Assembly: GCA_965178125.1 (NCBI GenBank)
Contig: OZ237758.1
Location: 620,001 to 684,000, forward strand
Direction of reading: 5' to 3'
DNA from: Bilabrum cf. latius
Lineage: Eukaryota
Length of the DNA stretch: 64,000 nucleotides
How positions within the stretch are numbered: the stretch's first letter is position 1; each line of letters begins with the position of its first letter. Position numbers and translations under genes: made by a program. Of this stretch, positions 1 through 64,000 are shown one piece after another. The notes beneath the pieces were generated by a model. The model was not told the DNA's origin and did no database searches. It saw nothing but the letters and a program-made list of their open reading frames with translations.

Positions 1-959
1 GGTCGCAACTCTGGCCTCGCCCACCGCTGCTGCGGCGCGGCCCGCCTGTTCAGGAGGAGCGCCAGCGCCAGCACCACCACTATCGGATGTTTCACTTTCA
101 GCGAATGATTCACTCGTGCGTCGCAATGCGGTGGACAGTCTCCGAAGCACGGCGTGCAGTGCTCCGTTTCTCAAAGCAAGTGCTTGGGCCGGCGGGTGGT
201 TCTGCACCACAGTAGACAGCGCCTCGCAGGCCCCTGCTGACACGCGGGGTGACGAGTGCGACGTGAGCCGGATCAGAGGGACCATTCCGCCCATGGCTCC
301 AAGAATCGTGCTGTTGTCGCTGCTCGAGCAGAACATGTTCAGCTCGTCCAGAGCGTCCGCCAGCCGCTCCGGGTCGCTGGCCACGGCAGCCTCCAAATCT
401 ACCCCCTCAGCAGCGCTTGCCAATTCCGTGTCCGTGCCCGAGCTAGCACTGTCTGCGCTTGATTTGGATTCGCTGGCGGCAGATGCATCGCTGGGGGCTG
501 CTCGCGGTGCAGGCGGCAGAACTGCACCGTCGCGTCCGACCCTCGCACCCTTTTGCATGAGCGGCGCTACGGGTACGCCAGCTGCCCTTGATATCGTGCG
601 TGCCAAAGATCGCACCTGCTCAACTTCATCGATCTGCATAGATCGATAGATTGGATGGATGGAAACATGACGAAACACGTGGAACTTGGACACACTCTCA
701 AGCAAAAGCCAGGAAAGGCACCGATTTCTCTCAGAAATGAACTCACGGTGATTGACTTGATGGCATTCTCCAAAAAATCCTTGTCGGCATCGCTCATCGG
801 CTTTGGGGGATCCATTGCGTCGCTGCCGCCGGCCGGTCCGGGCAAGTCCCTGATCTCTACACCATCAAGAGCAGATCGGCCAGCTCTGGGATCTCTAGCG
901 TTGCTAGTGTGCTCAATTGCCCACCGAAAAACGGACAAAAACTTATCGGCATCCGACAT
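1..959 (-). CDS. HSPBP1: Hsp70 nucleotide exchange factor, HSPBP1/Fes1-like (3' end runs off the window)
   Basis: Exon 1 (959-747) reads MSDADKFLSVFRWAIEHTS...DKDFLENAIKSIT. A GTGAGT..TGCAG intron spans 746-634. Exon 2 reads IDEVEQVR...ALDELNMFCSSSDNSTILGAMGGMVPLI...ACEALSTVVQNHPPAQ, matching Fes1/ARM-repeat motifs (WA, D-N, QNxP). Confidence 0.8.
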
Positions 960-1115
960 AAGTCTGTGAATTTACAATATGATAGACTTGCACTCGTGGC
1001 TGTTCTTGTTGGTTCCGTTTGGGCAAACTGCGCGGCGCTGGTGACGACGGGTACCCGGACTACTCGTTCCTTGCTGTTACAACGGTACCCACCAAAGGTT
1101 CATAGTGAGCACTTA

Positions 1116-2624
1116 ATGGGGTGTGGTGCATCGAATAGTGCTGCAAGTGGAGGAGCGGCGCTCTCTGAAGCCGATGCAGCGATGCAAGCAGCGCGGGAAG
1201 CTGACAAGAAGCATCATAGAGTATTATTGCTAGGTAAGAAAAGGATATATGTCCATGATATGCCCGCAACATGCATGCAAGATATCTTTGGTCCAAAAGG
1301 TTCCGGAAAATTGTGATTCCATGCACGTCGGATGCTACCGTCGGGTGTGTTCGTTGCATGCCTACTGGCACCAAGTCACAACCTTGTGGTTTGCACTGTT
1401 GCAGGAACGGGGGAAAGCGGAAAGAGCACAATTATAAAGCATGTCTAGATGTAGCTGCTAAAAGTGAGGAGAATATCTGCGTGTTATCTCCACAGTGCCT
1501 CCCAACTGCCGCCAAGGCATCGAAGTCATGACAACGGAATTATTCCCAGCGTCCGCAGGGTGGCATTCCTGAAGCTAGTAAGAGTACTTTCAGGGATGGA
1601 ATACGATAGAACTGTTTAGACTGCATATAGGCGCTTGTGGAAGCTACTGAGTCATTGGAAATAGATATTGAGGACGAAGGCAACGCCAAGCTCGCCGAGG
1701 AGGTGAGTTTGCTCGATTGAGCCACGCCAGGTTCTATTTTCTTGCAAGACAGCTGTGTAAAGAATTTAGGGTCTTTTCAAAAGTCGTTCCGAGTTTTCCT
1801 CTTTCAAAGGTCCCGTTGCGCAGTTGCTAGATGTGACGTTAGACGATTTTGGTCCGGATATTGCAAAGAAAGTCACGTAGCTTTGGCACGATGACGCCAT
1901 CCAGGCGGCGTACGAGCGAAGAAATGAATTTTGGCTGCTGGACGCGTGTCCCTACTACATGGAGCACGCGGAACGCGTGGCCGCCGAGGACTTTGAGCCG
2001 AGTGACGAGGACATTATCATGACCAGGGTGCGGACGACGGGGATTGTGGAGACTAGCTACCAGTACAAGGACCACACGATCACCTTTGTGGACGTCGGGG
2101 GGCAGAGATCTGAGAGGCGAAAATGGCTGAACGTGTTCGACAACGTGGACGCCATCGTATTCCTCTCGTCGCTGGCAGAGTACAACCAGCGTTTGTTCGA
2201 GGACGTCAACGTGTGGAGGATCAAGGAATCGCTCACGCTGTTTTAGCAGATCGCAGGACGCAAGGCGTTCGCCCGAACCCCCATCTACCTGGTTCTCAAC
2301 AAGAAGGACATCTTCGCCGAGATGCTGAAGGAGACCTCGCTGGACGAGGTCTTTCCAGAGTTCGAGGGCGGCAAGGACGCCGCTAAGGCCACCAAATTCA
2401 TTGAAGATCAGTTCAGGGGAAGGTTCGGCGACGTCAGTCCCAAGGACAAGCCGCTGCCCATCACCTCGATGTCGGCGAGAGTGCGGATCGAGGCCAAGGA
2501 ATTTCTATTCCGGATTAGGGACGACCTGGTGCGGCGAGCGGCGAAGAAGGAGGAGTCCGAGGGCTCGTTTAGCTGGTTCGGGGGGTCTGGGATTGGTGCA
2601 TCGAACAAGTACAAGAAAGGGTGA
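1116..2624 (+). CDS. Heterotrimeric G-protein alpha subunit (4 exons, 6 in-frame TAG)
   Basis: Motifs: MGCGAS lipidation start, LLLG|TGESGKST P-loop, RVRTTG, DVGGQRSERRKW and LNKKD. Inferred exons are about 1116-1232, 1405-1463, 1559-1702 and 1824-2624. In-frame TAG at 1446, 1452, 1607, 1628, 1878 and 2244. Ends at TGA. Confidence 0.92.
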
Positions 2625-2960
2625 CCGGACTTGTGGGCGTGTGGCGGGTTCGGGGCATCGTGGGGGTTGGCGGGGAGGAGGTGGGCGAGGGTGTGGGGTT
2701 GGTGGTGCGAGCAAGTGGAATGAAAGCCATTCATTCAGCTCGCTTTGAATTTGACGGAGTCGATCGAGCACAATGCTCGTTTGGTCGGGCGGAGGAAACC
2801 GGCGTCTATGCGGCGTTGTTGAGTACACCACAATGGTAATCAATGATTCTTACATGTTTTAGCGAACCACATCCTGACGCACAAGCATGAAGGTCCACAG
2901 TGAGCATGGCAATGCAATCTACACGATACCTCACTGCCATGCAGCGAGGCTAGACTGGGC

Positions 2961-3878
2961 TCAGTCCACGATGATGCCGAGTGCTTTGGCATGGAACTTG
3001 ATGTGTTGCTCCACGAAGGTGGCGATGAAGAAATATCCGTGAGTGTATCCCTCTTCCATGTTGATCGTCAGGTCGATCATGCCGCCGGATTTGGAGCGAG
3101 CAGCCACGGCGTCGCGCAGGTGCTCGGGCTGCAGCTGCTCGTCTTTCAGGAACCCATCGGCCGTACCCTGCGAGACTAGCATCTCCAGAAGCGGTCCATC
3201 GCTGGGGTAGTTCTTCACGAGCTCGCAGGCGTCCCATTTGGGCCATTCTTTCGTCTTGCTCTCTTCGGATGAGCCGAGGTACGCACCGAAGGCTTTGTCT
3301 CCCCACGGGCACTGGCAGGGGTTGCAGATTGGCGCAAACGCAGAGACTGCAGCGTACTTCCCAGGGTTCTTGAGAGCGATAGTAAGGGCTCCATGGCCGC
3401 CCATGGAGTGCCCCATGATGCTCGCTTTCGTCGTGTCGACCTCCGGGTTCATCTCTTGCACGGCGGCTGGGAGGTCCTCAGTGACGTAACCGTACATGTT
3501 GTAGTGCTCCTTCCAGGGAGCTTCTGTAGCAGTCAAGTAGAAACCAGCTCCTTGGCCCAGATCCCACCCTTCATCGTCCGCGACCCCTTTCCCGCGGGGA
3601 GACGTGTCCGGCATTACCAGTGCGATGCCAAACCGCGTGGCATGTGCGAATGCACCTGCCTTCTCCGTGAAATTGTTCGGAGTGCAGGTCAGTCCAGCAA
3701 GATAGTATATAACTGGGCACTTTTGCCCGTCTGGGGCAGTCCCTGCCTTTGGCACGAACACCCTGAAGACCATCTCGCAATTTGTGGATTTGGAGAAGTG
3801 CGTCACAGTCCTTATCGTACCACCAAAAGCCTTCTCCTCCCCAGTCACCTTAGTATCACCGCCGGCTACTGCAGCCAT
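2961..3878 (-). CDS. ESD: S-formylglutathione hydrolase / esterase D
   Basis: Intact 305-aa ORF with LAGLTC, PDTSPRG, WDLGQGAGFY, GHSMGG (nucleophile elbow), SAFAPI and GYTHGYFFI. No internal TAG. Ends at TGA. Confidence 0.96.
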   Translation of the reverse strand: MAAVAGGDTKVTGEEKAFGGTIRTVTHFSKSTNCEMVFRVFVPKAGTAPDGQKCPVIYYLAGLTCTPNNFTEKAGAFAHATRFGIALVMPDTSPRGKGVADDEGWDLGQGAGFYLTATEAPWKEHYNMYGYVTEDLPAAVQEMNPEVDTTKASIMGHSMGGHGALTIALKNPGKYAAVSAFAPICNPCQCPWGDKAFGAYLGSSEESKTKEWPKWDACELVKNYPSDGPLLEMLVSQGTADGFLKDEQLQPEHLRDAVAARSKSGGMIDLTINMEEGYTHGYFFIATFVEQHIKFHAKALGIIVD

Positions 3879-3911
3879 TGTACGGGTACCCGAGTATGGA
3901 AGCTCAAAGTC

Positions 3912-3930
3912 TTGCTTTCGATGGGAGAGA
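3912..3930. repeat. Putative target-site duplication TTGCTTTCGATGGGAGAGA (second copy at 6634-6652)
   Basis: An exact 19-bp direct repeat flanks the two long retroelement copies. Confidence 0.7.
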
Positions 3931-5058
3931 TGATAAATTTATGTGATTCAAACTACACGCTACCCAGGCTAAGAAGTCACCCGAAGGCTACTTCGACCGG
4001 GAGGAACATCTCACTGACCAGCTCAAGCCATGGGGGCTGCCAGCTGTGCTGCTTCTCCGTGGAGGTTCTGCACATCTGGAGCTCCAACCGCAGGTGCTGG
4101 GGGATGTATAAGACCGGCATGGTCAGGGTCAAGGCCATCTACCTCGTCCCCAGCGCCTCCAACCCCTTCAGCTGGTAGCACTCCTGCCGGGTTCGCTGCC
4201 TGCACTACCTCCGCTTGTGCTGCCGCTTGCGCCGCCTCGGGGGCCCCAGCTCCTGCTGGACCCGCTCCCTGCACCACTCTCGCTTCCCGTAGCCCTGACA
4301 TGTTCCGCAACTTAAGGTTGAATTGAATCGTGCGGCATGCGCTCAGCATGGAAACTCCTTTGGCGATCACTCGCGCCCAGATCCTGACCTGGGCCTCCAC
4401 CGACCTGCTGCGGGCCACCCCCAGCCTCTTGCGTCGGATTCGGGCCAACAGGCGCAGCAGTCCGCGTGCCCCGTTGCCCAAGCGTCCTGTCGACAGGACA
4501 ACAAAGTCCTGGAAAACGACCTGGTTCCTGTTCTTGATGGACTTGACCCTCTCCGCGGCCGTTCCAGGTGCCCTTCGCCCTCCCATCAGCCGATGGGGAG
4601 GGATGGGCTCATTGATCTCTCGCCACTTCCTCCCGGCTGCTCGTGCTCCCGCTGCTTCGTCCTGATGATCCGACCCCACTGGTTTACTGGGAAAGTGCCT
4701 GTCCCCATTTTCCGTCCGCCTATTGATCTGAGACAGTCCGCACTTGGCATGCGGGTCCGCAGTTGTCACGTCAACGTAGATTGGCTTCGCACCCTCTCTC
4801 GGGATGATGATGTCCATCGAGTAGTTCCCTTCCTCATTGTACACCCCTCTGATCTCCTTCAGTGCCTCTCGTCCGGTCGCCTCTTGTGCGATTTTCAGAA
4901 CTCTCCGCTCCACATGATAGTGCAACCCCGTCATCCTCCTCTTGTCGTCCTCCCTGATCAGCCGATCTCCGCAGTAGCTCAAGTGAGCACACTGGTGCAG
5001 GTAGCCTTCTGCTCGGGCGCACCCGGGCATCGGGCACCTCTCTGCCATCTCCGCCTCA
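3925..5058 (-). mobile_element. 5'-truncated non-LTR retrotransposon, RLE type (CRE-like), family B; zinc knuckle plus restriction-like endonuclease
   Basis: The ORF fragment has the CCHC motif CPMPGC...HLSYC, then TGLHYHV and the PD-(D/E)xK-type motif MDIII...YVDVT. It ends with APMA-TGA at 4023-4025, followed by a ~95-nt 3' UTR and a (TC)n end. No RT domain is present, consistent with 5' truncation. Confidence 0.75.
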
Positions 5059-5063
5059 ATGGG

Positions 5064-6633
5064 AGAGAGAGAATATAATATGTCTGAGTCAAAGCACACA
5101 CTACCCAACTACAACGACCACCCCAAGAGGCAATCGCGCTGGGCAGGTCGAACGGATCAGCAAGCTCACGCCATGGGCTCCGCAAGCTGGGCCGCTCCTC
5201 CGTGGGGGAGTTGCGCTGCTTGCGGTCCATCTGCGTTCGCGATGCCTTCGTGTTCGATTGCGTTCGGATCAGCCGCCTCGTCCGGTGCTGCACCCTCAGC
5301 TCCTACTGCAGCTGCAGCAGGTACTGCGGGCACAGCTGGCGCTCCAGCTGCATCCAAACCCTACGCACCACCAGCTCCACCAGCCTGCTGTAGTGCCACT
5401 CCTAGCTGCGCAACTCCCGCTGCCAGCTCTCCCACCTGACCACCAGCTCCTGCTGCGGCCGCTCCCTGTGCGCCGGTTGCCTCCCTCTGCTTCAGCAGCT
5501 CACAAGCGTTAAGGTTAAATTTGCTCGTGAAAGCTGCGTTCCGCATGGCGACCAACCTGGCGATATCCCGAGCCCAGAACCTGACCTGGGCATCCACTGA
5601 CTTGCTCCCATTCTTCCCGAGCCGCTTACGCCTGATGCGTGCTAGCAGCTTGAGGACCCCTCTGGCTCCATCTCCGATCCTGCCTGAAGGCTGGATCACA
5701 AAATCCCGAAAGATCACCGTTTTGGGATTTTTCAGCGTCTTCACTGGGTTCCCCGTCGCCCCCGTGGGGATACGACCAGCCATCCTCCGGTGCGGAGGCA
5801 CCTCCAGATGAACCTCCCTGTGCTTCCTGAATGCTCCCCTGACCCAGGCAGTCTCATCCTGGTAGTCCGAGCCCACGGGTTTCGCAGGTCCGGTGCGTTC
5901 CCCCTCGCGTGCTCCCTTCTTGAACCTCTAGTTGATCGGTGCGAGTGCGGCTTGGGCAAGCGGGTCCACGCAAGTCACATCGACTAGGATCTCCTTCTCC
6001 CCTGGTCCTCTGTGGATCACCAAATCCATCCTGTAATCCTTTCCCTCCAAGTACTGTCCCGTGTCTTCGGATGACGCTTTATATCCTGTCGCGTGCTGGC
6101 CGATCCTGCACAACTCCCTCTTCACAGTCTCGTGGATGCCCGTGAGCCGCCCCTTGTCGGTGGCTCGCTTCAGCCTGTTCCCACAGCAGCTCATGTGTCT
6201 TACCTGGTGTATGTACCCGGTGCCGCATCGGCACTCGGGGTCCGGGCATACCAGGTTCATCTCAGCTTCCAGGTCGTGTGTCCCGTCTTGGTGCCGCATC
6301 CGCTTGAGCACCTCCTGCGCCTGCCTTGCCGATGGTGACGGTCCCATCAGACGCCTGCAAAATTCCTCTTGGTACCCCTTGTTGGCAGGAATGGTCACGC
6401 CATAACCAAACTGCTCCTTCACGTAGCAGGCGCGTAGCAACGCCCCTGCGTCGGCTGACCTGCAGCTCCTGATCAGCGCCCTTGCTCTCTGCATCTCCAC
6501 TCGGGCCCTGTCTGCCCACTGTTGGTCTTCTCCTAGGAGGCGTTGTTGGAACCCTGGGATGTTCTGGAAGGGCTTCACCAGAAACATCTCCGTGCAGGCA
6601 CGATCTGCAGCCTTCTTCATCAAACTTTCGTGG
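5064..6633 (-). mobile_element. 5'-truncated non-LTR retrotransposon, RLE type, family A (long copy)
   Basis: Motifs CPDPECRC...HMSCC, TGIHETV and RMDLVI...LVDVT. Homologous to copy B (KPVGSD.QDE, DFV....GR.G.GARG.L.LLARIRRKRLG, PMA-TGA). The frame continues through TAG at 5928 and 5361 to TGA at 5166. The 3' UTR ends TATTCTCTCTCT. Confidence 0.75.
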
Positions 6634-6647
6634 TTGCTTTCGATGGG

Positions 6648-6765
6648 AGAGAGAGAATATAATATGTCTGAGTCAAAGCACACACTACCCAACTACAACG
6701 ACCACCCCAAGAGGCAATCGCGCTGGGCAGGTCGAACGGATCAGCAAGCTCACGCCATGGGCTCC
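6648..6765 (-). mobile_element. Very short 3' fragment (~120 bp) of retrotransposon family A
   Basis: Identical to 5064-5181 (last codons, 3' UTR and TC tail). Confidence 0.8.
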
Positions 6766-6767
6766 GG

Positions 6768-6944
6768 AGAGAGAGAATATAATATGTCTGAGTCAAAGCA
6801 CACACTACCCAACTACAACGACCACCCCAAGAGGCAATCGCACTGGGCAGGTCGAACGGATCAGCAAGCTCACGCCATGGGCTCCGCAAGCTGGGCCGCT
6901 CCTCCGTGGGGGAGTTGCGCTGCTTGCGGTCCATCTGCGTTCGC
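6768..6944 (-). mobile_element. Short 3' fragment (~180 bp) of retrotransposon family A
   Basis: Near-identical to 5064-5240 (I saw one substitution). It abuts the (GA)n tract at 6946-6961. Confidence 0.8.
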
Positions 6945-7337
6945 GGAGAGAGAGAGAGAGAAAATAGAGTTTTCGCACGCAATTCAATACCAGAGACAAT
7001 CCGAGGACTGCCACCAAAGTAACGCGCACCTTAACAGGGGACCCAGCTGTACCCGCGTTGGCGGAGCCAGTCAGGACCTGAAAAGGCCTCTGAAGAAATA
7101 GTTGGTCTGGTTAAGACCGATACATGGGATCCACCCGAACACTCGACAGACCGGAAGATCGCATCCTGCTGAGCCACCGTGGCACCACTGGCAGCATCTG
7201 GCGACTGTCAAGAAACTTTGGATGCGGCGCAGCATATTGGGGAAAAAAGCTCAAATGCACTCGCTCTGGCGCCCGGATCCGCGCATTTTGTTTGGCTTTG
7301 AGCTCAGTCAAGATCGCGCCAGCCCTTCGATTGCCGC

Positions 7338-8417
7338 TCAGTCCGACTCTGAATCCGAGTACATGTCGTAGAAAGCCTTCTTTCCTCCAGCCGTCTGTGC
7401 CTTCGCTTTGGGCTTGGCATCCTCGGCCGCGGGTTCCGGTGCCGCTCGCTGAGCAGCTGCCTCACCCTTGGCACCCCTCCGCCCGGCTGCGCCAGCCCGG
7501 ATGAAGCCGTCCTTGTCCATCTTTAGGCGCTTGCCCCCACTGCCCCCCCCGCCGCCGCCGCCGCGTCCTCGGCCCCGGCCGCGACCCCGTCCACGCCCCC
7601 TCTCACGGCCCCTGCCTCCACCCCTTCCCTCAGCGTCGGGGCCCCTCCCGTCCTGGGCCGGCTTGGTTCCGCTGCTCTATGCGCGGCGCCGGTGGTCCCT
7701 CCGCTCCTCACCGTCGTGCTTCCCGCCCCGGCCCCTGCCTCTACCCCTGCCTCGTCCGCGGCCCGCTCCGCGCCCGCGGCCTTCGTTGCCATGGGCAGAC
7801 CCATCTCGCCGCTTGCCTTTGCCGCCCGCACCACGGGGTGGCGTGGGGGCTCGCGCCGGGGCGTCCCGACGCCAGTCGTCGTCCAAATCTGCCTTGGCTG
7901 GCTCGGCTGCCTCCGCGGCCGGGCGATGTCTGGAAGATCGAGACTTTCTGCTGTCACGGCGCTTACGGCGCTCTTCCGCGACAGACACCCGTAAGTCCCG
8001 GCCGGCAAGGATGTGGCCGTCGAGTACCATGGCACGGTACATGGCGTCGCGTTCTTCTACCTCGATGAAAGCCACCCCACGGAACTTTTTGGTCGAACGA
8101 TCGTGCACCATGTGTACGTCGGTGACGTTGCCAGCATGCTCAGTAAAGAATGCCTGCAGCTCGTCCTCCGTGAGCTGGAACTTCAAATTCGTGACCATGA
8201 CTCGGAACGGCGGGGACGTAGGAATCATGCCGTCTAAAATGGCGCGTTCTTCTTCCGTGGGCTCAATGTAGCCGGAGGGCAGTTCAGCGGGCACATCCAC
8301 GGGTGCCTCTGGCTGCACTGGGTCTGCCACGGCCGGTACTGACGAGCTGGTGTCAAGTGCCAGGCCTTCAGCTCCCATACCGCCATCCTCGGCATTCCAG
8401 TCGAAATCTTCGTCCAT
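7338..8417 (-). CDS. RRM plus RGG-rich RNA-binding protein (eIF4B/eIF4H-like)
   Basis: RRM with PPFRVMVTNL (RNP2) and FRGVAFIEV (RNP1), then DDDWRR and RG repeats. The frame continues through TAG at 7677 into the 7338-7520 ORF. Ends at TGA. Confidence 0.75.
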
Positions 8418-8685
8418 TCTGGACTGAAATACCGCTATGGGTTGGGATAGAACACAAGAAAACCTCGGTTTACGTTGATGATCTCCAGACAGTCCGGGCG
8501 CCGCGCAATAGTGGCTGGGTTCCGCAGGATGCGTTGTGTGCTCGGTTCTACGCGTGCACCGCATCACACAGCACCAAATGAGTCAGGAGATTATGCAAGC
8601 TTAAATAATTGAACGTGTGTTGCGCTCCAATTGATTTTTGACGCCCAATGCGGCGAAAGTTCCAGTGAGCGCGGCGGCGGCAGGC

Positions 8686-9393
8686 ATGGCTCGGGTCCAT
8701 CCAACTGCAACTGGAAAGGCGCTGGGGCGGAGTGCTGCAGCCGATGCAGAGGCCGATGCGATTTTGAAGCAGGCCAAGCGTTCTGTAGCCACTGGCTAGT
8801 CACGGAGCATAGTGGGGGGCCAAACCCAAAGGTTCGTTGTCCCGAGTTCTGTGGCCTCATTCAAGAAGCCAAGCTCAGCGCCAACGGCCGCAGCCATAGC
8901 GAAAAAAGCGTTGGAAATGAACGATATCAGGGCAGTGGAAACAATTGTCAAGAGCATGAATCTCAAAATATCGGACCCCGAGGCATAGGTGCGCGGCATT
9001 GCCGCCCTTGGCCACATGGCGGCAACGGGAAACCAGATTCAAATCAAGAAGCAGGGGCAGGCACACCAGCAGATGCACGACTTTGACATCATAAGCACCG
9101 AGGGCTTGTTCATACAGCAGTCTGGCGCCATCGGCGCAGTCCTTCGGGCCATCACTGCCCACACCGGCACCCGCCGGGTCGTGCTCCGCGGCCTGTGGGC
9201 GCTGGAGCACATGACGGAGCCCGTCGAGAACAAGAGGCAGTTCGAGCTGCTCGGCGGGAGCGCCACGTTGGCAACCCTTGCCGCTCTGTACTCGGCTGAC
9301 CATGACATCATGAGGTCGGTTGGGGTGCTGAGGAGCAGCGCCAGGACGGGCACGACCTTCAACTCGATGCAGTGCTGCTGCGTGCCATCATGA
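8686..9393 (+). CDS. Hypothetical ARM/HEAT-like helical repeat protein
   Basis: Single frame with two TAGs, including DPEA*VRGIAAL, where an ARM-like Q is plausible. Also GAIGAVLRAI...GLWALEHM. Cys-rich C-terminus, ends at TGA. Start codon uncertain. Confidence 0.5.
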
Positions 9394-9521
9394 GGTCGAG
9401 ATTTAGGGCCCCTACTGGAATGGCAAGACAGAAGCGTGAATACTCTTCATCTACCATAGCAATGCAACGCAAGCAAGCATGATTTCATTTACCGGCTCCG
9501 AAGGTATCCATCATCAGCCAT

Positions 9522-10817
9522 TCATTCTGTCCAGGCCGCTGGGATCTCCTGCAGCCACCACGGCTCCTTCGACTCGTCATACTATGTCAGCACCTCGACC
9601 CCGTGGTCCGTCACCAGAAGCGTGTGCTCGAACTGGGCTGCAAGCCCACCGTCTTTGGTCGAGGCGGTCCAGCCGTCCTTCCAGAGCACCAGCTGGGCCG
9701 AATTCTCCACGAGCATCGGCTCGATGGTGAACGTCAGGCCGGGCTTGAGCTCATACCTGTCCGAGTTGCGGTAATGGTTGATCAGTGGTTTGGTGTGGAG
9801 ATCCCTGCCCACGCCGTGTCCCTTGAATTCCTTGACCGTGTCAAAGCCGTACTCGTCCACCACGTTCTGCACGGCCTCACCGATCGTGGCAAGGGACACG
9901 CCTGGCCCTGCGACGCGAATCGCGTCGTGAAGAGCCTTCTTCGTAGCTCGGACCAGTCGCCGGCTTCTCCAGGGGTCCGCGTTGCCTTCCCGCCTCCCGT
10001 ACGGCATCCCGCTCGCCGAGCCTTGCTCGGTGCGAGCAGATGCCCCCAGAATGTCTTCCCCGTCCTGAGGCCGGGTGCGAGCACTGTCTCCGACGATGTA
10101 CGTTCGACAAGTGTCACCGTGAAATCCATTACGGTATGCGACGAGATCGAGGGATACAACATCACCTTCACACAGCGGTGCGTCGTCAGGGATGCCGTGC
10201 AGAGCGACCTCGTTCACTGATATGCAAATGCTCTTCGGGAACGGATTCCTGCCGTACATAAGCGGGCTCGGATACGCGCTATTCGCGATCAAGCTTGCAT
10301 GCACGGCTGCGTCGATGTCTTCCGTACACATTCCAGGTTCCAGCATGGATCCAGCGGCATCTAGCAGCTCGGCAGCAAGGGCACAAGTTTCCCTCATTGC
10401 AGCGATTGACGCAGCGTCGTGAAACATCGGATCTGGGTGACTCGATGGCGTCCCTTGTATCAAGTAGGGGGGCCGCGCAATTTGCGTTGGTACGTCACGA
10501 ACCGGCGAAACTTTCCCTTTGAGGATTGGTGGCTGCAAGCCGAACCATTCTACACGTCTCCTTCGGTGAGCTAGATGCTATGGAAACGCATGCTACTAAC
10601 TACGACTTGGCTGTGCCTCTGATCGCAAGACCTGGTCACCAGCCTTGGCAGAAGTAACTGTTGAATGGAGGAGAGATCGACCGGCTGACGCACCGCAGCC
10701 ACACGAGCCAATTTGCCTGTTAGTGGGCAGGGCGAGTCCGCATGGTACCGCCCGAAGCTTCTGAGGGTAAGAAGCAATGTTACGCACAGCTCGACTGCTT
10801 CTATGAAGTCGCTGCAT
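9522..10817 (-). CDS. Methionine aminopeptidase type I, organellar (METAP1D-like)
   Basis: Motifs FPKSICISVNEVALHGIP, DLVAYRNGFHGDT, GHGVG, FTIEPM and AQFEHT. An Arg/Ser-rich N-terminal presequence is in the same frame through three TAGs (~10578-10598). The C-terminus extends past TAG at 9582 to TGA at 9522. Confidence 0.9.
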
Positions 10818-10942
10818 CAACCTCAGTAATAGATCTAATTGTGCAGCAAGACGTGTCTCGAAGAAAATCTAATTTTCGGCATCGGTTTGTACGGTGCAAT
10901 TGGGATGACGTCACGGTCGGTCGCAACGCACCCCAGATGCAA

Positions 10943-11972
10943 TCATGTCCCTGCACCCCCACTAGCGGCCCCAGAGGATCCGAGCTTGCTCCCTCCAGCC
11001 GCGACGCCGCTGCTTCCAGCACCAGCGGCAGCTGCGACGGCAGCCGCGGCCGCAGCGACATCCCCAATCGCCACTTCATCCCCTGGGCCTAACCGATCGC
11101 CAGAACCCGCCTCGGGAGTGCCCCCACTTCCTGCTGAGCCTTCCTTACCAGCGGCATCGTCCCCCGCCCATGCGAAGCCACCCCCCGCCGACTCAGCCAT
11201 CTCCTCCTCCATGGGCTTTAGCACTTTCTGGCTGGAAGCGTCGGCGCCGACTTTCAGCTCTGCTCTGTCTTTGCCATCAGCTGAGGTGGTGACCACAATA
11301 GCAGCGGCCACGCCGTCGGGCAGCTCAAACCGGTACACGCTGCCGTCGCCTTCTTCGAGAAAGTCACCCTCGGCGTCCACCTTGATCATGTTGACATATA
11401 TCTCGAAATTTCCGTGGTCCCACTCGATCTTGGCTTCATCGCTACCATCTGCAGGCTTATACATCCAATATGACATCTCTTTGTGGGGTTCATCGTTCCT
11501 GATTGGCTTGCCATCAAGCAGCAAAGTGTACTTCAGGTCCATCATTCCTTCTGGCTCGATTACTAGCTTGACGTCATGCCCGTCGCACTTAAACACAACA
11601 GAACCCGTAAGTTTATATCGCATGCCAGTTTCATCTGCGCGCGACTCCCAAGAGTGAGGGCTAGCATTTCTGGATTTAGCAGCGAATCATGCCGCTTATC
11701 ACCGTTTGCAGTTGCACCACCTCGATGCATGAGGACACCAACAGAGCCTTCTTGTCGACTTACATATGACTGTTTCATTGACTTTCATTAGACGGTGACC
11801 GGAGACTGTGTGGTGCTCAAAATAAACATGTCGTCTGCGTTGGAAGACGGCGGCAGCAGTGCAGGGACACATTGCGGTCTCTCTGCAGGCCCAGTGCGAT
11901 TACATCCGAGAAGTACTGGCCTCACCTTGCCTTTTCAGTCGTAAACTACCAGTTAGATTGAATCACTGGCAT
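10943..11972 (-). CDS. FAIM (Fas apoptotic inhibitory molecule)-like protein, 3 exons
   Basis: Exons 11972-11926, 11834-11764 and 11634-10943 splice in phase to MPVIQSNW*FTTEKARRHVYFEHHTVSGHRLMKVNE...YKLTG...YTLLLDGK...EGDFLEEG. This resembles FAIM motifs FEHGTTSGKR, FKLVG, YTLEINGK and GEFVDDG. Confidence 0.7.
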
Positions 11973-12101
11973 GTCGCTGCGCTAACCTGTGCGATACTCC
12001 CGTGCATTTGCAATTCACAGATTGCTCCGAATTGCTCAGATCCCGAAATGAAAATCAGCGTCAGTTTGACGATTCTTGGCAGGGTGATCGAGAAGGAATT
12101 G

Positions 12102-15100
12102 ATGTCAAAGTATGACAAAGCACTCCAATTATCCTTGAGCGCTCCAGCAGCGTCAATTTCGTGAGAGGGTATCGTGAAATTGATCTATGATAAATTGCTA
12201 GCTGTTTGAAAAGGGTATTCTACCGTACATGCATAGAACACTTCCTGCAGGCAAGAGGCAAGGAAGTGCGGTCAACTTGCAATAAAATTCGCAAATGACG
12301 CGCTCAAAGCTGTCAGCAAATCAAAAGTAGCACCCGATGCTGCCGTGCAGCTTGAAATCATTACTAGCTTCGCCGCACTCGTTCGGGTCCGAGGTGTCCT
12401 AAAGACAAGCCCCTTGGCGATGGAGAAGATGATGGCGCAGTTCATGTCATGCTTAGTCGATCGGAATTGCTGGGTGGCGGCCCTATGCGTGTGCGGTAGG
12501 CTGGCACAGTTGCTGCAAGCACGCATAGGCGATGCTGATGGCGAAGTATCAGGTGACTGTGCAGCTTCAGATACGAGCAGTTTCAAAGACATACAATCAT
12601 TCTACTTGCAATGCACCGACACGCCGAGCGCGGCATGCCACGCTTTGCTGCGCTGCTTCCCGCCACCGGGCAGCGGCATCGGGGACTCGGGCACAGCGAC
12701 CATTGCCGCGGCTTGTGCTTGTACCGCAGCGCGATGCATGATTCGCCTGCAGCTGTGTGAGCATGCTGTTGCTTTTTCTTTGGGTACCGGGCGCCTGTGG
12801 ACGGTGCGGCTGCTGCGGATGGGCACTGCTGCATTGACAGGGTCAGCAGCTGGCGCGACGGCTGCCGCTGGTGGGCCCGCGGACCCAACGGCGGCGGGAA
12901 AAGGCGCAAGCAGCGCCACACAGTCGGCTGCTGAGCGGGCTGTTCTGTCTGCGTGGAGGTATCGCGAGCAGCTGTAGCAAGTTCTTTTCGGCGCCGCTCG
13001 AGCCGCCCTTGCCGAGAGTACTAGTGGTGGTGGACAAGCCAGCCGCAGCAGCAGCGGCAGCAGCAGCAGCACAGGAACTGCTGTATAGCCGACCAGACCG
13101 ATGGGAGCCCGAGGCTATCTCGTGCGTGCCCTCGGTCTGTCAGCCGCTGCCATGTGCTGGTCAGTGGCACTACTGCCCAGCCAGGATGCACCCACCAGCC
13201 TGCTGCAATCGTTTGCTTCGAAAATGGCAGGAGCCGGCACAAAGCCAGCGGGCCAAGCAAGCATCGAGCGGGTGTCTCACAGAGGCGTGCTCCTTGCTGC
13301 GATCAGGAGCCACCATGCAGTGCAGTCTGCAGCGGGCCAGCTGCTCGACAAGGCTGAGAGCAGGATCGGAGGCGGAGGCGGGATAACGATTCGGATAGGC
13401 TGCTTGCAGTCAACGGGCGGGCCCTCGGTATCCGCTGCATCGGGATGGACCCCACTTAAGGCGTTGGCCAGCTTGCCTTTTGCGATGGCCAAAGACTCGG
13501 CTCGTAGCGGTATTGTAGTGGGCGAAGGTGCTCCTACATCAGGGGGTGCAGGGGCCGATGCAGCTGCATCAAGCTAGCTGGAGCCGTTACTTGGCGCAAT
13601 TGCGGCATAGATGGAAGCGGGTGCACGTGATGGTGGGCGTAGCAAGCCTCAAGTAGAGACATCGTCGTTTCGAATGCCATGGTGCGACGTTGCTGCAAGC
13701 AGTAGCATGCTAGCTCTGAAGTTTCTCTCGTCAGCGAAGCCAGTGACCAAGGGCACTGGCAGTGAACCTGCCCCTGACTTGTTTGCTTGCACCAGTGCCA
13801 GGACTGGTAGTGGTGCAGGGGCGGGCTATGCGCCTGAGTATGTTGCCTGGCTGGAATCCTCGGCGTCGCATATTGTATCTGGAGAGCGTCCAACGGAGAC
13901 TAGCTACCGCACGGCCGGGGTGCTGCTTGACATGGCTGAGCAGCACTGTGACGCTGTGATCAAGTCGACCAAAGTCGCCACTGGATCGCAAGAGCCATCT
14001 GCATCCAGCACAGCTGGCGCTAGGCCAGACAGTGACCGGGTAGCCATCGTCTCCGACGAGATCGCCGCACGGGGAGCGGCTGCCGGCATCTGCATGCTGC
14101 GCGCGATGATGGCAGCGCAGCGGGCGACCGAGGCGCCCATGCTCGCGAGCACGGGAAGAAGACGCTCTAACGAGGCATCATTTCGACCAAAGACCCACGG
14201 AATGGCCTCAACAGCTTCGACTCCAGCGGCAGGCTCGTCTGTGGCAGAGCTGTCGTTGCTTCGGGGCGCGTAGACGGCCGAGAAGGGCGTGTTGCGGCGG
14301 TGGAGGGCTGCTGGCGGCGGCGCTGCGGATCCCGGTCGAATCAGCGGTTCCGACGACGGCGATGAAGATGAGGACGGTAGTGATCCTGCAGATGCCTTGG
14401 AAAATGTCGCGGCGGGTCGCAAGCGGGGGCCCAAGCTGGCTCGCAGCCTATTCGGGGGCGGGTCAGATGTGTCCATGGACGGCGATGAAGGCAGCCTCAG
14501 CGATGAAGAGCCTTCCTTGAAGACCGCCACCATGCCGGGCTTGAGTAGACAGGAGGCGCTCGATCTGCAGCAAGAACAGCTCTCGCGAGCGTTTGCCGTG
14601 TTTCGACGCGCCGCCAGCCACATCCAGCGGCTGTACTCGTCGGCCAAAAAGGCCTAGGAAGGTTTCGTGCATGACGGCGCGAGCAAGACGAGCGATGCAG
14701 CAAATGTGCAGCTGGCAAGATCGATTGCAGAGGCAGCACGGTGCACTGAACGGGCCAGACGGCTGCTGATCTTCTGGCAGGAGCACCCAGGACTGGCTTC
14801 TGGTGAGTGGAGGCAGGGCATCAGCGCGGGAGCGACAGAACAATCGCGTGGGACGTTTACCGGTGGGATGGCATCTAGCTTGAGAATGAAAGGCAGCTCT
14901 CGGAGCGGTGTGGCTAGCGCAGCTGCTACACCTGCGAGACCGCGCGCGCTTCGGTTTGGGGATGATGGTGGCAATGAAGGTAAGGAGGGTAAGGTCAGGG
15001 CCCCAGCCGCATCTGCTTTGCGCATGGGCATGAACAAGAGCAAGGCTCCCAGCAAGCACAAGTCGGGCGGGGTCCGCTTCGCAGATCCTGGTGGTGCGTC

Positions 15101-18100
15101 TGGATGCAGTGATGATGATCACGGCGATTCTGCCGAGCCAAGAAACGCAAAGTCAGTGCGATTTGGTGCCTCCGTGTCCGAAACACCTGCCCGAGTGGAC
15201 GATCGTGGAGGCAAGACCCCTGCACCTCGAACCGTAGCCGGCCAGAAAGGCAAGGCCAAAGCGAGCGGGAAGCGTCGGGTGGGCTTTGCTAGCGATGTGC
15301 ACGAAACACCTGCTGCTGCTACGCATGCTGGTACAGGCAGGAAGAGCAAACCGGCCATGGATGCAAGTGTCATCGCCACACCAGGCTTGGGAGCCGGGGT
15401 TACGCCTGGTGCGGGCCTGGCGCGACGCAAAGCGAAGACCGGTGGCGAGCACACGTCTAGCGGCGGGTCGTCAGGTGACTGGTGGCTGCTGCTAGAGCAG
15501 GTTTTCGTCCTACTGACACGGTACTCAAGGGTCGCGCTGGAGGCGTGCGGTGTCCAGGGATTCGGAGACGCGGGCGAGGCTGGTTCGTGGCGTCGCGCGG
15601 CCTGCTTTTCCTCGTCTTCTGGCAGTCCCCTGGTGCACCTGTGCTTGGGAAAATCTGACAGCCTTAGTGATAGCGCGGGTCGTGCCACGAGCACGATGCG
15701 CAGGCAGCTCTGTATCCGCTTGCTGGACGCCGGCAGGGCAGCAGCGCAGGCCCGATTACACAGGGTTGCGAACAGGCTGAAGCACAGCAGTGGCGCGGCC
15801 CAGACAGCCAGGAAGCTCAGACTCAGCGCTGCCGTTGCTATGCATGGGAGCAGGGCAGCAAGTACGGGTAACGATGGCGATGCAGATGGCGCGACGTCAG
15901 CGCCTGGATCATCTGTGCGGCGTCTCCTGTTCGGCGGCGGTCGAGATGAGGCTGGTGGCGAGACCGTGGGACCTTGTGGTGCTGCAGAGGACTTGGTGGC
16001 GGAAGACCCCGCCCTGGCTCAGGGAGACGAGGACCTGTTTGGTTTGGCAGAGGACGACACGGACGATGAAGATAGGGGTAGCCTAGGTGGCCATAGAACG
16101 GGCGCCTTGAAGCTGAAGGATGAGGAGGAGGCACTGCACCACGCCGACAAGATTGCTGCGTATGCATGGCCGGCACTGTGTGCCGCGAGATCTACGGGTG
16201 GCAGCACTGGGCTCGACGCCCACAGGCACATCTGCGCGATGCTGCACAACGCGGCTGCTGACTACGCAGAAGCAGGCGCCGCCTCGGCCGCTGCGAGGCT
16301 GCAGTTCGTGGTTGCAACCGCGTGGCATTCGTGCCTGGTCGACTGCTCTGAAAGCGATGCGCGCGCTCGTCGATGCATCGTACCTGCCGCGACGCTGCTA
16401 GGTAATACGGACTCGACTGTGCAGCAGTATAAGTCCGGAGTAGCGGATTGCACGGTGTTGATTGCTGCAAAGTGGATGGGGACGACTCGGGCTGGTATGC
16501 TGAAGGCGGCAAAGGTAGCAAGACGGTACGAATCTGTCGCTCGATGCGCAGCACAGGCCGTTGTACTTCCCGCAGCTAGCGCCATGTGCGCCCTGGCCCT
16601 CTGCTCGCAAGCAACCGCGGGATGCTCTGCTGCACAGCTGGGAGACTAGTCCCCCACGCTCCTCTAGAACACCGTGGCATCTGTTGCCGGTCTCCTTGAT
16701 GCTGCCATCTCTACCTGTTTGCACCCAGATGACGCAGCCGACGGCAAAGAGTCGAACGCTACCACGGGTACGGGCATGTGGAGCGTGTCGACAGTGGTCA
16801 AGCACGTTTTGGCGTGCAAAGAGCACGGTGCGGATGGCGTGCTTGTGGCCGGTCTGTGCATAGCACTCTCCCATCAAGCAGCTTCGTGCAGCCACCGCCT
16901 CGGCGTGCTTCGCCTTCGACCGCCAGCTGCTGCTGCTGATCAAGCTGAAGGAGTCTCCAGCACAGAGCCAGCTCGGATTCAGGCGCATTTGGCAGCGATT
17001 GCTGCCACGCTGTAGGGCGATGGCTTGCAGGCCCGTATCAGAGCAGCTGAGCCGGCATACGTCCGTTCTCGTGCCGCAGCAGCTGCGGCCGAGGCACTGC
17101 TGTCAAGTGCAGCTGCTACCCATTGGCTAGCAGGGCGGGTTCCTTCGTCACTGGATGCCATTGATGCGGCACTTCGGGCCGGTCAGGCCAAGCGTGCCGG
17201 CGTGGAGGCAGGCACAGACAGCGTGGAAGACTCGCTTGAGAAACCTGGAATCACGGATGAGGCCGAACAGGCGTCGTCACAACCGGGTGCTTCCCTGCTT
17301 TCACTTGACGCAAGCAGGTGCTTGGAAGCTAGCATCCAACTAGCCAAGCATGCCATGAACGCAGCAGAGGAAGGGTGGTCCAAATCGCACGAAAGTGACA
17401 GCGACACCGATCCGCTGGATGACGTGACGCGGGCACTTGCGGGGTGCGCCGCCGACTCTGTCATGAGCGCCATCACCAAACTCTAGCGCGACTCGATGGC
17501 ATATTCGGCAGACGCGCCCGACGCGCGGAACGAGGCGGCGGCTGCTCCAGCATCTGACTGGAGTGCATGGGCCTCCCTCTCCTCTGCAGCTGCAGCGGTG
17601 GAAGAGAGGGACAGGGAGGCAGCAGCCTCACAGGTGTTCGGATTGGCACAACGAGCCGCGGCCATGGGCCTCAAGGACGAGCAAGCGGCGCTCAGGCGGG
17701 CGGGCTTGGCGCTGGCGCGAGCTGCGGATTGCTCTGCGAGCGATGATGCCGCTGAGCTCTTGGCTCATGGAGCCCTTCATTCGGTGCTGGCTGGCGATGC
17801 AGCTGCCGCTCTCGCGGCCGCAGAAGACGCGGCCGAGGGCGGGCCGCGGTCACTCTTGGCTGCCTGTCGCTGGGCAGGGGGCTTGCTTTCAAACAGTGAA
17901 CCGAAACTGAAGCCGCCGAAGACAGGTTCATCCGGATTGGTGGCGCCAGACAGACAGGAACTGTCGCACGGGATGCGAGCGCTTCGAGTGCCTGCCAGCT
18001 GCGCGTTCGCAGCTGGCTTATCGGCCGTGCTAGCTCACGCGTGCGAGAGCAGTGCCGCTGAATGGACTGAAGCCGCTGACACATCTGACGACGTCGAAGA

Positions 18101-21100
18101 GATGGGAAATATGTTGCAGGATCACTTGCAGCTCGTACGAACCAGCGCGCGGACGTGCTGGCAAGTTCTGTGCGTGCTTGAGCAGAGGGTAGGGGAGGCC
18201 AAGGCAAGCCTGAAGGGAGCCAGTGGAGCACCCGCGAGGGAGACTGCCGCCAGGCACGTGCACCTGGTCAAAGTGGCGATGGCAGTTTCATCGGAGCACG
18301 CGGCCATCGTGTTTCAGCTCAGTGGGCACCGCTCCCAGGCGGAGCGTTTGCTTGCACATTCGGCTGCATCATGGACAAGCCTGGCAACTCAGCGCGGCGG
18401 AGACGGCGGCATGTAGTCCTCTGGCGTGTCGCTGCTGCCGAGCATACACGCGGCCACTGGCTGGCTCTCAAAGGTTGCAACCGCGGCGCTGCGAGCGCAG
18501 AACCCGGGCGTGCTTGCCTCGAGCGACCCTGTTCCGCCCACGGTTGTCACCCCGCGCGAGGCTGCTCTCCGGAGGATTGCAATCGCCCGGCTGACCGCCG
18601 CACTGGCCGAGCTCGCAGAGCAGCCCAGGCGAGCGACCAAGGCGTTGCGACGAGCAGCGTTCCAGGCGGACTGTTTCGGTGCCGGGATGGCGGGGGGCGA
18701 TACTGGCTTCGGCGTGCTGGCGGATGTCTCGGTGGTGCTGGCGCGTAGAGGGAGGGTCACCGAGCTGGGGGCCTTGCTGGAGCATATGGGCGGGTACTGC
18801 TGGCGGCTAGACGCAGTGCATTCCAAGGAAAGGCATGCCAGGGCGGAGGCTCTGGAGCAGGCCCTGGTGGGTGCACTGTCTGCAGCGACAGGGAGTGAGC
18901 CGGTCCAGCTGGTCCCACGCATGGGCTTGGAGAATGCAGCGCAGCGCGAATCTGTGAGTCGGTTGTCTCAGTACTGCGCCACGGCTGCCTTGCGTGCCGT
19001 CGATGCGGCTGATTTCTCGGACAAAGCGGTGGACGACGTCGCTGCCATCACTACCTGGGCATCGTCTGCAGGTAGTGGGTTTGAGGCTGTGCAGCGGGCC
19101 ATCGCGCTCCCTACGAATGCAGCGGCACGGCTGTGCATTGTGTCGAAGACTTCGGGCAACCCTGCCATGCTGCGGTTGGTATCCCAAATAGCTCAGATCG
19201 GACTATCGACGCGGCTTGCAACGAACGCTGGCAAGTCTAGCATTGCACTGGACGTTGGATCGAAGCGAATCTCATCTACGGTTGACGTGCAGCAAGGTGC
19301 AGAGTGCCTTGACGATGCGGGCATGCGAGCACTCCGGCTTTGGTCTGCTGCGGCGACTGCCTCCAACTTGCCAGCACGACTGGAAGGCGACAGGGCCACA
19401 CTGAGGGCACTTTCGCCTCCCATCGGTGTGTCCCTGCAGGCCGGCGCTTCGATTCTCGACTCGGATCAAACGACAAAGGAGTCGACAGATGTGCCACCGT
19501 TTGCAGCATCTTCCGCTGATGCTTCTGCCTTATTGTAGCTTTCACGCGTTCCAGTCGGGCATCGGATCGCATGCTTGCTGTTCGACGGGCGGTCTGGAGA
19601 AGCGGTCGCGGTCACGGCACATCGCATCAACCACAAGCACGTCTGCTTTGAAGGCCAGCGTCTGCAGGGTGCAGCATCAGGAAAGTATGGTGCTGGGGGA
19701 AGCGGGGAAGGCAGCCAGGATGATAGCCAAAGCTACTGCGAAGGGGGCTGGCCTGCGACAAGAGCTGCGCATGCCGAGCAGCCCATCGCTGGCGATGCCA
19801 ACCGGTTGAGACAGGTCCTCTGGCGGTCTTTCCTGTCGATGCGAGAGGCAGGCACCAGAGAGGCGCAGAAGTGGAGCACCAGGAGGCGAAAGCAGTGGTG
19901 GGAGGAGAGGGAGGCCATTGACGCGGACATGGGAGGGCTACTCGAGGACATCGGGTCCTGGGCCTCTTCGTTGGTGCGGGTGTAGGCACCGTTGCCCCCG
20001 CCCTCGTCGTCGTCATTGCGCGCTGCAACCTCCACCCCGGTTGCGCCCGCGTCCCCTGCATCCGTGCGGGAGAGCCACCTGTCCGAGGAGGAGCAGGACA
20101 TTTTGGCCTAGCTACCCGACCGGCTGCAGTCCATGCGCGTGGCTGAGATAAAGGCAGTGCTGTCCAAGCTGAAGCTGCCTCAGACTGGCAGGAAATCTCA
20201 GCTCATCGAAACGCTTCAGAGCTGGAGAGACGCGGTGCAAGACAGCGACAGCGAGGATGGCAGTGACATCGAGGATGGTGGTGGCAGCGGCAGCGGGAGC
20301 GACAAGGACCGCGGAAGAAGTGACCAGGCAACAGCTGCAGGGGCTGCCCCGGCTGCAGGCATTGTCGATGTTGCCACCAGCACCCCAACGTGCGAGCACC
20401 TGTGGCTGCTGCTTGGACCCACAGCGCAGTGCCTCCCGATTGCAGCCGCGCTGCGAGCTTCAGGTGTGACTTGCTCCGTGTCTCGCGTCGTGTCTGTGGG
20501 ACACATCACTAGGCTGTGCCCCGCCCCAGACGGGTCTAGCTTTCTGTCAGCTGTCAGCCCTGGCAGCCTGTCGTCAGCGGGAGCTGAAGAGAGTGTCTCA
20601 GCTGCTGCCGTGGAGGACCTGTCGTGGGGCGGGGAGCCGGACCCGAGCGATTGGCGTGGATTGAGTCGAGCGAGCGTGATCGAGGCGCTGGTCATGGCTG
20701 CGGAGGCCACTGGCCCTGATGCTGGTACGGTCAGTCTGTCTGCCGGCCGCTTCGTGATCGACCCGGAAGGCGACCTCCTCAAGTCGCGCGAGCGCATGAT
20801 GGAAGTGGTGCATGGGTTGGCAGGTGCCGGGCACGGCGAGCAGCCAGGCAAAGGCAAAGGTGCTACTGCTGCCGCTGAATCTGCTGGTGGCAAAAAGCAA
20901 AAGCACCTTGGCAAGGGCAACGGCGCCGCAGAGCTGGAGAAGGTGGGCCACTGGCGGGGCATGGCAGGCACGATGCCGCCGCCTAGCTGGATGCTGGGAG
21001 CGCTTACTTCGGGTGAGACCGTGCTGTACTGCGGGCATGGTGCCGGGGAGAAGTGCATCGACCGAGACGCTGTGCTGTCGCAGGGCGGGCTCGCGATCGC

Positions 21101-21704
21101 GAGGCAGAGGGCCAGGGAGACGTGGGGCGCGGTCGCAGCCGGAGGGCTGCTGCAGGGCCCTGCGTCGGGGGCTGGTGGTGGCGGAGAGCCCGGTGAGGGT
21201 TAGGGGCTTGGTTCCGATGGTGGGTACGGCGAGGACGTTGATGAACAAGCGGGGAGTTCCATCGGGGCACCTGTGCTGCTCAGCGGGTGCTCAAGCGCGC
21301 GATTGCGGACGGAGGGATCCTACGCCCCGAGCGGGCTGGCGCTCGCCTACACTCTCGGCTGGCATAGGCACGTCTTCGGGAACTTGTGGGAGGTGACGGA
21401 CAAGGAGCTTGACGGGAGCGTCGGGTCATTGTTGCGTGCACTTAGCGAGGGCAAGAGCTGGAAGGAAGCGACGGATTGCGCGGAGCAAGCATGCAGGCTG
21501 AAGCACCTGACCGCAGCCGCGCAAGTGCACTATGGGGCCCCGCTGAGGGCCATCGTGGGGAACACTAAGGGTGTATTGAAGGAGTCCGCTGCAGAGGGGA
21601 AGGCAGCTGCTCCTCCTTCGGGCAGCTCTGGGGGGCCATCGGTTGCAGCCAGACGCGGCCCCCCGGCGGTTCGAGGCAAGAAGCAGAGGGTCTCGAGGCT
21701 TTGA
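12102..21704 (+). CDS. ESPL1: Separase (peptidase C50), ~3170 aa
   Basis: Short exon 12102-12160, then a single 9.45-kb frame (12251-21704) interrupted only by 15 TAGs. C-terminal catalytic motifs are VLYCGHGAG, LLSGCSS, GNLWEVTDKELD and AAAQVHYGAP. Upstream separase motifs include WWEEREAID and FVIDPEGDL. The N-terminal exon is tentative. Confidence 0.88.
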
Positions 21705-21875
21705 TACCGACGGCAACATGTGGGCCTTACATCGCATTGCTCACATGTACATTTTTTGTTGCACGCATTTGGCCCCCGCTTGGTCGTTGTCCGATGCCTC
21801 ACGCGGATGTGTGCCTCCGATCGAGCCAGCAAGCTCAAATCTCAATTATTTTGGCAGAATACTGCAGCCTCGACC

Positions 21876-24800
21876 ATGCAGGCATCTACACTGGACTCGG
21901 TATCAAGTAGTCTGCATCGCCTGCTAGTAGCCAAGTATGAAAGGGCTTAGGAAGCTGTAGAGTCTGCGTGTGGAGACATAGCCCGGCGGTTGCAAGTTTT
22001 GCATCGAGTGAAGCAGCAGTTTTCACGTGTCTCCTTGCCGTAGTAGCTGACAGCCGCTCTATCAGCATTTCTTTCCAGCTCAGCCCAGTGCGCTAGCCAT
22101 TCAGGGGCGATCGATGGGGAGCGTGAAAGGCTCGTCCTCGCTGCCGCAGCAGCAGACATAGCTGACAAGTTGCACCATTAGGCGACCTTGCTCATTAGTC
22201 GACATGGTTCGAATGGAGACACAGATGTGTCTACTATGCGAGTCAGTGGTGCGACCGGGCAAAAACGAACAGCTCGAGCAGACTTCGACCGAAGAGCTAC
22301 CGTGAGCTTCGAATCGATCAATGGTAGCGCCGGTCCTCCAGCCCCACAATTTCCGCATTTCTTGCTTACTGCAACCATACTTCGAGTTACCGTTCGCAGG
22401 CTTAGGCTGCCGCTGCGATGCGCTCCGCATGCCTGTCGCTCGCCGAATCGCTGGGGCGCTGCGCCTCTGCGAGTGCTGTAGCCATCGATGCTGGCATGTA
22501 GCTAGCATCATGCGCCATCGCACTCGCCATATGCGTTTCTTGCCACGCGAAACCCTCCGAATTGCGACGAGCAGTGGATGACATGGTGCTGCAGGCCGGT
22601 GCGACAGGCCGGTCGGCCAGGTCGGCCGTGAGCAGCCTCAAGCGATCGTTCACGACCGCTCCGGCCTTTCGCGAATTTGCCGCAAGGCATGCAGATGCCA
22701 GCGGGGCCGTGGTTCATGGTGGTGCCCATGGGCTGGGAGGCCTAGCCAGTGTGGCGCACCATGGTCTGTTTGCGGGAGCACTCGTCACACGATCCTAGGG
22801 CAGTGGGCCGGAGGGACTGACGAGTGAAGGCATCGACGGGCACAGCCACCCCGCGGGAGCAGCGGCGAGTTATCAACCGCCTCTGGAAATGGACGATTAT
22901 GATGGTAATGGTGACGGTGACGGTAGCCCCGAGGAAGAAGCCCTGGCCGCGCTTGCTCGCACGATCGTCCTTCTACTGCGCGAGGGTGGCCTATTCCTCG
23001 CGGTTGCAACCGCTGGTGCCGCGTCGGCCATGCTTCGGGGGGCGCTGCGCGGCGAGGGCCTGTCGGCTCAGAGCAGAGCTGCGGGCCGGCTAGCGAGCGA
23101 GCTGGTGCCCGGCCTTCCCGGCCCCGTGTTTCAGCTGGCCATGCTCTGTGGACAGCTCGACGCACTCGTCACACACGTGTCGGATTGGGAGCAGGGCGTG
23201 CAGGCGGGTGCCCTGGCTGGGCTGGCCGATGCATCGCACGGTGGTGCATCCGCCTCGTCGTCAAGGAGCCAGGGAGGCCGCCGAGCCAGAAGGCGGTCTC
23301 TGGACGGGAGGGATGCAAGCGCAAGCAATGGGCAGCAGCAGCAGCCCTCCAGCAGCCAGGCGGCCGATGCGACTGCCGGGACCAAATAGAAAGGCTAGCA
23401 GTTTCTCAAGAGTCAGGCGGAAGCGGTCTTTTCTGAGATCTGCGGTGCCCTTGTGTTGCTAGACGCTGGCTCAGGTGAGGCTGCAAGCGGCTCAGGCTCG
23501 GATTTCGAGGACTTTGAGTGCTGGTTGGGGTCGGCCGACTCGAATGTGCGGCGGCTCGCAAAGAGCTTAATAATGGCAGAAGACGCGGGAGTGGGCCTTG
23601 GCAGCCTCGTCTGGGATGGCCTCGGATTCGTGCCTAGTTCCGAGGTGCTCGGGGATGCCAGCGAGCTCGCCGCTGCTCGAATGAGGGACTGGAGGTACGC
23701 GAGGGCGAATCCTGCCGAAGTTGCGAGTGGCATGAGACCTGCTGGCTTGTCTTTTTGCTTCGCGGTACCGGGTGCCAGAGACCTGCTGGATGCTGCTCTG
23801 CGGCCTGGCACAGCTCCCATGCACAAGCTGGAGTCTTTCGGTACGACGACCTCTGCATCGACAGGGGAGGGTGTCCTCTCCGAGGACATCCCTCCTTCCC
23901 ACATAGCCTACCGAGTGGCCAGAAGGGCAGCCGCGCGTGCTCTCCGCGCGTCTTCCGGATCGGTGGCCGCCAGCAGCAACCTCGGCATGGTTGCAAGCGC
24001 TGGACAGGCGCCAGCCGCAGAGGCACTCGTGACCCGAGCGCTGCTGTTGGGCGTGCCACGAGCTGCCTACCGCGTCGCCATTGCGTCGCGCTGTTATGTC
24101 CCCAAAGTGCGAGCTGGGCTTGGGAGCGCGCTGGGTTCCAGCGCGGGGATGCCTGGTGCCTGGACGCTGTTCCGTGCAGGAGACGGCTCTGCAGCACTGG
24201 AGGCATGCAGGGCCGCGGATCGAGCCGGCGCCTTCAGGACGCTTGCAAGCGGTCGTGACGGGGCTTCTGCGCTGGCTGATCTTTCCACTGCCGGTGATGT
24301 TGCCGGCCGTGGTGGCCCTACTAGCGCTGTGACATGCCTGTGGTCATGCATGGTGGAGCACGGCCACTGGCCGGATGCACTCTCTCTGCCGCTTGACGAG
24401 TCAGAGCAGCTTTCGTGCGCGCAGCTCACGGACGAGTGCACCGGGCTGGAACTCTTCGGTCTTGCCAGCCAATCCTAGTGGCAGGGATAGGACAAGGATC
24501 TCGCAGCTCGGGCACGCCAGACTGGAGAGTGCGTCTGGGTGCCGTTCCGCATCGCCATGCATGCCAAGGAGGGCCAGCAGATGCAAGCCGCTGCTCTATG
24601 GCGTGTGGCAGCTGCTGCAGTTCGCCTATTTGCGCAGAGGAATGCATTGTCCGGTCCTGGTGACATGCATGGCTGGTGGGTCCGAAGCACTGCTTACGTT
24701 GCTGCAATCGCGCGCGCGCCTTGGCCGCTGACCACGTAGGAACGGGTAGGGGCAGCCGCTGCCTTGGTCACTGGCTTCTCGGATGAGGCCGCGGAGGAAG

Positions 24801-27800
24801 CTTCGGTCGCCATGGAGACGGGGCTCAAGCATATGTTCAAGCAGATGGGGGAGCCTGCTGCTGGGGACACGGGCCCGGCAGGTGACACGTTTTGGCTTCA
24901 GCAGGTTGGGTTGGCACCAAGCATGCATGAGGGTGACGATCTGGTGCACACTATGAGAGATGGGATTCATCTGCAGCCCGGTCACGCTACTGGGGTCAGT
25001 GGCAGTGCGGGCGCCGCAGGAAAGACCCACGGCCTCGGCCAGAGCATGCTGCGCATGTCTGCTGCAGTAAGCGCGGGCAGGCTAGCGGCCAGCACACGCG
25101 TAGGCTAGAGCGGTCGCGCAGCAGTTGCCGTGCGGGATGGCTCTAATCCATCCCCAGGGTCACCAAGCGGGTCTGTCCGTCTGCTGCGGCGCGGGGAATC
25201 CCCTTCCCGGGCGGTAGCGGGTCACGGTGGAGACCCTTTCAACGGGCATGGAGTGCAAGCGGGCTCCAACGACGGCAAGCTGAGCCTTGCAGACCTCGAT
25301 GCAGGCAGCGGCGGCGGGTCGAAGGGGTAGGATCGGCTGCAGCAGGGAGAAGCGATGCGCATGACTAGCGCAGATCTGAACGTTTTCTCTGGCAGCCAAG
25401 TGGCGCAGCCTGGCATGTCGGACGGTGATGGGACGGGATCTGGGAGCATGCCAAAGAAATTGGGATTTGAGCTGCCTGGCATCGATGGCACCCCAGCCAA
25501 ACAGGAGCAGCTTGATGCTGACGAGCCTCGAAATGTCCCACGGCCCATGCAGCTATCACCAGACGCTGCGAAGCCTATGCAGGCTGATGCATCTGCCGCC
25601 GGTGGCTTTGCACTCGACGGTGGTGCTACGAGCAAGCCAACAACCGCTTCACATTCACAAGGGCTTGGTGACCCGTGGGCTGCGGGTGCTTTTGGCGCGG
25701 CAAGTCAGGCCGGCAGCACCGACCTTGGGGAGCCGTCCTCATCCTCGTCATCGTCGTCGTCGTCGTCATCTTCTTCGTCAGCTGCAGCTGCAACTGCAAC
25801 TCTGGAGGACAGCCCAACCCAGGGCTGGGGTGGCACTGCTGCCACGGCAAAAAATGCCACAGCGGTAAGTGCTGCTGATCGTGGCGCAAGGTCGCCCGCA
25901 CAGCCAGCAGCTGCGCCAATTGAGCTCGAGAGCGCCCTACCGGACCCAATGGCGGGGGCATTCGGGGGTGCTTTTGGTGGCAGCAGCGACAGCGGGGCAC
26001 CCAGCACTGGTCTCGGAGGAAGCAGCAGCCATGAAGCTAATGCTGCGGTGAGCAGCCTCATGGGCATGGTATCCGGATCGCCCGTGGGAGGGTAGCAGCA
26101 GCAGTCAGCCGAGGCCGCCACTGACCCCTGGGGGGCACCAGTCACGGCAGGTGGGACACACCGACCCGCGGCTAGCAAGAGTCCAGAGAGGACGGCGGTG
26201 GAAGCAGCCGCACAGCGCGCTCTGGATGCTGTCGCCGCGGCACAGCACGGTCTTGGAGAAGAGCCGGTCGACTCGAGCTAGTCTGCCTGGGATGCTGGAG
26301 CGCATGACTAGGGCAATGGGTCCAATGGCCGTGACCAGTCCAACCAGGCTACCTCCAAGGATCCATTCGGTACTGCGAGCGGGTTTGGTGGGCTGTCTGC
26401 GCCTGGTGCTGACGTGTTTGGCATGGGAGCCGTGCCCGCTCCTGCTAGTGCTGCTGCATTTGGTTCGGCTACCGATGCCTTTGGGTTAGGCGGCCAGGAA
26501 TAGGAAGATCGCCCTAGCGCCGACTTTGGTGCATCCTCCGTTGCACCTCGCAGTACTCATTTTGAGAAAGACTCGGCTAGCGCTAGCGTAGATCCATTCG
26601 GGCTGGGAGACGCCGAAACTGTGGGCGGCTTCCCCGATGGCGGGTTTGCAAGCAGCGATGCAGGAGGAACTGGTATGGAGGGGACCGCGCAAAATCCTTG
26701 GTCTGCCGCGGCTGGAGCAGCGGCTGGCCCTGCTGATTCTGGAGACGGCGCGAGCAAGGCTTCAACGAGTAAGAAGAGGAGCGCCCGGAAATTCAAGCGC
26801 AGATCGAATGCCCCGAGAGCGGGAACAATGGCCGACCAAGGCGATGATCAGAGCGGAAGCGATGCGACAGGGTTTCCAGCAGTGGTCGAGTCTGGTGGTC
26901 AGCAAACCGTGGAGGCACCTGGCAATGACGGCAATGGCGATGGGGTCTCGGATTTGCCGGCTCCGATCATGAGTGAGGCGTTTGGTACCACGGGCGATAC
27001 TGGCAGCGATTCTTGGGGCGGGGTCGGTGATGATGGAGGGAGCAAGCCAGAGGCGGATGCTGCGTGGGGCGGGTCCGGGGATGATGGGGGGAGCAAGCCC
27101 GAGGCGGATGCTGCGTGGGGCGGGTCCGGGGATGATGGGGGGAGCAAGCCCGAGGCGGATGCTGCGTGGGGCGGGTCCGGGGATGATGGGGGGAGCAAGC
27201 CCGAGGCGGATGCTGCGTGGGGCGGGTCCGGGGATGATGGAGGGAGCAAGCCCGAGGCGGATGCTGCGTGGGGCGGGTCCGGGGATGATGGGGGGAGCAA
27301 GCCCGAGGCGGATGCTGCGTGGGGCGGGTCCGGGGAGGATGGAGGGAGCAAGCCCGAGGCGGATGCTGCGTGGGGCGGGTCCGGGGATGATGGAGGGAGC
27401 AAGCCCGAGGCGGATGCTGCGTGGGGCGGGTCCGGGGATGATGGAGGGAGCAAGCCCGAGGCGGATGCTGCGTGGGGCGGGTCCGGGGATGATGGGGGGA
27501 GCAAGCCCGAGGCGGATGCTGCGTGGGGCGGGTCCGGGGATGATGGGGGGAGCAAGCCCGAGGCGGATGCTGCGTGGGGCGGGTCCGGGGATGATGGGGG
27601 GAGCAAGCCCGAGGCGGATGCTGCGTGGGGCGGGTCCGGGGATGATGGGGGGAGCAAGCCCGAGGCGGATGCTGCGTGGGGCGGGTCCGGGGATGATGGG
27701 GGGAGCAAGCCCGAGGATACAATGGGAGCTGAAAGTGGCGAGCAGCAGGATTCCACTAAAACAAAGGATCCTTGGGGATCAGGTGGGGATGATAATGGTT

Positions 27801-27859
27801 TTGGTGGCCTTGGAGCGCCATCCGAGGATGTTTTCGGCGGCGGCTCGACCGGGTGGTGA
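21876..27859 (+). CDS. Large protein with a probable ELYS (nucleoporin AHCTF1-type) helical domain and a long low-complexity FG/DPW/WG-repeat tail
   Basis: The frame 22400-27859 is open except for TAGs. Exon 1 (21876 to ~22241) is tentative. GALVLLDAG and DALSLPLDESEQ resemble ELYS-domain motifs (W.LD; LL.LPL...EE). Ends at TGA. Confidence 0.55.
27014..27715 (+). repeat. Coding minisatellite, 51-bp unit x ~13.8, encoding WGGSGDDGGSKPEADAA
   Basis: Near-perfect tandem units are visible directly. Differences are mostly synonymous GGG/GGA, with one D>E change. Confidence 0.97.
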
Positions 27860-27971
27860 ATATCAGTTTTTGCACCTTACAACATTCTGTTCGCGACCGT
27901 TGTGATCTCACGATATTGCTCTGCATCCGAATACTATGGCTGCAACTGCGCTCAAAGCAAGTCGAGTAGGC

Positions 27972-29162
27972 ATGAAAAGGTAGTTTCCATCGGATATGAT
28001 GGGTCCCAAAGCATCGAAGGTCCGAGGTAAGCGCGATGCTTCGGCTAGTATGCACTTCGTCTGCAGCTCATATACTGCAAACCGTGCGATGGATTCCCCA
28101 GTTTGTCACATGCCGCAGTAGCAGAAAAGGGCTCAAGTTCGGCTTGGTCACCATCTGCTGGCGACGACGACCATTCCAGGACTGGGGCGCAACTCAGCTC
28201 TGCCGCGGAGAGAGTCCGAGTGGTCTTCTCTGATTTGCTTCAGTCCGATGAGGCAAAGGATATGACAGTTGTCGATTTTCTCAAAAAAACTGTTGATTTG
28301 CTTGCTGATGACATTCGGTCTCGAGCTGAAGCCTCTGTTACCAGGCTTCGCTCTGCCTACCAAGACGAGGAGCGTATTCTGCAAGACGCCCTGAAGTCGA
28401 AGCTCGCCTAGGATGAAGATGCTGCAAAGAAATGTAAGAAGCATACATTGCCATGTTTGTATGGGATTATTTTCGTTATATGAGCTGCACTGGGTACTCG
28501 TCACCGACCACATGCACTTTTCGCTCGCAGCAAGCAAGACGAAGATGTCACTGCATCTCGTCGTGGAAGCTGGCCCATACAAAGGCGAGACTTTCATCGT
28601 TAAGCCAAGGGCTAGACGACGAGTAGCTCGGCTCGGAAGGAGCACAGGATCGGATTACACGCGCCACGGCGTCTCTCTTGCCGATGACCCCGAGGTCTCT
28701 ACATATCACGGCAAATTCGAGTCTTCCGGTGGCAACGTGTATTTCACGGACGTAGGAAGCACCAACGGGTCTATTTTGAACGGCACCGAGCTCGTGGCCA
28801 ACGAGAGGATGCATCTGCGGAATGGTGACATGCTCAAGGTTGGAGCAACAGACATGCGGGTGAGCGTGCAAAGCGATGACGCAGACGGCGCGGCCTCTGC
28901 CAGCACCAGCTCCTCTGCGGCCACACGGTCCACTGTACGGCGGGGAGACCAAGGATCCTCGAAGAAAGAGGGTGGGTCTGCAAAGGGTGGCGCAGCAGCT
29001 GCTGAGGACGAGGAGGAGGACGAAGACGAGGACGAGGATGAGGAGGAGGAAGGCAGCAGCCGCAGTGGTCGCGGTCGGAAGGCGGGCGGGCGATCGAAGG
29101 CCGCAAAAAAGGCAGACAGCAAATCAAAGGCAGGGGGCAAGCGCAGGACAAGGCGCGGTTGA
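27972..29162 (+). CDS. FHA-domain protein with N-terminal coiled coil and acidic/basic tail
   Basis: FHA motifs LGRS, DPEVSTYHG and DVGSTNGSILNG. Inferred exons 27972-28026, 28119-28433 and 28531-29162 are in phase. TAG at 27981 and 28409. Confidence 0.75.
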
Positions 29163-29273
29163 TAAGCGTACATGTGTCACTAAAATCTATTGGGCTGTCC
29201 AACTAGAACATGCATGTGCATACGCCTGGTGTCATGTCGTTAGCATTCTATAAGGTCAGCAAGGCACGCTGCA

Positions 29274-32200
29274 TTACCCAAGCGGCACGTCGCTCCGCAG
29301 GCTGACTCTCTGCAGCAGCGCCTTGCCGTCCTCGCCCTCCATCCGAACCGTCAGCGTGCCCCAGCGCCTGCCGGTGATACGGAGGCCGCACGTGTCAGGG
29401 GCTAGTGCTGCACGCCTCGCTGCTTCCAGCTTAGCCTTCATGGCAGCAGGCATGCCTTGTAGAGACCGCTAGAGTCCCCCACTAGCCCGCACTGCCCCCC
29501 CGCCGGCGACACCCTCGCCGGCGCCGGCAGATTTACGCCCAGGTCCTGGTCCGATCGCTCGTACCTTGATCAAGGCCTTTTCACCTGGCTACAGCTCACC
29601 CGACGCACCCTACAGTTGAAATCCGCCTCCCTCAGCAACGGCGTCTCCGGCAGCGCCGCCACCTGAGCTCTTACCCTTGCCCTTTGCCTTTCCTCCCTTG
29701 CCCTTGTCACCTCGTGGAGATGCTGAATTCGACCCACCATCCGCAACGGCACCCGGGCCTGTCTCGGCTCCGGCCTTGCCGTACGGATCTAAACTCTGAC
29801 AACTAGCAGCAAATGTTACCGGTCCGGCCGCGTCTTTTCTGGCCCACACCTCCACGAGTGCCCAGCCCTCCAAATCGTCATCGTCATCACCACCAATCTC
29901 CTCGTCCCCACCCTTGCTGCTGCTACCTCCGTCCGCATCAGCTGCGTCGGCTGCCGACTCCTTTGCAGGCACGTCGAGGAGCAGGCCCTGTTGTTCCCCA
30001 GCACGAGTCACACCCGCTGTTCCCTCGGCATCCTGCACCTCTGAGCCCTCGGCAGCTTCCATACCCAATGCTGCAGCCAGAGCCAAGGGCTCAGCGAACA
30101 CCTCCTCCTTGTCTCCTGCACCCATTCCACCGTTTGATGCAGTGCCGGCGTTCACACGATCCCCCATTCGCTTCGAAACGGTTGCGGGAAGCACTACAAA
30201 TCCAGGTGCGTCCACGCAGCGCCCTTGCAGCCTCCACAGGCGGGGTGGCTAGTCTTGGTGCTTGACAACAAGACGGAGCGCGGCATCCATGGGCAGCTGC
30301 TGGTCCATCCGAGCAGAGTCGGGCGCGAAAGTGGCTTCAATGGCAAGCTACTACCCCGGCGAGACGGTGCCGCTGTAGGAGGATATAGAAAACGGACCTA
30401 GCGGCTTCGTGGCGTTGCCTGGAGTCTCCCCAGCCGGCACCAAAGTGTACTCGACTGGGAAGGAGCAGCTGCTGCGCAGGATGATGGTGCGCTTTGCCAC
30501 GGCTCCCGGTCGCAACGCTCCAAAATCACTGAGTCCACCGGTGGGCCAGCCATCTACGGCCAAAGAGGGGGAATCGCCTTTGCCCATTATTCTGATGCGA
30601 CGGCTTGTCGTCCCAAACTTGGCGACGGCCGCGCGCCCAGCGTCATCCTCGCGGTGCTCATCGGCTCGCGCCCAGCGGACAAACAACGACGTGGCAAAGG
30701 CCGCTCGTTGCCTGGGCTGGAACACGACGGGAATGACCTGCTTCTGCCCTGGACGAAGCACCCGTGGCGGCTGAGACAGGGAGAATCCCCCCACATCGCC
30801 GCCACCCGCACCACCATCTGCCAAGCCGTCGATCGCAGGGAGGATGGAGTGCGGGCTGCGGTTCCTAAGTGTGATGCTGAGCTCCTACCTCCCGCCCACG
30901 GGACATGCACCGAATACCAGGCTAGTTGGCGTGATCTCCATCTCGGTGGGGGCAAGGACCATGGCCAGCTCAAGGGCATGCGATCTGGATAAGGGAGGCT
31001 GCTGGGACGCCAATTGTATGCCCTGAGCTCCTGATCCTTGCTTCTGCTCGCCCATGTCCTGCACGGACCGCCTGTCATCGAGAGTCTCACAGATGGCCAG
31101 GTGAAACACGCGCTGCCGCTCAAGCGGGAGCGCAGTGGGATCTGCAGGAGCAGCCGACTCTTCGTATAGTAGCCTAGCTTTCTAAGTCAACGATTCCTCG
31201 TCCTGCTGCTCCTCCTATTCGTGCGCGTCTACTCCCTTCGACGGTGACTCTGCTTCGCCACCATCTAGAGTGCTGGCTGCACCAGGCCCGTCCGAAGCAT
31301 ATGTAGCATCTTTGCTCGCGCCTTCAACGCCCTCCTCGCCATCCACAGCCTCACCCAGATCATCCTCACCGGATTCTTGCTTGTGCGATTCTTTCGGTGC
31401 GATCGAGGGCGGCGGTCGACGCCCTTCAATGAGACGAGCCAGTGCCCTAGTCATGCGCACAGACAGGACCAATCTGGCGGTGTCACCCGCCGCCACGCGG
31501 CCGACCGCAGGCCGCACCTCGATCGCCTCTGGTACCTGGACGTCACTACCACCGCCTGATGCCCCTGCCTGCTATTGCGAACTGCCGCCAGAAGATGGAT
31601 TCGAAGCTCCGATTGTTTGAGATAGCCGCATGGATTTCTGCAGCGTCTGCATCATGGCTGCATCCGCACCGTCCGCTCCAAATGCCTCCTCGAGCAGCTG
31701 CCTCACCTGCGGGGCTTGTACCTCGAACTTGGCGGCTTGCTTGGGACCTGCCCGCAGCGAGATCGGGACAGAGGCCTCGTCCCCCACAGCGAGCGGCGGC
31801 AGCGCAATCCTCGTGGCGGACGGAGTCAGCAGTGGCTCGATTCCCGTGCACGCGAGACTCACGCCGAGGCGCTGGCCTGTGCTGGACTGCAGCACCGGGC
31901 TTCTCAAGTTTTCGTCGGGACGACTCGGCGCGAGCCTGACGGAGACTACAGCGGTCTCCCGCGGCAAGAGCACGCCAAGACCGTCTCCATCAAAAGAAAC
32001 GCCTCTTCCCGGCTTCACAAAGCCATACCTCACGGCAATAGTGCTGGGATTGAAGAGAACGAGAGGCCGCTCCACGGCCTGCCCTATCATGCACTCTCCC
32101 ATCTCCACGGCGACTTTGCCGCTGGCACGGGCACGTCTCGTACCAGCGTCATCTCTGCCAGGCATCGCGTCGTATCCGGTTGGGTTGAGCAGGCCACCAA

Positions 32201-35200
32201 GCTGCTGCTCGACACCGTTCTGTGCAGGGGAACCAAAGAAGCGCAGGGGCATCGAAGGAGGCAGCTTCATCGGCGCCCACAGCTGGAGTGCCGCAGGTGT
32301 CACACGAGCGCATAGGACGACCCGCACGGGCCGGCGCAGGCTGTCCGCCTTGATGCTAAGCGGAACCTCGAGCCACCAGTCGTCTCCTGGCACATCGGCT
32401 GACATGCCGTCACCCCTGCCCTGTTCCGACCCGCGACCCTCCTCCTGCGTTGACACCGGCCCTGCAAGACCCTTGGCTGCTAGCTTCCGAGCCAGCTTCA
32501 CAGTGGGCCTTAGGATGACCGCGACCTGAAACTCCCCATCCACAGTGTCTGCGATCTCTGATCTACTTGATCTGCTGGCCCGCGTGCCTCCCAGTACAGA
32601 CCCCGGCGGCTTGCCCAAAGTGGCAGCCCCCTTGTCCTCCTCTCTCCCCTGCACATAGAACGACTTAGGCAGCAGCTCTAGGTCCGCTGGGTCTTCCGGT
32701 GGCTTGGGTCCGGCGGCCTTTCTGATCTTTTTGCGTCCCCTGAGCGGGCTGATAATCGCACCGCTCGCCGCTGTCGTGGCCATCCCAGCATTCTGCGTGA
32801 AATCCTCCTCCGCCTTCCTCTTCTTTTCCAAGAGCACCGCCATGGCTCCAGCAGACACCGTCTTGCTTCCAAACACGGCCTCGTCGCCCTCATCCGCGGC
32901 CTGTTCTAGAAGAGCCATGTCGTCGTCGATGCCTCCCTCTGTCGCCTTCTTTCTCTCTGCCTCGACGGCGTCCAATCGACCGGCGTCTGCATTCACGGCC
33001 CCGCCGCTGCCCACTTTGACGGCCGCAGGAGCCTCAACCCTGCACTTTAGAGAAGTGGGGCCGGCGTTCTTGAGAATGACGAGTGCTCTGTACGCCTTTC
33101 CATCCAAGCAGGTGCGCAGGTCGATCCGCCTGACAGGGGCATACAGGGGCAGAGCGAGCGCCCTGGCCTGAATCTCCAGTCGCAGCACCCGCCGCTCCTC
33201 CGGGAGAGCCTTATCCCCGCCGTCCATGGGCTGGCTAGAGATGAGGCAGCTCGCCCTGAGCAGTCCAGCGGACCCCCGGGGCTTGAAGTGGACCCTGAGT
33301 GATCGGCTCGAGTAGGCCGGCACCTCCCCGCTTGGAGGAAGTCCCACGAACCCCGTAGAGGGCGACGGCCCGTCCTCGGGCAGCGCTTCCGGGTCCAGCT
33401 GCACCTCTGTATCGTGGGGATCTTCGCTCCAGTCCATCCTATATGCGAAAGGAATGGCGCCGTGGTTGTGCAGCCGAAAGGTGCTGGATCCGTCCTGTCC
33501 CACTACCACAGCACCCAGGTCAAGTCTGGAGGTCCTGAGTGTTTCCCTCCAGCGCCGGCTGGACCGGAACTGCACGGTGGAGACGACCGGATCCGTGGCC
33601 TCCCCGTCTGCCCTAGACGGCTTGGGCAGCGGACTGAGAGCGGGAACGGCTCGAGCCGGCGAGCACCTGACGGGCACGTTGCACGGCCCGGTGGACGACA
33701 GCACGGGCAGCTCAAACTCGAGGTCCTTGCTGTATCCCGGAGGAACCTCGAAGCGCAGCCGAAGCGGCGCAGATGTGCCCGCGCTCATTCGTCCCTGCGG
33801 CTTCCACAGGGGCGTGAAGAGATCACGGAGCTCGTCCGGCGCGTCTCCCACGCGGAAGCTGGCAAACGAGTAGCTCGAGTTGGTCAGCGTGACCTTCTGC
33901 TCGACCACTGTGCCGCCCCGATAATCGATGAAAGCAAGAAGCCGCGGCTTGGACGTGAACGCACCCTTGTCAAACACGCGACCGGCCGCAACCTGGGGTC
34001 GCACGATCCCGCTCTTCTGCCTATCTAGCGCCTTGGCCATGGTCTTCTGCTCAAGCTTGCTTAGGTCTTTAAGCCGCCTGCCGCCAATCCTCCGAGCTGC
34101 ATGGACACCCCCACCTGCTGCGGTGGTGGCTGACGCCCCAGCTCGCCGGGTGGAGGACGCACCGAGGCCGGGTGCCGATGCCTCCAGCCCTGCCATGCCG
34201 CCGCCCATATCTTCCTAGTCGACCCCAGCGCCGGTACCAGTGCCGGTAGCCGAGGAAGGCAGGCCCAGGCCGGTGCCGAGACCCACCATCCCAGCTTCCT
34301 CTTCGTCTTCCAGCTCGCTAAGCTCCTGCGCCGTCATCATTTTTCTCTACCTCGGCCCCAGCCTAGCGCGGAGCACGTGGGGGTCGGGCCTAACGCCTTC
34401 CATGCCGCGCTTGCCTGCCTCCTTCGCGATCAGAGCAACGTCTCTCGGGTCCTTGCCCACCATCCCCGTCCCAAACTTGTGCGTGCGCTGGGGTGCGGCC
34501 AGTTCCGAGGGCAGTACTCTCAGCAAGCGGCCACCAGGGTCGAGGGCCGGCCGGCCGTCCATGGTCATGGACCGGATGGTCTGCTCTGCCTTCTGGGCCT
34601 TGCGGTCGCGACCTACCTCCGCGATGTATTCATGTTCCGCTTTTGCGCGGCGCCGCGCGGCTCGCTCGGCGATTCGTTCCGCCGCGTCCTCCTTCACGAT
34701 CTGCGAGGCCAGCTTCCTCTGGCTGGCCTCGATGTCTTTCTGCAGCTGCGCCTGCTGGCTGGCCTCGTCTGCCCTCATCTTCCTCCTCCTGAACTCCTCG
34801 TAGGGGTTAGTGCCTCGTTCTACCAGGTGCGCGGATTCTGCTCGCTTGGCCTCCTCCGCGGCAGCTCGTTTTGCTCGATTTCTGGCCGCCCGAGCAGCCG
34901 TCTCGTCCTCTACCTTCGTGAGGGAGTCTCTCAGGGTAAGAAGGGAGGCGGTGCGAGCGGCGCGGCGCTTGGCCTGCACCTGCTCCGCGTGCTGGATAAC
35001 CTCGCCGGCGTCCTGTCGCATCGCCTGCGTGAGCTCTTGCGCCCTGCCCCGCGCCTTCTGCGTGGCTGCCATCTTGCTGGCTGCTCGCTTCGAGTCTGCG
35101 AGCAGCGCTCGGTGCAGCTTGGCGGACTCGCGCCCTGCTCGTGCTTCCTGGACTCGGCGGACAGCGATGTCTCTCTCGATTCTCGCGTCAGCAGCTGCGG

Positions 35201-35645
35201 CATCCCGTTGCGCTTCCCGTTCGATCAAGGCGTGCGCTGCTTGCGCCTGCGCATCTCGCTTGTCTTGCTCCAACAGTGCCGCATCTCTAGTGGTATCTGC
35301 CTCTGCAAACAGCTGCCGTTCCCTCTCCGAACCGCTTTCAGCAGTCTGGAGCTTTTTCTGCGTGCGTACGACTGCCCTTCGGGCACGAACTACCTCAGCG
35401 TCCAGCTCGCCGGTCCCTTTGATCCTAGCTTTCTCTGCCTCAGCCTCTGCAACAGCCTCCAAGCGACCCTACTCCCGCCTCAGCTACGAAATCTAGTCTT
35501 CTAATCTATCTAATCTATCCTGAGCTCCTCTAGCTACGGCATCCGCATCCAAGAAGCGCCGCTTGGCTTCAGCCTGGAGGGTGATGGCCTTATGTGCATC
35601 ACGGAGGGCAAGCTGCTCCGCATTCGTTCGCCTCCGAGTTGACAT
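29274..35645 (-). CDS. CFAP74: Cilia- and flagella-associated protein 74-like (coiled coil plus ASH/Ig-like repeats), ~2120 aa
   Basis: One continuous frame joins seven track ORFs through TAGs. Motifs GTNPYEEFRRR and FTSKPRLLAFIDY...TLTNSSYS...PQGRMSAGTS match CFAP74. Several ASH-like domains follow. Ends at TAA (29274-29276). Confidence 0.78.
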
Positions 35646-35760
35646 AAATATAGAATCTTGAAATAATAGTGAAACTGTATTCAATGTACCTCCTGGATGG
35701 AAGAAATCGAAAGTGATTCAATTCGATCCGTTGTTGAGAAACTGCACGCTATCTACCAAG

Positions 35761-37989
35761 TTAATCTGATTCACTGGAATCGACGTCATCGGCCGATTCA
35801 CTGTCCTCCTGTGCCTCTCCCTCCGCTCCTTCGTCGTCCGAGTTGACCAACCGGACAATACCGAGCTGCATTAGCCTTCGCAGCAGTGCCCCGGCCTGCG
35901 GACCGCTCATGTCCCCGGGTGGCCCTCCCCCGCGACCTGCGCCAGGCGCACCGCCGCCCCCCTCCCCATCCTCGTCACTCGCCGGAGGTGGCACGTGCTT
36001 CCACTCCTGCTCCCATGGGTCGTGGTGCCTCCACGACACCTTCGTGCGCTGCACCCGCTCGAGCCCCGCGCGCCCTCCCCTCCCCCTCCCCCTCCGCCCC
36101 GCCAGCCGGGCAGACCGCCGCGCCCCACGCCTGGCAGCAGGCACGTCGCTCGCCTCCTCATCTTCATCCCTGAAATCGCTGTCACCATCCCCTTCCCCAT
36201 ATTCATCTTCATCGCTAGCGGCGTCACCCGGGTACCTACGCTGGTACGAGCTCACCGTGTGCCCCCTGGGCGACTGTTCCTTGGCCTCATACAGCCTCAC
36301 GCAGCCATCGAAGGACGCTGTAGCGAGGAGGGGCAGGGTCGGGTGCCAGCTGACATCGCGAACGGTGGATCGGCTGGAGGCCAGTCGGCACACTACTTCC
36401 CCTGTCATGGCATCCCACACATGCACCTTGCCGTCCGCAGACCCGCTGTAGATGTACTGCTGCCCCGTGCTGCGAGCCGGGCTGTAGTAGCATCGGATCA
36501 GCGTCTCGGCCACGGAGTGCCCTCGCAGGGTGAGGATGCTCCTGTCGTGCTTGTGCTTCCACGGCTGCCCATACCCCGGGAAATCGCCCCAGCGGTAGTC
36601 GTAGGCGGCGAAAGGACTCTCCACCTCGGGCAATTCGTCGAACTGCGAGCTGGAATACATGCGCCGAATGTCCCACACCTTGCACGTGTTGTCCTTGGCG
36701 TTGCTGATCAAGTACCTCCCGTCTTCCCTGGAGCAAAGGCTGGTGATCCCATTCCCGTGCCCTGGCAAGATGCCCTATGCTTGCGTGCTCCTTCCCATGA
36801 CCCTCCTGTCAAACACCTTGATCAGAGTGTCGTCAGACCCGCTGGCCACGAGGTGAGGGCTGTGGTCCATGTCCAGGAAGGTCACCGCGTTGATGTCGTC
36901 CTTGTGGGCCAGCTGCTGCGCCACTGTGGCGCGCCGCTCCACGTCGTACACCATCACACACTCGTTGCTGCAGCCGGCGACCACCTCCCGACCGCCCGCT
37001 GACAGCTTGGCGCACCACGTCCCAAACTCCCTCCGTGACCCCCTTCTGCCCCCTTGGCGAGAAGATGCCGCGTGGCCCGGCATGTTTTGCAGCTCCAAAG
37101 TCTCGTCCATCTCGTATTCTCCCCGCACGTTGCACAGATGCATCCTTGGGTTGATCGTCGTGTACAGGACGAATCGATCGTCCGTGGTTGCGTCCACGCT
37201 GGTGATGGTCCACTGGATTTCCTCCGCCTCGATCTCCTTGATGGGATGCATGTGGGAAGAAGTCGCGTCCATCACGGCGATCTTGTGGTCCTACGATGCC
37301 GCGAGGAGAAGATCGCCCGACCTGGAGAACTGTGCCGCGTACATGCGCGAGTGCATGGACGGCACGAGGTCCTACTTGAGCAGGTGCGTCGGGATCATGC
37401 GGCCGCCCGAGTAGTGAGCGGCGCTGCGGGTCATCCTCCCTGTCAATTTACGGTGCGATAAAATAGACTGGACTGGGACGCCAAAGTCCGCGATCGCCGG
37501 GCGTTCAAGCCGGCGTTCTCCCTCTGCCGTGGTGGGAGGCTCCTCCAATCCATCCTGGTCGCTTTCCTCAGTCATCGGCGCGCCTCCCGAACCTGACCCG
37601 GCAGAAGAGTCTGCTGATTCTGCAACATCCGGCTTCGACGTCTGCGCTGCCCGCGTCCCATCTTCTGCACGACCCGGATCCGCTGCTGCAGACGTCACGG
37701 CTTCTGCGCTCGCGTGCAGGCACTTTCTAGCTTCTGGCGAGAGATGCTTCTCAGCGAAAACAGAACATACGCCTCTTTGCCTGGCATAATCCATGAAATA
37801 TTCACTGGCTCGAAGATCGGCCTTCTGCTGTTGCTCAAACGAGTGTATATTCACCCCAGGCCTTCTTTCATTTCCACCGACTGCCACGCCACGACTTTGA
37901 CCCCCATCCTCGTCACCACCGAGACCCATAGCCTATGCGCGAGCAAGAAGCTAAAAAATACTCATCATATTCCTTCCTCCGCCCGACAT
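35761..37989 (-). CDS. DCAF11: WD40 protein DCAF11/WDR23 (LEC14B-like), CUL4-DDB1 substrate receptor
   Basis: Single frame with TAG at 37951, 37933, 37372, 37291 and 36775. Motifs AAQFSRSGDLLLAAS*D, WTIT, AHKDDINAV, SGSDD..IKVFDRR, DGRYLISNAKD, YDYRW, GHSVAETLIRC, TGQQYIYSGS and VRDVSWHP. Ends at TAA. Confidence 0.9.
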
Positions 37990-38142
37990 TGATGTGGATC
38001 TGTCACACTGCAGATGTGGCGAAACCACGTCGCCAAGTGCAACTAGAAGCGGAACAAGTGGCGCCGCGCATATCAAAAAAATTGACGGTTCTTGAACATC
38101 TCGTGTCGCGCAGTAGGAATATGTGTCTTTTCGATATACTAT

Positions 38143-40271
38143 TCAGTCTTTCTTCCGGCGAGAACTTGTCCTCCTGCTGGACCTTCGCTTCTTCTGTGGT
38201 GGGGGCTTATCATCTGCACTACCATGCCCTGCATCGTCTCGGTCGGCGTCGCCCTCGTCCACCACAGACCCCTTCCCTCCTTTTGAGCCTGTCTTGCCAC
38301 CAGCAGCAGGTGCACGTGCTGCGGCCTCGCTCCCATCCGCTTCTGCCAAGTTGCCGCCACTGCCAGCTCCAGCACCCGCAGCACCGCTAGGCATAGTGGC
38401 TGCTGTGCCAGCTAACATATCCTCCTCATCGCCATCCTCATCCTCATCCTCATCCTCACCATCACGGTGGCCATCACCACGAAGACCTGTCACAGCACCA
38501 GCCCCGACGCTTGGCCTGCCCGCTTGACCATCCGCCCCGAGGCGGATAGTCGCTGCTGTCTTGTCTCCATCCCCGTCCCCGGCCCCGGCCCCGGCCCCGT
38601 GAGTCGCCCCCTCCAACCCCGGTGCAGCGCCCATCCCCTGACCCTGAGACGTTCTCATGAAACTCTCGGGCTGTGCACCCTCCCCCGATGCCATGGGTAT
38701 GGATCCTATCCCACTCACCTCCCCGGCCCTGACGGAATGGGCATGGGCCTGTCTGCCGGCACCAGGCAAAGTACCGCCCCCCGACATGGACAGGCTGTGT
38801 TCACCCGCTGCTTCCGGTTTATCATTGGTATGACCACCGCTGCCTGACCTAGACCCGCTTGCTTTCGCAGCGGAGGCACCTGCTGCGGCAGTGCTTGGCG
38901 GGGCAGACACCGGGCCCCGTTGACTACTACCGCTCGACGCAGCAGCAGCCGATCCCGCAGGGGCCCGAGGTGTCCCTCCACTGCCCCTTGCAGAACCCGT
39001 GCCAGTGGTGTTACTTCCGGTGCCTGTGGTGGTGCTGCCGTCCTCCTCGTCCTCCATGGTAACCAGCACCAAATCCGCATAGAAAGAAGCGTGAGACGCG
39101 GCACTCCCGGCGAGCGTGCTGGTGCTCACTAGCACCGGGTACCCCGGCTGCTCAAAGAACAGAGCCACCTGCGGGTCATCTGGGTTGGCCTGCTCGCAGA
39201 GAGATAGCATTGCCCTGAACTCCTTCAACGAGAAGGTGATTTCCACGCTGTACGGCTAGGGGGGTGTCCTCCCCCTCCTGACTTCCTCCTCCGTGGGCAC
39301 GTGCTCCACCGCGTGTGCCTTGTTCACGATGACGTCCTGGAGCTCTGCCACGTCCACGCGGATGGAAGACTGCATGAGATCTGGGCTTCGGAGGGCGTCC
39401 ACGGACTGAGGCTTGTCGAACGTGGCGCCTGCTGCGTATGTTCGCAGCTCAACAAACCTGGGGCCGGCTTCCAGGGTGATTTCCTGCCTGGACTTGATCG
39501 TCTCGGCGTACTGGCCCAAGCTGACAGGCGCGCCCACAATGCTGCTAAAAGGGGGAATCGACGTCCATTTGGGCGTGCAACATTTGCATAGAGTGCTTGG
39601 ATCTGGTTGTAGCAATGCCACCGAGCGATCGAAATAGAATATGCACTCACCAGTGCGGTGCTCGGGTCCGGTCGAAGGATGCATGCTGAATACCGCACGG
39701 TTCGTAAGAAAACTGATGCGTGCGTACCACGCCGTGCTTGCATTCCATCTAAACTACTATGTAATGAGTCGCGCGTTGCTTTTCGAAGGACATTCGCGCT
39801 CGTTCCACAGTCCGAAGCGACCGCAGTACGGTAAGTATGGATCGCACGGGAAACTTGCACATAACACTTTCGGTGGGAGAAGCACCGATTTCGAACTGGT
39901 CAAAGAAACCTGCGGTTAACAAAATGCAGGCTAGATGTTGAACATCGAGTGCCTCGAAGTCCAAACAGAACGCAAGCATTGCTTCGCCTTACTGGTGCTC
40001 AAGTAGAATGCGCCAAAGGCGTTCTTGGCATCGCTCAGGGATCGGAGGATAACCTGCTAAGTATTATGCAAATTACAGGCACGCGGAGAGTTAAAGACGT
40101 TCGATAGCTTGGGTCCCGAAGCAGTCGAGAGTTGCTCACTCCTGTATTTTTCGCTTCAAAAAAGAGTTCTTTCCCAATCTTTGCTGCACAGCCACATATC
40201 TATGCAAATAATCGCAACTATTTTTTCTCCAGTAAAACGCGAAATTTAGAAAATGCCTGCGAACTCGACAT
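38143..40271 (-). CDS. RAD9: Checkpoint clamp subunit RAD9 (9-1-1), multi-exon
   Basis: Motifs AAKIGKELFFE, VILRSLSDAKNAFGAF, FFDQF, CKFPVRSILTVLRS and EITFSLKEFRAMLSLCE...FEQPGYP, followed by a long disordered tail. In-frame TAGs occur in exon 1 and at 39256. Internal exon limits are not fully resolved. Confidence 0.85.
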
Positions 40272-40417
40272 GCAAGGAGCGAATGATTGTAGTTGCATTT
40301 AAGTTCGAGCAAGTGCGTAGACACACGCAACAAACACCAATAAATACGATTTATTGGACGGAGAGCCAGCTCTACATTGTAGAGCTTTTCCGTGCAATAC
40401 AGAGGGTCAGGGCTAGA

Positions 40418-43400
40418 ATGGGACGACGCATTGCAAAACTTATACTACTAGTTTTGGTTGTGACGGTCGCCGTTACGACAAGTCGAGCAGACGAGAGCCA
40501 GCCCGGGAAACCATCAATAGCCGGGCAAGCCGCGCTCCATGAGTTGTTGACAAGCATTTGGGAATCGCACGGACTTGATGGTACTTCTGTTTTGACAAGT
40601 ACAGAAGTTCAAGCTGCTTCTCCGTTGCCTGGAGGAGCGCAGGCCTTCGTACTCGGAAGCAGAGGCTGTGGCTCCACCTTTAGGTTAGCCCAGTCGAACG
40701 CGGCTCCCATAACAGGCAAGGATTCTGCAACTGATGGCTGCACTGATATCGAATCTCCCAATTTCAAAAAGAAGTGGGCGTCCATGGTTCACTCGCTTGC
40801 GGTGAAGACGTAGAGAGAGCACGTTCGTGCCAAACCGCAGCCACTGCGGTGGCTTGATACGGCCCTTGCGCCCAGAGATGGACCTCTTCCCGTTGCAGCA
40901 AAAGATGTGTCGTACTTGTGTCGTTAGGACAAATTCACAGGCCACATTGACTGTGTGAAGGAGCAGCATGCTCCCGTAGTCGAAGTTCACGTCCCGATCG
41001 ACCTGCCTGCAGCGAGCGCAACGGAAGCAGCGTAGTCCCTGTGCGAGCCACCTTCATAGCAAGAGGTGGAATGTTCCCATGCAGAGGCGCTGCCAGGCAT
41101 AAGCGGTGCCGGCACGGCGCACCTGCACGTCGACTGCGGTTGCTCAGCCACCGGCCAGGAATCGCCCACGATGCGGTTCGCGACGGTTGCCTCCTCCCAC
41201 AGCGCGGGGGCGCGGTCTGCTCTGCAGGCCACTCGAGCTGCTGCCCGGCAGCTCTTTGGACACAAGGCATGGGCTGCCATTCAGGCCACGCTCGGTGTCG
41301 GGGGGCACGCAGCACGCGGCAAGAATCAGGCGGAGGCCAGCGGGCGTGGTGCTTAGGCAGCGCATGGGGACGGCAGCGAGGCGGGGCTTGGTGAGGGCGA
41401 TAGCCAGGACTTAGGAAGCAGTAGCGGGAGAAAGTGCCACTGTGAGATTGATTACCAGCACGGTCAGGCGGAATCTGCAGCGAGCAATGGAACGGTCGAA
41501 GCCAGCAAACCCGCAGGCATCAAGCCGGTACTCAAGTGCCAGTGTCTGCTCCCACAGCAGCTAACCGACGTTGAAAGTGAGAGTCTCGAGAAAGGCAAAG
41601 CTCGAGGGAACAGCGCGGCAGCCAAGGCAGCCAGGGAAGCCGGTGGGGCCCTGGAGGCGCAGCTGAATAGGACGACGGGGCCTAGCGCCGACATTGCGAA
41701 GAACTCCACCGTGGATGGCCATACAAGAGAGCGCGGGAATACAACGGCACCCCTGGAAGACGAACACGACGCAGCAGCAACGAATCTGAACGCCACTGGT
41801 GCTGCCAACCCGTTCGGGTTCCTGCCCGGCGAGCTCAGGGCGATACTGAGCAGGGAGGTGGTCGTGTCGACCGCCACGCAGAGGCTTCGAGGGACCCTCT
41901 ACAAGGTGTGGGCTGCAGTGCAGCAGGAGGAGAGAGCGGCGGCCGAGGCACTGGGCACGGCGCAAAAGTTCCTCGCAGCGTCTGCCTCCGAGCCCATGAC
42001 TGGCCCGGGTGTCGAGGGGTGGCCGCGAGGGGCGGTGGCCGGTGGTCCGCAGCAAGACGAAAAGGTGCTGAATGCAGCCGCAGGGGTGGCTGGGGCCGGC
42101 ATCACAGCCATCGTGTCGGCTGACGCTCCCCGTGATGCGTTCGCTTTGGTGCTGGCAGACGCGCCTGAGGTCTCGAGCATCCCGGCCGCTGCGGCTGCAC
42201 TGGCTTCGCTTGCCCCTCTGCTGCCCGCACGCACGTCGGCAGCTCGGTCGCACGTGGTGGCGGTGGGCGGACTCCTCGGCGAGGTGGCCAGTGCCATGGA
42301 GGGGCTGGAAAAGTCCGACCGACGCATCGCGCGAGCGGTGGTGGAAGGTGGTTGTGACCCTGAACAGTTCTCCTCGGCTCATGCAAGCCAGTCGCACGGC
42401 GAGGGCAGGAGGTCCCTTGCCGCCGTGGGCATCGATGCGAGCGGAGAGGCGGCGTGGACGTAGGAGTCTGCTGCTAGGTTTGCGATGCACTGCCTCAGCA
42501 AAGGACAGGAGATTGGTGCAAAGCAGCGTAAGGCATCGCACCTGGACGGGTCTGGCTCCGCGGTGGTGCCCGGGTAGAGCGAATCCAGCGGCAGCTCTCA
42601 GTCGAGGTATGGCCCGGATGACGCCGAGAAAGCCGGCTTGCGGAGCGCTCACCTGCCTGACGTCATCGTGGTGCGTGCGGCACAGCTGCTTGTGACCCTG
42701 GGACAGACCATGCACAGGCTGCGTGTCGCTGCGGCGCGGTCCGCGGTGATTGCCAACACAGACGAGCAGGTGGCGCAGGCCGCGATCGGCGCACTGCCCA
42801 TGCCCCTGCCCTCATTCCGTAGGGAGGACGGGAACGGCGGCAGGACGGCAGCGCCAGGGCTCGAAGGAGGGCATGGGAGCGGGGCTGCACGATCGTCGAC
42901 CGGGGCGCTGCACTTTGTGAACGGCACGGATGCAGGCATGTGCGCGGCGTGGCCCACCTGCCTGTCCATGCTCGGGGGTGCTCCGCTGTAGGGCTGGCTC
43001 AAGGATAGGATCCGCCAGGAGGCCGGCTTCGCCATGCCGCCGCCTGGGGCGTGCGTGGACGGCGAGCAGGAGCAGGACGGCGGTGCGACTCCCGGCGTCG
43101 CGGACGGGCACCCTATGTCCCCATCCCCCGAGGTAATCGGCGCCTCTCTCGCGCGTGCCGGCAGCGGGGCTCGGAGCAGCGCGAAGCCTGCAGGTGTGGG
43201 GCAGTCCTTGCTGTCCCTCGCTGCTCAGGCTGCTTTGCAGAAGAAGCCAGGGCAGGGCGGTACGTCTTCATCTGGGAAGCAGGGCAAGAAGACCAGTGAC
43301 AGCAAGGGTGGCGGCAGCAGCAGTGCGGCCGCCGGTTGGGGCAAGTCTGGGCTTGCCTCCCTGCAAAAGTGGTGCGACAGCGGACAGCCGCAGCACATCG

Positions 43401-46400
43401 GCGGCGTGGTGTCAAGGCAGGCAGCAGCGCTCCTGCTCACCCTGAGGTACCACGTGAAGCACGCCAGCAGCAAGCAGCAGAAGCTAGAGGTGCCGAAGGT
43501 TGGTCCCATGGACGTGCACGTAGAGAAGATTACTGGCCCTGCCGCTCTGGACGCAGAGACGGCAGTTGACAGGTGGCAGCGAGCCAAAGCAGCGCTAGCG
43601 AAAGCAAAGCGCGCCGTGCACGACTCAAGCAAAGCCACGGACACTGCCAGTGAACCTCACGAGGACGAGGAGGCTGCACTTCATGAGGCAAATAGGGATC
43701 CTGCCGCCGTGCTGCTGCAGACCAATGCCAGGCTCCGCGGTGCAGCTGCGGGCGGCTCCGGCAACAGTGTCCGAACGAACCGTCACAGGGAACACACGTC
43801 GTCTGCGGTTGCCTCCGTCCTTGACGATGCTGGATCTGCTGCGCTGGCCGATGCCGCTGCCGGGGTCAGTGCGGAGCACCTCCTGGCTCAGCTGCTGGAT
43901 GGCGGTGCTGTCCTTGATCAGTTGGACGACGAGGCCCGCGCCCAGGGTACTACGGGTGGGATGCGATTCCGAGCCACTCGGAGCGGTGCCGCGCTGGGAG
44001 AAGATGCCACCGGGACGGGCGATGGTGCGATCAGCGTGGTGGACGAGTCTGCAGCAGAAGAGGGCGAGCCCGGCGAGCCCGGTTCCACAGTGGTGCACTT
44101 TCAGATCGACATGCCCGAGCACCCGAGCGGCATGCTGCTGCGGCTTCCCCCCGGGTTCCTGGACAAGCTCGTAACCATGGCGGGCGAGGATGGTGGTGCG
44201 AGCGGCGAGGACCAGCGGGAGACGAGCCAAGGGCACGCGGGGCGGCTGCACCTGTCGCCAGAGAGGGAGGAATCGATCCGGAGGTCGCTCGCCTCGCTGG
44301 CCGTGCGGGCAAACGGCACCCTCAACTGCCTGTGCCAGCACGCCGGCGTGCCAGCCGTCGGGATGGGTCCGTGGCTCCTGTACGCCCAGGGAGACCGGCC
44401 TGCATCCAACGAGCCGAGCACCGGAGTGCACGCCGCCGATGCGGCGTCCTTGCTGGAAATGGCTGCTGCTGGAGCCCCCGCAGAGCCTGAGAATGGCAAG
44501 GGAAACGCGGCCAGCAAGCCACCTGGCTAGAGCGCGAACGGTACCATCGCGAAGACCACGACAACAAAGACGACCACCACCGTGAGCTTGCGTGACGGGG
44601 AAGATGCAGCATCAGAGCTGGACGCTGCTGGCTGGCAGCAGTCTGACGAGCGCCAACCCGCCGACCCCGAGCTAGAGGCGGACCGGTACGGGCTGTCCGA
44701 GGACCCTGCCTGGATCCGAGGCAACGAGACAGCGAATCCAGAGCAGGACGCGATGGCGGTGCGCCTGACCGCAAGCCTGCTGTCCCCTGCGCCACGAGGC
44801 ATCGCGCTGCTGGCCGGCTCCGCTCTGCTGCAGCAGCCTGTGGCCGAAGCGTCCGCACGGCTGCTTCGTGACGGAGACGCTGTTGACGCACAGCTGGCTG
44901 CAGCGAACTGCCCCCTGCCTGAAGGCATCGCCACCCCGCTGCTGACTTTCCTTCGGGACGAGGCAATTCGGTCCAGCCTGTGGCCATCGAGGGTGCCCCC
45001 TGGTGTGAAGGGCCTAGGCACCAGGGAAGCCAGCAACGAGACCGCAGTGGCCGCCACCGTCCTCGACGACCTGCTTTAGAAGAAATCGCCAGTCTCATCC
45101 GCCACCATGGGCATGGCCTTCATCGCCGGCGACAGGATGCAGCTGCCCCCTGCCACCGAGGAGCAGACGGCGCGATGGGTGAAGGAGGCAGCTGAGAGGT
45201 GGCGGGCAGGCTTGGCGAAGGAGAGGACGGACATTGAGAGCACTCTCACAGAGGTCAGGAATGGCGGGGCGCAGGCAGCGGCAGACCGTGGTGTGGCCTG
45301 GCCCTTCCCCGCCGACCTGGTTGGCGGGTCAAGCAAGCCGGAGGGAGTGAGCGACGCGCAGTGGGCCATGGCGCAGGAGGCCTCCATGCTGCAGGCAGAG
45401 CGAGCCAGGCTGGAGAAGCTCCTCGCTGAACGGGTGGCCAAGCTGCTTGAGGGTCTCAGGCGGGCAAAGGACGCCGCGGATGAGGCGGCCAACGAAGCAG
45501 ATGCGCAGGCGCAGGCATCCAGGAAGCGCATCGCTGCGGCTGGCAGCAGCGCGGCACAGGCGCAGCGCACTCTCAGGCAGCAGCTATCTGATGCGGCAGA
45601 GGCCAAAGCGATTCTCGAGGCCGGCGGCATGACGGACCACGACACGGCTGCGGCTCGCAGGTGCAGGGGTCATGACCCGGCCCATCCAGCGGATGCAAGA
45701 GTGATCCAAGCCGCGAAGGAGCTGGCGGGGGCGTACGAGGAGCTCGCAGCGGCGAGGGAGGCAGCTGGTGGCGAAGCAGTGGATGGTATTGGGAACGATG
45801 GCGCGGGCGCCAGCGACAATGGGGACGAGCAGGCGGACGCCAGCAGCAGGAAGCACGGTCTGCTGGCTGCAGAGACCAAGGTGATGGCGACTGAGCTGGC
45901 TCACGAGCAGGCGATGCAGTCGTGTGTCGCCAGGGCAGCGGGAGCCGGAGGGGGAGCGGGCGACGACGGCGAGGATCAGCCGCCACCACCCACGCTGGCA
46001 AGCGCCAATGGCACCAGCGGAGCAGAAGCGGCGCTCGCTGCCGCCAAGGAGGCGGGCAAGCGGCTGAAGGCCTCCAAGGCGGCCCTGGCGAAAGAAAGGA
46101 GGCTCTGGGAGGAGGCCGTGGTGAGGCTCGTGCGCCCAAGGACGTGCCTGCAGCTCCAGTCGCTCGCCACCGGTGCTCCCAGCGGGCTGTACACCGTGTT
46201 CCCGCCGGGCGAAGGGGACTTCCAGGGCGTGCGGGTGTTCTGCGACATGGAGTCCGATGGGGGCGGCTGGACGCTGATCGGGTGGGGCCCGGAGGGCAGC
46301 ATCGGCGGCCCCTTGGGTCTGTCCGGGGGGGATGAGGGGGTTGGAGAAGGGGGCTCGCCTGCAGACAAGGGCTCCCCCTCCCCGCTGGACAGGTCCAGGC

Positions 46401-47182
46401 CTGGGAGAGTGAACGCCCTCTGGCTCGTGGAGGCGTCTGCGGAGATGGGCATCAGCTGGATAGAGGCCTAGGAAGAGGATGAAGAGGAGGGGCGTGATCA
46501 GGACGAGCGGGGTAGTGGCGCCGGCAATGCCACAGCGCCTGCTATGGACGAGTCCAACGACACTGCGACCGTGACCTCTAAGCGAAACCGCGCGGCGAGT
46601 GCAAAGAAAGCAGCCGCGCTGTCGCAGGCCGGCATGTCTCAGTACGGGAGCACCGTGGCCATCTCCATCCCCTCCCCCGGAAGGACCGATCTCAGCCTGA
46701 GCCCCGCGCCGCCGAAGCAGTCCTGCAGCGACGATCGGGGGGACTACGCAGTGGCGAGGGTTCGGTGCATGAGTGGGACCTATGGGGCGAACAGCAGCGG
46801 CAGTGAGCCGGGTCGGGGAACTGATGACTCGGAGTGCCCCTTTCCTGCGCGCATGTACACGGGTGCCACCTCGCTTGGAGTATGCAGCGGTCACGCGTAC
46901 GGGGCTGTGCTCATGGGTGGCGGGCCGAAGGACGCGTGCGATGGACCCCTGCTCGCAGGTGAGGCTGCAAATAGTTAGAAGAAGGATTCGTCCTCAGAGT
47001 AGGAGAAAGAGAAGGGGAAGGATAGTGGCAAGAAGAGTGGACGTGACGATGAGGATCTTCGCGTCGTCCCGGACGGGATGGGCATATTTGTCGGCGTGGA
47101 CGAGACGCCAGGGTGCTCCGGAGTCTCTGGCGAGGATAGGAAGGTTCATAGGCTCTCTCATGTTGCGGTGTGGGTTCGGTGA
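40418..47182 (+). CDS. Giant (~2250 aa) secreted protein with coiled coil and C-terminal fibrinogen-related (FReD-like) domain
   Basis: Signal peptide MGRRIAKLILLVLVVTVAVTTSRA. One frame joins eight track ORFs through TAGs. Contains PRTC...PSGLYTV...VFCDMESDGGGWTLI and ends HVAVWVR-TGA. Confidence 0.72.
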
Positions 47183-47298
47183 TTTGTTTTTAGTCAGGAA
47201 GTTAGGGTTTACTACTTGGCTAGTGCATATTATGTTCGTGGTTCCGGTCCTGCTTTAGAAGATTCTCTAGTGGCGGGATTGCACGGTAGAAGAGAGGT

Positions 47299-49606
47299 AT
47301 GAAATTCTCCACTTTCGGCATAGCTGTTGCAGTTCCCCTATTGTGTGGGAACTTGGCGCGGGGAGCTCCCGTCCTTGACATAGGCACTGTAGGCCCAATC
47401 CTCGGCCCTTCTGGCAAGCCTATGAATCTGCTGTACATCATCTGTGACGATCTTCGGCCGCAACTGGAACCTTACAATATCTCAGAGTGAGTTGAATGGC
47501 AAGACGGATTGTGGTTGCGCTGGAGAGCCGTGCGGCATCGCTGCGTTTGGTCAGCAGCAAGACTATGGCTGGGCGCTCTTGTACCGTTGAATTCGCAGCC
47601 CCGCGCATGTAAAAACACCAAACCTGGCCAAGTTTGCAAAGTCAGCAACCATATTCAAGCGGGCTTACGTGCAGCAAGCCGTCTGTAGCCGTAAGATACC
47701 ATGCCTAGGAGTCACCGTGATCGTCGTGCAAGAACTGCAGGACGTGCACTGAATACTCGAACATTCCTGATCTCCCATCTCCTCTTGAGACATGTATCTC
47801 TTGCAATTGTCTTGTGTCTTGCAGCTTCACGAAACAGCTTCCTGTCCGGACGGCTGCCACAGAATACAAAGATCTGGAACTTCAAGGGCTCATTCCGAAC
47901 CACCAATGCCAGCTGGGTTACGATGCCCCAATACTTCAAGGACAAGCTGGGCTATCTCACAAATGAGCAGGGCAAGGTGTTTCACCCTGGCCATCCGGCG
48001 AAGTGAGGTCGCCCCAGCCACGCACCGCTAGAGCTGCGAAGCGCTGATGCTGGCGTGTCCGCCTGCCTCTGTCGAGCGCAACTGCGACACGTTTCTTAGC
48101 TGCTTTACTTTAGCCAAGCATGAGCCATAGTAAATACATCCTCGCAGTGAGGACGAGCCGTACAGCTGGACGCAGCCCAAGGACGGAGGCTTCCCGGCCT
48201 TCGACCCGAACCACCAGATCACTATCTGCGACAACCAGCCAGGCGATCCCCTGCAGCACCCCCTCAGCTGCGTGCTGCCAGAGAACAAGACAGTCGATCA
48301 CGTCCTGGCACAGTCCACAATCTCTCGCCTGCAGATCCTCGCCGAGAGACAGCGATCAGGCAAGGACACCAGGCCATGGGCCACCTTCCACGGCGCCCTC
48401 AAGCCGCACCCTTTCTGGGCGCTGCCCCAGTGGGCCTTCGACGAGTACCCCAGGGAACAAGTGCCTCTCCCCAAGCACATCGAGTGGATCGACAACGAGC
48501 CAGATCTGCCCTACCCCGAGTACTACTCATGCCACTCGATCGATGCTAGGAGCGAGGTGGCCGACAACAACCTCACCATCCTCCCGTACAAGCCGCTGCC
48601 CGACGACATCATCCGCAAGGTGCGGCAGGGTTACTTTGCAGGCGTAACGCACCTGGACCGCATGCTTGGCTCTATACTCGACGAGCTGGAGAGGCTGGGA
48701 CTGGAGAACGAGACGATCGTGTCTCTGCACGGAGATCACGGCTGGTGTGAGTATCGTATGCTGGCATGCTATTGTGACATATCACCTGATTGAGGTTATT
48801 TTAGCCTTCCAGTCATAGTTAATGGAGAGACTGTCGTAGGGAAACTAATACCTCGTGGTTGGAACTTAACTTGTCGTAGTCTGCGCACTTGTTGTCTCTA
48901 TTGAAACCCCAATGTCTCCCCCCTCGCAGCTCTCGGCGAGAACGCAATGTTCTGCAAGCAATCCACCACCGAGCTGCAGACTCGCACCCCGTGGATGATC
49001 CGCGTGCCTGGTCACACCAACGGGGGCGTGGTGGAGGACCCCGTCGAGATCGTGGACGCCTATGCCACCCTGGCTGACCTGGCTGCGGGTGCTGACGCGC
49101 ACTAGGACGAGGGCATCGACAGCAAGTCGCTGGCACGCGTGGTGCTGGATCCCACCCTGCCTGTCCCGGGGCCGATCCCGGGCAAAGAGGCGGTGGCGTT
49201 CAGCGTGTACCCCAGGTGCGAGAACGCCTCACTGGACGAGCTGGCAGCGGAGATCCCAGGCGAGCCCTCGATGGCCAGCTTGCGCGCCATTTTGCCGCCA
49301 GGGACGCCCGTGGGATACAACAACCCATGCACTGGCGTACCGCGGGAGCAATTCACGCACATGGGGCTGACTGTGCGCTCCAAGGACTGGAGGTACACGG
49401 AGTATCGGCACTGGGACGGTGGCAAGCTGGCTCCCAAGTTCAGCGTGGAGCCGGCGTCCGTGCAGCTGTACGACCACCGGGAGGACGACTGCACGAGCTT
49501 CGACGAGAACGGGGAGCAGTCGAATGTGGCAAAGGACCCGCAGTACGACAGCGTGGTGAACGAGCTGAAGGATCTGCTCAGGATCCGGTTCGACAAGGGA
49601 GCGTGA
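47299..49606 (+). CDS. Secreted sulfatase, iduronate-2-sulfatase/choline-sulfatase-like, copy A (5 exons)
   Basis: Signal peptide, then NLLYIICDDLRP, TPNL, AVCS|PSRNSFLSGR (formylglycine motif), GKVFH, KPH and GDHGW|SLGEN. In-frame TAG at 49103. Ends at TGA. Confidence 0.9.
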
Positions 49607-49780
49607 TACGTGAATGCACGATGACACGAACATAATTCAGAGTAGGATCCGATTGACAGCTGATGCCGACGATTGTGTTAAGTTTTGATATCTGATTGCT
49701 AGAACACAACTGGATGTATCAAATTATCACTGGCTGGCACTCATGCGCCATTCCTGAAAGAGGCAAGCAACGAGACCAGC

Positions 49781-51758
49781 TCACACCACGGTGGTCTGCA
49801 TCTCGCAGGCGTTGCCCGTGTAGCCCTCGTAGCACTCGCACGTGCCTGCGCCGCGGTTGCACTCTCCCCTGCCAGAGCACTCGATGTTTTCGATGTCGAC
49901 GTTGTCGAAACCGATGCCGGCGACGTTGTTCACCATGTTGGGGGTCTGGTCCGTAACCTCGCACGACCCCGGTAGGTAGAATACAGCCGCGCCCAAGTGT
50001 CTGTCCTAAGCCGTCACGGAGGCAAACTTCAGGTAAGTGTTGGGGATGAACTTCGTGATGTCGAACTTATCCTTGTTTGCGCTGGTGAGCTTGCCGGCGT
50101 ACTGGTAAGGGTATGTGGCGTCGTCGATGTTGTCGACGTGGGGCTTGCGCAGGTAGCTAGTGGCCGTCAGCTCGTTGTCAGAGGCAGTGTCGAAGAGACC
50201 CATGCCGTAGGCAGCGCCAGCATCGGTACCGCTGATGTCTCCGGACCCCATGGTTGCGATCCAGATCTCGTGGTGCTCCCCTGCAGCGGTCGTGTCAGTG
50301 TCCTTGGCGATGATCCATAGGCCGGCCGACGGCTGGTTCACCACCGGGGTGCAAGAGGCGCCCGTGGGGCAGGACAGCACGGAGTCCTCGTGCACGGCGA
50401 CCCACGAGTCCGTGGCGGTGGTGGCGTCGTCCGCGAGGGTTGCCTTGAGGGCGGAGGGGTTCACCCTGGAGAGCTGCTGGGTGGCCACGGTGTCGCCGTC
50501 TGCGTAGTGCATCTCGTATACGGACGCCATGTACGACTGGCGCTCGCGGGGCTGGCAGCCTGCGGTGGCGCACACGTTGGGCCAGCTGCAGCTGAGCAGC
50601 TTTTGCCTGCCGTATAGGTTCTGCTGGTTCTTGAGGTGGTGGAAGGTGACCTTGTAGGCGTTGGTGAGCACCGTGTTTTGCGCGTTGCTGTCCGTGTTGG
50701 AGATCCCCTCGTGGGATACCGTCACGTCGCGCATCGCAAAGTTGGGGAGGGACTCGAGTGCCGCCTCGACGCGTCGTGCGGCGTCACTGTCGGTGCCTGT
50801 CAGGGCCACCAGGGTTGAGCCAGCAAAGGAGCTCGTAGTGGCGGCGTCCTAGTCTCCCCACGCGCCCTCAATGCGACGGGTGGAGAAGTTCTGCCCGAGG
50901 TAGTCTTCGAAAGAGAGAGAAAACTCGTCGTTGACAATGCCGGCCACGGTGGAGGACTCGGTCTCGTCGACTGCGAACGAGAACTTGATCTGCTGCACCA
51001 TCTCCACAGTGTCGTCGCGCTCGCACACCGTCACTGGATCGTCGCCGAATGGGCAATTGCGAAGGGAGCAGTCCGATCCGAACCAGCCGCCATCACACAC
51101 GCAACTCTGGAGTGAAGTCTCGTCCCAGCTCAGCGTGCTGTCCTGCACAAAGTTGGGCAGGTCCTGCAGCATCCGGCACACGCCGTGCCCACTGCAGTCA
51201 TTCGGGCATTCCAAACGTTCGCAAGCAGATCCAGTAAACCCTGCCTCGCACTGGCACGTGCCGGAACCCCTGTCGCAAGTACCGCGGTTCCCGCACTCCG
51301 CGTATTGATGAGGCGAAGTTGCGTCGTTCAGCGCCCAGGCATCTGTTTCAGGCTGCGAAAAGAAGCGCGTGATAAAGAGAGGGAATATTTGTTCGACTCG
51401 AATGCGTACGATTGTTTATATGCTTCCCAGTGGCTAGCTGGGGCTTCTTAGTTTGCAGCGCCACAGCGAGGCAGCGGAGCGCCCGCGCACTCACGCAAGC
51501 TCTTTGCGAGCAGTCAGCCCCCTGATATCCACGCCAGCACAAGCAAATATCATCAGCATAGCAATCTCCGTGCCCGGAGCAAGAGTTTGCTGCGTTTGTC
51601 GAACGTTAGAGGGGAAGAGGTGAATACTAGTGCATGGAGCTGAGCACCGGGTTCCGAGATTTCTGAAATCAGCATGCCAGCGGCGGGCATATCATCTCAC
51701 GGCATCTTGCATATGCAACAGTAGCAGCAAGCGCTGCAATCGTGGCAATACTACGCAT
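49781..51758 (-). CDS. Tubular mastigoneme protein (Sig/Ocm/Mas family, EGF-like repeats), paralog 1
   Basis: Signal peptide, then C|PNSCSGHG...GADCSQR, ECGNRGTCDRGSGTCQC, CPNDCSGHG, CPFGDDP, ALESLPN and a terminal IECSGRGECN...CEMQTTVV. TAG at 50849 and 50006. Confidence 0.85.
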
Positions 51759-51911
51759 GGTTTGTAGTTTTGGCTGTGGAGCAGCGCCACTGCCAGCACA
51801 CATGGGAGAGTTTGAATTGATCGGATCAGCATTTGCCGAATTTCGATGATTTGGGGACGGGCGAGGCGAGCACGACCTTCGCTACTACTGCAGCGGGTCC
51901 AAATTCTAAAC

Positions 51912-53698
51912 ATGAGAACCGTAGCAGCAGCGATTGCCATTCTAGGTGGATATGTTTTGGCTGAATGCCGTGAGGTTCTTTCTTTGGTTGCTCCCCGAAC
52001 CGCCGAGCCGTCCTTCTTGCTTTTCACACCGCGCGCGCGCTCGGATGTTTTCGATCGACGACAACTATTTCGCAGCAAACGCATGCTCAGGACATGGTAC
52101 TTGCGGTTCCAATGACATGTGCAACTGGTGAGGGAATGCATTCACGTCGAATTGCCAGAGCTCGTCGAGCTCCTGCATCGAACGCTGAATCTCCTCGCGC
52201 TTTCATGCATCGCAGCTTTGACAACTGGATCGCTGCAGATTGCTCTGAGCGAGTATGCCCATTTGGTCTTAGTTGGGCCGACTCTGCCCGCGGCGATTTG
52301 AACCACGACGGGCAGATCGTGTCGGGTGAGCCGACATCCAAGCAGCGAACGCCAGAAACTAGACAAATCCAAATCGGCTCCCAAATGTAGCAACTCCTAC
52401 GCATGCAATTATAATGTTTTGCAGACTACTCGGGCTACACTAGCCCCGCGAACTACCACTTCAGGGATGCTGACAAGCGGTACAACAACCTCGTTGAGGC
52501 TCCGCTCGGTTACTACATGACCCAGTGGTCGAACAAGATCGAGTATGAGTACTTCCCGCTGCTGGAGGGTAGCCAAGACGCGACTACCTCGGACCAGCTG
52601 GGCTTTTTCGAGGGTGCCGACAACGAGAATCTTGGTGGCGTCGGGCAGGCCCGATCGGGCGAGGCCCATTTTTACGCCGAGTGCTCGAACCGGGGCTCGT
52701 GCGATCGCAGCTCTGGCGTGTGCTCTTGTTTTGACGGCTTCCAAGGCTCTTCATGCCAGCGCGCGACATGCCCGAACGATTGCTCCGGCCACGGCTCGTG
52801 CCTGAACCTGCGCAACATTGCCCAGGGCACCTCGCTGTCAACACGCGGGCGCAACTACCGGGCAGTCAGCTACTACAACAGCTACACTTCCTTTACTGGT
52901 GTAGACACCGCATTCGAGTACAACCTTTGGGATGCCGACAAGCAGCAGGCGTGCGTGTGCGACAATGGCTACTTCGGCCCCGACTGCTCGCAGCGAGAGT
53001 GCCCCCGCGGAGCCGACCCCCTGACCGTGTCCAAGTACCACTGCGGCAACAGCCCCTGCACCTCGGAGCTCCAGGCCATCCACATCAGGCACCCCGCCAG
53101 CGCGGAGGGAGTCTTCACCCGCCTCGCGTACGTTGACGTGTATGGCGACGGCGTCACGGTCATCTACAGCGAGCCATTCCTGATGCTGCCCGGCCGCCCC
53201 GCCCAGACGTACGCGGACCAGGTGCAGATTGCCCTCCAGTCCTTCCCCAACAACGTCGTCGCTGGCGTGAACGTGACCGTGTCCAACTTTTACGACGGCA
53301 GCACCTCGGCCGTGGTGGGCGCCTACCCGTAGAACCAGCGCCTGAGCACCGCGGGCGACGTGATAGAGCTCCGCGTCGACTTCCGCTACGGCCCCCAGGG
53401 CAACGTGAACGCCCTGCAGATCGTGCAGTACTACCCCAACGGAGGCGCGCCAAGCACCCCGCTGCAGTACAACAGCTGGGCTCTCGACAGCTCGGGTGCC
53501 AAGGCCAGCGCGTCCACCGGCGGCGACAACCGCCCCAGCTACCTGGACGGCTCTGCAGAGCTCATGCCCAAGGACGGCAACCGCCCCAACACCATCTGCT
53601 CGGGCCGCGGGCTGTGCGACTTCAACAACGGAGAGTGCCAGTGCTTCTCGGGCTACACTGGAGTCAACTGCGGGCAGCAAAACGCCCTGGCCGCATGA
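51912..53698 (+). CDS. Tubular mastigoneme protein (Sig/Ocm/Mas family), paralog 2
   Basis: Signal peptide, then EC|PNACSGHG, ADCSERVCPFGLSWAD..RGDLNHDG, EAHFYAECSNRGSCDR, LWDADK, CPRGADPL, LQSFPN and CSGRGLCD...QQNALAA. TAG at 53330. Confidence 0.88.
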
Positions 53699-53907
53699 AG
53701 CAAGTCTGCAACAAGGATTCCGAATTGATACAAGCGCGGATGATGACGTTGGATTGATACCACATATTTCGACATTTCAGGGTTCTAGATACGGTGACAA
53801 TCTCAGATTCTATCCCGTGCATACTGGGTCCAACGCAGCTTGCTGACCAACGCCCCGCCACTAAATAGTATGTACCGTTCCTCCCAGATGATCGCTAATG
53901 CAATCCA

Positions 53908-56900
53908 TTACTGGCGGCCCTGGCGGAAATCGTTGCTCGCCTTGTCCTCGCCACTCGCTGCATTGCCGCCATCGGACGCCATCTACCGCATGAGAGGCCC
54001 GTGGCCTCGCCACACGCCGTCCGTCCCAGAAGCCACGTCCTTGGCCTCCCCACCGCACCACTCCTGCCAACCCACTCGGGGAGGAGGATTCACACCGCAG
54101 CGTGAGCTGAACTGCCCAGTCTCATTAAGAGCAGAGACATCGCAGAATGCCCCGTACTCGGAGTGCATCTGTCTCGCCAAGTCAACGCAGTCTCTTACTC
54201 GCTCCGGCGTTGATGGGTGGGTCCTGTAGTACTCTGCTATGTCTTTGTCCAGCTTCTTGCCATCGGTGCGCTCCCCCTACTTCAGTGCCTCCATCACGCT
54301 CAGCGCCCGGGGCAGGCTGAGCGGATCCATGCACGCCCTTGTCAGGATCGCAACCCCGATCTTGTCAGCCTCACGCTCGTGCTGCCTCGAGAGCGGCAGC
54401 ATCATACCCAGCTGCAGCATGTCGGATACTACCTTGGGGTCCAGTGCCATCCCGAACAGCCGAACCAGTGCGAAGAACGGCATCCACGCGAAGTTCTCCG
54501 TCACATGGCTGGCGAGATCGTGGCCTAGCTCGTGCGCGAGGATGCCTGCAAGCAGAGCAGCTGCCTCCCTGTCGTGGTACTGCCTTGCTGGGTCCTCAGC
54601 CGGCACGGCCGACTGGACATCAGTCCCCCCAAAAATGCCCCAGATGCTTGCCAGCCGTCTGTAGAGCTGCTTGATGCCGGCATTGGATAGAGCAGCAGCC
54701 GCGCTTTCTTCTTCTTGCTGCAGCAATCGAAGCAAACCAGCGTAAGCTGTGACAGCACCTCCAATGCCACACGTCGCATTGATGTGAGGCGTGTCGACCA
54801 CAAAGTACGCCATCCGTGCCGGGCTACCAGCTCTCCCGAGCAGCTTCTCGTCAGCAGTTGCAGTCCTCGGCAGCGTGGAAAGCCCCTGCTGTGCCAGCTG
54901 GTGCAGCACCCGCTCCCTATAAATGGAGTCTGAGCCGCTGTCGTCGGGCTCATGTGCTGACAGGTTGCCAGACACGAGATACTCTAGCAGCTCGGTGAGC
55001 ATCACCCGATCGGCGACCTGAAACGCTGCGGATCCTTTGGTCTGCTGCAGCTACGGAGCGCCGTCTTTGGCGCCGCTGCTCGCGCCTGATGCCTCGGCGG
55101 CAGCGTGCTGCGTACCAGATCGTGTGGCAGTCCGCTTCTCTGCTACCTGCCTCAAATCATGCGGCTTGTGGCCCAGCGATGCCGCCGCCAATTCAAGCCT
55201 GGACCCGATCCTCTCGATAAAGCGCACCGTGGGATCGAAAGCAGGAAGGATGCGGGCCTCGTCTGGTCCCCTGGATGACCAAAAAGGGTGCTGAGCGGGC
55301 GAGCGCCCCGCGATATCACAGTGGGCGGCCACACCGCACGGCACCTTGCCCTCTCCCAGCAGTCGCGCTGCCTCAGCTTGTTCATAAATCACGGAATTCC
55401 ACTCGATTGGATCCATGCCCTTGCTCCCCTCCAGCTGGGCAGGTAAGTAGTTGGAAGCTGCGACCTGCAGCAGGCTAACAGCCTCTTGGTAGCACTTCAG
55501 TTTCTCGACTGGTTCATCGTGATCGTCTCTGGCTGGTCCACTGGCAGGCACTGCACTGGCAGCACCCTCCTTCATGTTGCCGCCACTCTTTGCTGCTTTG
55601 CTATCGGCCATTTCTTCCAGTGCGGTTGCCGCCTCATCGGCGGGGGTCGGATCTTGCAGGGGCTGCATCTCGTGCTTGCCAGAGGCAATCGTGGCCATGC
55701 GTTGGCTGTCGCTGTCTGGGGCTGGCGGACCGCCACCGCCGGCAGAGTCCATTGACAGACTTGGTGGCTAACCGGCTGAACCATTCTACTCGGCAAGCAC
55801 GCGCTATCGATTCGTTCTCGAGCCACCCAGCCTATGGCCTAATTTGTGCTCACCGGTCTTGAGCGGTGGCACGGGGGGCCACAGCTCGGCACTTTCTGAT
55901 GGTGACCCAGCGTCGCTGGCACTGGAAACCCCCACGCCGTGTACGCACAGTGGCTTGAACCTTTGCCTGTCCATCTGCTTGGCAAAAGCGCTGAAAACGA
56001 AGAGCTCGGCTGGCTGCAATGCCTCCAGAGTCTCCATCTCCTCCTCAAAGGCATCTTTCGGAACATCCCCGCGGTTTCCTAAAGACACGCGCCGCAACGC
56101 ATCGCGCCGATACTCTGCGTCTGTCTTTGGCTGACTGGTCGTCGAAGAAGAAGAAGACTGCTGCTGCTGCTTGAGCGCCTAAAGCTCCCAGTCAAATCGT
56201 CGCGGCGCGCCGTCTCGCTACTGCTGCTGCTACTGACCCTGCGGGGGCGGGTGCCTCGCTCTGTGTTCCTTCGCGCACGCCAGAGTCTAACTCGCACATA
56301 CCTTGGCCACAGAGATTGCCCTGGTTGAACTTACCTCCACGAGCGCAGTGGCGAGGTGCTCCAGCCACCGCATGGCTTCCAGCACCTCCTGCTGCCTTGC
56401 CGTGGGGTCAGGGCACAGGTCCTCCTCCTTCGAGTCCTTTTCGCCCTGTGGGACCGATGGTGGAGTGCCGATAAATGAGCTGCGCACCGAGCCGAGCACT
56501 GCAGAGGTTCCTCCGGGCGTCCCATCTGACATGCTTGCTGCCGCTAGAAGAGGGCTCCAGGTGATCCCCAACTCCTCCAGCCGACCAGCAACAGCCTGCC
56601 AGTGCTCACCGACCCCACTTTGGGAGCCTGGGGCAGTTAAAGAGGACTAGGTTTTGCCGGTAGACGTGTTTCCGCTGGCTGGAGTTCGACTCTACGGCTC
56701 CAAGAGCTCTGGATGGATGGATGCTTGCCATGCCCCGATCGTAGCCGAAGCGGCCAACTCTGGCCAGGCCCTGCTACCCGCTATAAGATGTACCAAGAAT
56801 TGAGCCTTTCTGTTGCTAGGATCGGAATAACCTTCGTGCGCCCAAGCTGCGACCTTTCTTGCTCGCACCAGAAGGGCATGCTCCTCGGAAGTCAAGGACA

Positions 56901-57306
56901 CAGCTTGCTGTTGTATGACAGCAGTGGCGAGGCGAGCGTAAAGCCTAGCTAATTGTTCCCAGTTGTCTACCAGCACGAGATGATGCCAGTGCTTAATCTA
57001 CTTCTAGCGATCCACTTCTACGATAAAGCTCCCGACAGAGTTCATCAGCCCTTTGGGCACTGGCATGAGTCTGGTGCGCTCTGTGACCGGTACCTAGTCA
57101 AGTGTAGCCGAAACAAACCAAATACTACTAGCTGTCAGTGACACCAGCAGTGCCCATCGACGCATCGCTACAACTCGCGGCGTACTCTCCTTCACTACGT
57201 GCAGTGTCTTTGCATGCATAGGCGTATACCACCTTGCAGACTTCATGCTTCGCGCTGTGCGCCTCAATACAAGATTAAAACGGACAAAGTTTCGCATGGA
57301 AAGCAT
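53908..57306 (-). CDS. Peptidase M48, OMA1-like zinc metalloprotease with a large insertion (~1130 aa)
   Basis: Mitochondrial-type presequence and TM segment, then LD*VPVTERTR. Later INATCGIGG, LAHELGH (HExxH), SRQHEREAD and RTHPSTPER. Single frame through many TAGs. Ends at TAA. Confidence 0.8.
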
Positions 57307-57462
57307 TTAGATCGTCACTTTTGTTTGTTTTCGCACACGTAGATTTTGTGGGGTGTGATGACTGCTTGTCGAAGATCGCAAATTTGACAAATGGCCAGAT
57401 GCTCAAGGATATGCCTGCTGGCTTCCATCGCTTCACCCACTTTTTCGCGGTAGTCCGCCTCA

Positions 57463-59780
57463 TCACGCTCCCTTGTCGAACCGGATCCTAAGCAGATCCT
57501 TCAGCTCGTTCACCACGCTGTCGTACTGCGGGTCCTTTGCCACATTCGACTGCTCCCCGTTCTCGTCGAAGCTCGTGCAGTCGTCCTCCCGGTGGTCGTA
57601 CAGCTGCACGGACGCCGGCTCCACGCTGAACTTGGGAGCCAGCTTGCCACCGTCCCAGTGCCGATACTCCGTGTACCTCCAGTCCTTGGAACGCACAGTT
57701 AGCCCCATGTGCGTGAATTGCTCCCGCGGCACTTGGATGCATGGGTTATTGTATCCCACGGGCGTCCCTGGTGGCAAAATGGCGCGCAAGCTGGCCATCG
57801 AGGGCTCGCCTGGGACCTCCGCTGCCAGCTCGTCCAGTGAGGCGTTCTCGCACCTGGGGTACACGCTGAACGCCACTGCCTCTTTGCCCGGGATCGGCCC
57901 TGGGACAGGCAGGGTGGGATCCAGCACCACGCGTGCCAGCGACTTGCTGTCGATGCCCTCGTCCTAGTGCGCGTCAGCACCCGCAGCCAGGTCAGCCAGG
58001 GTGGCATAGGCGTCCACGATCTCGACGGGGTCCTCCACCACGCCCCCGTTGGTGTGACCAGGCACGCGGATCATCCACGGGATGTGGGTCTGCAGCTCGG
58101 TGGTTGACATCTTGCAGAACATTGCGTTCTCGCCGAGAGCTGCGAAACGCAGTGTAAGTACACAAAAGTCGTAGCAAGCCAACATAGATGTAGCAAAACT
58201 TGAACATACGGGAGCGGCAATGCACAGCTACATTCAGGTCGCTTGCAATGCAAGGCAGGAAACGAACCAATGCCATGCCATAGACAATCATATTGAGTAG
58301 AGCGCAAGAGAAGTGTTGGCGGGCTAGCAATGACAAGTCCGTTTTGCTCACACCAGCCGTGATCTCCGTGAAGAGACACGATCGTCTCGTTCTCCAGTCC
58401 CAGCCTCTCCAGCTCGTCGAGTACAGAGCCAAGCATGCGATCCAGGTGCGTCACGCCCGCAAAGTAACCCTGCCGCACCTTGCGGATGATGTCGTCGGGC
58501 AGCGGCTTGTACGGGAGGATGGTGAGGTTGTTGTCGGCCACCTCGCTCCGAGCATCGATCGAGTCGCAGGAGTAGTACTCGGGGTAGGGCAGATCTGGCT
58601 CGTTGGTGATCCACTCCGTGTGCTTGGGGAGAGGCACTTGTTCCCTAGGGTACTCGTCGAAGGCCCACTGGGGCAGCGCCCAGAAAGGGTGTGGCTTGAG
58701 GGCGCCGTGGAAGGTGGCCCATGGCCTGGTGTCCTTGCCTGATCGCTGTCTCTCGGCGAGGATCTGCAGGCGAGAGATCGTGGACTGTGCCAGGACGTGA
58801 TCGACTGTCTTGTTCTCTGGCAGCACGCAGCTGAGGGGGTGCTGCAGGGGATCACCTGGCTGGTTGTCGCAGATAGTGATCTGGTGGTTCGGGTCGAAGG
58901 CCGGGAAGCCTCCGTCCTTGGGCTGCGTCCAGCTGTACGGCTCGTCCTCACTGCGAGGATGTGTTTACTACGGCTCATGCTTGGCTAAAGTAAAGCAGCT
59001 AAGAAACGTAGTGCAGTTGCGCTCGACAGAGGCAGGCGGACACGCCAGCATAAGCGCTTCGCAGCTCCAGCGGTGCGTGGCTGGGGCGACCTCACTTCGC
59101 CGGATGGCCAGGGTGAAATACCTTGCCCTGCTCATTTGTGAGATAGCCCAGCTTGTCCTTGAAGTATTGGGGCATCGTGACCCAGCTGGCATTGGTGGTT
59201 CGGAATGAGCCCTTGAAGTTCCAGATCTTTGTATTCTGTGGCAGCCGCCCGGACAGGAAGCTGTTTCGTGAGGCTGCGAGCACCTTGAGAATAGGGACAA
59301 TCAATACTTCAGCCAGAATTAAGGTGGAGTGGTGGAACCTTCGAACTTGATGCTACTATTACAGGTGGCGTAGCCGCGCAATGACTCTCAAGTAATCCAT
59401 CTCACGGCTGCAGACGGCTTGCTGCACGTAAGCCCGCTTGAATATGGTTGCTGACTTTGCAAACTTGGCCAGGTTTGGTGTTTTAACATGCGCGGGGCTG
59501 CGAGGCAAACGCGATGTAAGAAAGCTCCAATGTAATTTAGAATTTCTCTTTATAGGCGAAATTCAGCGGAAAGAAACGGAATGGCTCACTCTGAGATATT
59601 GTACGGTTCCAGTTGCGGCCGAAGATCGTCACAGATGATGTACAGCACGTTCATAGGCTTGCCAGACGGGCCAAGGATTGGGCCGACAGTGCCAACATCA
59701 AGGATCGACGATGCGGAAGCGAGAGCGCCACAAACAGCATAAGTCGCTACAGCAGATATAATTCTGTTTGCTGTAAACAT
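57463..59780 (-). CDS. Secreted sulfatase, iduronate-2-sulfatase-like, copy B (inverted paralog of 47299-49606)
   Basis: Exons are near-identical to copy A, with the same intron positions and the same TAG (ADAH*DEG). The signal peptide differs. Confidence 0.9.
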
Positions 59781-59989
59781 GATTACGCCTCTGAATCTGC
59801 AATTTCTTCAATTGTGATGATGTCTGCCGTTTAATCCGGATCGACCGAACCGATCTTTATAATCAATATCCCGCCCACCACAGTTGAGAGTCAAAAGCAG
59901 GAAGACGGCCCAAAGAAGAAACTTGGCGCAATAAATATCAGCTGTCTGTCGCAAGCTGATCATATCCTCCTGTTTAGCCGGGGGAAACC

Positions 59990-62247
59990 ATGAAGTCAGC
60001 AATTGCAGTTTGCTTTGCTGCATCGATCGCAGCTGCCACAGCGGCGAAGCCGAACATCGTTTTTGTTCTTGTCGACGATCTAGGATCACACGATCTCAGC
60101 TCGATGGGATCAGCGCTGCCCACTCCGAACATTGATTCGCTGCGCGGCAAGAATGCAGTACGGTTGAGCAGCTACTACACGCCATCGCTATGTAGCCCGA
60201 CCAGAACAAGTTTGATGGCTGGTCGGTACCCGTACAGTATGGGAATGGGTCACTTAGTTATCACTGAGGGACAGCCTTACGGACTGCCGTTGAACCATAC
60301 GACCCTCGCGACAGCTCTGCTGAATCAGGGCTACTCCACGCACGGGTACGGAAAGGCAGACATTGGTGAGTGCGGAGACCCCAACTTCCAGTCCTGACTC
60401 TTTTTAGCTAGAATTGCCATGAACTTCTTCCTGGCGTTGTTTGGCGATCACGGCCAATCGGTCTGTTACTCACATAGCTTGATCTGCCATTCCTGACACG
60501 CATGGACTTCCTTTGTCTCCGCAGGTGCTTGCTCTTGGGGCCACACGCCAGGACAGAGGGGATTCCAGTCATTCTTGGGGTACTATGGCGCCACTGAGGA
60601 CTACTACACTCACATGCGCGGTGGGGTGCGCGTGACGGAACCAGACGGCAAAGCCGCCGTGTACGCAGGGTACGATTTCCGCGATTCCAAGACGAGCGGG
60701 CGCAACAACGGGAATTCTGGAGCTGGATAGCGCCCTGCAAACGAGTTGAAGGGGAATTACAGCACCACTGTGCTCGCGGACGCTGCGGTTGCGACCATCC
60801 GGAATCACGCTGCCGCCAACTTGAAGCGAGCATCCCTGAGCGGAGCAATTCCTTTGGACCAGATGGACGATGAGGCGAGCAGCCCGCTGTTCCTTTACTT
60901 TGCCAGCGAAGCCGTGCATACCCCGCTGGAGCTGCCTCCTGACGGCAGTCGCCCAGGTTGCGACCACGTCCCTGCTAGCTTCCCGCACCGGCGCGTGTTC
61001 TGCAGCATGATCGGCGATCTGGATGACGCCATCGGCCGGATCGTGAACGAGCTGCGCACGCAAGGTATGCTGGAGAACACTCTCTTCATATTTTCAAACG
61101 ACAACGGCGGGCACGTGGCCCAGGGGTCCCGCAACTACCCTGTGAGTAGACTGCTTCGAGAGATGGTCCCGTCGGTCCTTTTTCGAGTCTCTAGCTATTG
61201 CATCATTTGCATTGCGAAGCCCCTATTTTTAATCCACATGCGGGGGACCTGCTTTTCTAATCCCGTCGCCCCCCTTGTTCGCCTTATATGTTCGCCTTGT
61301 TTGTTCGCCTTATATGTTCGCCTCGCTGCACGCAGAGCCGCGGAGAAAAAAGTACGTGCTTCGAGGGGGGTGTCAAGGGAACTGGGTTCATCGCATCGTT
61401 CGGGGACGACATCATTCCGCCATCGGTTCGGAATACGGACTGCGGAGCCATGGTCAATGTGGCGGACTGGCTTCCTACCATCATCGGTGGCGTCCTCGGC
61501 ATGGACCCCAGCAAGGAGGTCAAGCAGCCGCTGGACGGGATCGACCAGTGGGCCACTTTGACCACCCCTGGTGCGTGCAAGCAGGCCGAGCAGGCCCTCC
61601 TCGAGCAGAGACCCGGCCTCAACGGTGCGGGGATCGGCCGGGCTGCAGGTGCACCGCAAGGCAGTGCATCCGCCTACCGCACCGAGTCTCTCCTGCACCT
61701 CGACCCCATCGGTCCCTGGTGGTCGGGTGCCTTGCGGCAGGGCAGGTACAAGGTCATCGTGGGGATCCCCACGTACTACCAGGCTCACGCCGGCACGCCC
61801 GGGGGCGGCGGTCCCTTCGGTTGCAACCGCAACGCGAGCGCCGGCGAGTGTCCCAGCGGCTGGACCCCCGAGGTCCCAGGCCTATCTGAGCCCCCACCGG
61901 AGCCGCCCTTGAACCCCGTCCCAGGGCACAACTACCCCTACGTGTGGACCTTTGATCTGGAGAACGACCCCGAGGAGAGGCGCGACCTGACTGCCACACA
62001 CATGCACAACGTGACCATCCCGCTGCTGGACGTGCTGGAGAACAAGTACAACGCGACGCACGTGCCCCAGTTCCATCCCCCCCCCGACTACCAATCTAAT
62101 CCCGCCAAGTTCAACGGGTCTTGGACGCCTTGGCTGAAGGATGGGGAGTGCGCTGACGGGCACAGTCCTGCGGAGGGGGCCCCGAGGGAGTTCTGGCACC
62201 TGGGATTCGAGGAGGCGGATGAGCTGCTGAGGAGGACCGGGGGGTGA
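59990..62247 (+). CDS. Arylsulfatase B/I/J-like secreted sulfatase (3 exons)
   Basis: Motifs PNIVFVLVDDLG, TPNID, LCSPTRTSLMAGRY, RGFQSFLGY, PLFLYFA..AVHTPL, NDNGG, NYP|SRGEK..FEGG and DGIDQW. In-frame TAG at 60728. Confidence 0.9.
61277..61323. repeat. Short intronic tandem repeat (GTTCGCCTT-ATAT/GTTT, ~13-bp unit x ~3.5)
   Basis: Visible directly in intron 2 of the arylsulfatase. Confidence 0.7.
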
Positions 62248-62439
62248 TTGCTAGAGCGATGTTCTCGGGTGGTTTTGCTGCCCCTTGCTGCTTTGTCTAG
62301 ACTCGGTGAAAACCGACTGACAGCGACCTCGTGCGACCGTTGGCGGCGCCGCGGTCGACCACAGACGGAACTAGTGCGAAGATGCCGTTGGAGTTTCTCT
62401 CATGTTGCCACAAAAGACTACTCAAGTTTGCACACTACC

Positions 62440-63831
62440 ATGGATGGGTCACAATCTCAACGATATCTCAGGGATGCCAAGGCTAAGATGCGGGCAGAGG
62501 AAGCGCAATTCGCGCAACGGCTGCGTCAAGGCCGCAAGCATCAGCTGTCTGTTGCAGCAGCTCGCATCTCGCAGATGAATGGTTGGGCGGAACAGCTCAA
62601 AGATGACCGAAGGTTTGATATGAAGGTCGAATCGAACGGCAGCGACTCTGACGACTCTGACTCCGGGCGCACCTACCGAGCGATTGAATCATCGACAGGC
62701 TAGCGGCCCATCCTAGCGATTGGGGCCCAGAGGGCCCATGTCATTATCAAGGCTCCCGATAGGCACCCCATCAAAATTAAGCTGGGTCCACAGTTTGACA
62801 AGGAATACATGGCGATGCGGGACGCCATAAGCAAGCTTGAGCAGCGAAGGCGAGCATCTGGTGGCTCTAAATCGAGCTAGCCGGGCGGTGTAATCCTGAT
62901 CGATGGGCTGCGACTGCCACGATCAACCTCCAAGCAAGACGATTCTGGCATTTCGAGCGAAACATCACCCCGTCTTGGACCAGGGTCTCACGATTACGGC
63001 CACGGTCAAAGTGCGGTTTCCGGCGGTGCCAGCAGCCGAAGCCCAGGCAGGGCAGGAGACGGAACCGGCGCTGCGGGCAGCAATGCAACGCAGGTCACGG
63101 AAGGCGGGGAACAACTGGGGAAGCAGGGAACCTTGCGTCAGATGAGGCACGTGCTAAGGGAGGTGGCGACTCTCACGCAGGTGCTTAGGGAGCAGGCCTC
63201 GGTGCTCCGATCGAGAGGCTGGAATGGTGCCTCACGAGGCGACCTTCAGGTGCAGCGGTAGCTGCCCTGGAGGCCACCATCCTCTGGGCATGGAGAGGGC
63301 AAGGCGGCAGGGGACGTGGGGGAAGGCGGAAGCAGGGCCAGTGCCAGTGGGGCTGTGGGTGGTGCTTGGAGTGGCAGCGACGGTGGTGGTACGGGTGAGG
63401 GCTGTGGGCCCTTGGGCTCTAGAACCGGGGGCGGGGCCGGGGGGACGCCCTGGACGGGGGGGAGGCGCGGACTGGGCCATTTTCCGGCCCAAGGTGCAGC
63501 ACAGGGCAGTGCGGAAGGGGGGAGGAGTGCTGACGAGAGCGAGGCAGGTAGCTAGGCGAGGTCGCTTCGCTCGAAGGCAAGTGCAGCGCACGGCAGTGCG
63601 GGCGGGCCCCCACCAGTAGGCATGGCTCGGCGCTTGCTGGTGGAGGCAGGCCACGAGATCGGATCACACCCTGATCCGCTACCGCAGGAGGTAGCAAAGG
63701 GTGCTGGTCTTCGGTCCGACGGTGAGGTGACGGCAGCTGTGGGGGGCTACAGGGCCACGCCGGAGCTCCTTGGCCAGATCCGGTCTACCCTGCGGTCGGC
63801 TGCGGAACAGTCCAGGGACGCTGAGCTGTGA
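62440..63831 (+). CDS. Hypothetical protein (~460 aa, N-terminal coiled coil, low complexity)
   Basis: One frame joins track ORFs 62248-62703, 63316-63555 and 63622-63831 through TAGs only. Ends at TGA. No family recognised. Confidence 0.55.
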
Positions 63832-64000
63832 GGCTTCCGGTGCATTGCATTGTACTGTGCTCTGCTGCAGCGGCACCGTCGCACGGTGATGGGCAGCTAC
63901 GTCCACGCGCAAGCGGTGCCATTTGGTCTGTTGTGATATTATCCTGCGTGATTCAGGAATAGAATGCGCGCATTGCTACAAAAACCAGAGCGTATCTCTC

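What the first reader, a model, noticed from the sequence alone, without database searches (positions are those of the whole stretch)
12251..21704. Non-canonical nuclear genetic code: UAG is a sense codon, while UAA and UGA remain stops, in a probable stramenopile
Seen in sequence: the separase gene is one 9.45-kb frame broken only by TAG (12975, 13086, 13575, 13608, 14271, 14655, 16647, 16665, 17013, 17484, 18414, 19536, 19983, 20109, 21201), never by TAA, TGA or a frameshift. The same holds for CFAP74, DCAF11, the M48 peptidase, the fibrinogen-domain protein, MetAP, G-alpha, RAD9, the sulfatases and the mastigoneme genes. Inferred true ends are TGA for most genes and TAA for CFAP74 (29274), DCAF11 (35761) and M48 (53908). 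Established knowledge: in eukaryotes UAA and UAG are usually reassigned together. Uncoupled UAG-only codes are rare, with known cases in the fornicate Iotanema spirale, an uncultured rhizarian and some ciliates. Inference: mastigoneme genes place this genome in the stramenopiles, and the GC-rich, compact style suggests a bicosoecid-like flagellate. I know of no described nuclear UAG-only reassignment in this group, so this may be a new independent origin.
Basis: partly seen in the sequence, partly recalled or inferred. Interest (0 to 1): 0.97.

Follow-up and report, generated by a model that had tools for sequence, protein, structure and literature searches.

The report
UAG read as glutamine in a stramenopile
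This flagellate-type eukaryote, apparently a relative of Cafeteria, reads the stop codon UAG as glutamine while keeping UAA and UGA as stops, a rare split of the two "UAR" codons that our literature searches did not find reported for its group.

Summary
With TAG read through, the window holds frames of 3164, 2373, 2147, 1897 and 1132 codons (separase, a fibrinogen-domain protein, CFAP74, an unnamed protein, an M48 peptidase). The longest standard-code frame is 880 codons. Reading TAA through adds almost nothing. Sixteen gene frames (15,138 codons) hold 95 in-frame TAG and no TAA or TGA. Thirteen end in TGA and three in TAA.

TAG means glutamine. At 14 comparable TAG sites the closest relatives have Q 8, E 3, S 2, G 1. 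One TAG sits in a DCAF11 column that is Q in 108 of 120 homologues. A related metagenome contig has the same gene broken only by TAG, and its three well-aligned TAGs all face Q here.

Contigs from a second study are spliced at GT..AG introns, so they are best read as cDNA. They carry 26 of 40 in-frame TAGs unchanged, which argues against editing, splicing-out and assembly error.

A single-gene tree places the organism with Cafeteria inside stramenopiles. The tRNA and eRF1 could not be examined because no genome is held. Seven literature searches found no stramenopile nuclear code change. I read this as a new lineage with a known code type (UAG=Gln only, as in Iotanema).

The parts
12210..21704 (+). 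Separase gene frame. 3164 codons stop to stop, first in-frame ATG at 12420, stop TGA at 21702-21704, 16 in-frame TAG.
   Evidence: Pfam Peptidase_C50 E 4.4e-24 at residues 2908-3066 and SAP E 1.1e-7.
12975..21203 (+). The last one lies between the GHGAGE (21030) and GCSS (21279) motifs of the C50 domain.
   Evidence: That these motifs hold the catalytic His and Cys is recalled, not tested.
21876..27859 (+). Gene of an unnamed protein with no Pfam match. ATG at 21876, intron 22302-22399 (98 nt, GT..AG), stop TGA. 14 in-frame TAG in exon 2 and more in exon 1. 13.8 copies of a 51-nt coding tandem repeat at 27014-27716.
   Evidence: Spliced contig of run X5 with no differences. The frame is continuous after splicing..
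29274..35717 (-). CFAP74 gene. 2147 codons, 15 in-frame TAG, stop TAA at 29274-29276.
   Evidence: Pfam CFAP74 Ig domains. PDB FAP74 7n6g_3H E 4e-31. Relatives P0128 and L001.
35761..38142 (-). DCAF11 (WD40) gene frame. 5 in-frame TAG, stop TAA.
   Evidence: PDB 9ptu_A E 4.1e-72. Homologues and TAG columns.
38143..39915 (-). Rad9 gene frame. 3 in-frame TAG, stop TGA.
   Evidence: Pfam Rad9 E 7.8e-9..
40061..47182 (+). Large protein with a fibrinogen C-terminal domain. 2373 codons, 14 in-frame TAG, stop TGA.
53908..57306 (-). M48 peptidase gene. 1132 codons, 15 in-frame TAG, stop TAA.
   Evidence: Pfam Peptidase_M48 E 4.4e-17. Relatives P0131-P0133.
9522..10910 (-). Methionine aminopeptidase frame. 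5 in-frame TAG, of which 4 are probably upstream of the start. Stop TGA.
   Evidence: Pfam Peptidase_M24 E 1.7e-43..
1761..2624 (+). Exon of a G-protein alpha subunit. 3 in-frame TAG, 2 of them inside the G-alpha domain. Stop TGA.
   Evidence: Pfam G-alpha E 3.2e-72.
49781..51415 (-). EGF-domain protein (mastigoneme-like architecture). 2 in-frame TAG. A second such gene lies at 52415-53698 (+) with 1 TAG.
   Evidence: Pfam EGF_2 / teneurin-type EGF at both ends. Architecture compared with passages of PMC12223298.
47818..49607 (+). Sulfatase gene copy. Its inverted duplicate lies at 57462-59280. Both copies carry the same in-frame TAG.
   Evidence: Inverted repeats I1 and I2, 97% complementary. 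Pfam Sulfatase / SGSH_C.

Best explanation
The window is nuclear DNA of a heterotrophic-flagellate-type stramenopile related to bicosoecids. Its cytoplasmic ribosomes read UAG as glutamine, and UAA and UGA remain the only terminators. This is the code type of NCBI table 15, also seen in Iotanema spirale.

Shown here:
- In-frame TAG is as common in genes as out of frame.
- TAG is kept in spliced transcripts.
- TAG lines up with Gln in relatives.
- Relatives down to about 66% protein identity share the trait.

Inferred, not shown: decoding is by a tRNA-Gln with anticodon CUA. That tRNA would be one anticodon change away from tRNA-Gln(CUG) and cannot pair with UAA. An eRF1 that no longer recognises UAG efficiently is also inferred. 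Because CAG and TAG then differ by one synonymous transition, TAG sites turn over quickly between relatives.
For: (1) Frames. With TAG as sense the five longest frames are 3164, 2373, 2147, 1897 and 1132 codons, against 880 for the longest standard-code frame. TAA as sense changes nothing.

(2) Codon counts. Sixteen frames with 15,138 codons hold 95 TAG, 0 TAA and 0 TGA. Their off-frames hold 102/112 TAG, 30/41 TAA and 213/325 TGA.

(3) Gene identity. The genes are real and conserved: Pfam and PDB matches. The last separase TAG lies between the two motifs of the C50 domain.

(4) Glutamine.
- DCAF11 TAG column 284 is Q in 108 of 120 aligned homologues, with K 9 and H 3.
- The nearest relatives at 14 well-aligned TAG sites give Q 8, E 3, S 2, G 1. 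Q beats E by 2.66 log10 units, and the binomial P is 7e-9.
- Control: relatives show Q at 60% of TAG sites, 79% of CAG, 47% of CAA, and 0-4% of GAG, GAA, TCG, AAG, TGG, TAC, TTG and GGC.

(5) Relatives. Metagenome contig L001 holds the CFAP74 3' part as about 720 codons broken by 7 TAG only. Its 3 well-aligned TAGs all face Q in the window. The two proteins end at the same residue (..DVPLG), with TGA there and TAA here. Protein records of closer relatives stop exactly at window TAGs (P0124, P0131, P0132) or at a window Q (P0133).

(6) Transcripts. Contigs of runs X5 and X8 skip 22302-22399, 28025-28116 and 28434-28530 with GT..AG ends, while X1 runs through. No run shows any other letter. Listed X5 pieces cover 26 of 40 in-frame TAGs in 12000-31999.

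(7) Gene ends. Stretches after the last TAG score as coding (+0.28 per codon over 2313 codons). Stretches after TGA or TAA score negative in 15 of 15 genes.
Against: - No tRNA gene lies in the window and no genome is held, so the tRNA-Gln(CUA) and the eRF1 changes are unseen.
- There is no peptide evidence.
- 6 of the 14 compared TAG sites do not face Q (E 3, S 2, G 1). That is more mismatch than at CAG codons (21%).
- Only 16 gene ends were examined, and frames were defined by TAA/TGA. Occasional termination at UAG therefore cannot be excluded.
- The runs with spliced contigs are not on record as RNA, and the tool labels X5 'probably DNA'. Their cDNA nature is inferred from the GT..AG joints.
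- Taxonomy rests on one gene and a quick tree.
Confidence: 0.88

Rival explanations
1. UAG is ambiguous. It is read as Gln inside genes but still terminates some genes, depending on context, as stop codons do in Condylostoma or UAA in Blastocrithidia.
For: Only 16 gene ends were examined. Four tails after the last TAG are short (19-64 codons), so their coding scores are noisy. For MetAP, homology alone would allow an end at the TAG.
Against: All 15 tails after the last TAG score as coding, and the sequence after TGA/TAA does not. In L001 and the window the CFAP74 end coincides at TGA/TAA, after a TAG or Q ten codons upstream. In-frame TAG is as frequent as off-frame TAG.
Confidence: 0.06
2. 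UAG is a sense codon for another amino acid, glutamate being the next best.
For: E faces 3 of the 14 compared TAG sites, 4 counting the more distant L001 at a site where the closer relative has S.
Against: Q is favoured by 2.66 log10 units (14 sites), or 4.1 with the 3 L001 sites. The conserved DCAF11 column is Q in 108 of 120. Relatives show Q at 1-4% of true Glu codons but at 60% of TAG sites.
Confidence: 0.03
3. Both UAA and UAG are reassigned (the common UAR=Gln code), and TAA is merely rare in this GC-rich genome.
For: TAA is rare in every frame: 186 TAA against 447 TAG trinucleotides in the window.
Against: There are 0 in-frame TAA in 15,138 codons, against about 26 expected from 95 TAG times the CAA:CAG ratio 119:431. 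Reading TAA through lengthens the long frames by 0 to 217 codons only. Three genes end at TAA. The CFAP74 TAA sits exactly where the relative has TGA.
Confidence: 0.02
4. This is an artefact or decay: pseudogenes, systematic C-to-T assembly errors, or TAGs removed by editing or splicing.
For: None found.
Against: Runs of three studies give identical letters with no variant. Spliced contigs keep the TAGs. Only TAG ever interrupts the frames, never TAA, TGA or a frameshift. Relatives have their own TAGs at other Gln positions.
Confidence: 0.01

Closest known systems
Iotanema spirale (Fornicata) nuclear code: UAG=Gln, UAA and UGA stops (Panek et al. 2017, PMC5304391; abstract and section 9 read)
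   Same: The same reassignment: UAG to glutamine with UAA kept as terminator. The inferred mechanism is also the same: a tRNA-Gln(CUA) that cannot read UAA, and a weakened eRF1-UAG contact.
   Different: It belongs to an unrelated supergroup (Metamonada), so the origin must be independent. In Iotanema UAA is the primary stop, whereas here TGA ends 13 of 16 genes. The Iotanema eRF1 change (T32G in the GTS motif) could not be looked for here.
Protocruzia tuzeti and two phyllopharyngean ciliate lineages: UAG=Gln only (PMC11687900; passages read)
   Same: A UAG-only reassignment to Gln that arose repeatedly.
   Different: These are ciliates, a group already known for many code changes. This window is not ciliate-like: it has long multi-gene chromosomal DNA at about 60% GC, and DCAF11 groups with Cafeteria.
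Rhizarian exLh (UAG=Leu), Scotinosphaera (UAG=Ser), ciliate PL0344 (UAA=Lys, UAG=Glu)
   Same: UAG and UAA are decoupled in a nuclear genome.
   Different: The amino acid differs. Leu and Ser are among the worst fits here, with no L and 2 S among 14 sites.
Cafeteria roenbergensis / burkhardae, the nearest named relatives
   Same: Closest named sequences for DCAF11 (48% and 43% identity), in one clade in the tree.
   Different: In passages of PMC6972860, only the Cafeteria mitochondrial genome is described as annotated with a non-standard code (UGA=Trp). No nuclear deviation is mentioned.

Membership tests
UAG=Gln-only nuclear code (NCBI table 15 type) | In-frame UAG inside conserved protein-coding genes | tested here: met
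   95 in-frame TAG in 16 homology-supported frames
UAG=Gln-only nuclear code (NCBI table 15 type) | UAG positions correspond to glutamine in homologues | tested here: met
   Q at 8 of 14 sites in the nearest relatives. One deep column is Q in 108 of 120. Control codons behave as expected.
UAG=Gln-only nuclear code (NCBI table 15 type) | UAA is not sense and is used as a terminator | tested here: met
   0 in-frame TAA against about 26 expected. 3 of 16 genes end at TAA. The CFAP74 TAA matches the relative's TGA. This rests on one 64-kb window only.
UAG=Gln-only nuclear code (NCBI table 15 type) | UGA is not sense and is used as a terminator | tested here: met
   0 in-frame TGA against 213 and 325 in the off-frames. 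13 of 16 genes end at TGA.
UAG=Gln-only nuclear code (NCBI table 15 type) | UAG kept in mature mRNA | tested here: met
   Contigs of X5/X8 spliced at GT..AG carry the TAGs with no differences. The cDNA nature of these contigs is inferred.
UAG=Gln-only nuclear code (NCBI table 15 type) | tRNA-Gln with CUA anticodon present, and no UUA tRNA | not testable with these tools
   No tRNA in the window and no genome held
UAG=Gln-only nuclear code (NCBI table 15 type) | eRF1 N-domain altered (GTS, NIKS, YxCxxxF) | not testable with these tools
   eRF1 is not in the window, and no genome is held
Stramenopiles, near Bicosoecida | Phylogenetic placement with stramenopile sequences | tested here: met
   DCAF11 quick ML tree. 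The window and its relative fall in a clade of 7 with two Cafeteria (SH-aLRT 96). This clade is sister to Achlya plus one unnamed row (SH-aLRT 90). One gene only, and the careful search did not finish.
Stramenopiles, near Bicosoecida | Tripartite-hair (mastigoneme) proteins | tested here: inconclusive
   Two genes encode proteins with EGF domains at both ends. This matches the described architecture (PMC12223298 passages). No sequence comparison with a known mastigoneme protein was made.
Stramenopiles, near Bicosoecida | 18S rRNA or multi-gene phylogenomics | not testable with these tools
   No rRNA in the window
Separase (peptidase C50) | C50 domain at the C-terminus of a very large protein | tested here: met
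   Pfam PF03568 E 4.4e-24 at residues 2908-3066 of 3164. The GHGAGE and GCSS motifs are present. Their catalytic role is recalled.

The most novel reading that the evidence does not exclude
This is the first nuclear genetic-code change in stramenopiles. It is an independent origin of the UAG-only (Gln) code in a bicosoecid-related lineage. At least two further lineages share it: one at about 66% identity with TAG seen in its DNA, and one or more at 88-95% identity whose protein records break at the same places. CAG/TAG turnover is fast. The organism has genome and spliced-transcript data, so the responsible tRNA-Gln(CUA) and eRF1 change could be read directly.
Probability: 0.6. Interest if true: 0.85.

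Novelty: new member of a known kind. Interest (0 to 1): 0.8.

Why it matters
UAA and UAG nearly always change meaning together, and only a handful of lineages separate them. Each independent case helps show how a ribosome, one release factor and one tRNA can tell the two codons apart.

A stramenopile case adds a new major group to that list. It comes with long genomic contigs and apparently transcript data. It also comes with relatives at several distances, so the order of events (tRNA first or eRF1 first, and the rate at which TAG spreads into genes) could be traced.

There is a practical consequence too. Standard-code gene callers cut this organism's genes into pieces. The database records found for it and for its relatives were fragments ending at TAG. 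Its proteins are therefore likely to be systematically mis-annotated in public collections.

Tried and rejected
- Whole-genome route: no genome is held for this window. Genome-wide codon inference, a tRNA scan and eRF1 inspection were therefore impossible.
- ARAGORN and Rfam found nothing in the window.
- The look-up of sequencing runs listed no holder on record as RNA. This says nothing about expression.
- Parts of the separase gene have no listed cover in X5/X8. That is no finding.
- The ends of X5 contigs near the separase TGA (21766) and the CFAP74 TAA (29243) come from one study only. I treat them as no more than a weak hint.
- The separase 'shorter' search returned only 4 hits, 3 of them the window's own fragments, because the candidate cap filled with low-complexity words.
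- PDB alignments of DCAF11 and CFAP74 gave too few sequences to read TAG columns. Human DCAF11 shows Q, N and V at three sites.
- Of the 150 listed hits of the M48 search I looked at only 4 (P0131, P0132, P0133, P0136). The rest match the M48 domain alone at low identity.
- One window TAG (alignment column 870, facing D in L001) was dropped from the likelihood as poorly aligned. About 80 of the 95 in-frame TAGs had no relative to compare.
The mastigoneme question was left at the level of architecture.
- The careful tree search did not finish in the time allowed, so the quick tree is reported.
- Paralogues in the window (4023-5156 against 5166-6740) are too diverged to read a TAG.
- Supplementary files of papers were not opened. 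The eRF1 alignment of Panek et al. is in a supplement and would only matter once this organism's eRF1 is in hand.
Full report
**Observation**

The frame that matters opens at 12210, after a TGA at 12207-12209, and runs to the TGA at 21702-21704. It spans 3164 codons with 16 TAG and no TAA or TGA. All 15 TAG coordinates in the finding are correct. A 16th TAG, at 12234, lies upstream of the first in-frame ATG at 12420.

The protein carries Pfam Peptidase_C50 (E 4.4e-24, residues 2908-3066) and a SAP domain. The last TAG (21201) lies between the GHGAGE and GCSS motifs of the C50 domain. Their catalytic role is recalled, not tested. A stop at that TAG would cut off the second motif.

**Is it more than chance, and is it general?**

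The longest stop-to-stop frames in the window depend on the code:

| Code | Longest frames (codons) |
|---|---|
| Standard | 880, 663, 512 |
| TAG as sense | 3164, 2373, 2147, 1897, 1132 |
| TAA as sense | 880 (unchanged) |
| TGA as sense | 939 |

In 16 frames supported by homology (15,138 codons) there are 95 in-frame TAG, 0 TAA and 0 TGA. The two off-frames hold 102 and 112 TAG, 30 and 41 TAA, and 213 and 325 TGA. TAG is therefore not counter-selected in frame, while TAA and TGA are fully excluded.

The genes were identified by Pfam or PDB matches. They are separase, CFAP74, DCAF11 (PDB 9ptu_A, E 4e-72), Rad9, a fibrinogen-domain protein, an M48 peptidase, MetAP, a G-alpha exon, esterase D, an RRM protein, an FHA protein, sulfatases and two EGF-domain proteins. 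Thirteen of the 16 frames end at TGA and three at TAA (CFAP74, DCAF11, M48).

**Which amino acid?**

*DCAF11.* A search gave 467 homologues at E<=1e-20, and the best 120 were aligned.
- One window TAG falls in a column that is Q in 108 of 120 (K 9, H 3).
- The closest relative, P0002 (77% identity), has Q at 2 of the 3 alignable TAG sites and G at the third.

*CFAP74.* A Logan record, P0128 (88% identity, 607 aa), spans seven window TAGs and reads Q, S, E, Q, Q, S, Q.

*M48.* P0132 (95% identity) has Q at two window TAGs.

*Pooled.* Taking the nearest relative at 14 well-aligned sites gives Q 8, E 3, S 2, G 1.
- With BLOSUM62 conditional probabilities, Q is best by 2.66 log10 units over E.
- The chance of at least 8 Q in 14 at the local Gln frequency is 7e-9.

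*Control on the same alignments.* Relatives show Q at:
- 60% of TAG sites (9 of 15 site-relative pairs)
- 79% of CAG (42 of 53)
- 47% of CAA (7 of 15)
- 0-4% of GAG, GAA, TCG, AAG, TGG, TAC, TTG and GGC

TAG behaves as a Gln codon. The non-Q residues (E, S, G) are mostly one base away from TAG (GAG, TCG). This fits TAG arising by mutation at weakly constrained sites.

**Relatives share the code**

The one metagenome scan fetched L001 (2928 nt, 60% GC), which holds the 3' part of a CFAP74 about 66% identical to the window's.
- Its frame is open for about 720 codons except for 7 TAG.
- It has no TAA or TGA until a final TGA.
- Its three well-aligned TAGs all face Q in the window.
- Both proteins end at the same residue (..DVPLG), followed by TGA in L001 and TAA in the window. 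This is direct support for TAA as a terminator here.

Protein records of closer relatives behave the same way. P0124, P0131 and P0132 end exactly one residue before a window TAG, and P0133 ends where the window has Q. For these four only the protein is seen, not the stop codon.

None of the seven window TAGs in the P0128 stretch is shared by that 88% relative. TAG sites therefore turn over fast, as expected if CAG and TAG are synonymous.

**Transcripts and artefacts**

Eight runs from three studies hold the stretch. Four were laid on 12000-31999.
- No run shows a single differing letter.
- A 19,983-nt contig of X1 runs unspliced through 12000-27079.
- Contigs of X5 and X8 (one study) skip 22302-22399 (X5 only), 28025-28116 and 28434-28530. 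The skipped pieces have GT..AG ends, and the flanks are 86-255 letters long.

I take these contigs to be cDNA, although the runs are not on record as RNA and the tool labels X5 'probably DNA'.

After removal of the 98-nt intron, the gene at 21876-27859 reads from an ATG in one frame broken only by TAG. One spliced X5 contig of 3798 nt carries ten of those TAGs. The listed X5 pieces cover 26 of the 40 in-frame TAGs in the laid stretch, X8 covers 8, and X6 (a third study) covers 13. Editing, splicing-out, assembly error and pseudogenes are thus poor explanations.

**Does UAG ever terminate?**

A leave-one-out codon model was applied to 15 genes.
- Stretches between the last TAG and the terminal TGA/TAA score as coding: +0.28 per codon over 2313 codons, positive in all 15.
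- The 60 codons after the terminal stop score negative in all 15.

No gene here needs TAG as its stop. The sample is small, so a dual role is not excluded.

**UAA**

If TAA were also Gln, about 26 in-frame TAA would be expected: 95 TAG times the CAA:CAG ratio of 119:431. None is seen. Reading TAA through extends the long frames by 0-217 codons only.

**Taxonomy**

The best named DCAF11 hits are Cafeteria sp. MMETSP1104 (48% identity; taxid 33652, genus Cafeteria) and C. roenbergensis (43%).

I built a quick ML tree of 35 rows: the window plus 34 of the 120 listed hits, chosen as named rows and the top unnamed ones.
- The window and its 77% relative fall in a clade of seven with both Cafeteria (SH-aLRT 96).
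- This clade is sister to the oomycete Achlya plus one unnamed row (SH-aLRT 90).

This is one gene, and the careful search did not finish.

The two EGF-domain genes fit the described mastigoneme architecture of signal peptide plus 3-4 EGF-like domains (PMC12223298, passages). They were not compared by sequence.

**Mechanism (inferred)**

Panek et al. argue (PMC5304391, section 9) that a code reading UAG but not UAA needs a tRNA with anticodon CUA. Such a tRNA is one change away from tRNA-Gln(CUG).

**Novelty**

Seven full-text searches found no nuclear code change reported for any stramenopile. The library lacks most subscription journals.

Known nuclear UAG-only cases are listed in PMC11687900 (passages):
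- Iotanema spirale, Protocruzia tuzeti and two phyllopharyngean lineages (Gln)
- the rhizarian exLh and one phyllopharyngean lineage (Leu)
- Scotinosphaera (Ser)
- PL0344 (UAG=Glu, UAA=Lys)

For Cafeteria, only the mitochondrial genome is described as annotated with a non-standard code, UGA=Trp (PMC6972860, passages).

The code type itself is therefore known. The lineage appears to be new, and the origin must be independent.

Noticed in passing
window 22302-22399, 28025-28116, 28434-28530: Three short spliceosomal introns (98, 92 and 97 nt, GT..AG), shown by spliced contigs of runs X5/X8. The genome is intron-poor but not intron-free. The FHA-domain gene (about 28000-29162) has two of them.
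   Followed up: partly
window 27014-27716: 13.8 copies of a 51-nt tandem repeat (98% matches) encoding a 17-residue unit (GGSKPEADAAWGGSGDD) at the C-terminal end of the unnamed 21876-27859 protein. Short high-depth contigs at its edges suggest the array is collapsed or variable in the assemblies.
   Followed up: partly
window 25733-25785: A short acidic-coding low-complexity stretch. Depth jumps to 77-620 in all four runs, and dozens of contigs join or end here. It is evidently a motif shared by very many genes in these samples.
   Followed up: no
window 47818-49607 and 57462-59280: Inverted duplication (arms of 934 and 684 nt, 97% complementary) of a sulfatase gene. It brackets the two EGF (mastigoneme-like) genes and the M48 gene. 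Both copies keep the same in-frame TAG, and each is split into two frames, which points to an intron or a frameshift between them.
   Followed up: partly
window 4023-5156 and 5166-6740 (- strand): Two adjacent paralogous frames of 377 and 524 codons with no Pfam match. The first 34 codons at the upstream end of each frame, as translated, are identical and probably lie upstream of the start. Each has a Cys/His-rich stretch followed by a D..D..K-like segment. This may be a repeated or mobile element.
   Followed up: no
window 756-1316 and 1761-2624 (+ strand): The G-alpha gene is split. A frame near 1150 holds an MGCGASNS.. N-terminus, which runs on into non-homologous sequence after ..RVLLLG. 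The rest of the domain lies in 1761-2624. At least one more intron is implied.
   Followed up: no
CFAP74, window 29274-35717, against P0128 and L001: TAG positions are hardly conserved between relatives. None of 7 window TAGs is shared by the 88% relative, and none of the 3 well-aligned L001 TAGs is shared by the window. This suggests rapid CAG/TAG exchange since the reassignment.
   Followed up: partly
protein records P0122, P0123, P0125, P0124, P0128-P0133: Public protein collections hold this organism's genes, and its relatives' genes, only as fragments cut at TAG. They were evidently called with the standard code.
   Followed up: partly

Follow-up and report, generated by a model that had tools for sequence, protein, structure and literature searches.

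UAG as a probable glutamine codon, with UAA and UGA as the stops, in nuclear DNA of a GC-rich protist

Genes of the window and their in-frame TAG codons

The window, which is the whole 64-kb stretch of DNA that was analysed, is GC-rich (GC content 0.55-0.64) and carries the following genes, open reading frames (ORFs), and codon features, given with their coordinates and strand:

1116-2624, plus strand: G-alpha gene, with exons at 1116-1233, 1405-1463, 1559-1702, and 1824-2621, followed by TGA
9525-10910, minus strand: methionine aminopeptidase 1 (MetAP) ORF, with 5 TAG, including the tandem TAG TAG at 10593-10598; ends at TGA
12210-21701, plus strand: separase-like ORF (SAP and peptidase C50), 3164 codons, with 16 TAG and 0 TAA; bounded by TGA
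22166-27856, plus strand: ORF of 1897 codons with 16 TAG, containing TAG CAG CAG CAG in frame at 26093-26104; ends at TGA
29277-35717, minus strand: CFAP74 ORF, 2147 codons, with 15 TAG; TAA end at 29274-29276
35764-37989, minus strand: DCAF11/LEC14B gene, 742 codons, with 5 TAG; TAA end at 35761-35763
37291-37293, minus strand: TAG at a conserved Gln column of DCAF11/LEC14B (LAASxDHKIAV), placed by homologue columns
38146-39915, minus strand: Rad9-like ORF, with 3 TAG; ends at TGA
40061-47179, plus strand: ORF with a fibrinogen-C-like domain, 2373 codons, with 14 TAG; ends at TGA
53911-57306, minus strand: M48-peptidase ORF, 1132 codons, with 15 in-frame TAG; TAA end at 53908-53910
56218-56235, minus strand: CAG TAG CAG CAG CAG TAG, in frame in the M48-peptidase ORF (QxQQQx, within ...PPPQGQxQQQxRDG)

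The five ORFs of 3164, 2373, 2147, 1897, and 1132 codons, which are obtained with TAG as sense, contain 14 to 16 TAG apiece, and Pfam domains are present in several of the TAG-containing ORFs; the M48-peptidase ORF matches PF01435 with an E value of 4.4e-17. The effect of alternative stop readings was compared across the 64-kb window for ORFs of at least 300 codons. The standard stops give 31 such ORFs, the longest of 880 codons, and reading TAG as sense gives 49 and extends the longest from 880 to 3164 codons. Making TAA alone sense leaves the longest ORF unchanged at 880 codons, while making TGA alone sense gives 86 ORFs with 38506 amino acids in total, the longest of only 939 codons, the greater number and total length in this case arising because TGA is the commonest stop triplet.

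Across 12 ORFs comprising 14165 codons there are 95 in-frame TAG, 0 TAA, and 0 TGA, and this frequency of in-frame TAG is far above chance. Set beside the 415 CAG and 110 CAA codons, the 95 TAG represent a share of about 15% of Gln codons. Some of the 95 may fall inside unrecognised in-frame introns, an example being a likely 96-nt intron (GTAAGT..GCAG, 56239-56334) in the M48-peptidase ORF, which ends just upstream of 56218-56235 and, having a length that is a multiple of 3, leaves the frame unaffected.

Termination at UAA and UGA

Among the gene ends of 14 ORFs, 11 are TGA and three are TAA, and none of the 14, which were themselves defined with TAG as sense, requires a TAG stop. It is very improbable that UAG plays a double role, in which it would be decoded as Gln within genes through efficient readthrough or suppression and would act as a context-dependent stop for some genes. 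Context-dependent codes are described in PMC4967479, and where a genuine UAG stop has an open frame behind it, a sample of only 14 gene ends defined in this way would miss it. Such a role is countered by the density of TAG, which is 6.7 per 1000 codons over all 12 counted ORFs, and by the tandem TAG TAG found inside two genes, MetAP and CFAP74 (30348-30353), which the earlier note had put forward as an argument against leaky readthrough, and soundly so. It is countered too by TAG codons that lie close to real stops, one being 24 codons ahead of the stop of the M48 peptidase and another 19 codons before the TGA of MetAP. The latter is AGA in a syntenic metagenome relative (L001, about 70-78% nucleotide identity to the window) and R in human MetAP1, for which four near-identical chains of solved structures were taken as one data point, and the peptide beyond it, PWWLQEIPAAW, is conserved, so translation continues past this TAG near the end of the gene. 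Moreover, in six gene pairs between the window and L001, the C-termini line up at TGA.

Less likely still is the proposal that UAG and UAA both encode Gln, as in NCBI table 6, and that TAA is absent from the ORFs of the window only through GC-richness. In its favor, one of UAA and UAG hardly ever changes meaning without the other (PMC11687900), and TAA is scarce here, with 186 per strand in 64 kb. However, if the ratio of TAA to TAG followed that of CAA to CAG (110:415), about 25 TAA would be expected beside the 95 TAG, and none is seen; the ORFs bounded by TGA alone (3164, 1897, 527, 524, 462, and 414 codons) contain 45 TAG and 0 TAA. No in-frame TAA or TGA occurs in the aligned exonic codons of the window or of L001 in HSPs at least 60% identical. 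Three ORFs also end at TAA, and one of these ends, that of CFAP74, is matched by P0253, a 93%-identical CFAP74 fragment that has the same C-terminus and terminates where CFAP74 has TAA. A code of the Condylostoma/Blastocrithidia type, with all three stops in frame, does not describe these ORFs, in which TAG alone is in frame. The sample that bears on UAA as a stop is one 64-kb window and one 17-kb locus. The retention of UAA as a stop is the rarer part of the code, and it was absent from the claim made in the earlier note.

The amino acid at TAG

Homologue columns at TAG codons were taken from MAFFT and from a BLAST-anchored alignment. In DCAF11 the TAG at 37291 (position 233) lies in a column with Q in 113 of 120 homologues (R in 3, K in 2, and a gap in 2), a second alignment gives Q in 112 of 118, and the relative P0006 (65-67% identical) has Q at this site, all of which confirms the earlier proposal of a conserved Gln. 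The G-alpha gene has six in-frame TAG (1446, 1452, 1607, 1628, 1878, and 2244), and for three of these an alignment to Gln had been suggested in the same note. The suggestion is borne out for TAG 1628, which is position 83 and has Q in 70 of 120 homologues and CAA in L001. It fails for TAG 1607 (position 76), where R dominates (R 55, K 14, N 13, and Q 7 of 120) and L001 also has TAG, and for TAG 1878, which occupies a variable column (A 24, K 17, S 12, and R 12) and is GCC (Ala) in L001. Two further TAG are at position 54, which has K in 87 and R in 10 of 120 homologues and is TAG in L001 too, and at position 56, which has I in 78 and L in 21 of 120, adjoins an indel, and is CAG in L001. In CFAP74 the tandem TAG pair (VSPGxxL), which had been read as Gln by analogy with an internal repeat, aligns with G and S in a 66%-identical relative and with mixed G/E/A/S and S/A/T/E columns among homologues, and so does not serve as evidence for Gln; at position 2036 of the same protein, TAG is matched by E in two relatives. 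The MetAP tandem site is GAC-TAG in L001. A word-index search with CFAP74 returned only one match (Ectocarpus), low-complexity words having probably taken up the list of candidates.

The K- and R-rich columns at G-alpha positions 54 and 76, and the E at CFAP74 position 2036, favor a reading in which UAG is sense but specifies another amino acid, and the neighbors of TAG offer this reading some further support. Within two codons on either side of TAG, Q is enriched 1.78-fold (25 observed, 14.1 expected) and K is enriched 1.73-fold, nearly equal to Q. Of the seven runs of at least three residues that consist of Q or TAG, three include TAG, and Q occupies both flanks of 2 of the 95 TAG, a rate of 21 per 1000 that compares with 15 for Q and 4 for K. 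The composition of the neighbors is therefore too weak to tell Q from K. The two runs cited initially as TAG interspersed among CAG (56218-56235 and 26093-26104) are present and in frame, though a poly-Q context alone is a weak signal.

Database relatives at least 60% identical cover 1418 query positions and 9 TAG sites, at which they have Q in 5, G in 2, S in 1, and E in 1, with K never found. True Gln codons are matched by Q in 61% of cases (25/41) in the same comparison, and any other residue gives Q in 0-2.5%; the log-likelihood is -17.6 to -19.9 for Q and -23.5 to -32.4 for the next best, E. For example, LTLFxQIAG in the window corresponds to LTLFQQIAG in both P0127 (96% identical) and P0128 (83%).

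The comparison with L001 comprised 2490 exonic codon pairs, 1478 of them in HSPs at least 60% identical. Over all 2490 pairs there are 5 TAG-TAG pairs, and the other 23 TAG have as partners Q in 9, A in 5, S in 3, R in 2, and D, I, L, and N in 1 each (Fisher test of Q versus the rest, odds ratio 26, p = 2.4e-9). In the HSPs at least 60% identical, the 14 partners are Q in 8, A in 3, and D, R, and I in 1 each, with K, E, S, L, and Y all at 0, and here the log-likelihood is -29.3 for Q and -52.4 for the next best, T, which is a gap of 23 (Fisher p = 3e-10). The 9 Gln partners of window TAG in L001 are 8 CAG and 1 CAA, CAG being one C/T change from TAG. In the opposite direction, window CAG stands opposite L001 TAG in 6 of 53 cases, GAG, AAG, CGC, TAC, and TGG together in 0 of 281, and CTG in 1 of 68, such that codons for E, K, L, Y, and W face TAG in 0 or 1 cases each.

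A profile test over the 21 alignable TAG columns also ranks Q first, with a sum of -6.3, followed by R (-10.9), S (-12.9), A (-13.2), E (-15.0), K (-17.4), L (-35), and Y (-43). In a control in which CAG codons were masked and 21 columns sampled, the 5-95% range of the Q sum is -9.9 to 12.4, and the TAG value fits within it. Twelve other residues were tested, each with a 5% quantile of -2.1 or above at its true codons, and their TAG sums do not fit; the E, K, R, A, S, L, and Y sums all fall under this quantile. At TAG columns the log-odds of Q average -0.30, as against +0.06 at masked CAG. The test is nonetheless fragile: in 16 runs that were realigned after the masking of other codons, Q came first for TAG in 7, A in 6, and R in 3, so that A or R led in 9 of the 16, and masked CAG itself decodes as Q in just 75% of samples of 21 columns. 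The tabulation of TAG columns that was proposed at the outset places Q first over the 21 columns, while many single columns are not Gln-like and the ranking is easily perturbed.

Another meaning for UAG, whether one of the runners-up (Glu, Lys, Arg, Ser, or Ala) or Leu, Tyr, or Ser, which are the meanings of UAG in other lineages where it has been reassigned, is a poorer prospect than either alternative discussed above for termination; the K- and R-rich columns and the perturbed profile runs speak for it, and the partners of TAG in close relatives and in L001, the codons opposite TAG, and the profile sums speak against it.

Spliced transcript contigs from two runs (X5 and X7), belonging to two studies, join across the three GT..AG introns of the G-alpha gene. 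Over pieces 1559-1700 and 1822-2641 (to 2654 in X7), which hold four of the six TAG, there are 0 differences between RNA and DNA; exon 2, with TAG 1446 and 1452, is located between two transcript joints, and the letter identity is for the two pieces just named. The MetAP contigs (X5, 8653-10795; X7, 9539-10826) likewise have 0 differences from the DNA. The notion that the in-frame TAG are not translated as such, being due to pseudogenes, assembly errors, or U-to-C RNA editing to CAG, would be the default under the standard code but has nothing found in its favor and is exceedingly improbable, given that the identity of RNA and DNA rules out editing and pseudogenes over these G-alpha pieces and MetAP, that L001, although diverged, still has TAG at five of the same positions, and that nothing else interrupts the ORFs over thousands of codons.

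Decoding of UAG and comparison with known systems

In this nuclear DNA, which comes from a protist with a GC-rich genome, UAG is very probably an ordinary Gln sense codon and UAA and UGA the sole stops, a code of the NCBI table-15 type. The earlier note's claim that UAG encodes Gln is upheld by the tests with database relatives and with L001, together with the DCAF11 37291 and G-alpha 1628 columns, and all of the sequences it quoted (at 56218-56235, 26093-26104, 37291, 1607, 1628, 1878, 30348, and 10593) lie where it placed them. The source of the window is probably a stramenopile: the best named database matches are to stramenopiles, and among proteins from named sources Tribonema adds one more stramenopile match for G-alpha. 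The L001 organism has the same code as the window and five TAG positions in common with it, which places the code change before the split between the two.

UAG would be decoded by a tRNA-Gln with anticodon CUA, which a single anticodon change in tRNA-Gln(CUG) could have produced and which would pair with UAG and not with UAA; eRF1 would also have to recognize UAG less well. A tRNA-Gln(CUA) combined with an altered eRF1 has been put forward as the mechanism in Iotanema spirale (PMC5304391), in which eRF1 has T32G in the GTS motif. ARAGORN found no tRNA genes in the window or L001, an Rfam search of both gave no match, and the eRF1 gene is absent from both.

There is no report of a UAG = Gln code in stramenopiles in the literature searched, although the supplementary tables of PMC5304391 and PMC11687900 may list more lineages. 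On balance we lean, by a modest degree, toward this being the first case of a nuclear stop codon reassigned in stramenopiles, and toward a separate origin for the rare code in which UAG alone becomes Gln, in a clade that includes at least the window and L001 organisms and in which TAG positions have been kept since they split. Relatives closer than L001 are known as protein fragments only. If true, the setting is unusual, in that a GC-rich genome with UGA as its main stop would have retained the rare UAA and captured the more GC-rich UAG. Another independent uncoupling of UAG from UAA, in a GC-rich genome from another supergroup branch, would be a data point on how the constraints imposed by release factors and tRNAs are broken, and a cultured strain would offer a new system for testing such constraints. 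Gene callers that use the standard code fragment these genes, and annotation, phylogenomics, and proteomics of this organism and its relatives need table 15. Consistent with such splitting, the proteins of relatives in public collections are short (e.g., 222, 184, 122, and 55 residues).

The table 6 code, in which UAA and UAG are both Gln, is found in many ciliates, dasyclad and cladophoralean green algae, hexamitids, and aphelids. These lineages resemble the window in using UAG for Gln and in a likely origin from a mutated tRNA-Gln, but UAA is also Gln in them, whereas TAA was tested in the window and is unused as sense. In the rhizarian exLh UAG is Leu and in Scotinosphaera it is Ser, and both keep UAA as a stop. 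They share with the window the uncoupling of UAG and UAA meanings but differ in the amino acid, and Leu and Ser are a poor fit to the window data. The nuclear lineages that uncouple the two codons are a handful, namely Iotanema, a rhizarian, Scotinosphaera, and a few ciliates (PMC11687900). The table-15 ciliates Hartmannula sinica, Trochilia petrani, and Protocruzia tuzeti (McGowan et al. 2024, PMC11687900) have, as does the window, UAG as Gln and UAA and UGA as stops, with UAG spread as a synonymous Gln codon, but they have UAA at 93.5-100% of aligned C-termini (PMC11687900), in contrast to the dominance of TGA in the window, and they belong to another supergroup branch than the window organism. 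In the fornicate Iotanema spirale, the code was deduced from UAG codons that lie in frame at positions of Gln (Panek et al. 2017, PMC5304391), and as in the window UAG alone is reassigned, to Gln, and UAA and UGA terminate. Iotanema belongs to Metamonada, a lineage unrelated to the stramenopile-like organism of the window, and unlike Iotanema the window is GC-rich and has UGA as its main stop (11 of 14 ORFs).

The residue at in-frame TAG codons

In this nuclear genome UAG very probably codes for glutamine while UAA and UGA still terminate, as in NCBI table 15, judging from the codons of a 64-kb window and of a 17-kb locus in a relative. The strongest evidence for which amino acid UAG would encode comes from close relatives in public protein collections.

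Close relatives and their identity to the window
P0006: DCAF11, 65-67% identical
P0127: G-alpha, 96% identical
P0128: G-alpha, 83% identical
P0247-P0253: CFAP74, 66-95% identical

These cover 1418 query positions at at least 60% identity, and at the 9 covered TAG sites the closest relative has Q at 5, G at 2, S at 1 and E at 1; at query Gln codons it has Q in 25 of 41 cases (61%), and at query codons for any other residue it has Q in at most 2.5%. The log-likelihood for TAG, which varies with the substitution matrix, is -17.6 to -19.9 for Q versus -23.5 to -32.4 for E. In a small sample from the same three genes, CAA codons of the window stand opposite Gln in the closest relative in 0 of 7 cases and CAG codons in 25 of 34. 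The relatives' pieces are short compared with the long genes here (222, 184, 122 and 55 residues for P0127, P0247, P0249 and P0253), which is consistent with standard-code gene calling broken at TAG, while short contigs could be an alternative cause for some of them, P0127 lying on a contig of 6095 bases.

The earlier note had pointed to glutamine motifs in two of these families. For DCAF11 the position it named, TAG 37291, was borne out in a MAFFT alignment of 120 homologues (Q 113, R 3, K 2, 2 gaps); the other DCAF11 TAGs fall in variable columns (two, P/L/V and A/V/S) or are unalignable (two). For G-alpha the query was spliced according to the RNA and compared with 120 homologues.

G-alpha TAG columns
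Position 54, window 1446: K 87, R 10
Position 56, window 1452: I 78, L 21, with an indel adjoining
Position 76, window 1607: R 55, K 14, N 13, Q 7
Position 83, window 1628: Q 70, K 12, R 10
Position 126, window 1878: variable column
Position 248, window 2244: E 39, A 18, G 17, S 16, Q 7

The G-alpha motif of the note holds at 1628 (Q in 70 of 120) and fails at 1607 (R 55) and at 1878 (variable). By alignment two of the DCAF11 and G-alpha columns are clearly Gln, one clearly Lys and the remainder uninformative. The helix-1 motif (1437-1463, exon 2) reads KHVxMxLLK in the window, where x is an in-frame TAG, and is one residue longer than the KQ(M/L)K(I/M)(I/F) of homologues; the same extended form, KHIxMQLLK, occurs in L001, a metagenome contig with a syntenic locus. 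At position 56 L001 has CAG, so that what lies behind the hydrophobic column of the distant homologues is the length difference of one residue close by rather than the residue itself; at position 83 L001 has CAA.

L001 came from a search of metagenome contigs in which G-alpha exon 4 was the query. It shows synteny over window 1 to about 14000 at 68-78% nucleotide identity, has 0.55 G+C, and its frames are far more open once TAG is taken as sense. Orthologous exons were compared codon by codon.

Partners of TAG between the window and L001
All exonic, 2490 codon pairs: TAG-TAG 5; 23 other partners, Q 9, A 5, S 3, R 2, D 1, I 1, L 1, N 1
HSPs at least 60% identical, 1478 codon pairs: TAG-TAG 5; 14 other partners, Q 8, A 3, D 1, R 1, I 1

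Over all exonic pairs the Fisher odds ratio is 26 (p = 2.4e-9), and within the HSPs the log-likelihood is -29.3 for Q, with T next at -52.4 (Fisher p = 3e-10). The Gln partner is CAG in 8 of 9 cases, and several TAG/Gln pairs stand in otherwise matching contexts (IDEVEQVRSLA vs IDEVExVRSLA; HDDAIQAAYER vs HDDTIxQVYER; KFIEDQF vs AFIEExF).

Scoring residues over aligned TAG columns puts Q on top, but the test is fragile. When column log-odds are added up in the manner of Codetta over the 21 TAG columns that could be aligned (G-alpha, DCAF11, CFAP74), the sums are Q -6.3, R -10.9, S -12.9, A -13.2, E -15.0 and K -17.4. In an unmasked control this method gave the right residue for 56 of 58 sense codons, a result that is flattered because known residues contribute to the alignment. 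In a stricter control, with codons masked and alignments redone, CAG had a mean Q log-odds of only +0.06, with Q on top in 75% of 21-column samples; the TAG value falls within the 5-95% range of the masked CAG Q sum (-9.9 to 12.4), and for 12 other residues tested the 5% quantile of the true residue was at least -2.1, far exceeding their TAG sums. Sixteen masked reruns placed Q on top for TAG in 7, A in 6 and R in 3.

Reading frames, stops and transcripts

The interspersed runs that first suggested glutamine are present, each in frame in a long ORF.

26093-26104, plus strand: TAG CAG CAG CAG
56218-56235, minus strand: CAG TAG CAG CAG CAG TAG

The G+C of the window is 0.55-0.64, and ORFs of at least 300 codons were compared under four stop-codon readings.

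ORFs under four readings
Standard stops: 31 ORFs, 12031 aa in total, longest 880
TAG as sense: 49 ORFs, 28154 aa in total, longest 3164
TAA alone as sense: 33 ORFs, 12881 aa in total, longest 880
TGA alone as sense: 86 ORFs, 38506 aa in total, longest 939

Many frames open with TGA alone as sense because TGA is the commonest stop triplet, and no long frame is among those 86. TAG as sense yields five ORFs of 3164, 2373, 2147, 1897 and 1132 codons, with 14-16 TAG apiece and no TAA or TGA. Twelve ORFs (14165 codons) hold 415 CAG, 110 CAA, no TAA, no TGA and 95 TAG, some of which may lie in unrecognised in-frame introns, e.g. 56239-56334; UAG makes up about 15% of Gln codons. Pfam-named products are separase (C50 and SAP), CFAP74, a fibrinogen-C-like protein, M48 peptidase, DCAF11/LEC14B, Rad9, methionine aminopeptidase (MetAP), an RRM protein, EGF-repeat proteins, esterase and FAIM1, and a G-alpha gene with introns is also in the window. 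The 1897-codon ORF at 22166-27856 (plus strand) has no Pfam family, and its C-terminal end (about 27050-27800, plus strand) carries about 14 tandem copies of the 17-residue unit GGSGDDGGSKPEADAAW.

Fourteen ORF ends are TGA (11) or TAA (3), and in six gene pairs the ends in the window and L001 are aligned TGA codons. When TGA is taken as the only stop, TAA in window-L001 alignments is confined to introns, intron edges and poorly aligned stretches, with none in HSPs at least 60% identical, and the terminus of P0253, a 93% identical fragment, coincides exactly with the CFAP74 TAA. ORFs bounded by TGA alone (3164, 1897, 527, 524, 462 and 414 codons), a count independent of ORF definition, contain 45 TAG and 0 TAA; at the CAA:CAG ratio about 25 TAA would be expected beside 95 TAG, and 0 were observed. 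Dual use of UAG, as both sense codon and stop, is improbable, though the 14 ends were themselves delimited with TAG as sense. MetAP has a TAG 19 codons upstream of its TGA, L001 has AGA there, and the downstream peptide is kept in L001, so translation continues through this TAG.

Among the sequencing runs listed as containing this DNA, none was a run of RNA. Contigs of four runs were placed on window 1-20000, where those of X5 and X7, runs from two studies, span splice joints.

1234-1404, 1464-1558 and 1703-1823, plus strand: G-alpha introns, all GT..AG
634-746, 11635-11763 and 11835-11925, minus strand: introns

These six spliced-out introns are 91-171 nt long, with 5' GT(A/G)AG and 3' mostly GCAG. 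The contigs have no letters other than those of the DNA over G-alpha exon pieces 1559-1700 and 1822-2641 (X7, to 2654) and over MetAP (X5, 8653-10795; X7, 9539-10826), and thus spliced transcripts carry the MetAP TAGs and the G-alpha TAGs at 1607, 1628, 1878 and 2244 unedited. The X5 and X7 contigs also have a joint on either side of G-alpha exon 2 (1405-1463), with its TAG 1446 and 1452.

Repeated segments

L001 lacks the segment 3940-7340, and its esterase and RRM genes lie side by side. The segment holds tandem paralogous ORFs without a Pfam match (4026-5156 and 5169-6740, minus strand), whose first 34 residues are in common, with a TAG in the corresponding position of each, and contig depth in X12, a run from a diverged relative, reaches 343 over it vs about 10 alongside; the segment probably represents a repeated or mobile element. 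Two sulfatase-like ORF pieces (48134-48793, plus strand; 58074-58964, minus strand), inverted and almost identical over about 200 residues, bracket the block that contains the M48 peptidase and the EGF-repeat genes, a layout pointing to an inverted segmental duplication.

Decoding, placement and known codes

By analogy with PMC5304391, the decoder would be a tRNA-Gln(CUA), a single anticodon change from tRNA-Gln(CUG), which would pair with UAG and not UAA, and an eRF1 with poorer recognition of UAG would act alongside it; neither a tRNA-Gln(CUA) gene nor an eRF1 gene was found within the 64-kb window or the L001 locus.

The source likely lies within the stramenopiles, judging by protein matches. 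Nine of the best 120 G-alpha matches are named, 7 from stramenopiles (Cafeteria, Chrysoparadoxa, two Triparma, Tribonema, Chromulina and Florenciella) and 2 from amoebozoans; the sole match in a CFAP74 word-index search is Ectocarpus, and the best named DCAF11 matches are plants. No report of nuclear UAG as Gln in a stramenopile was found in full-text searches of open papers and preprints, and the string "stramenopil" is absent from the main text of PMC11687900. UAG read as Gln with UAA and UGA as stops is a code type already known, and the UAG-only-to-Gln lineages named in that text are Iotanema spirale, Protocruzia tuzeti, Hartmannula sinica and Trochilia petrani (PMC11687900).
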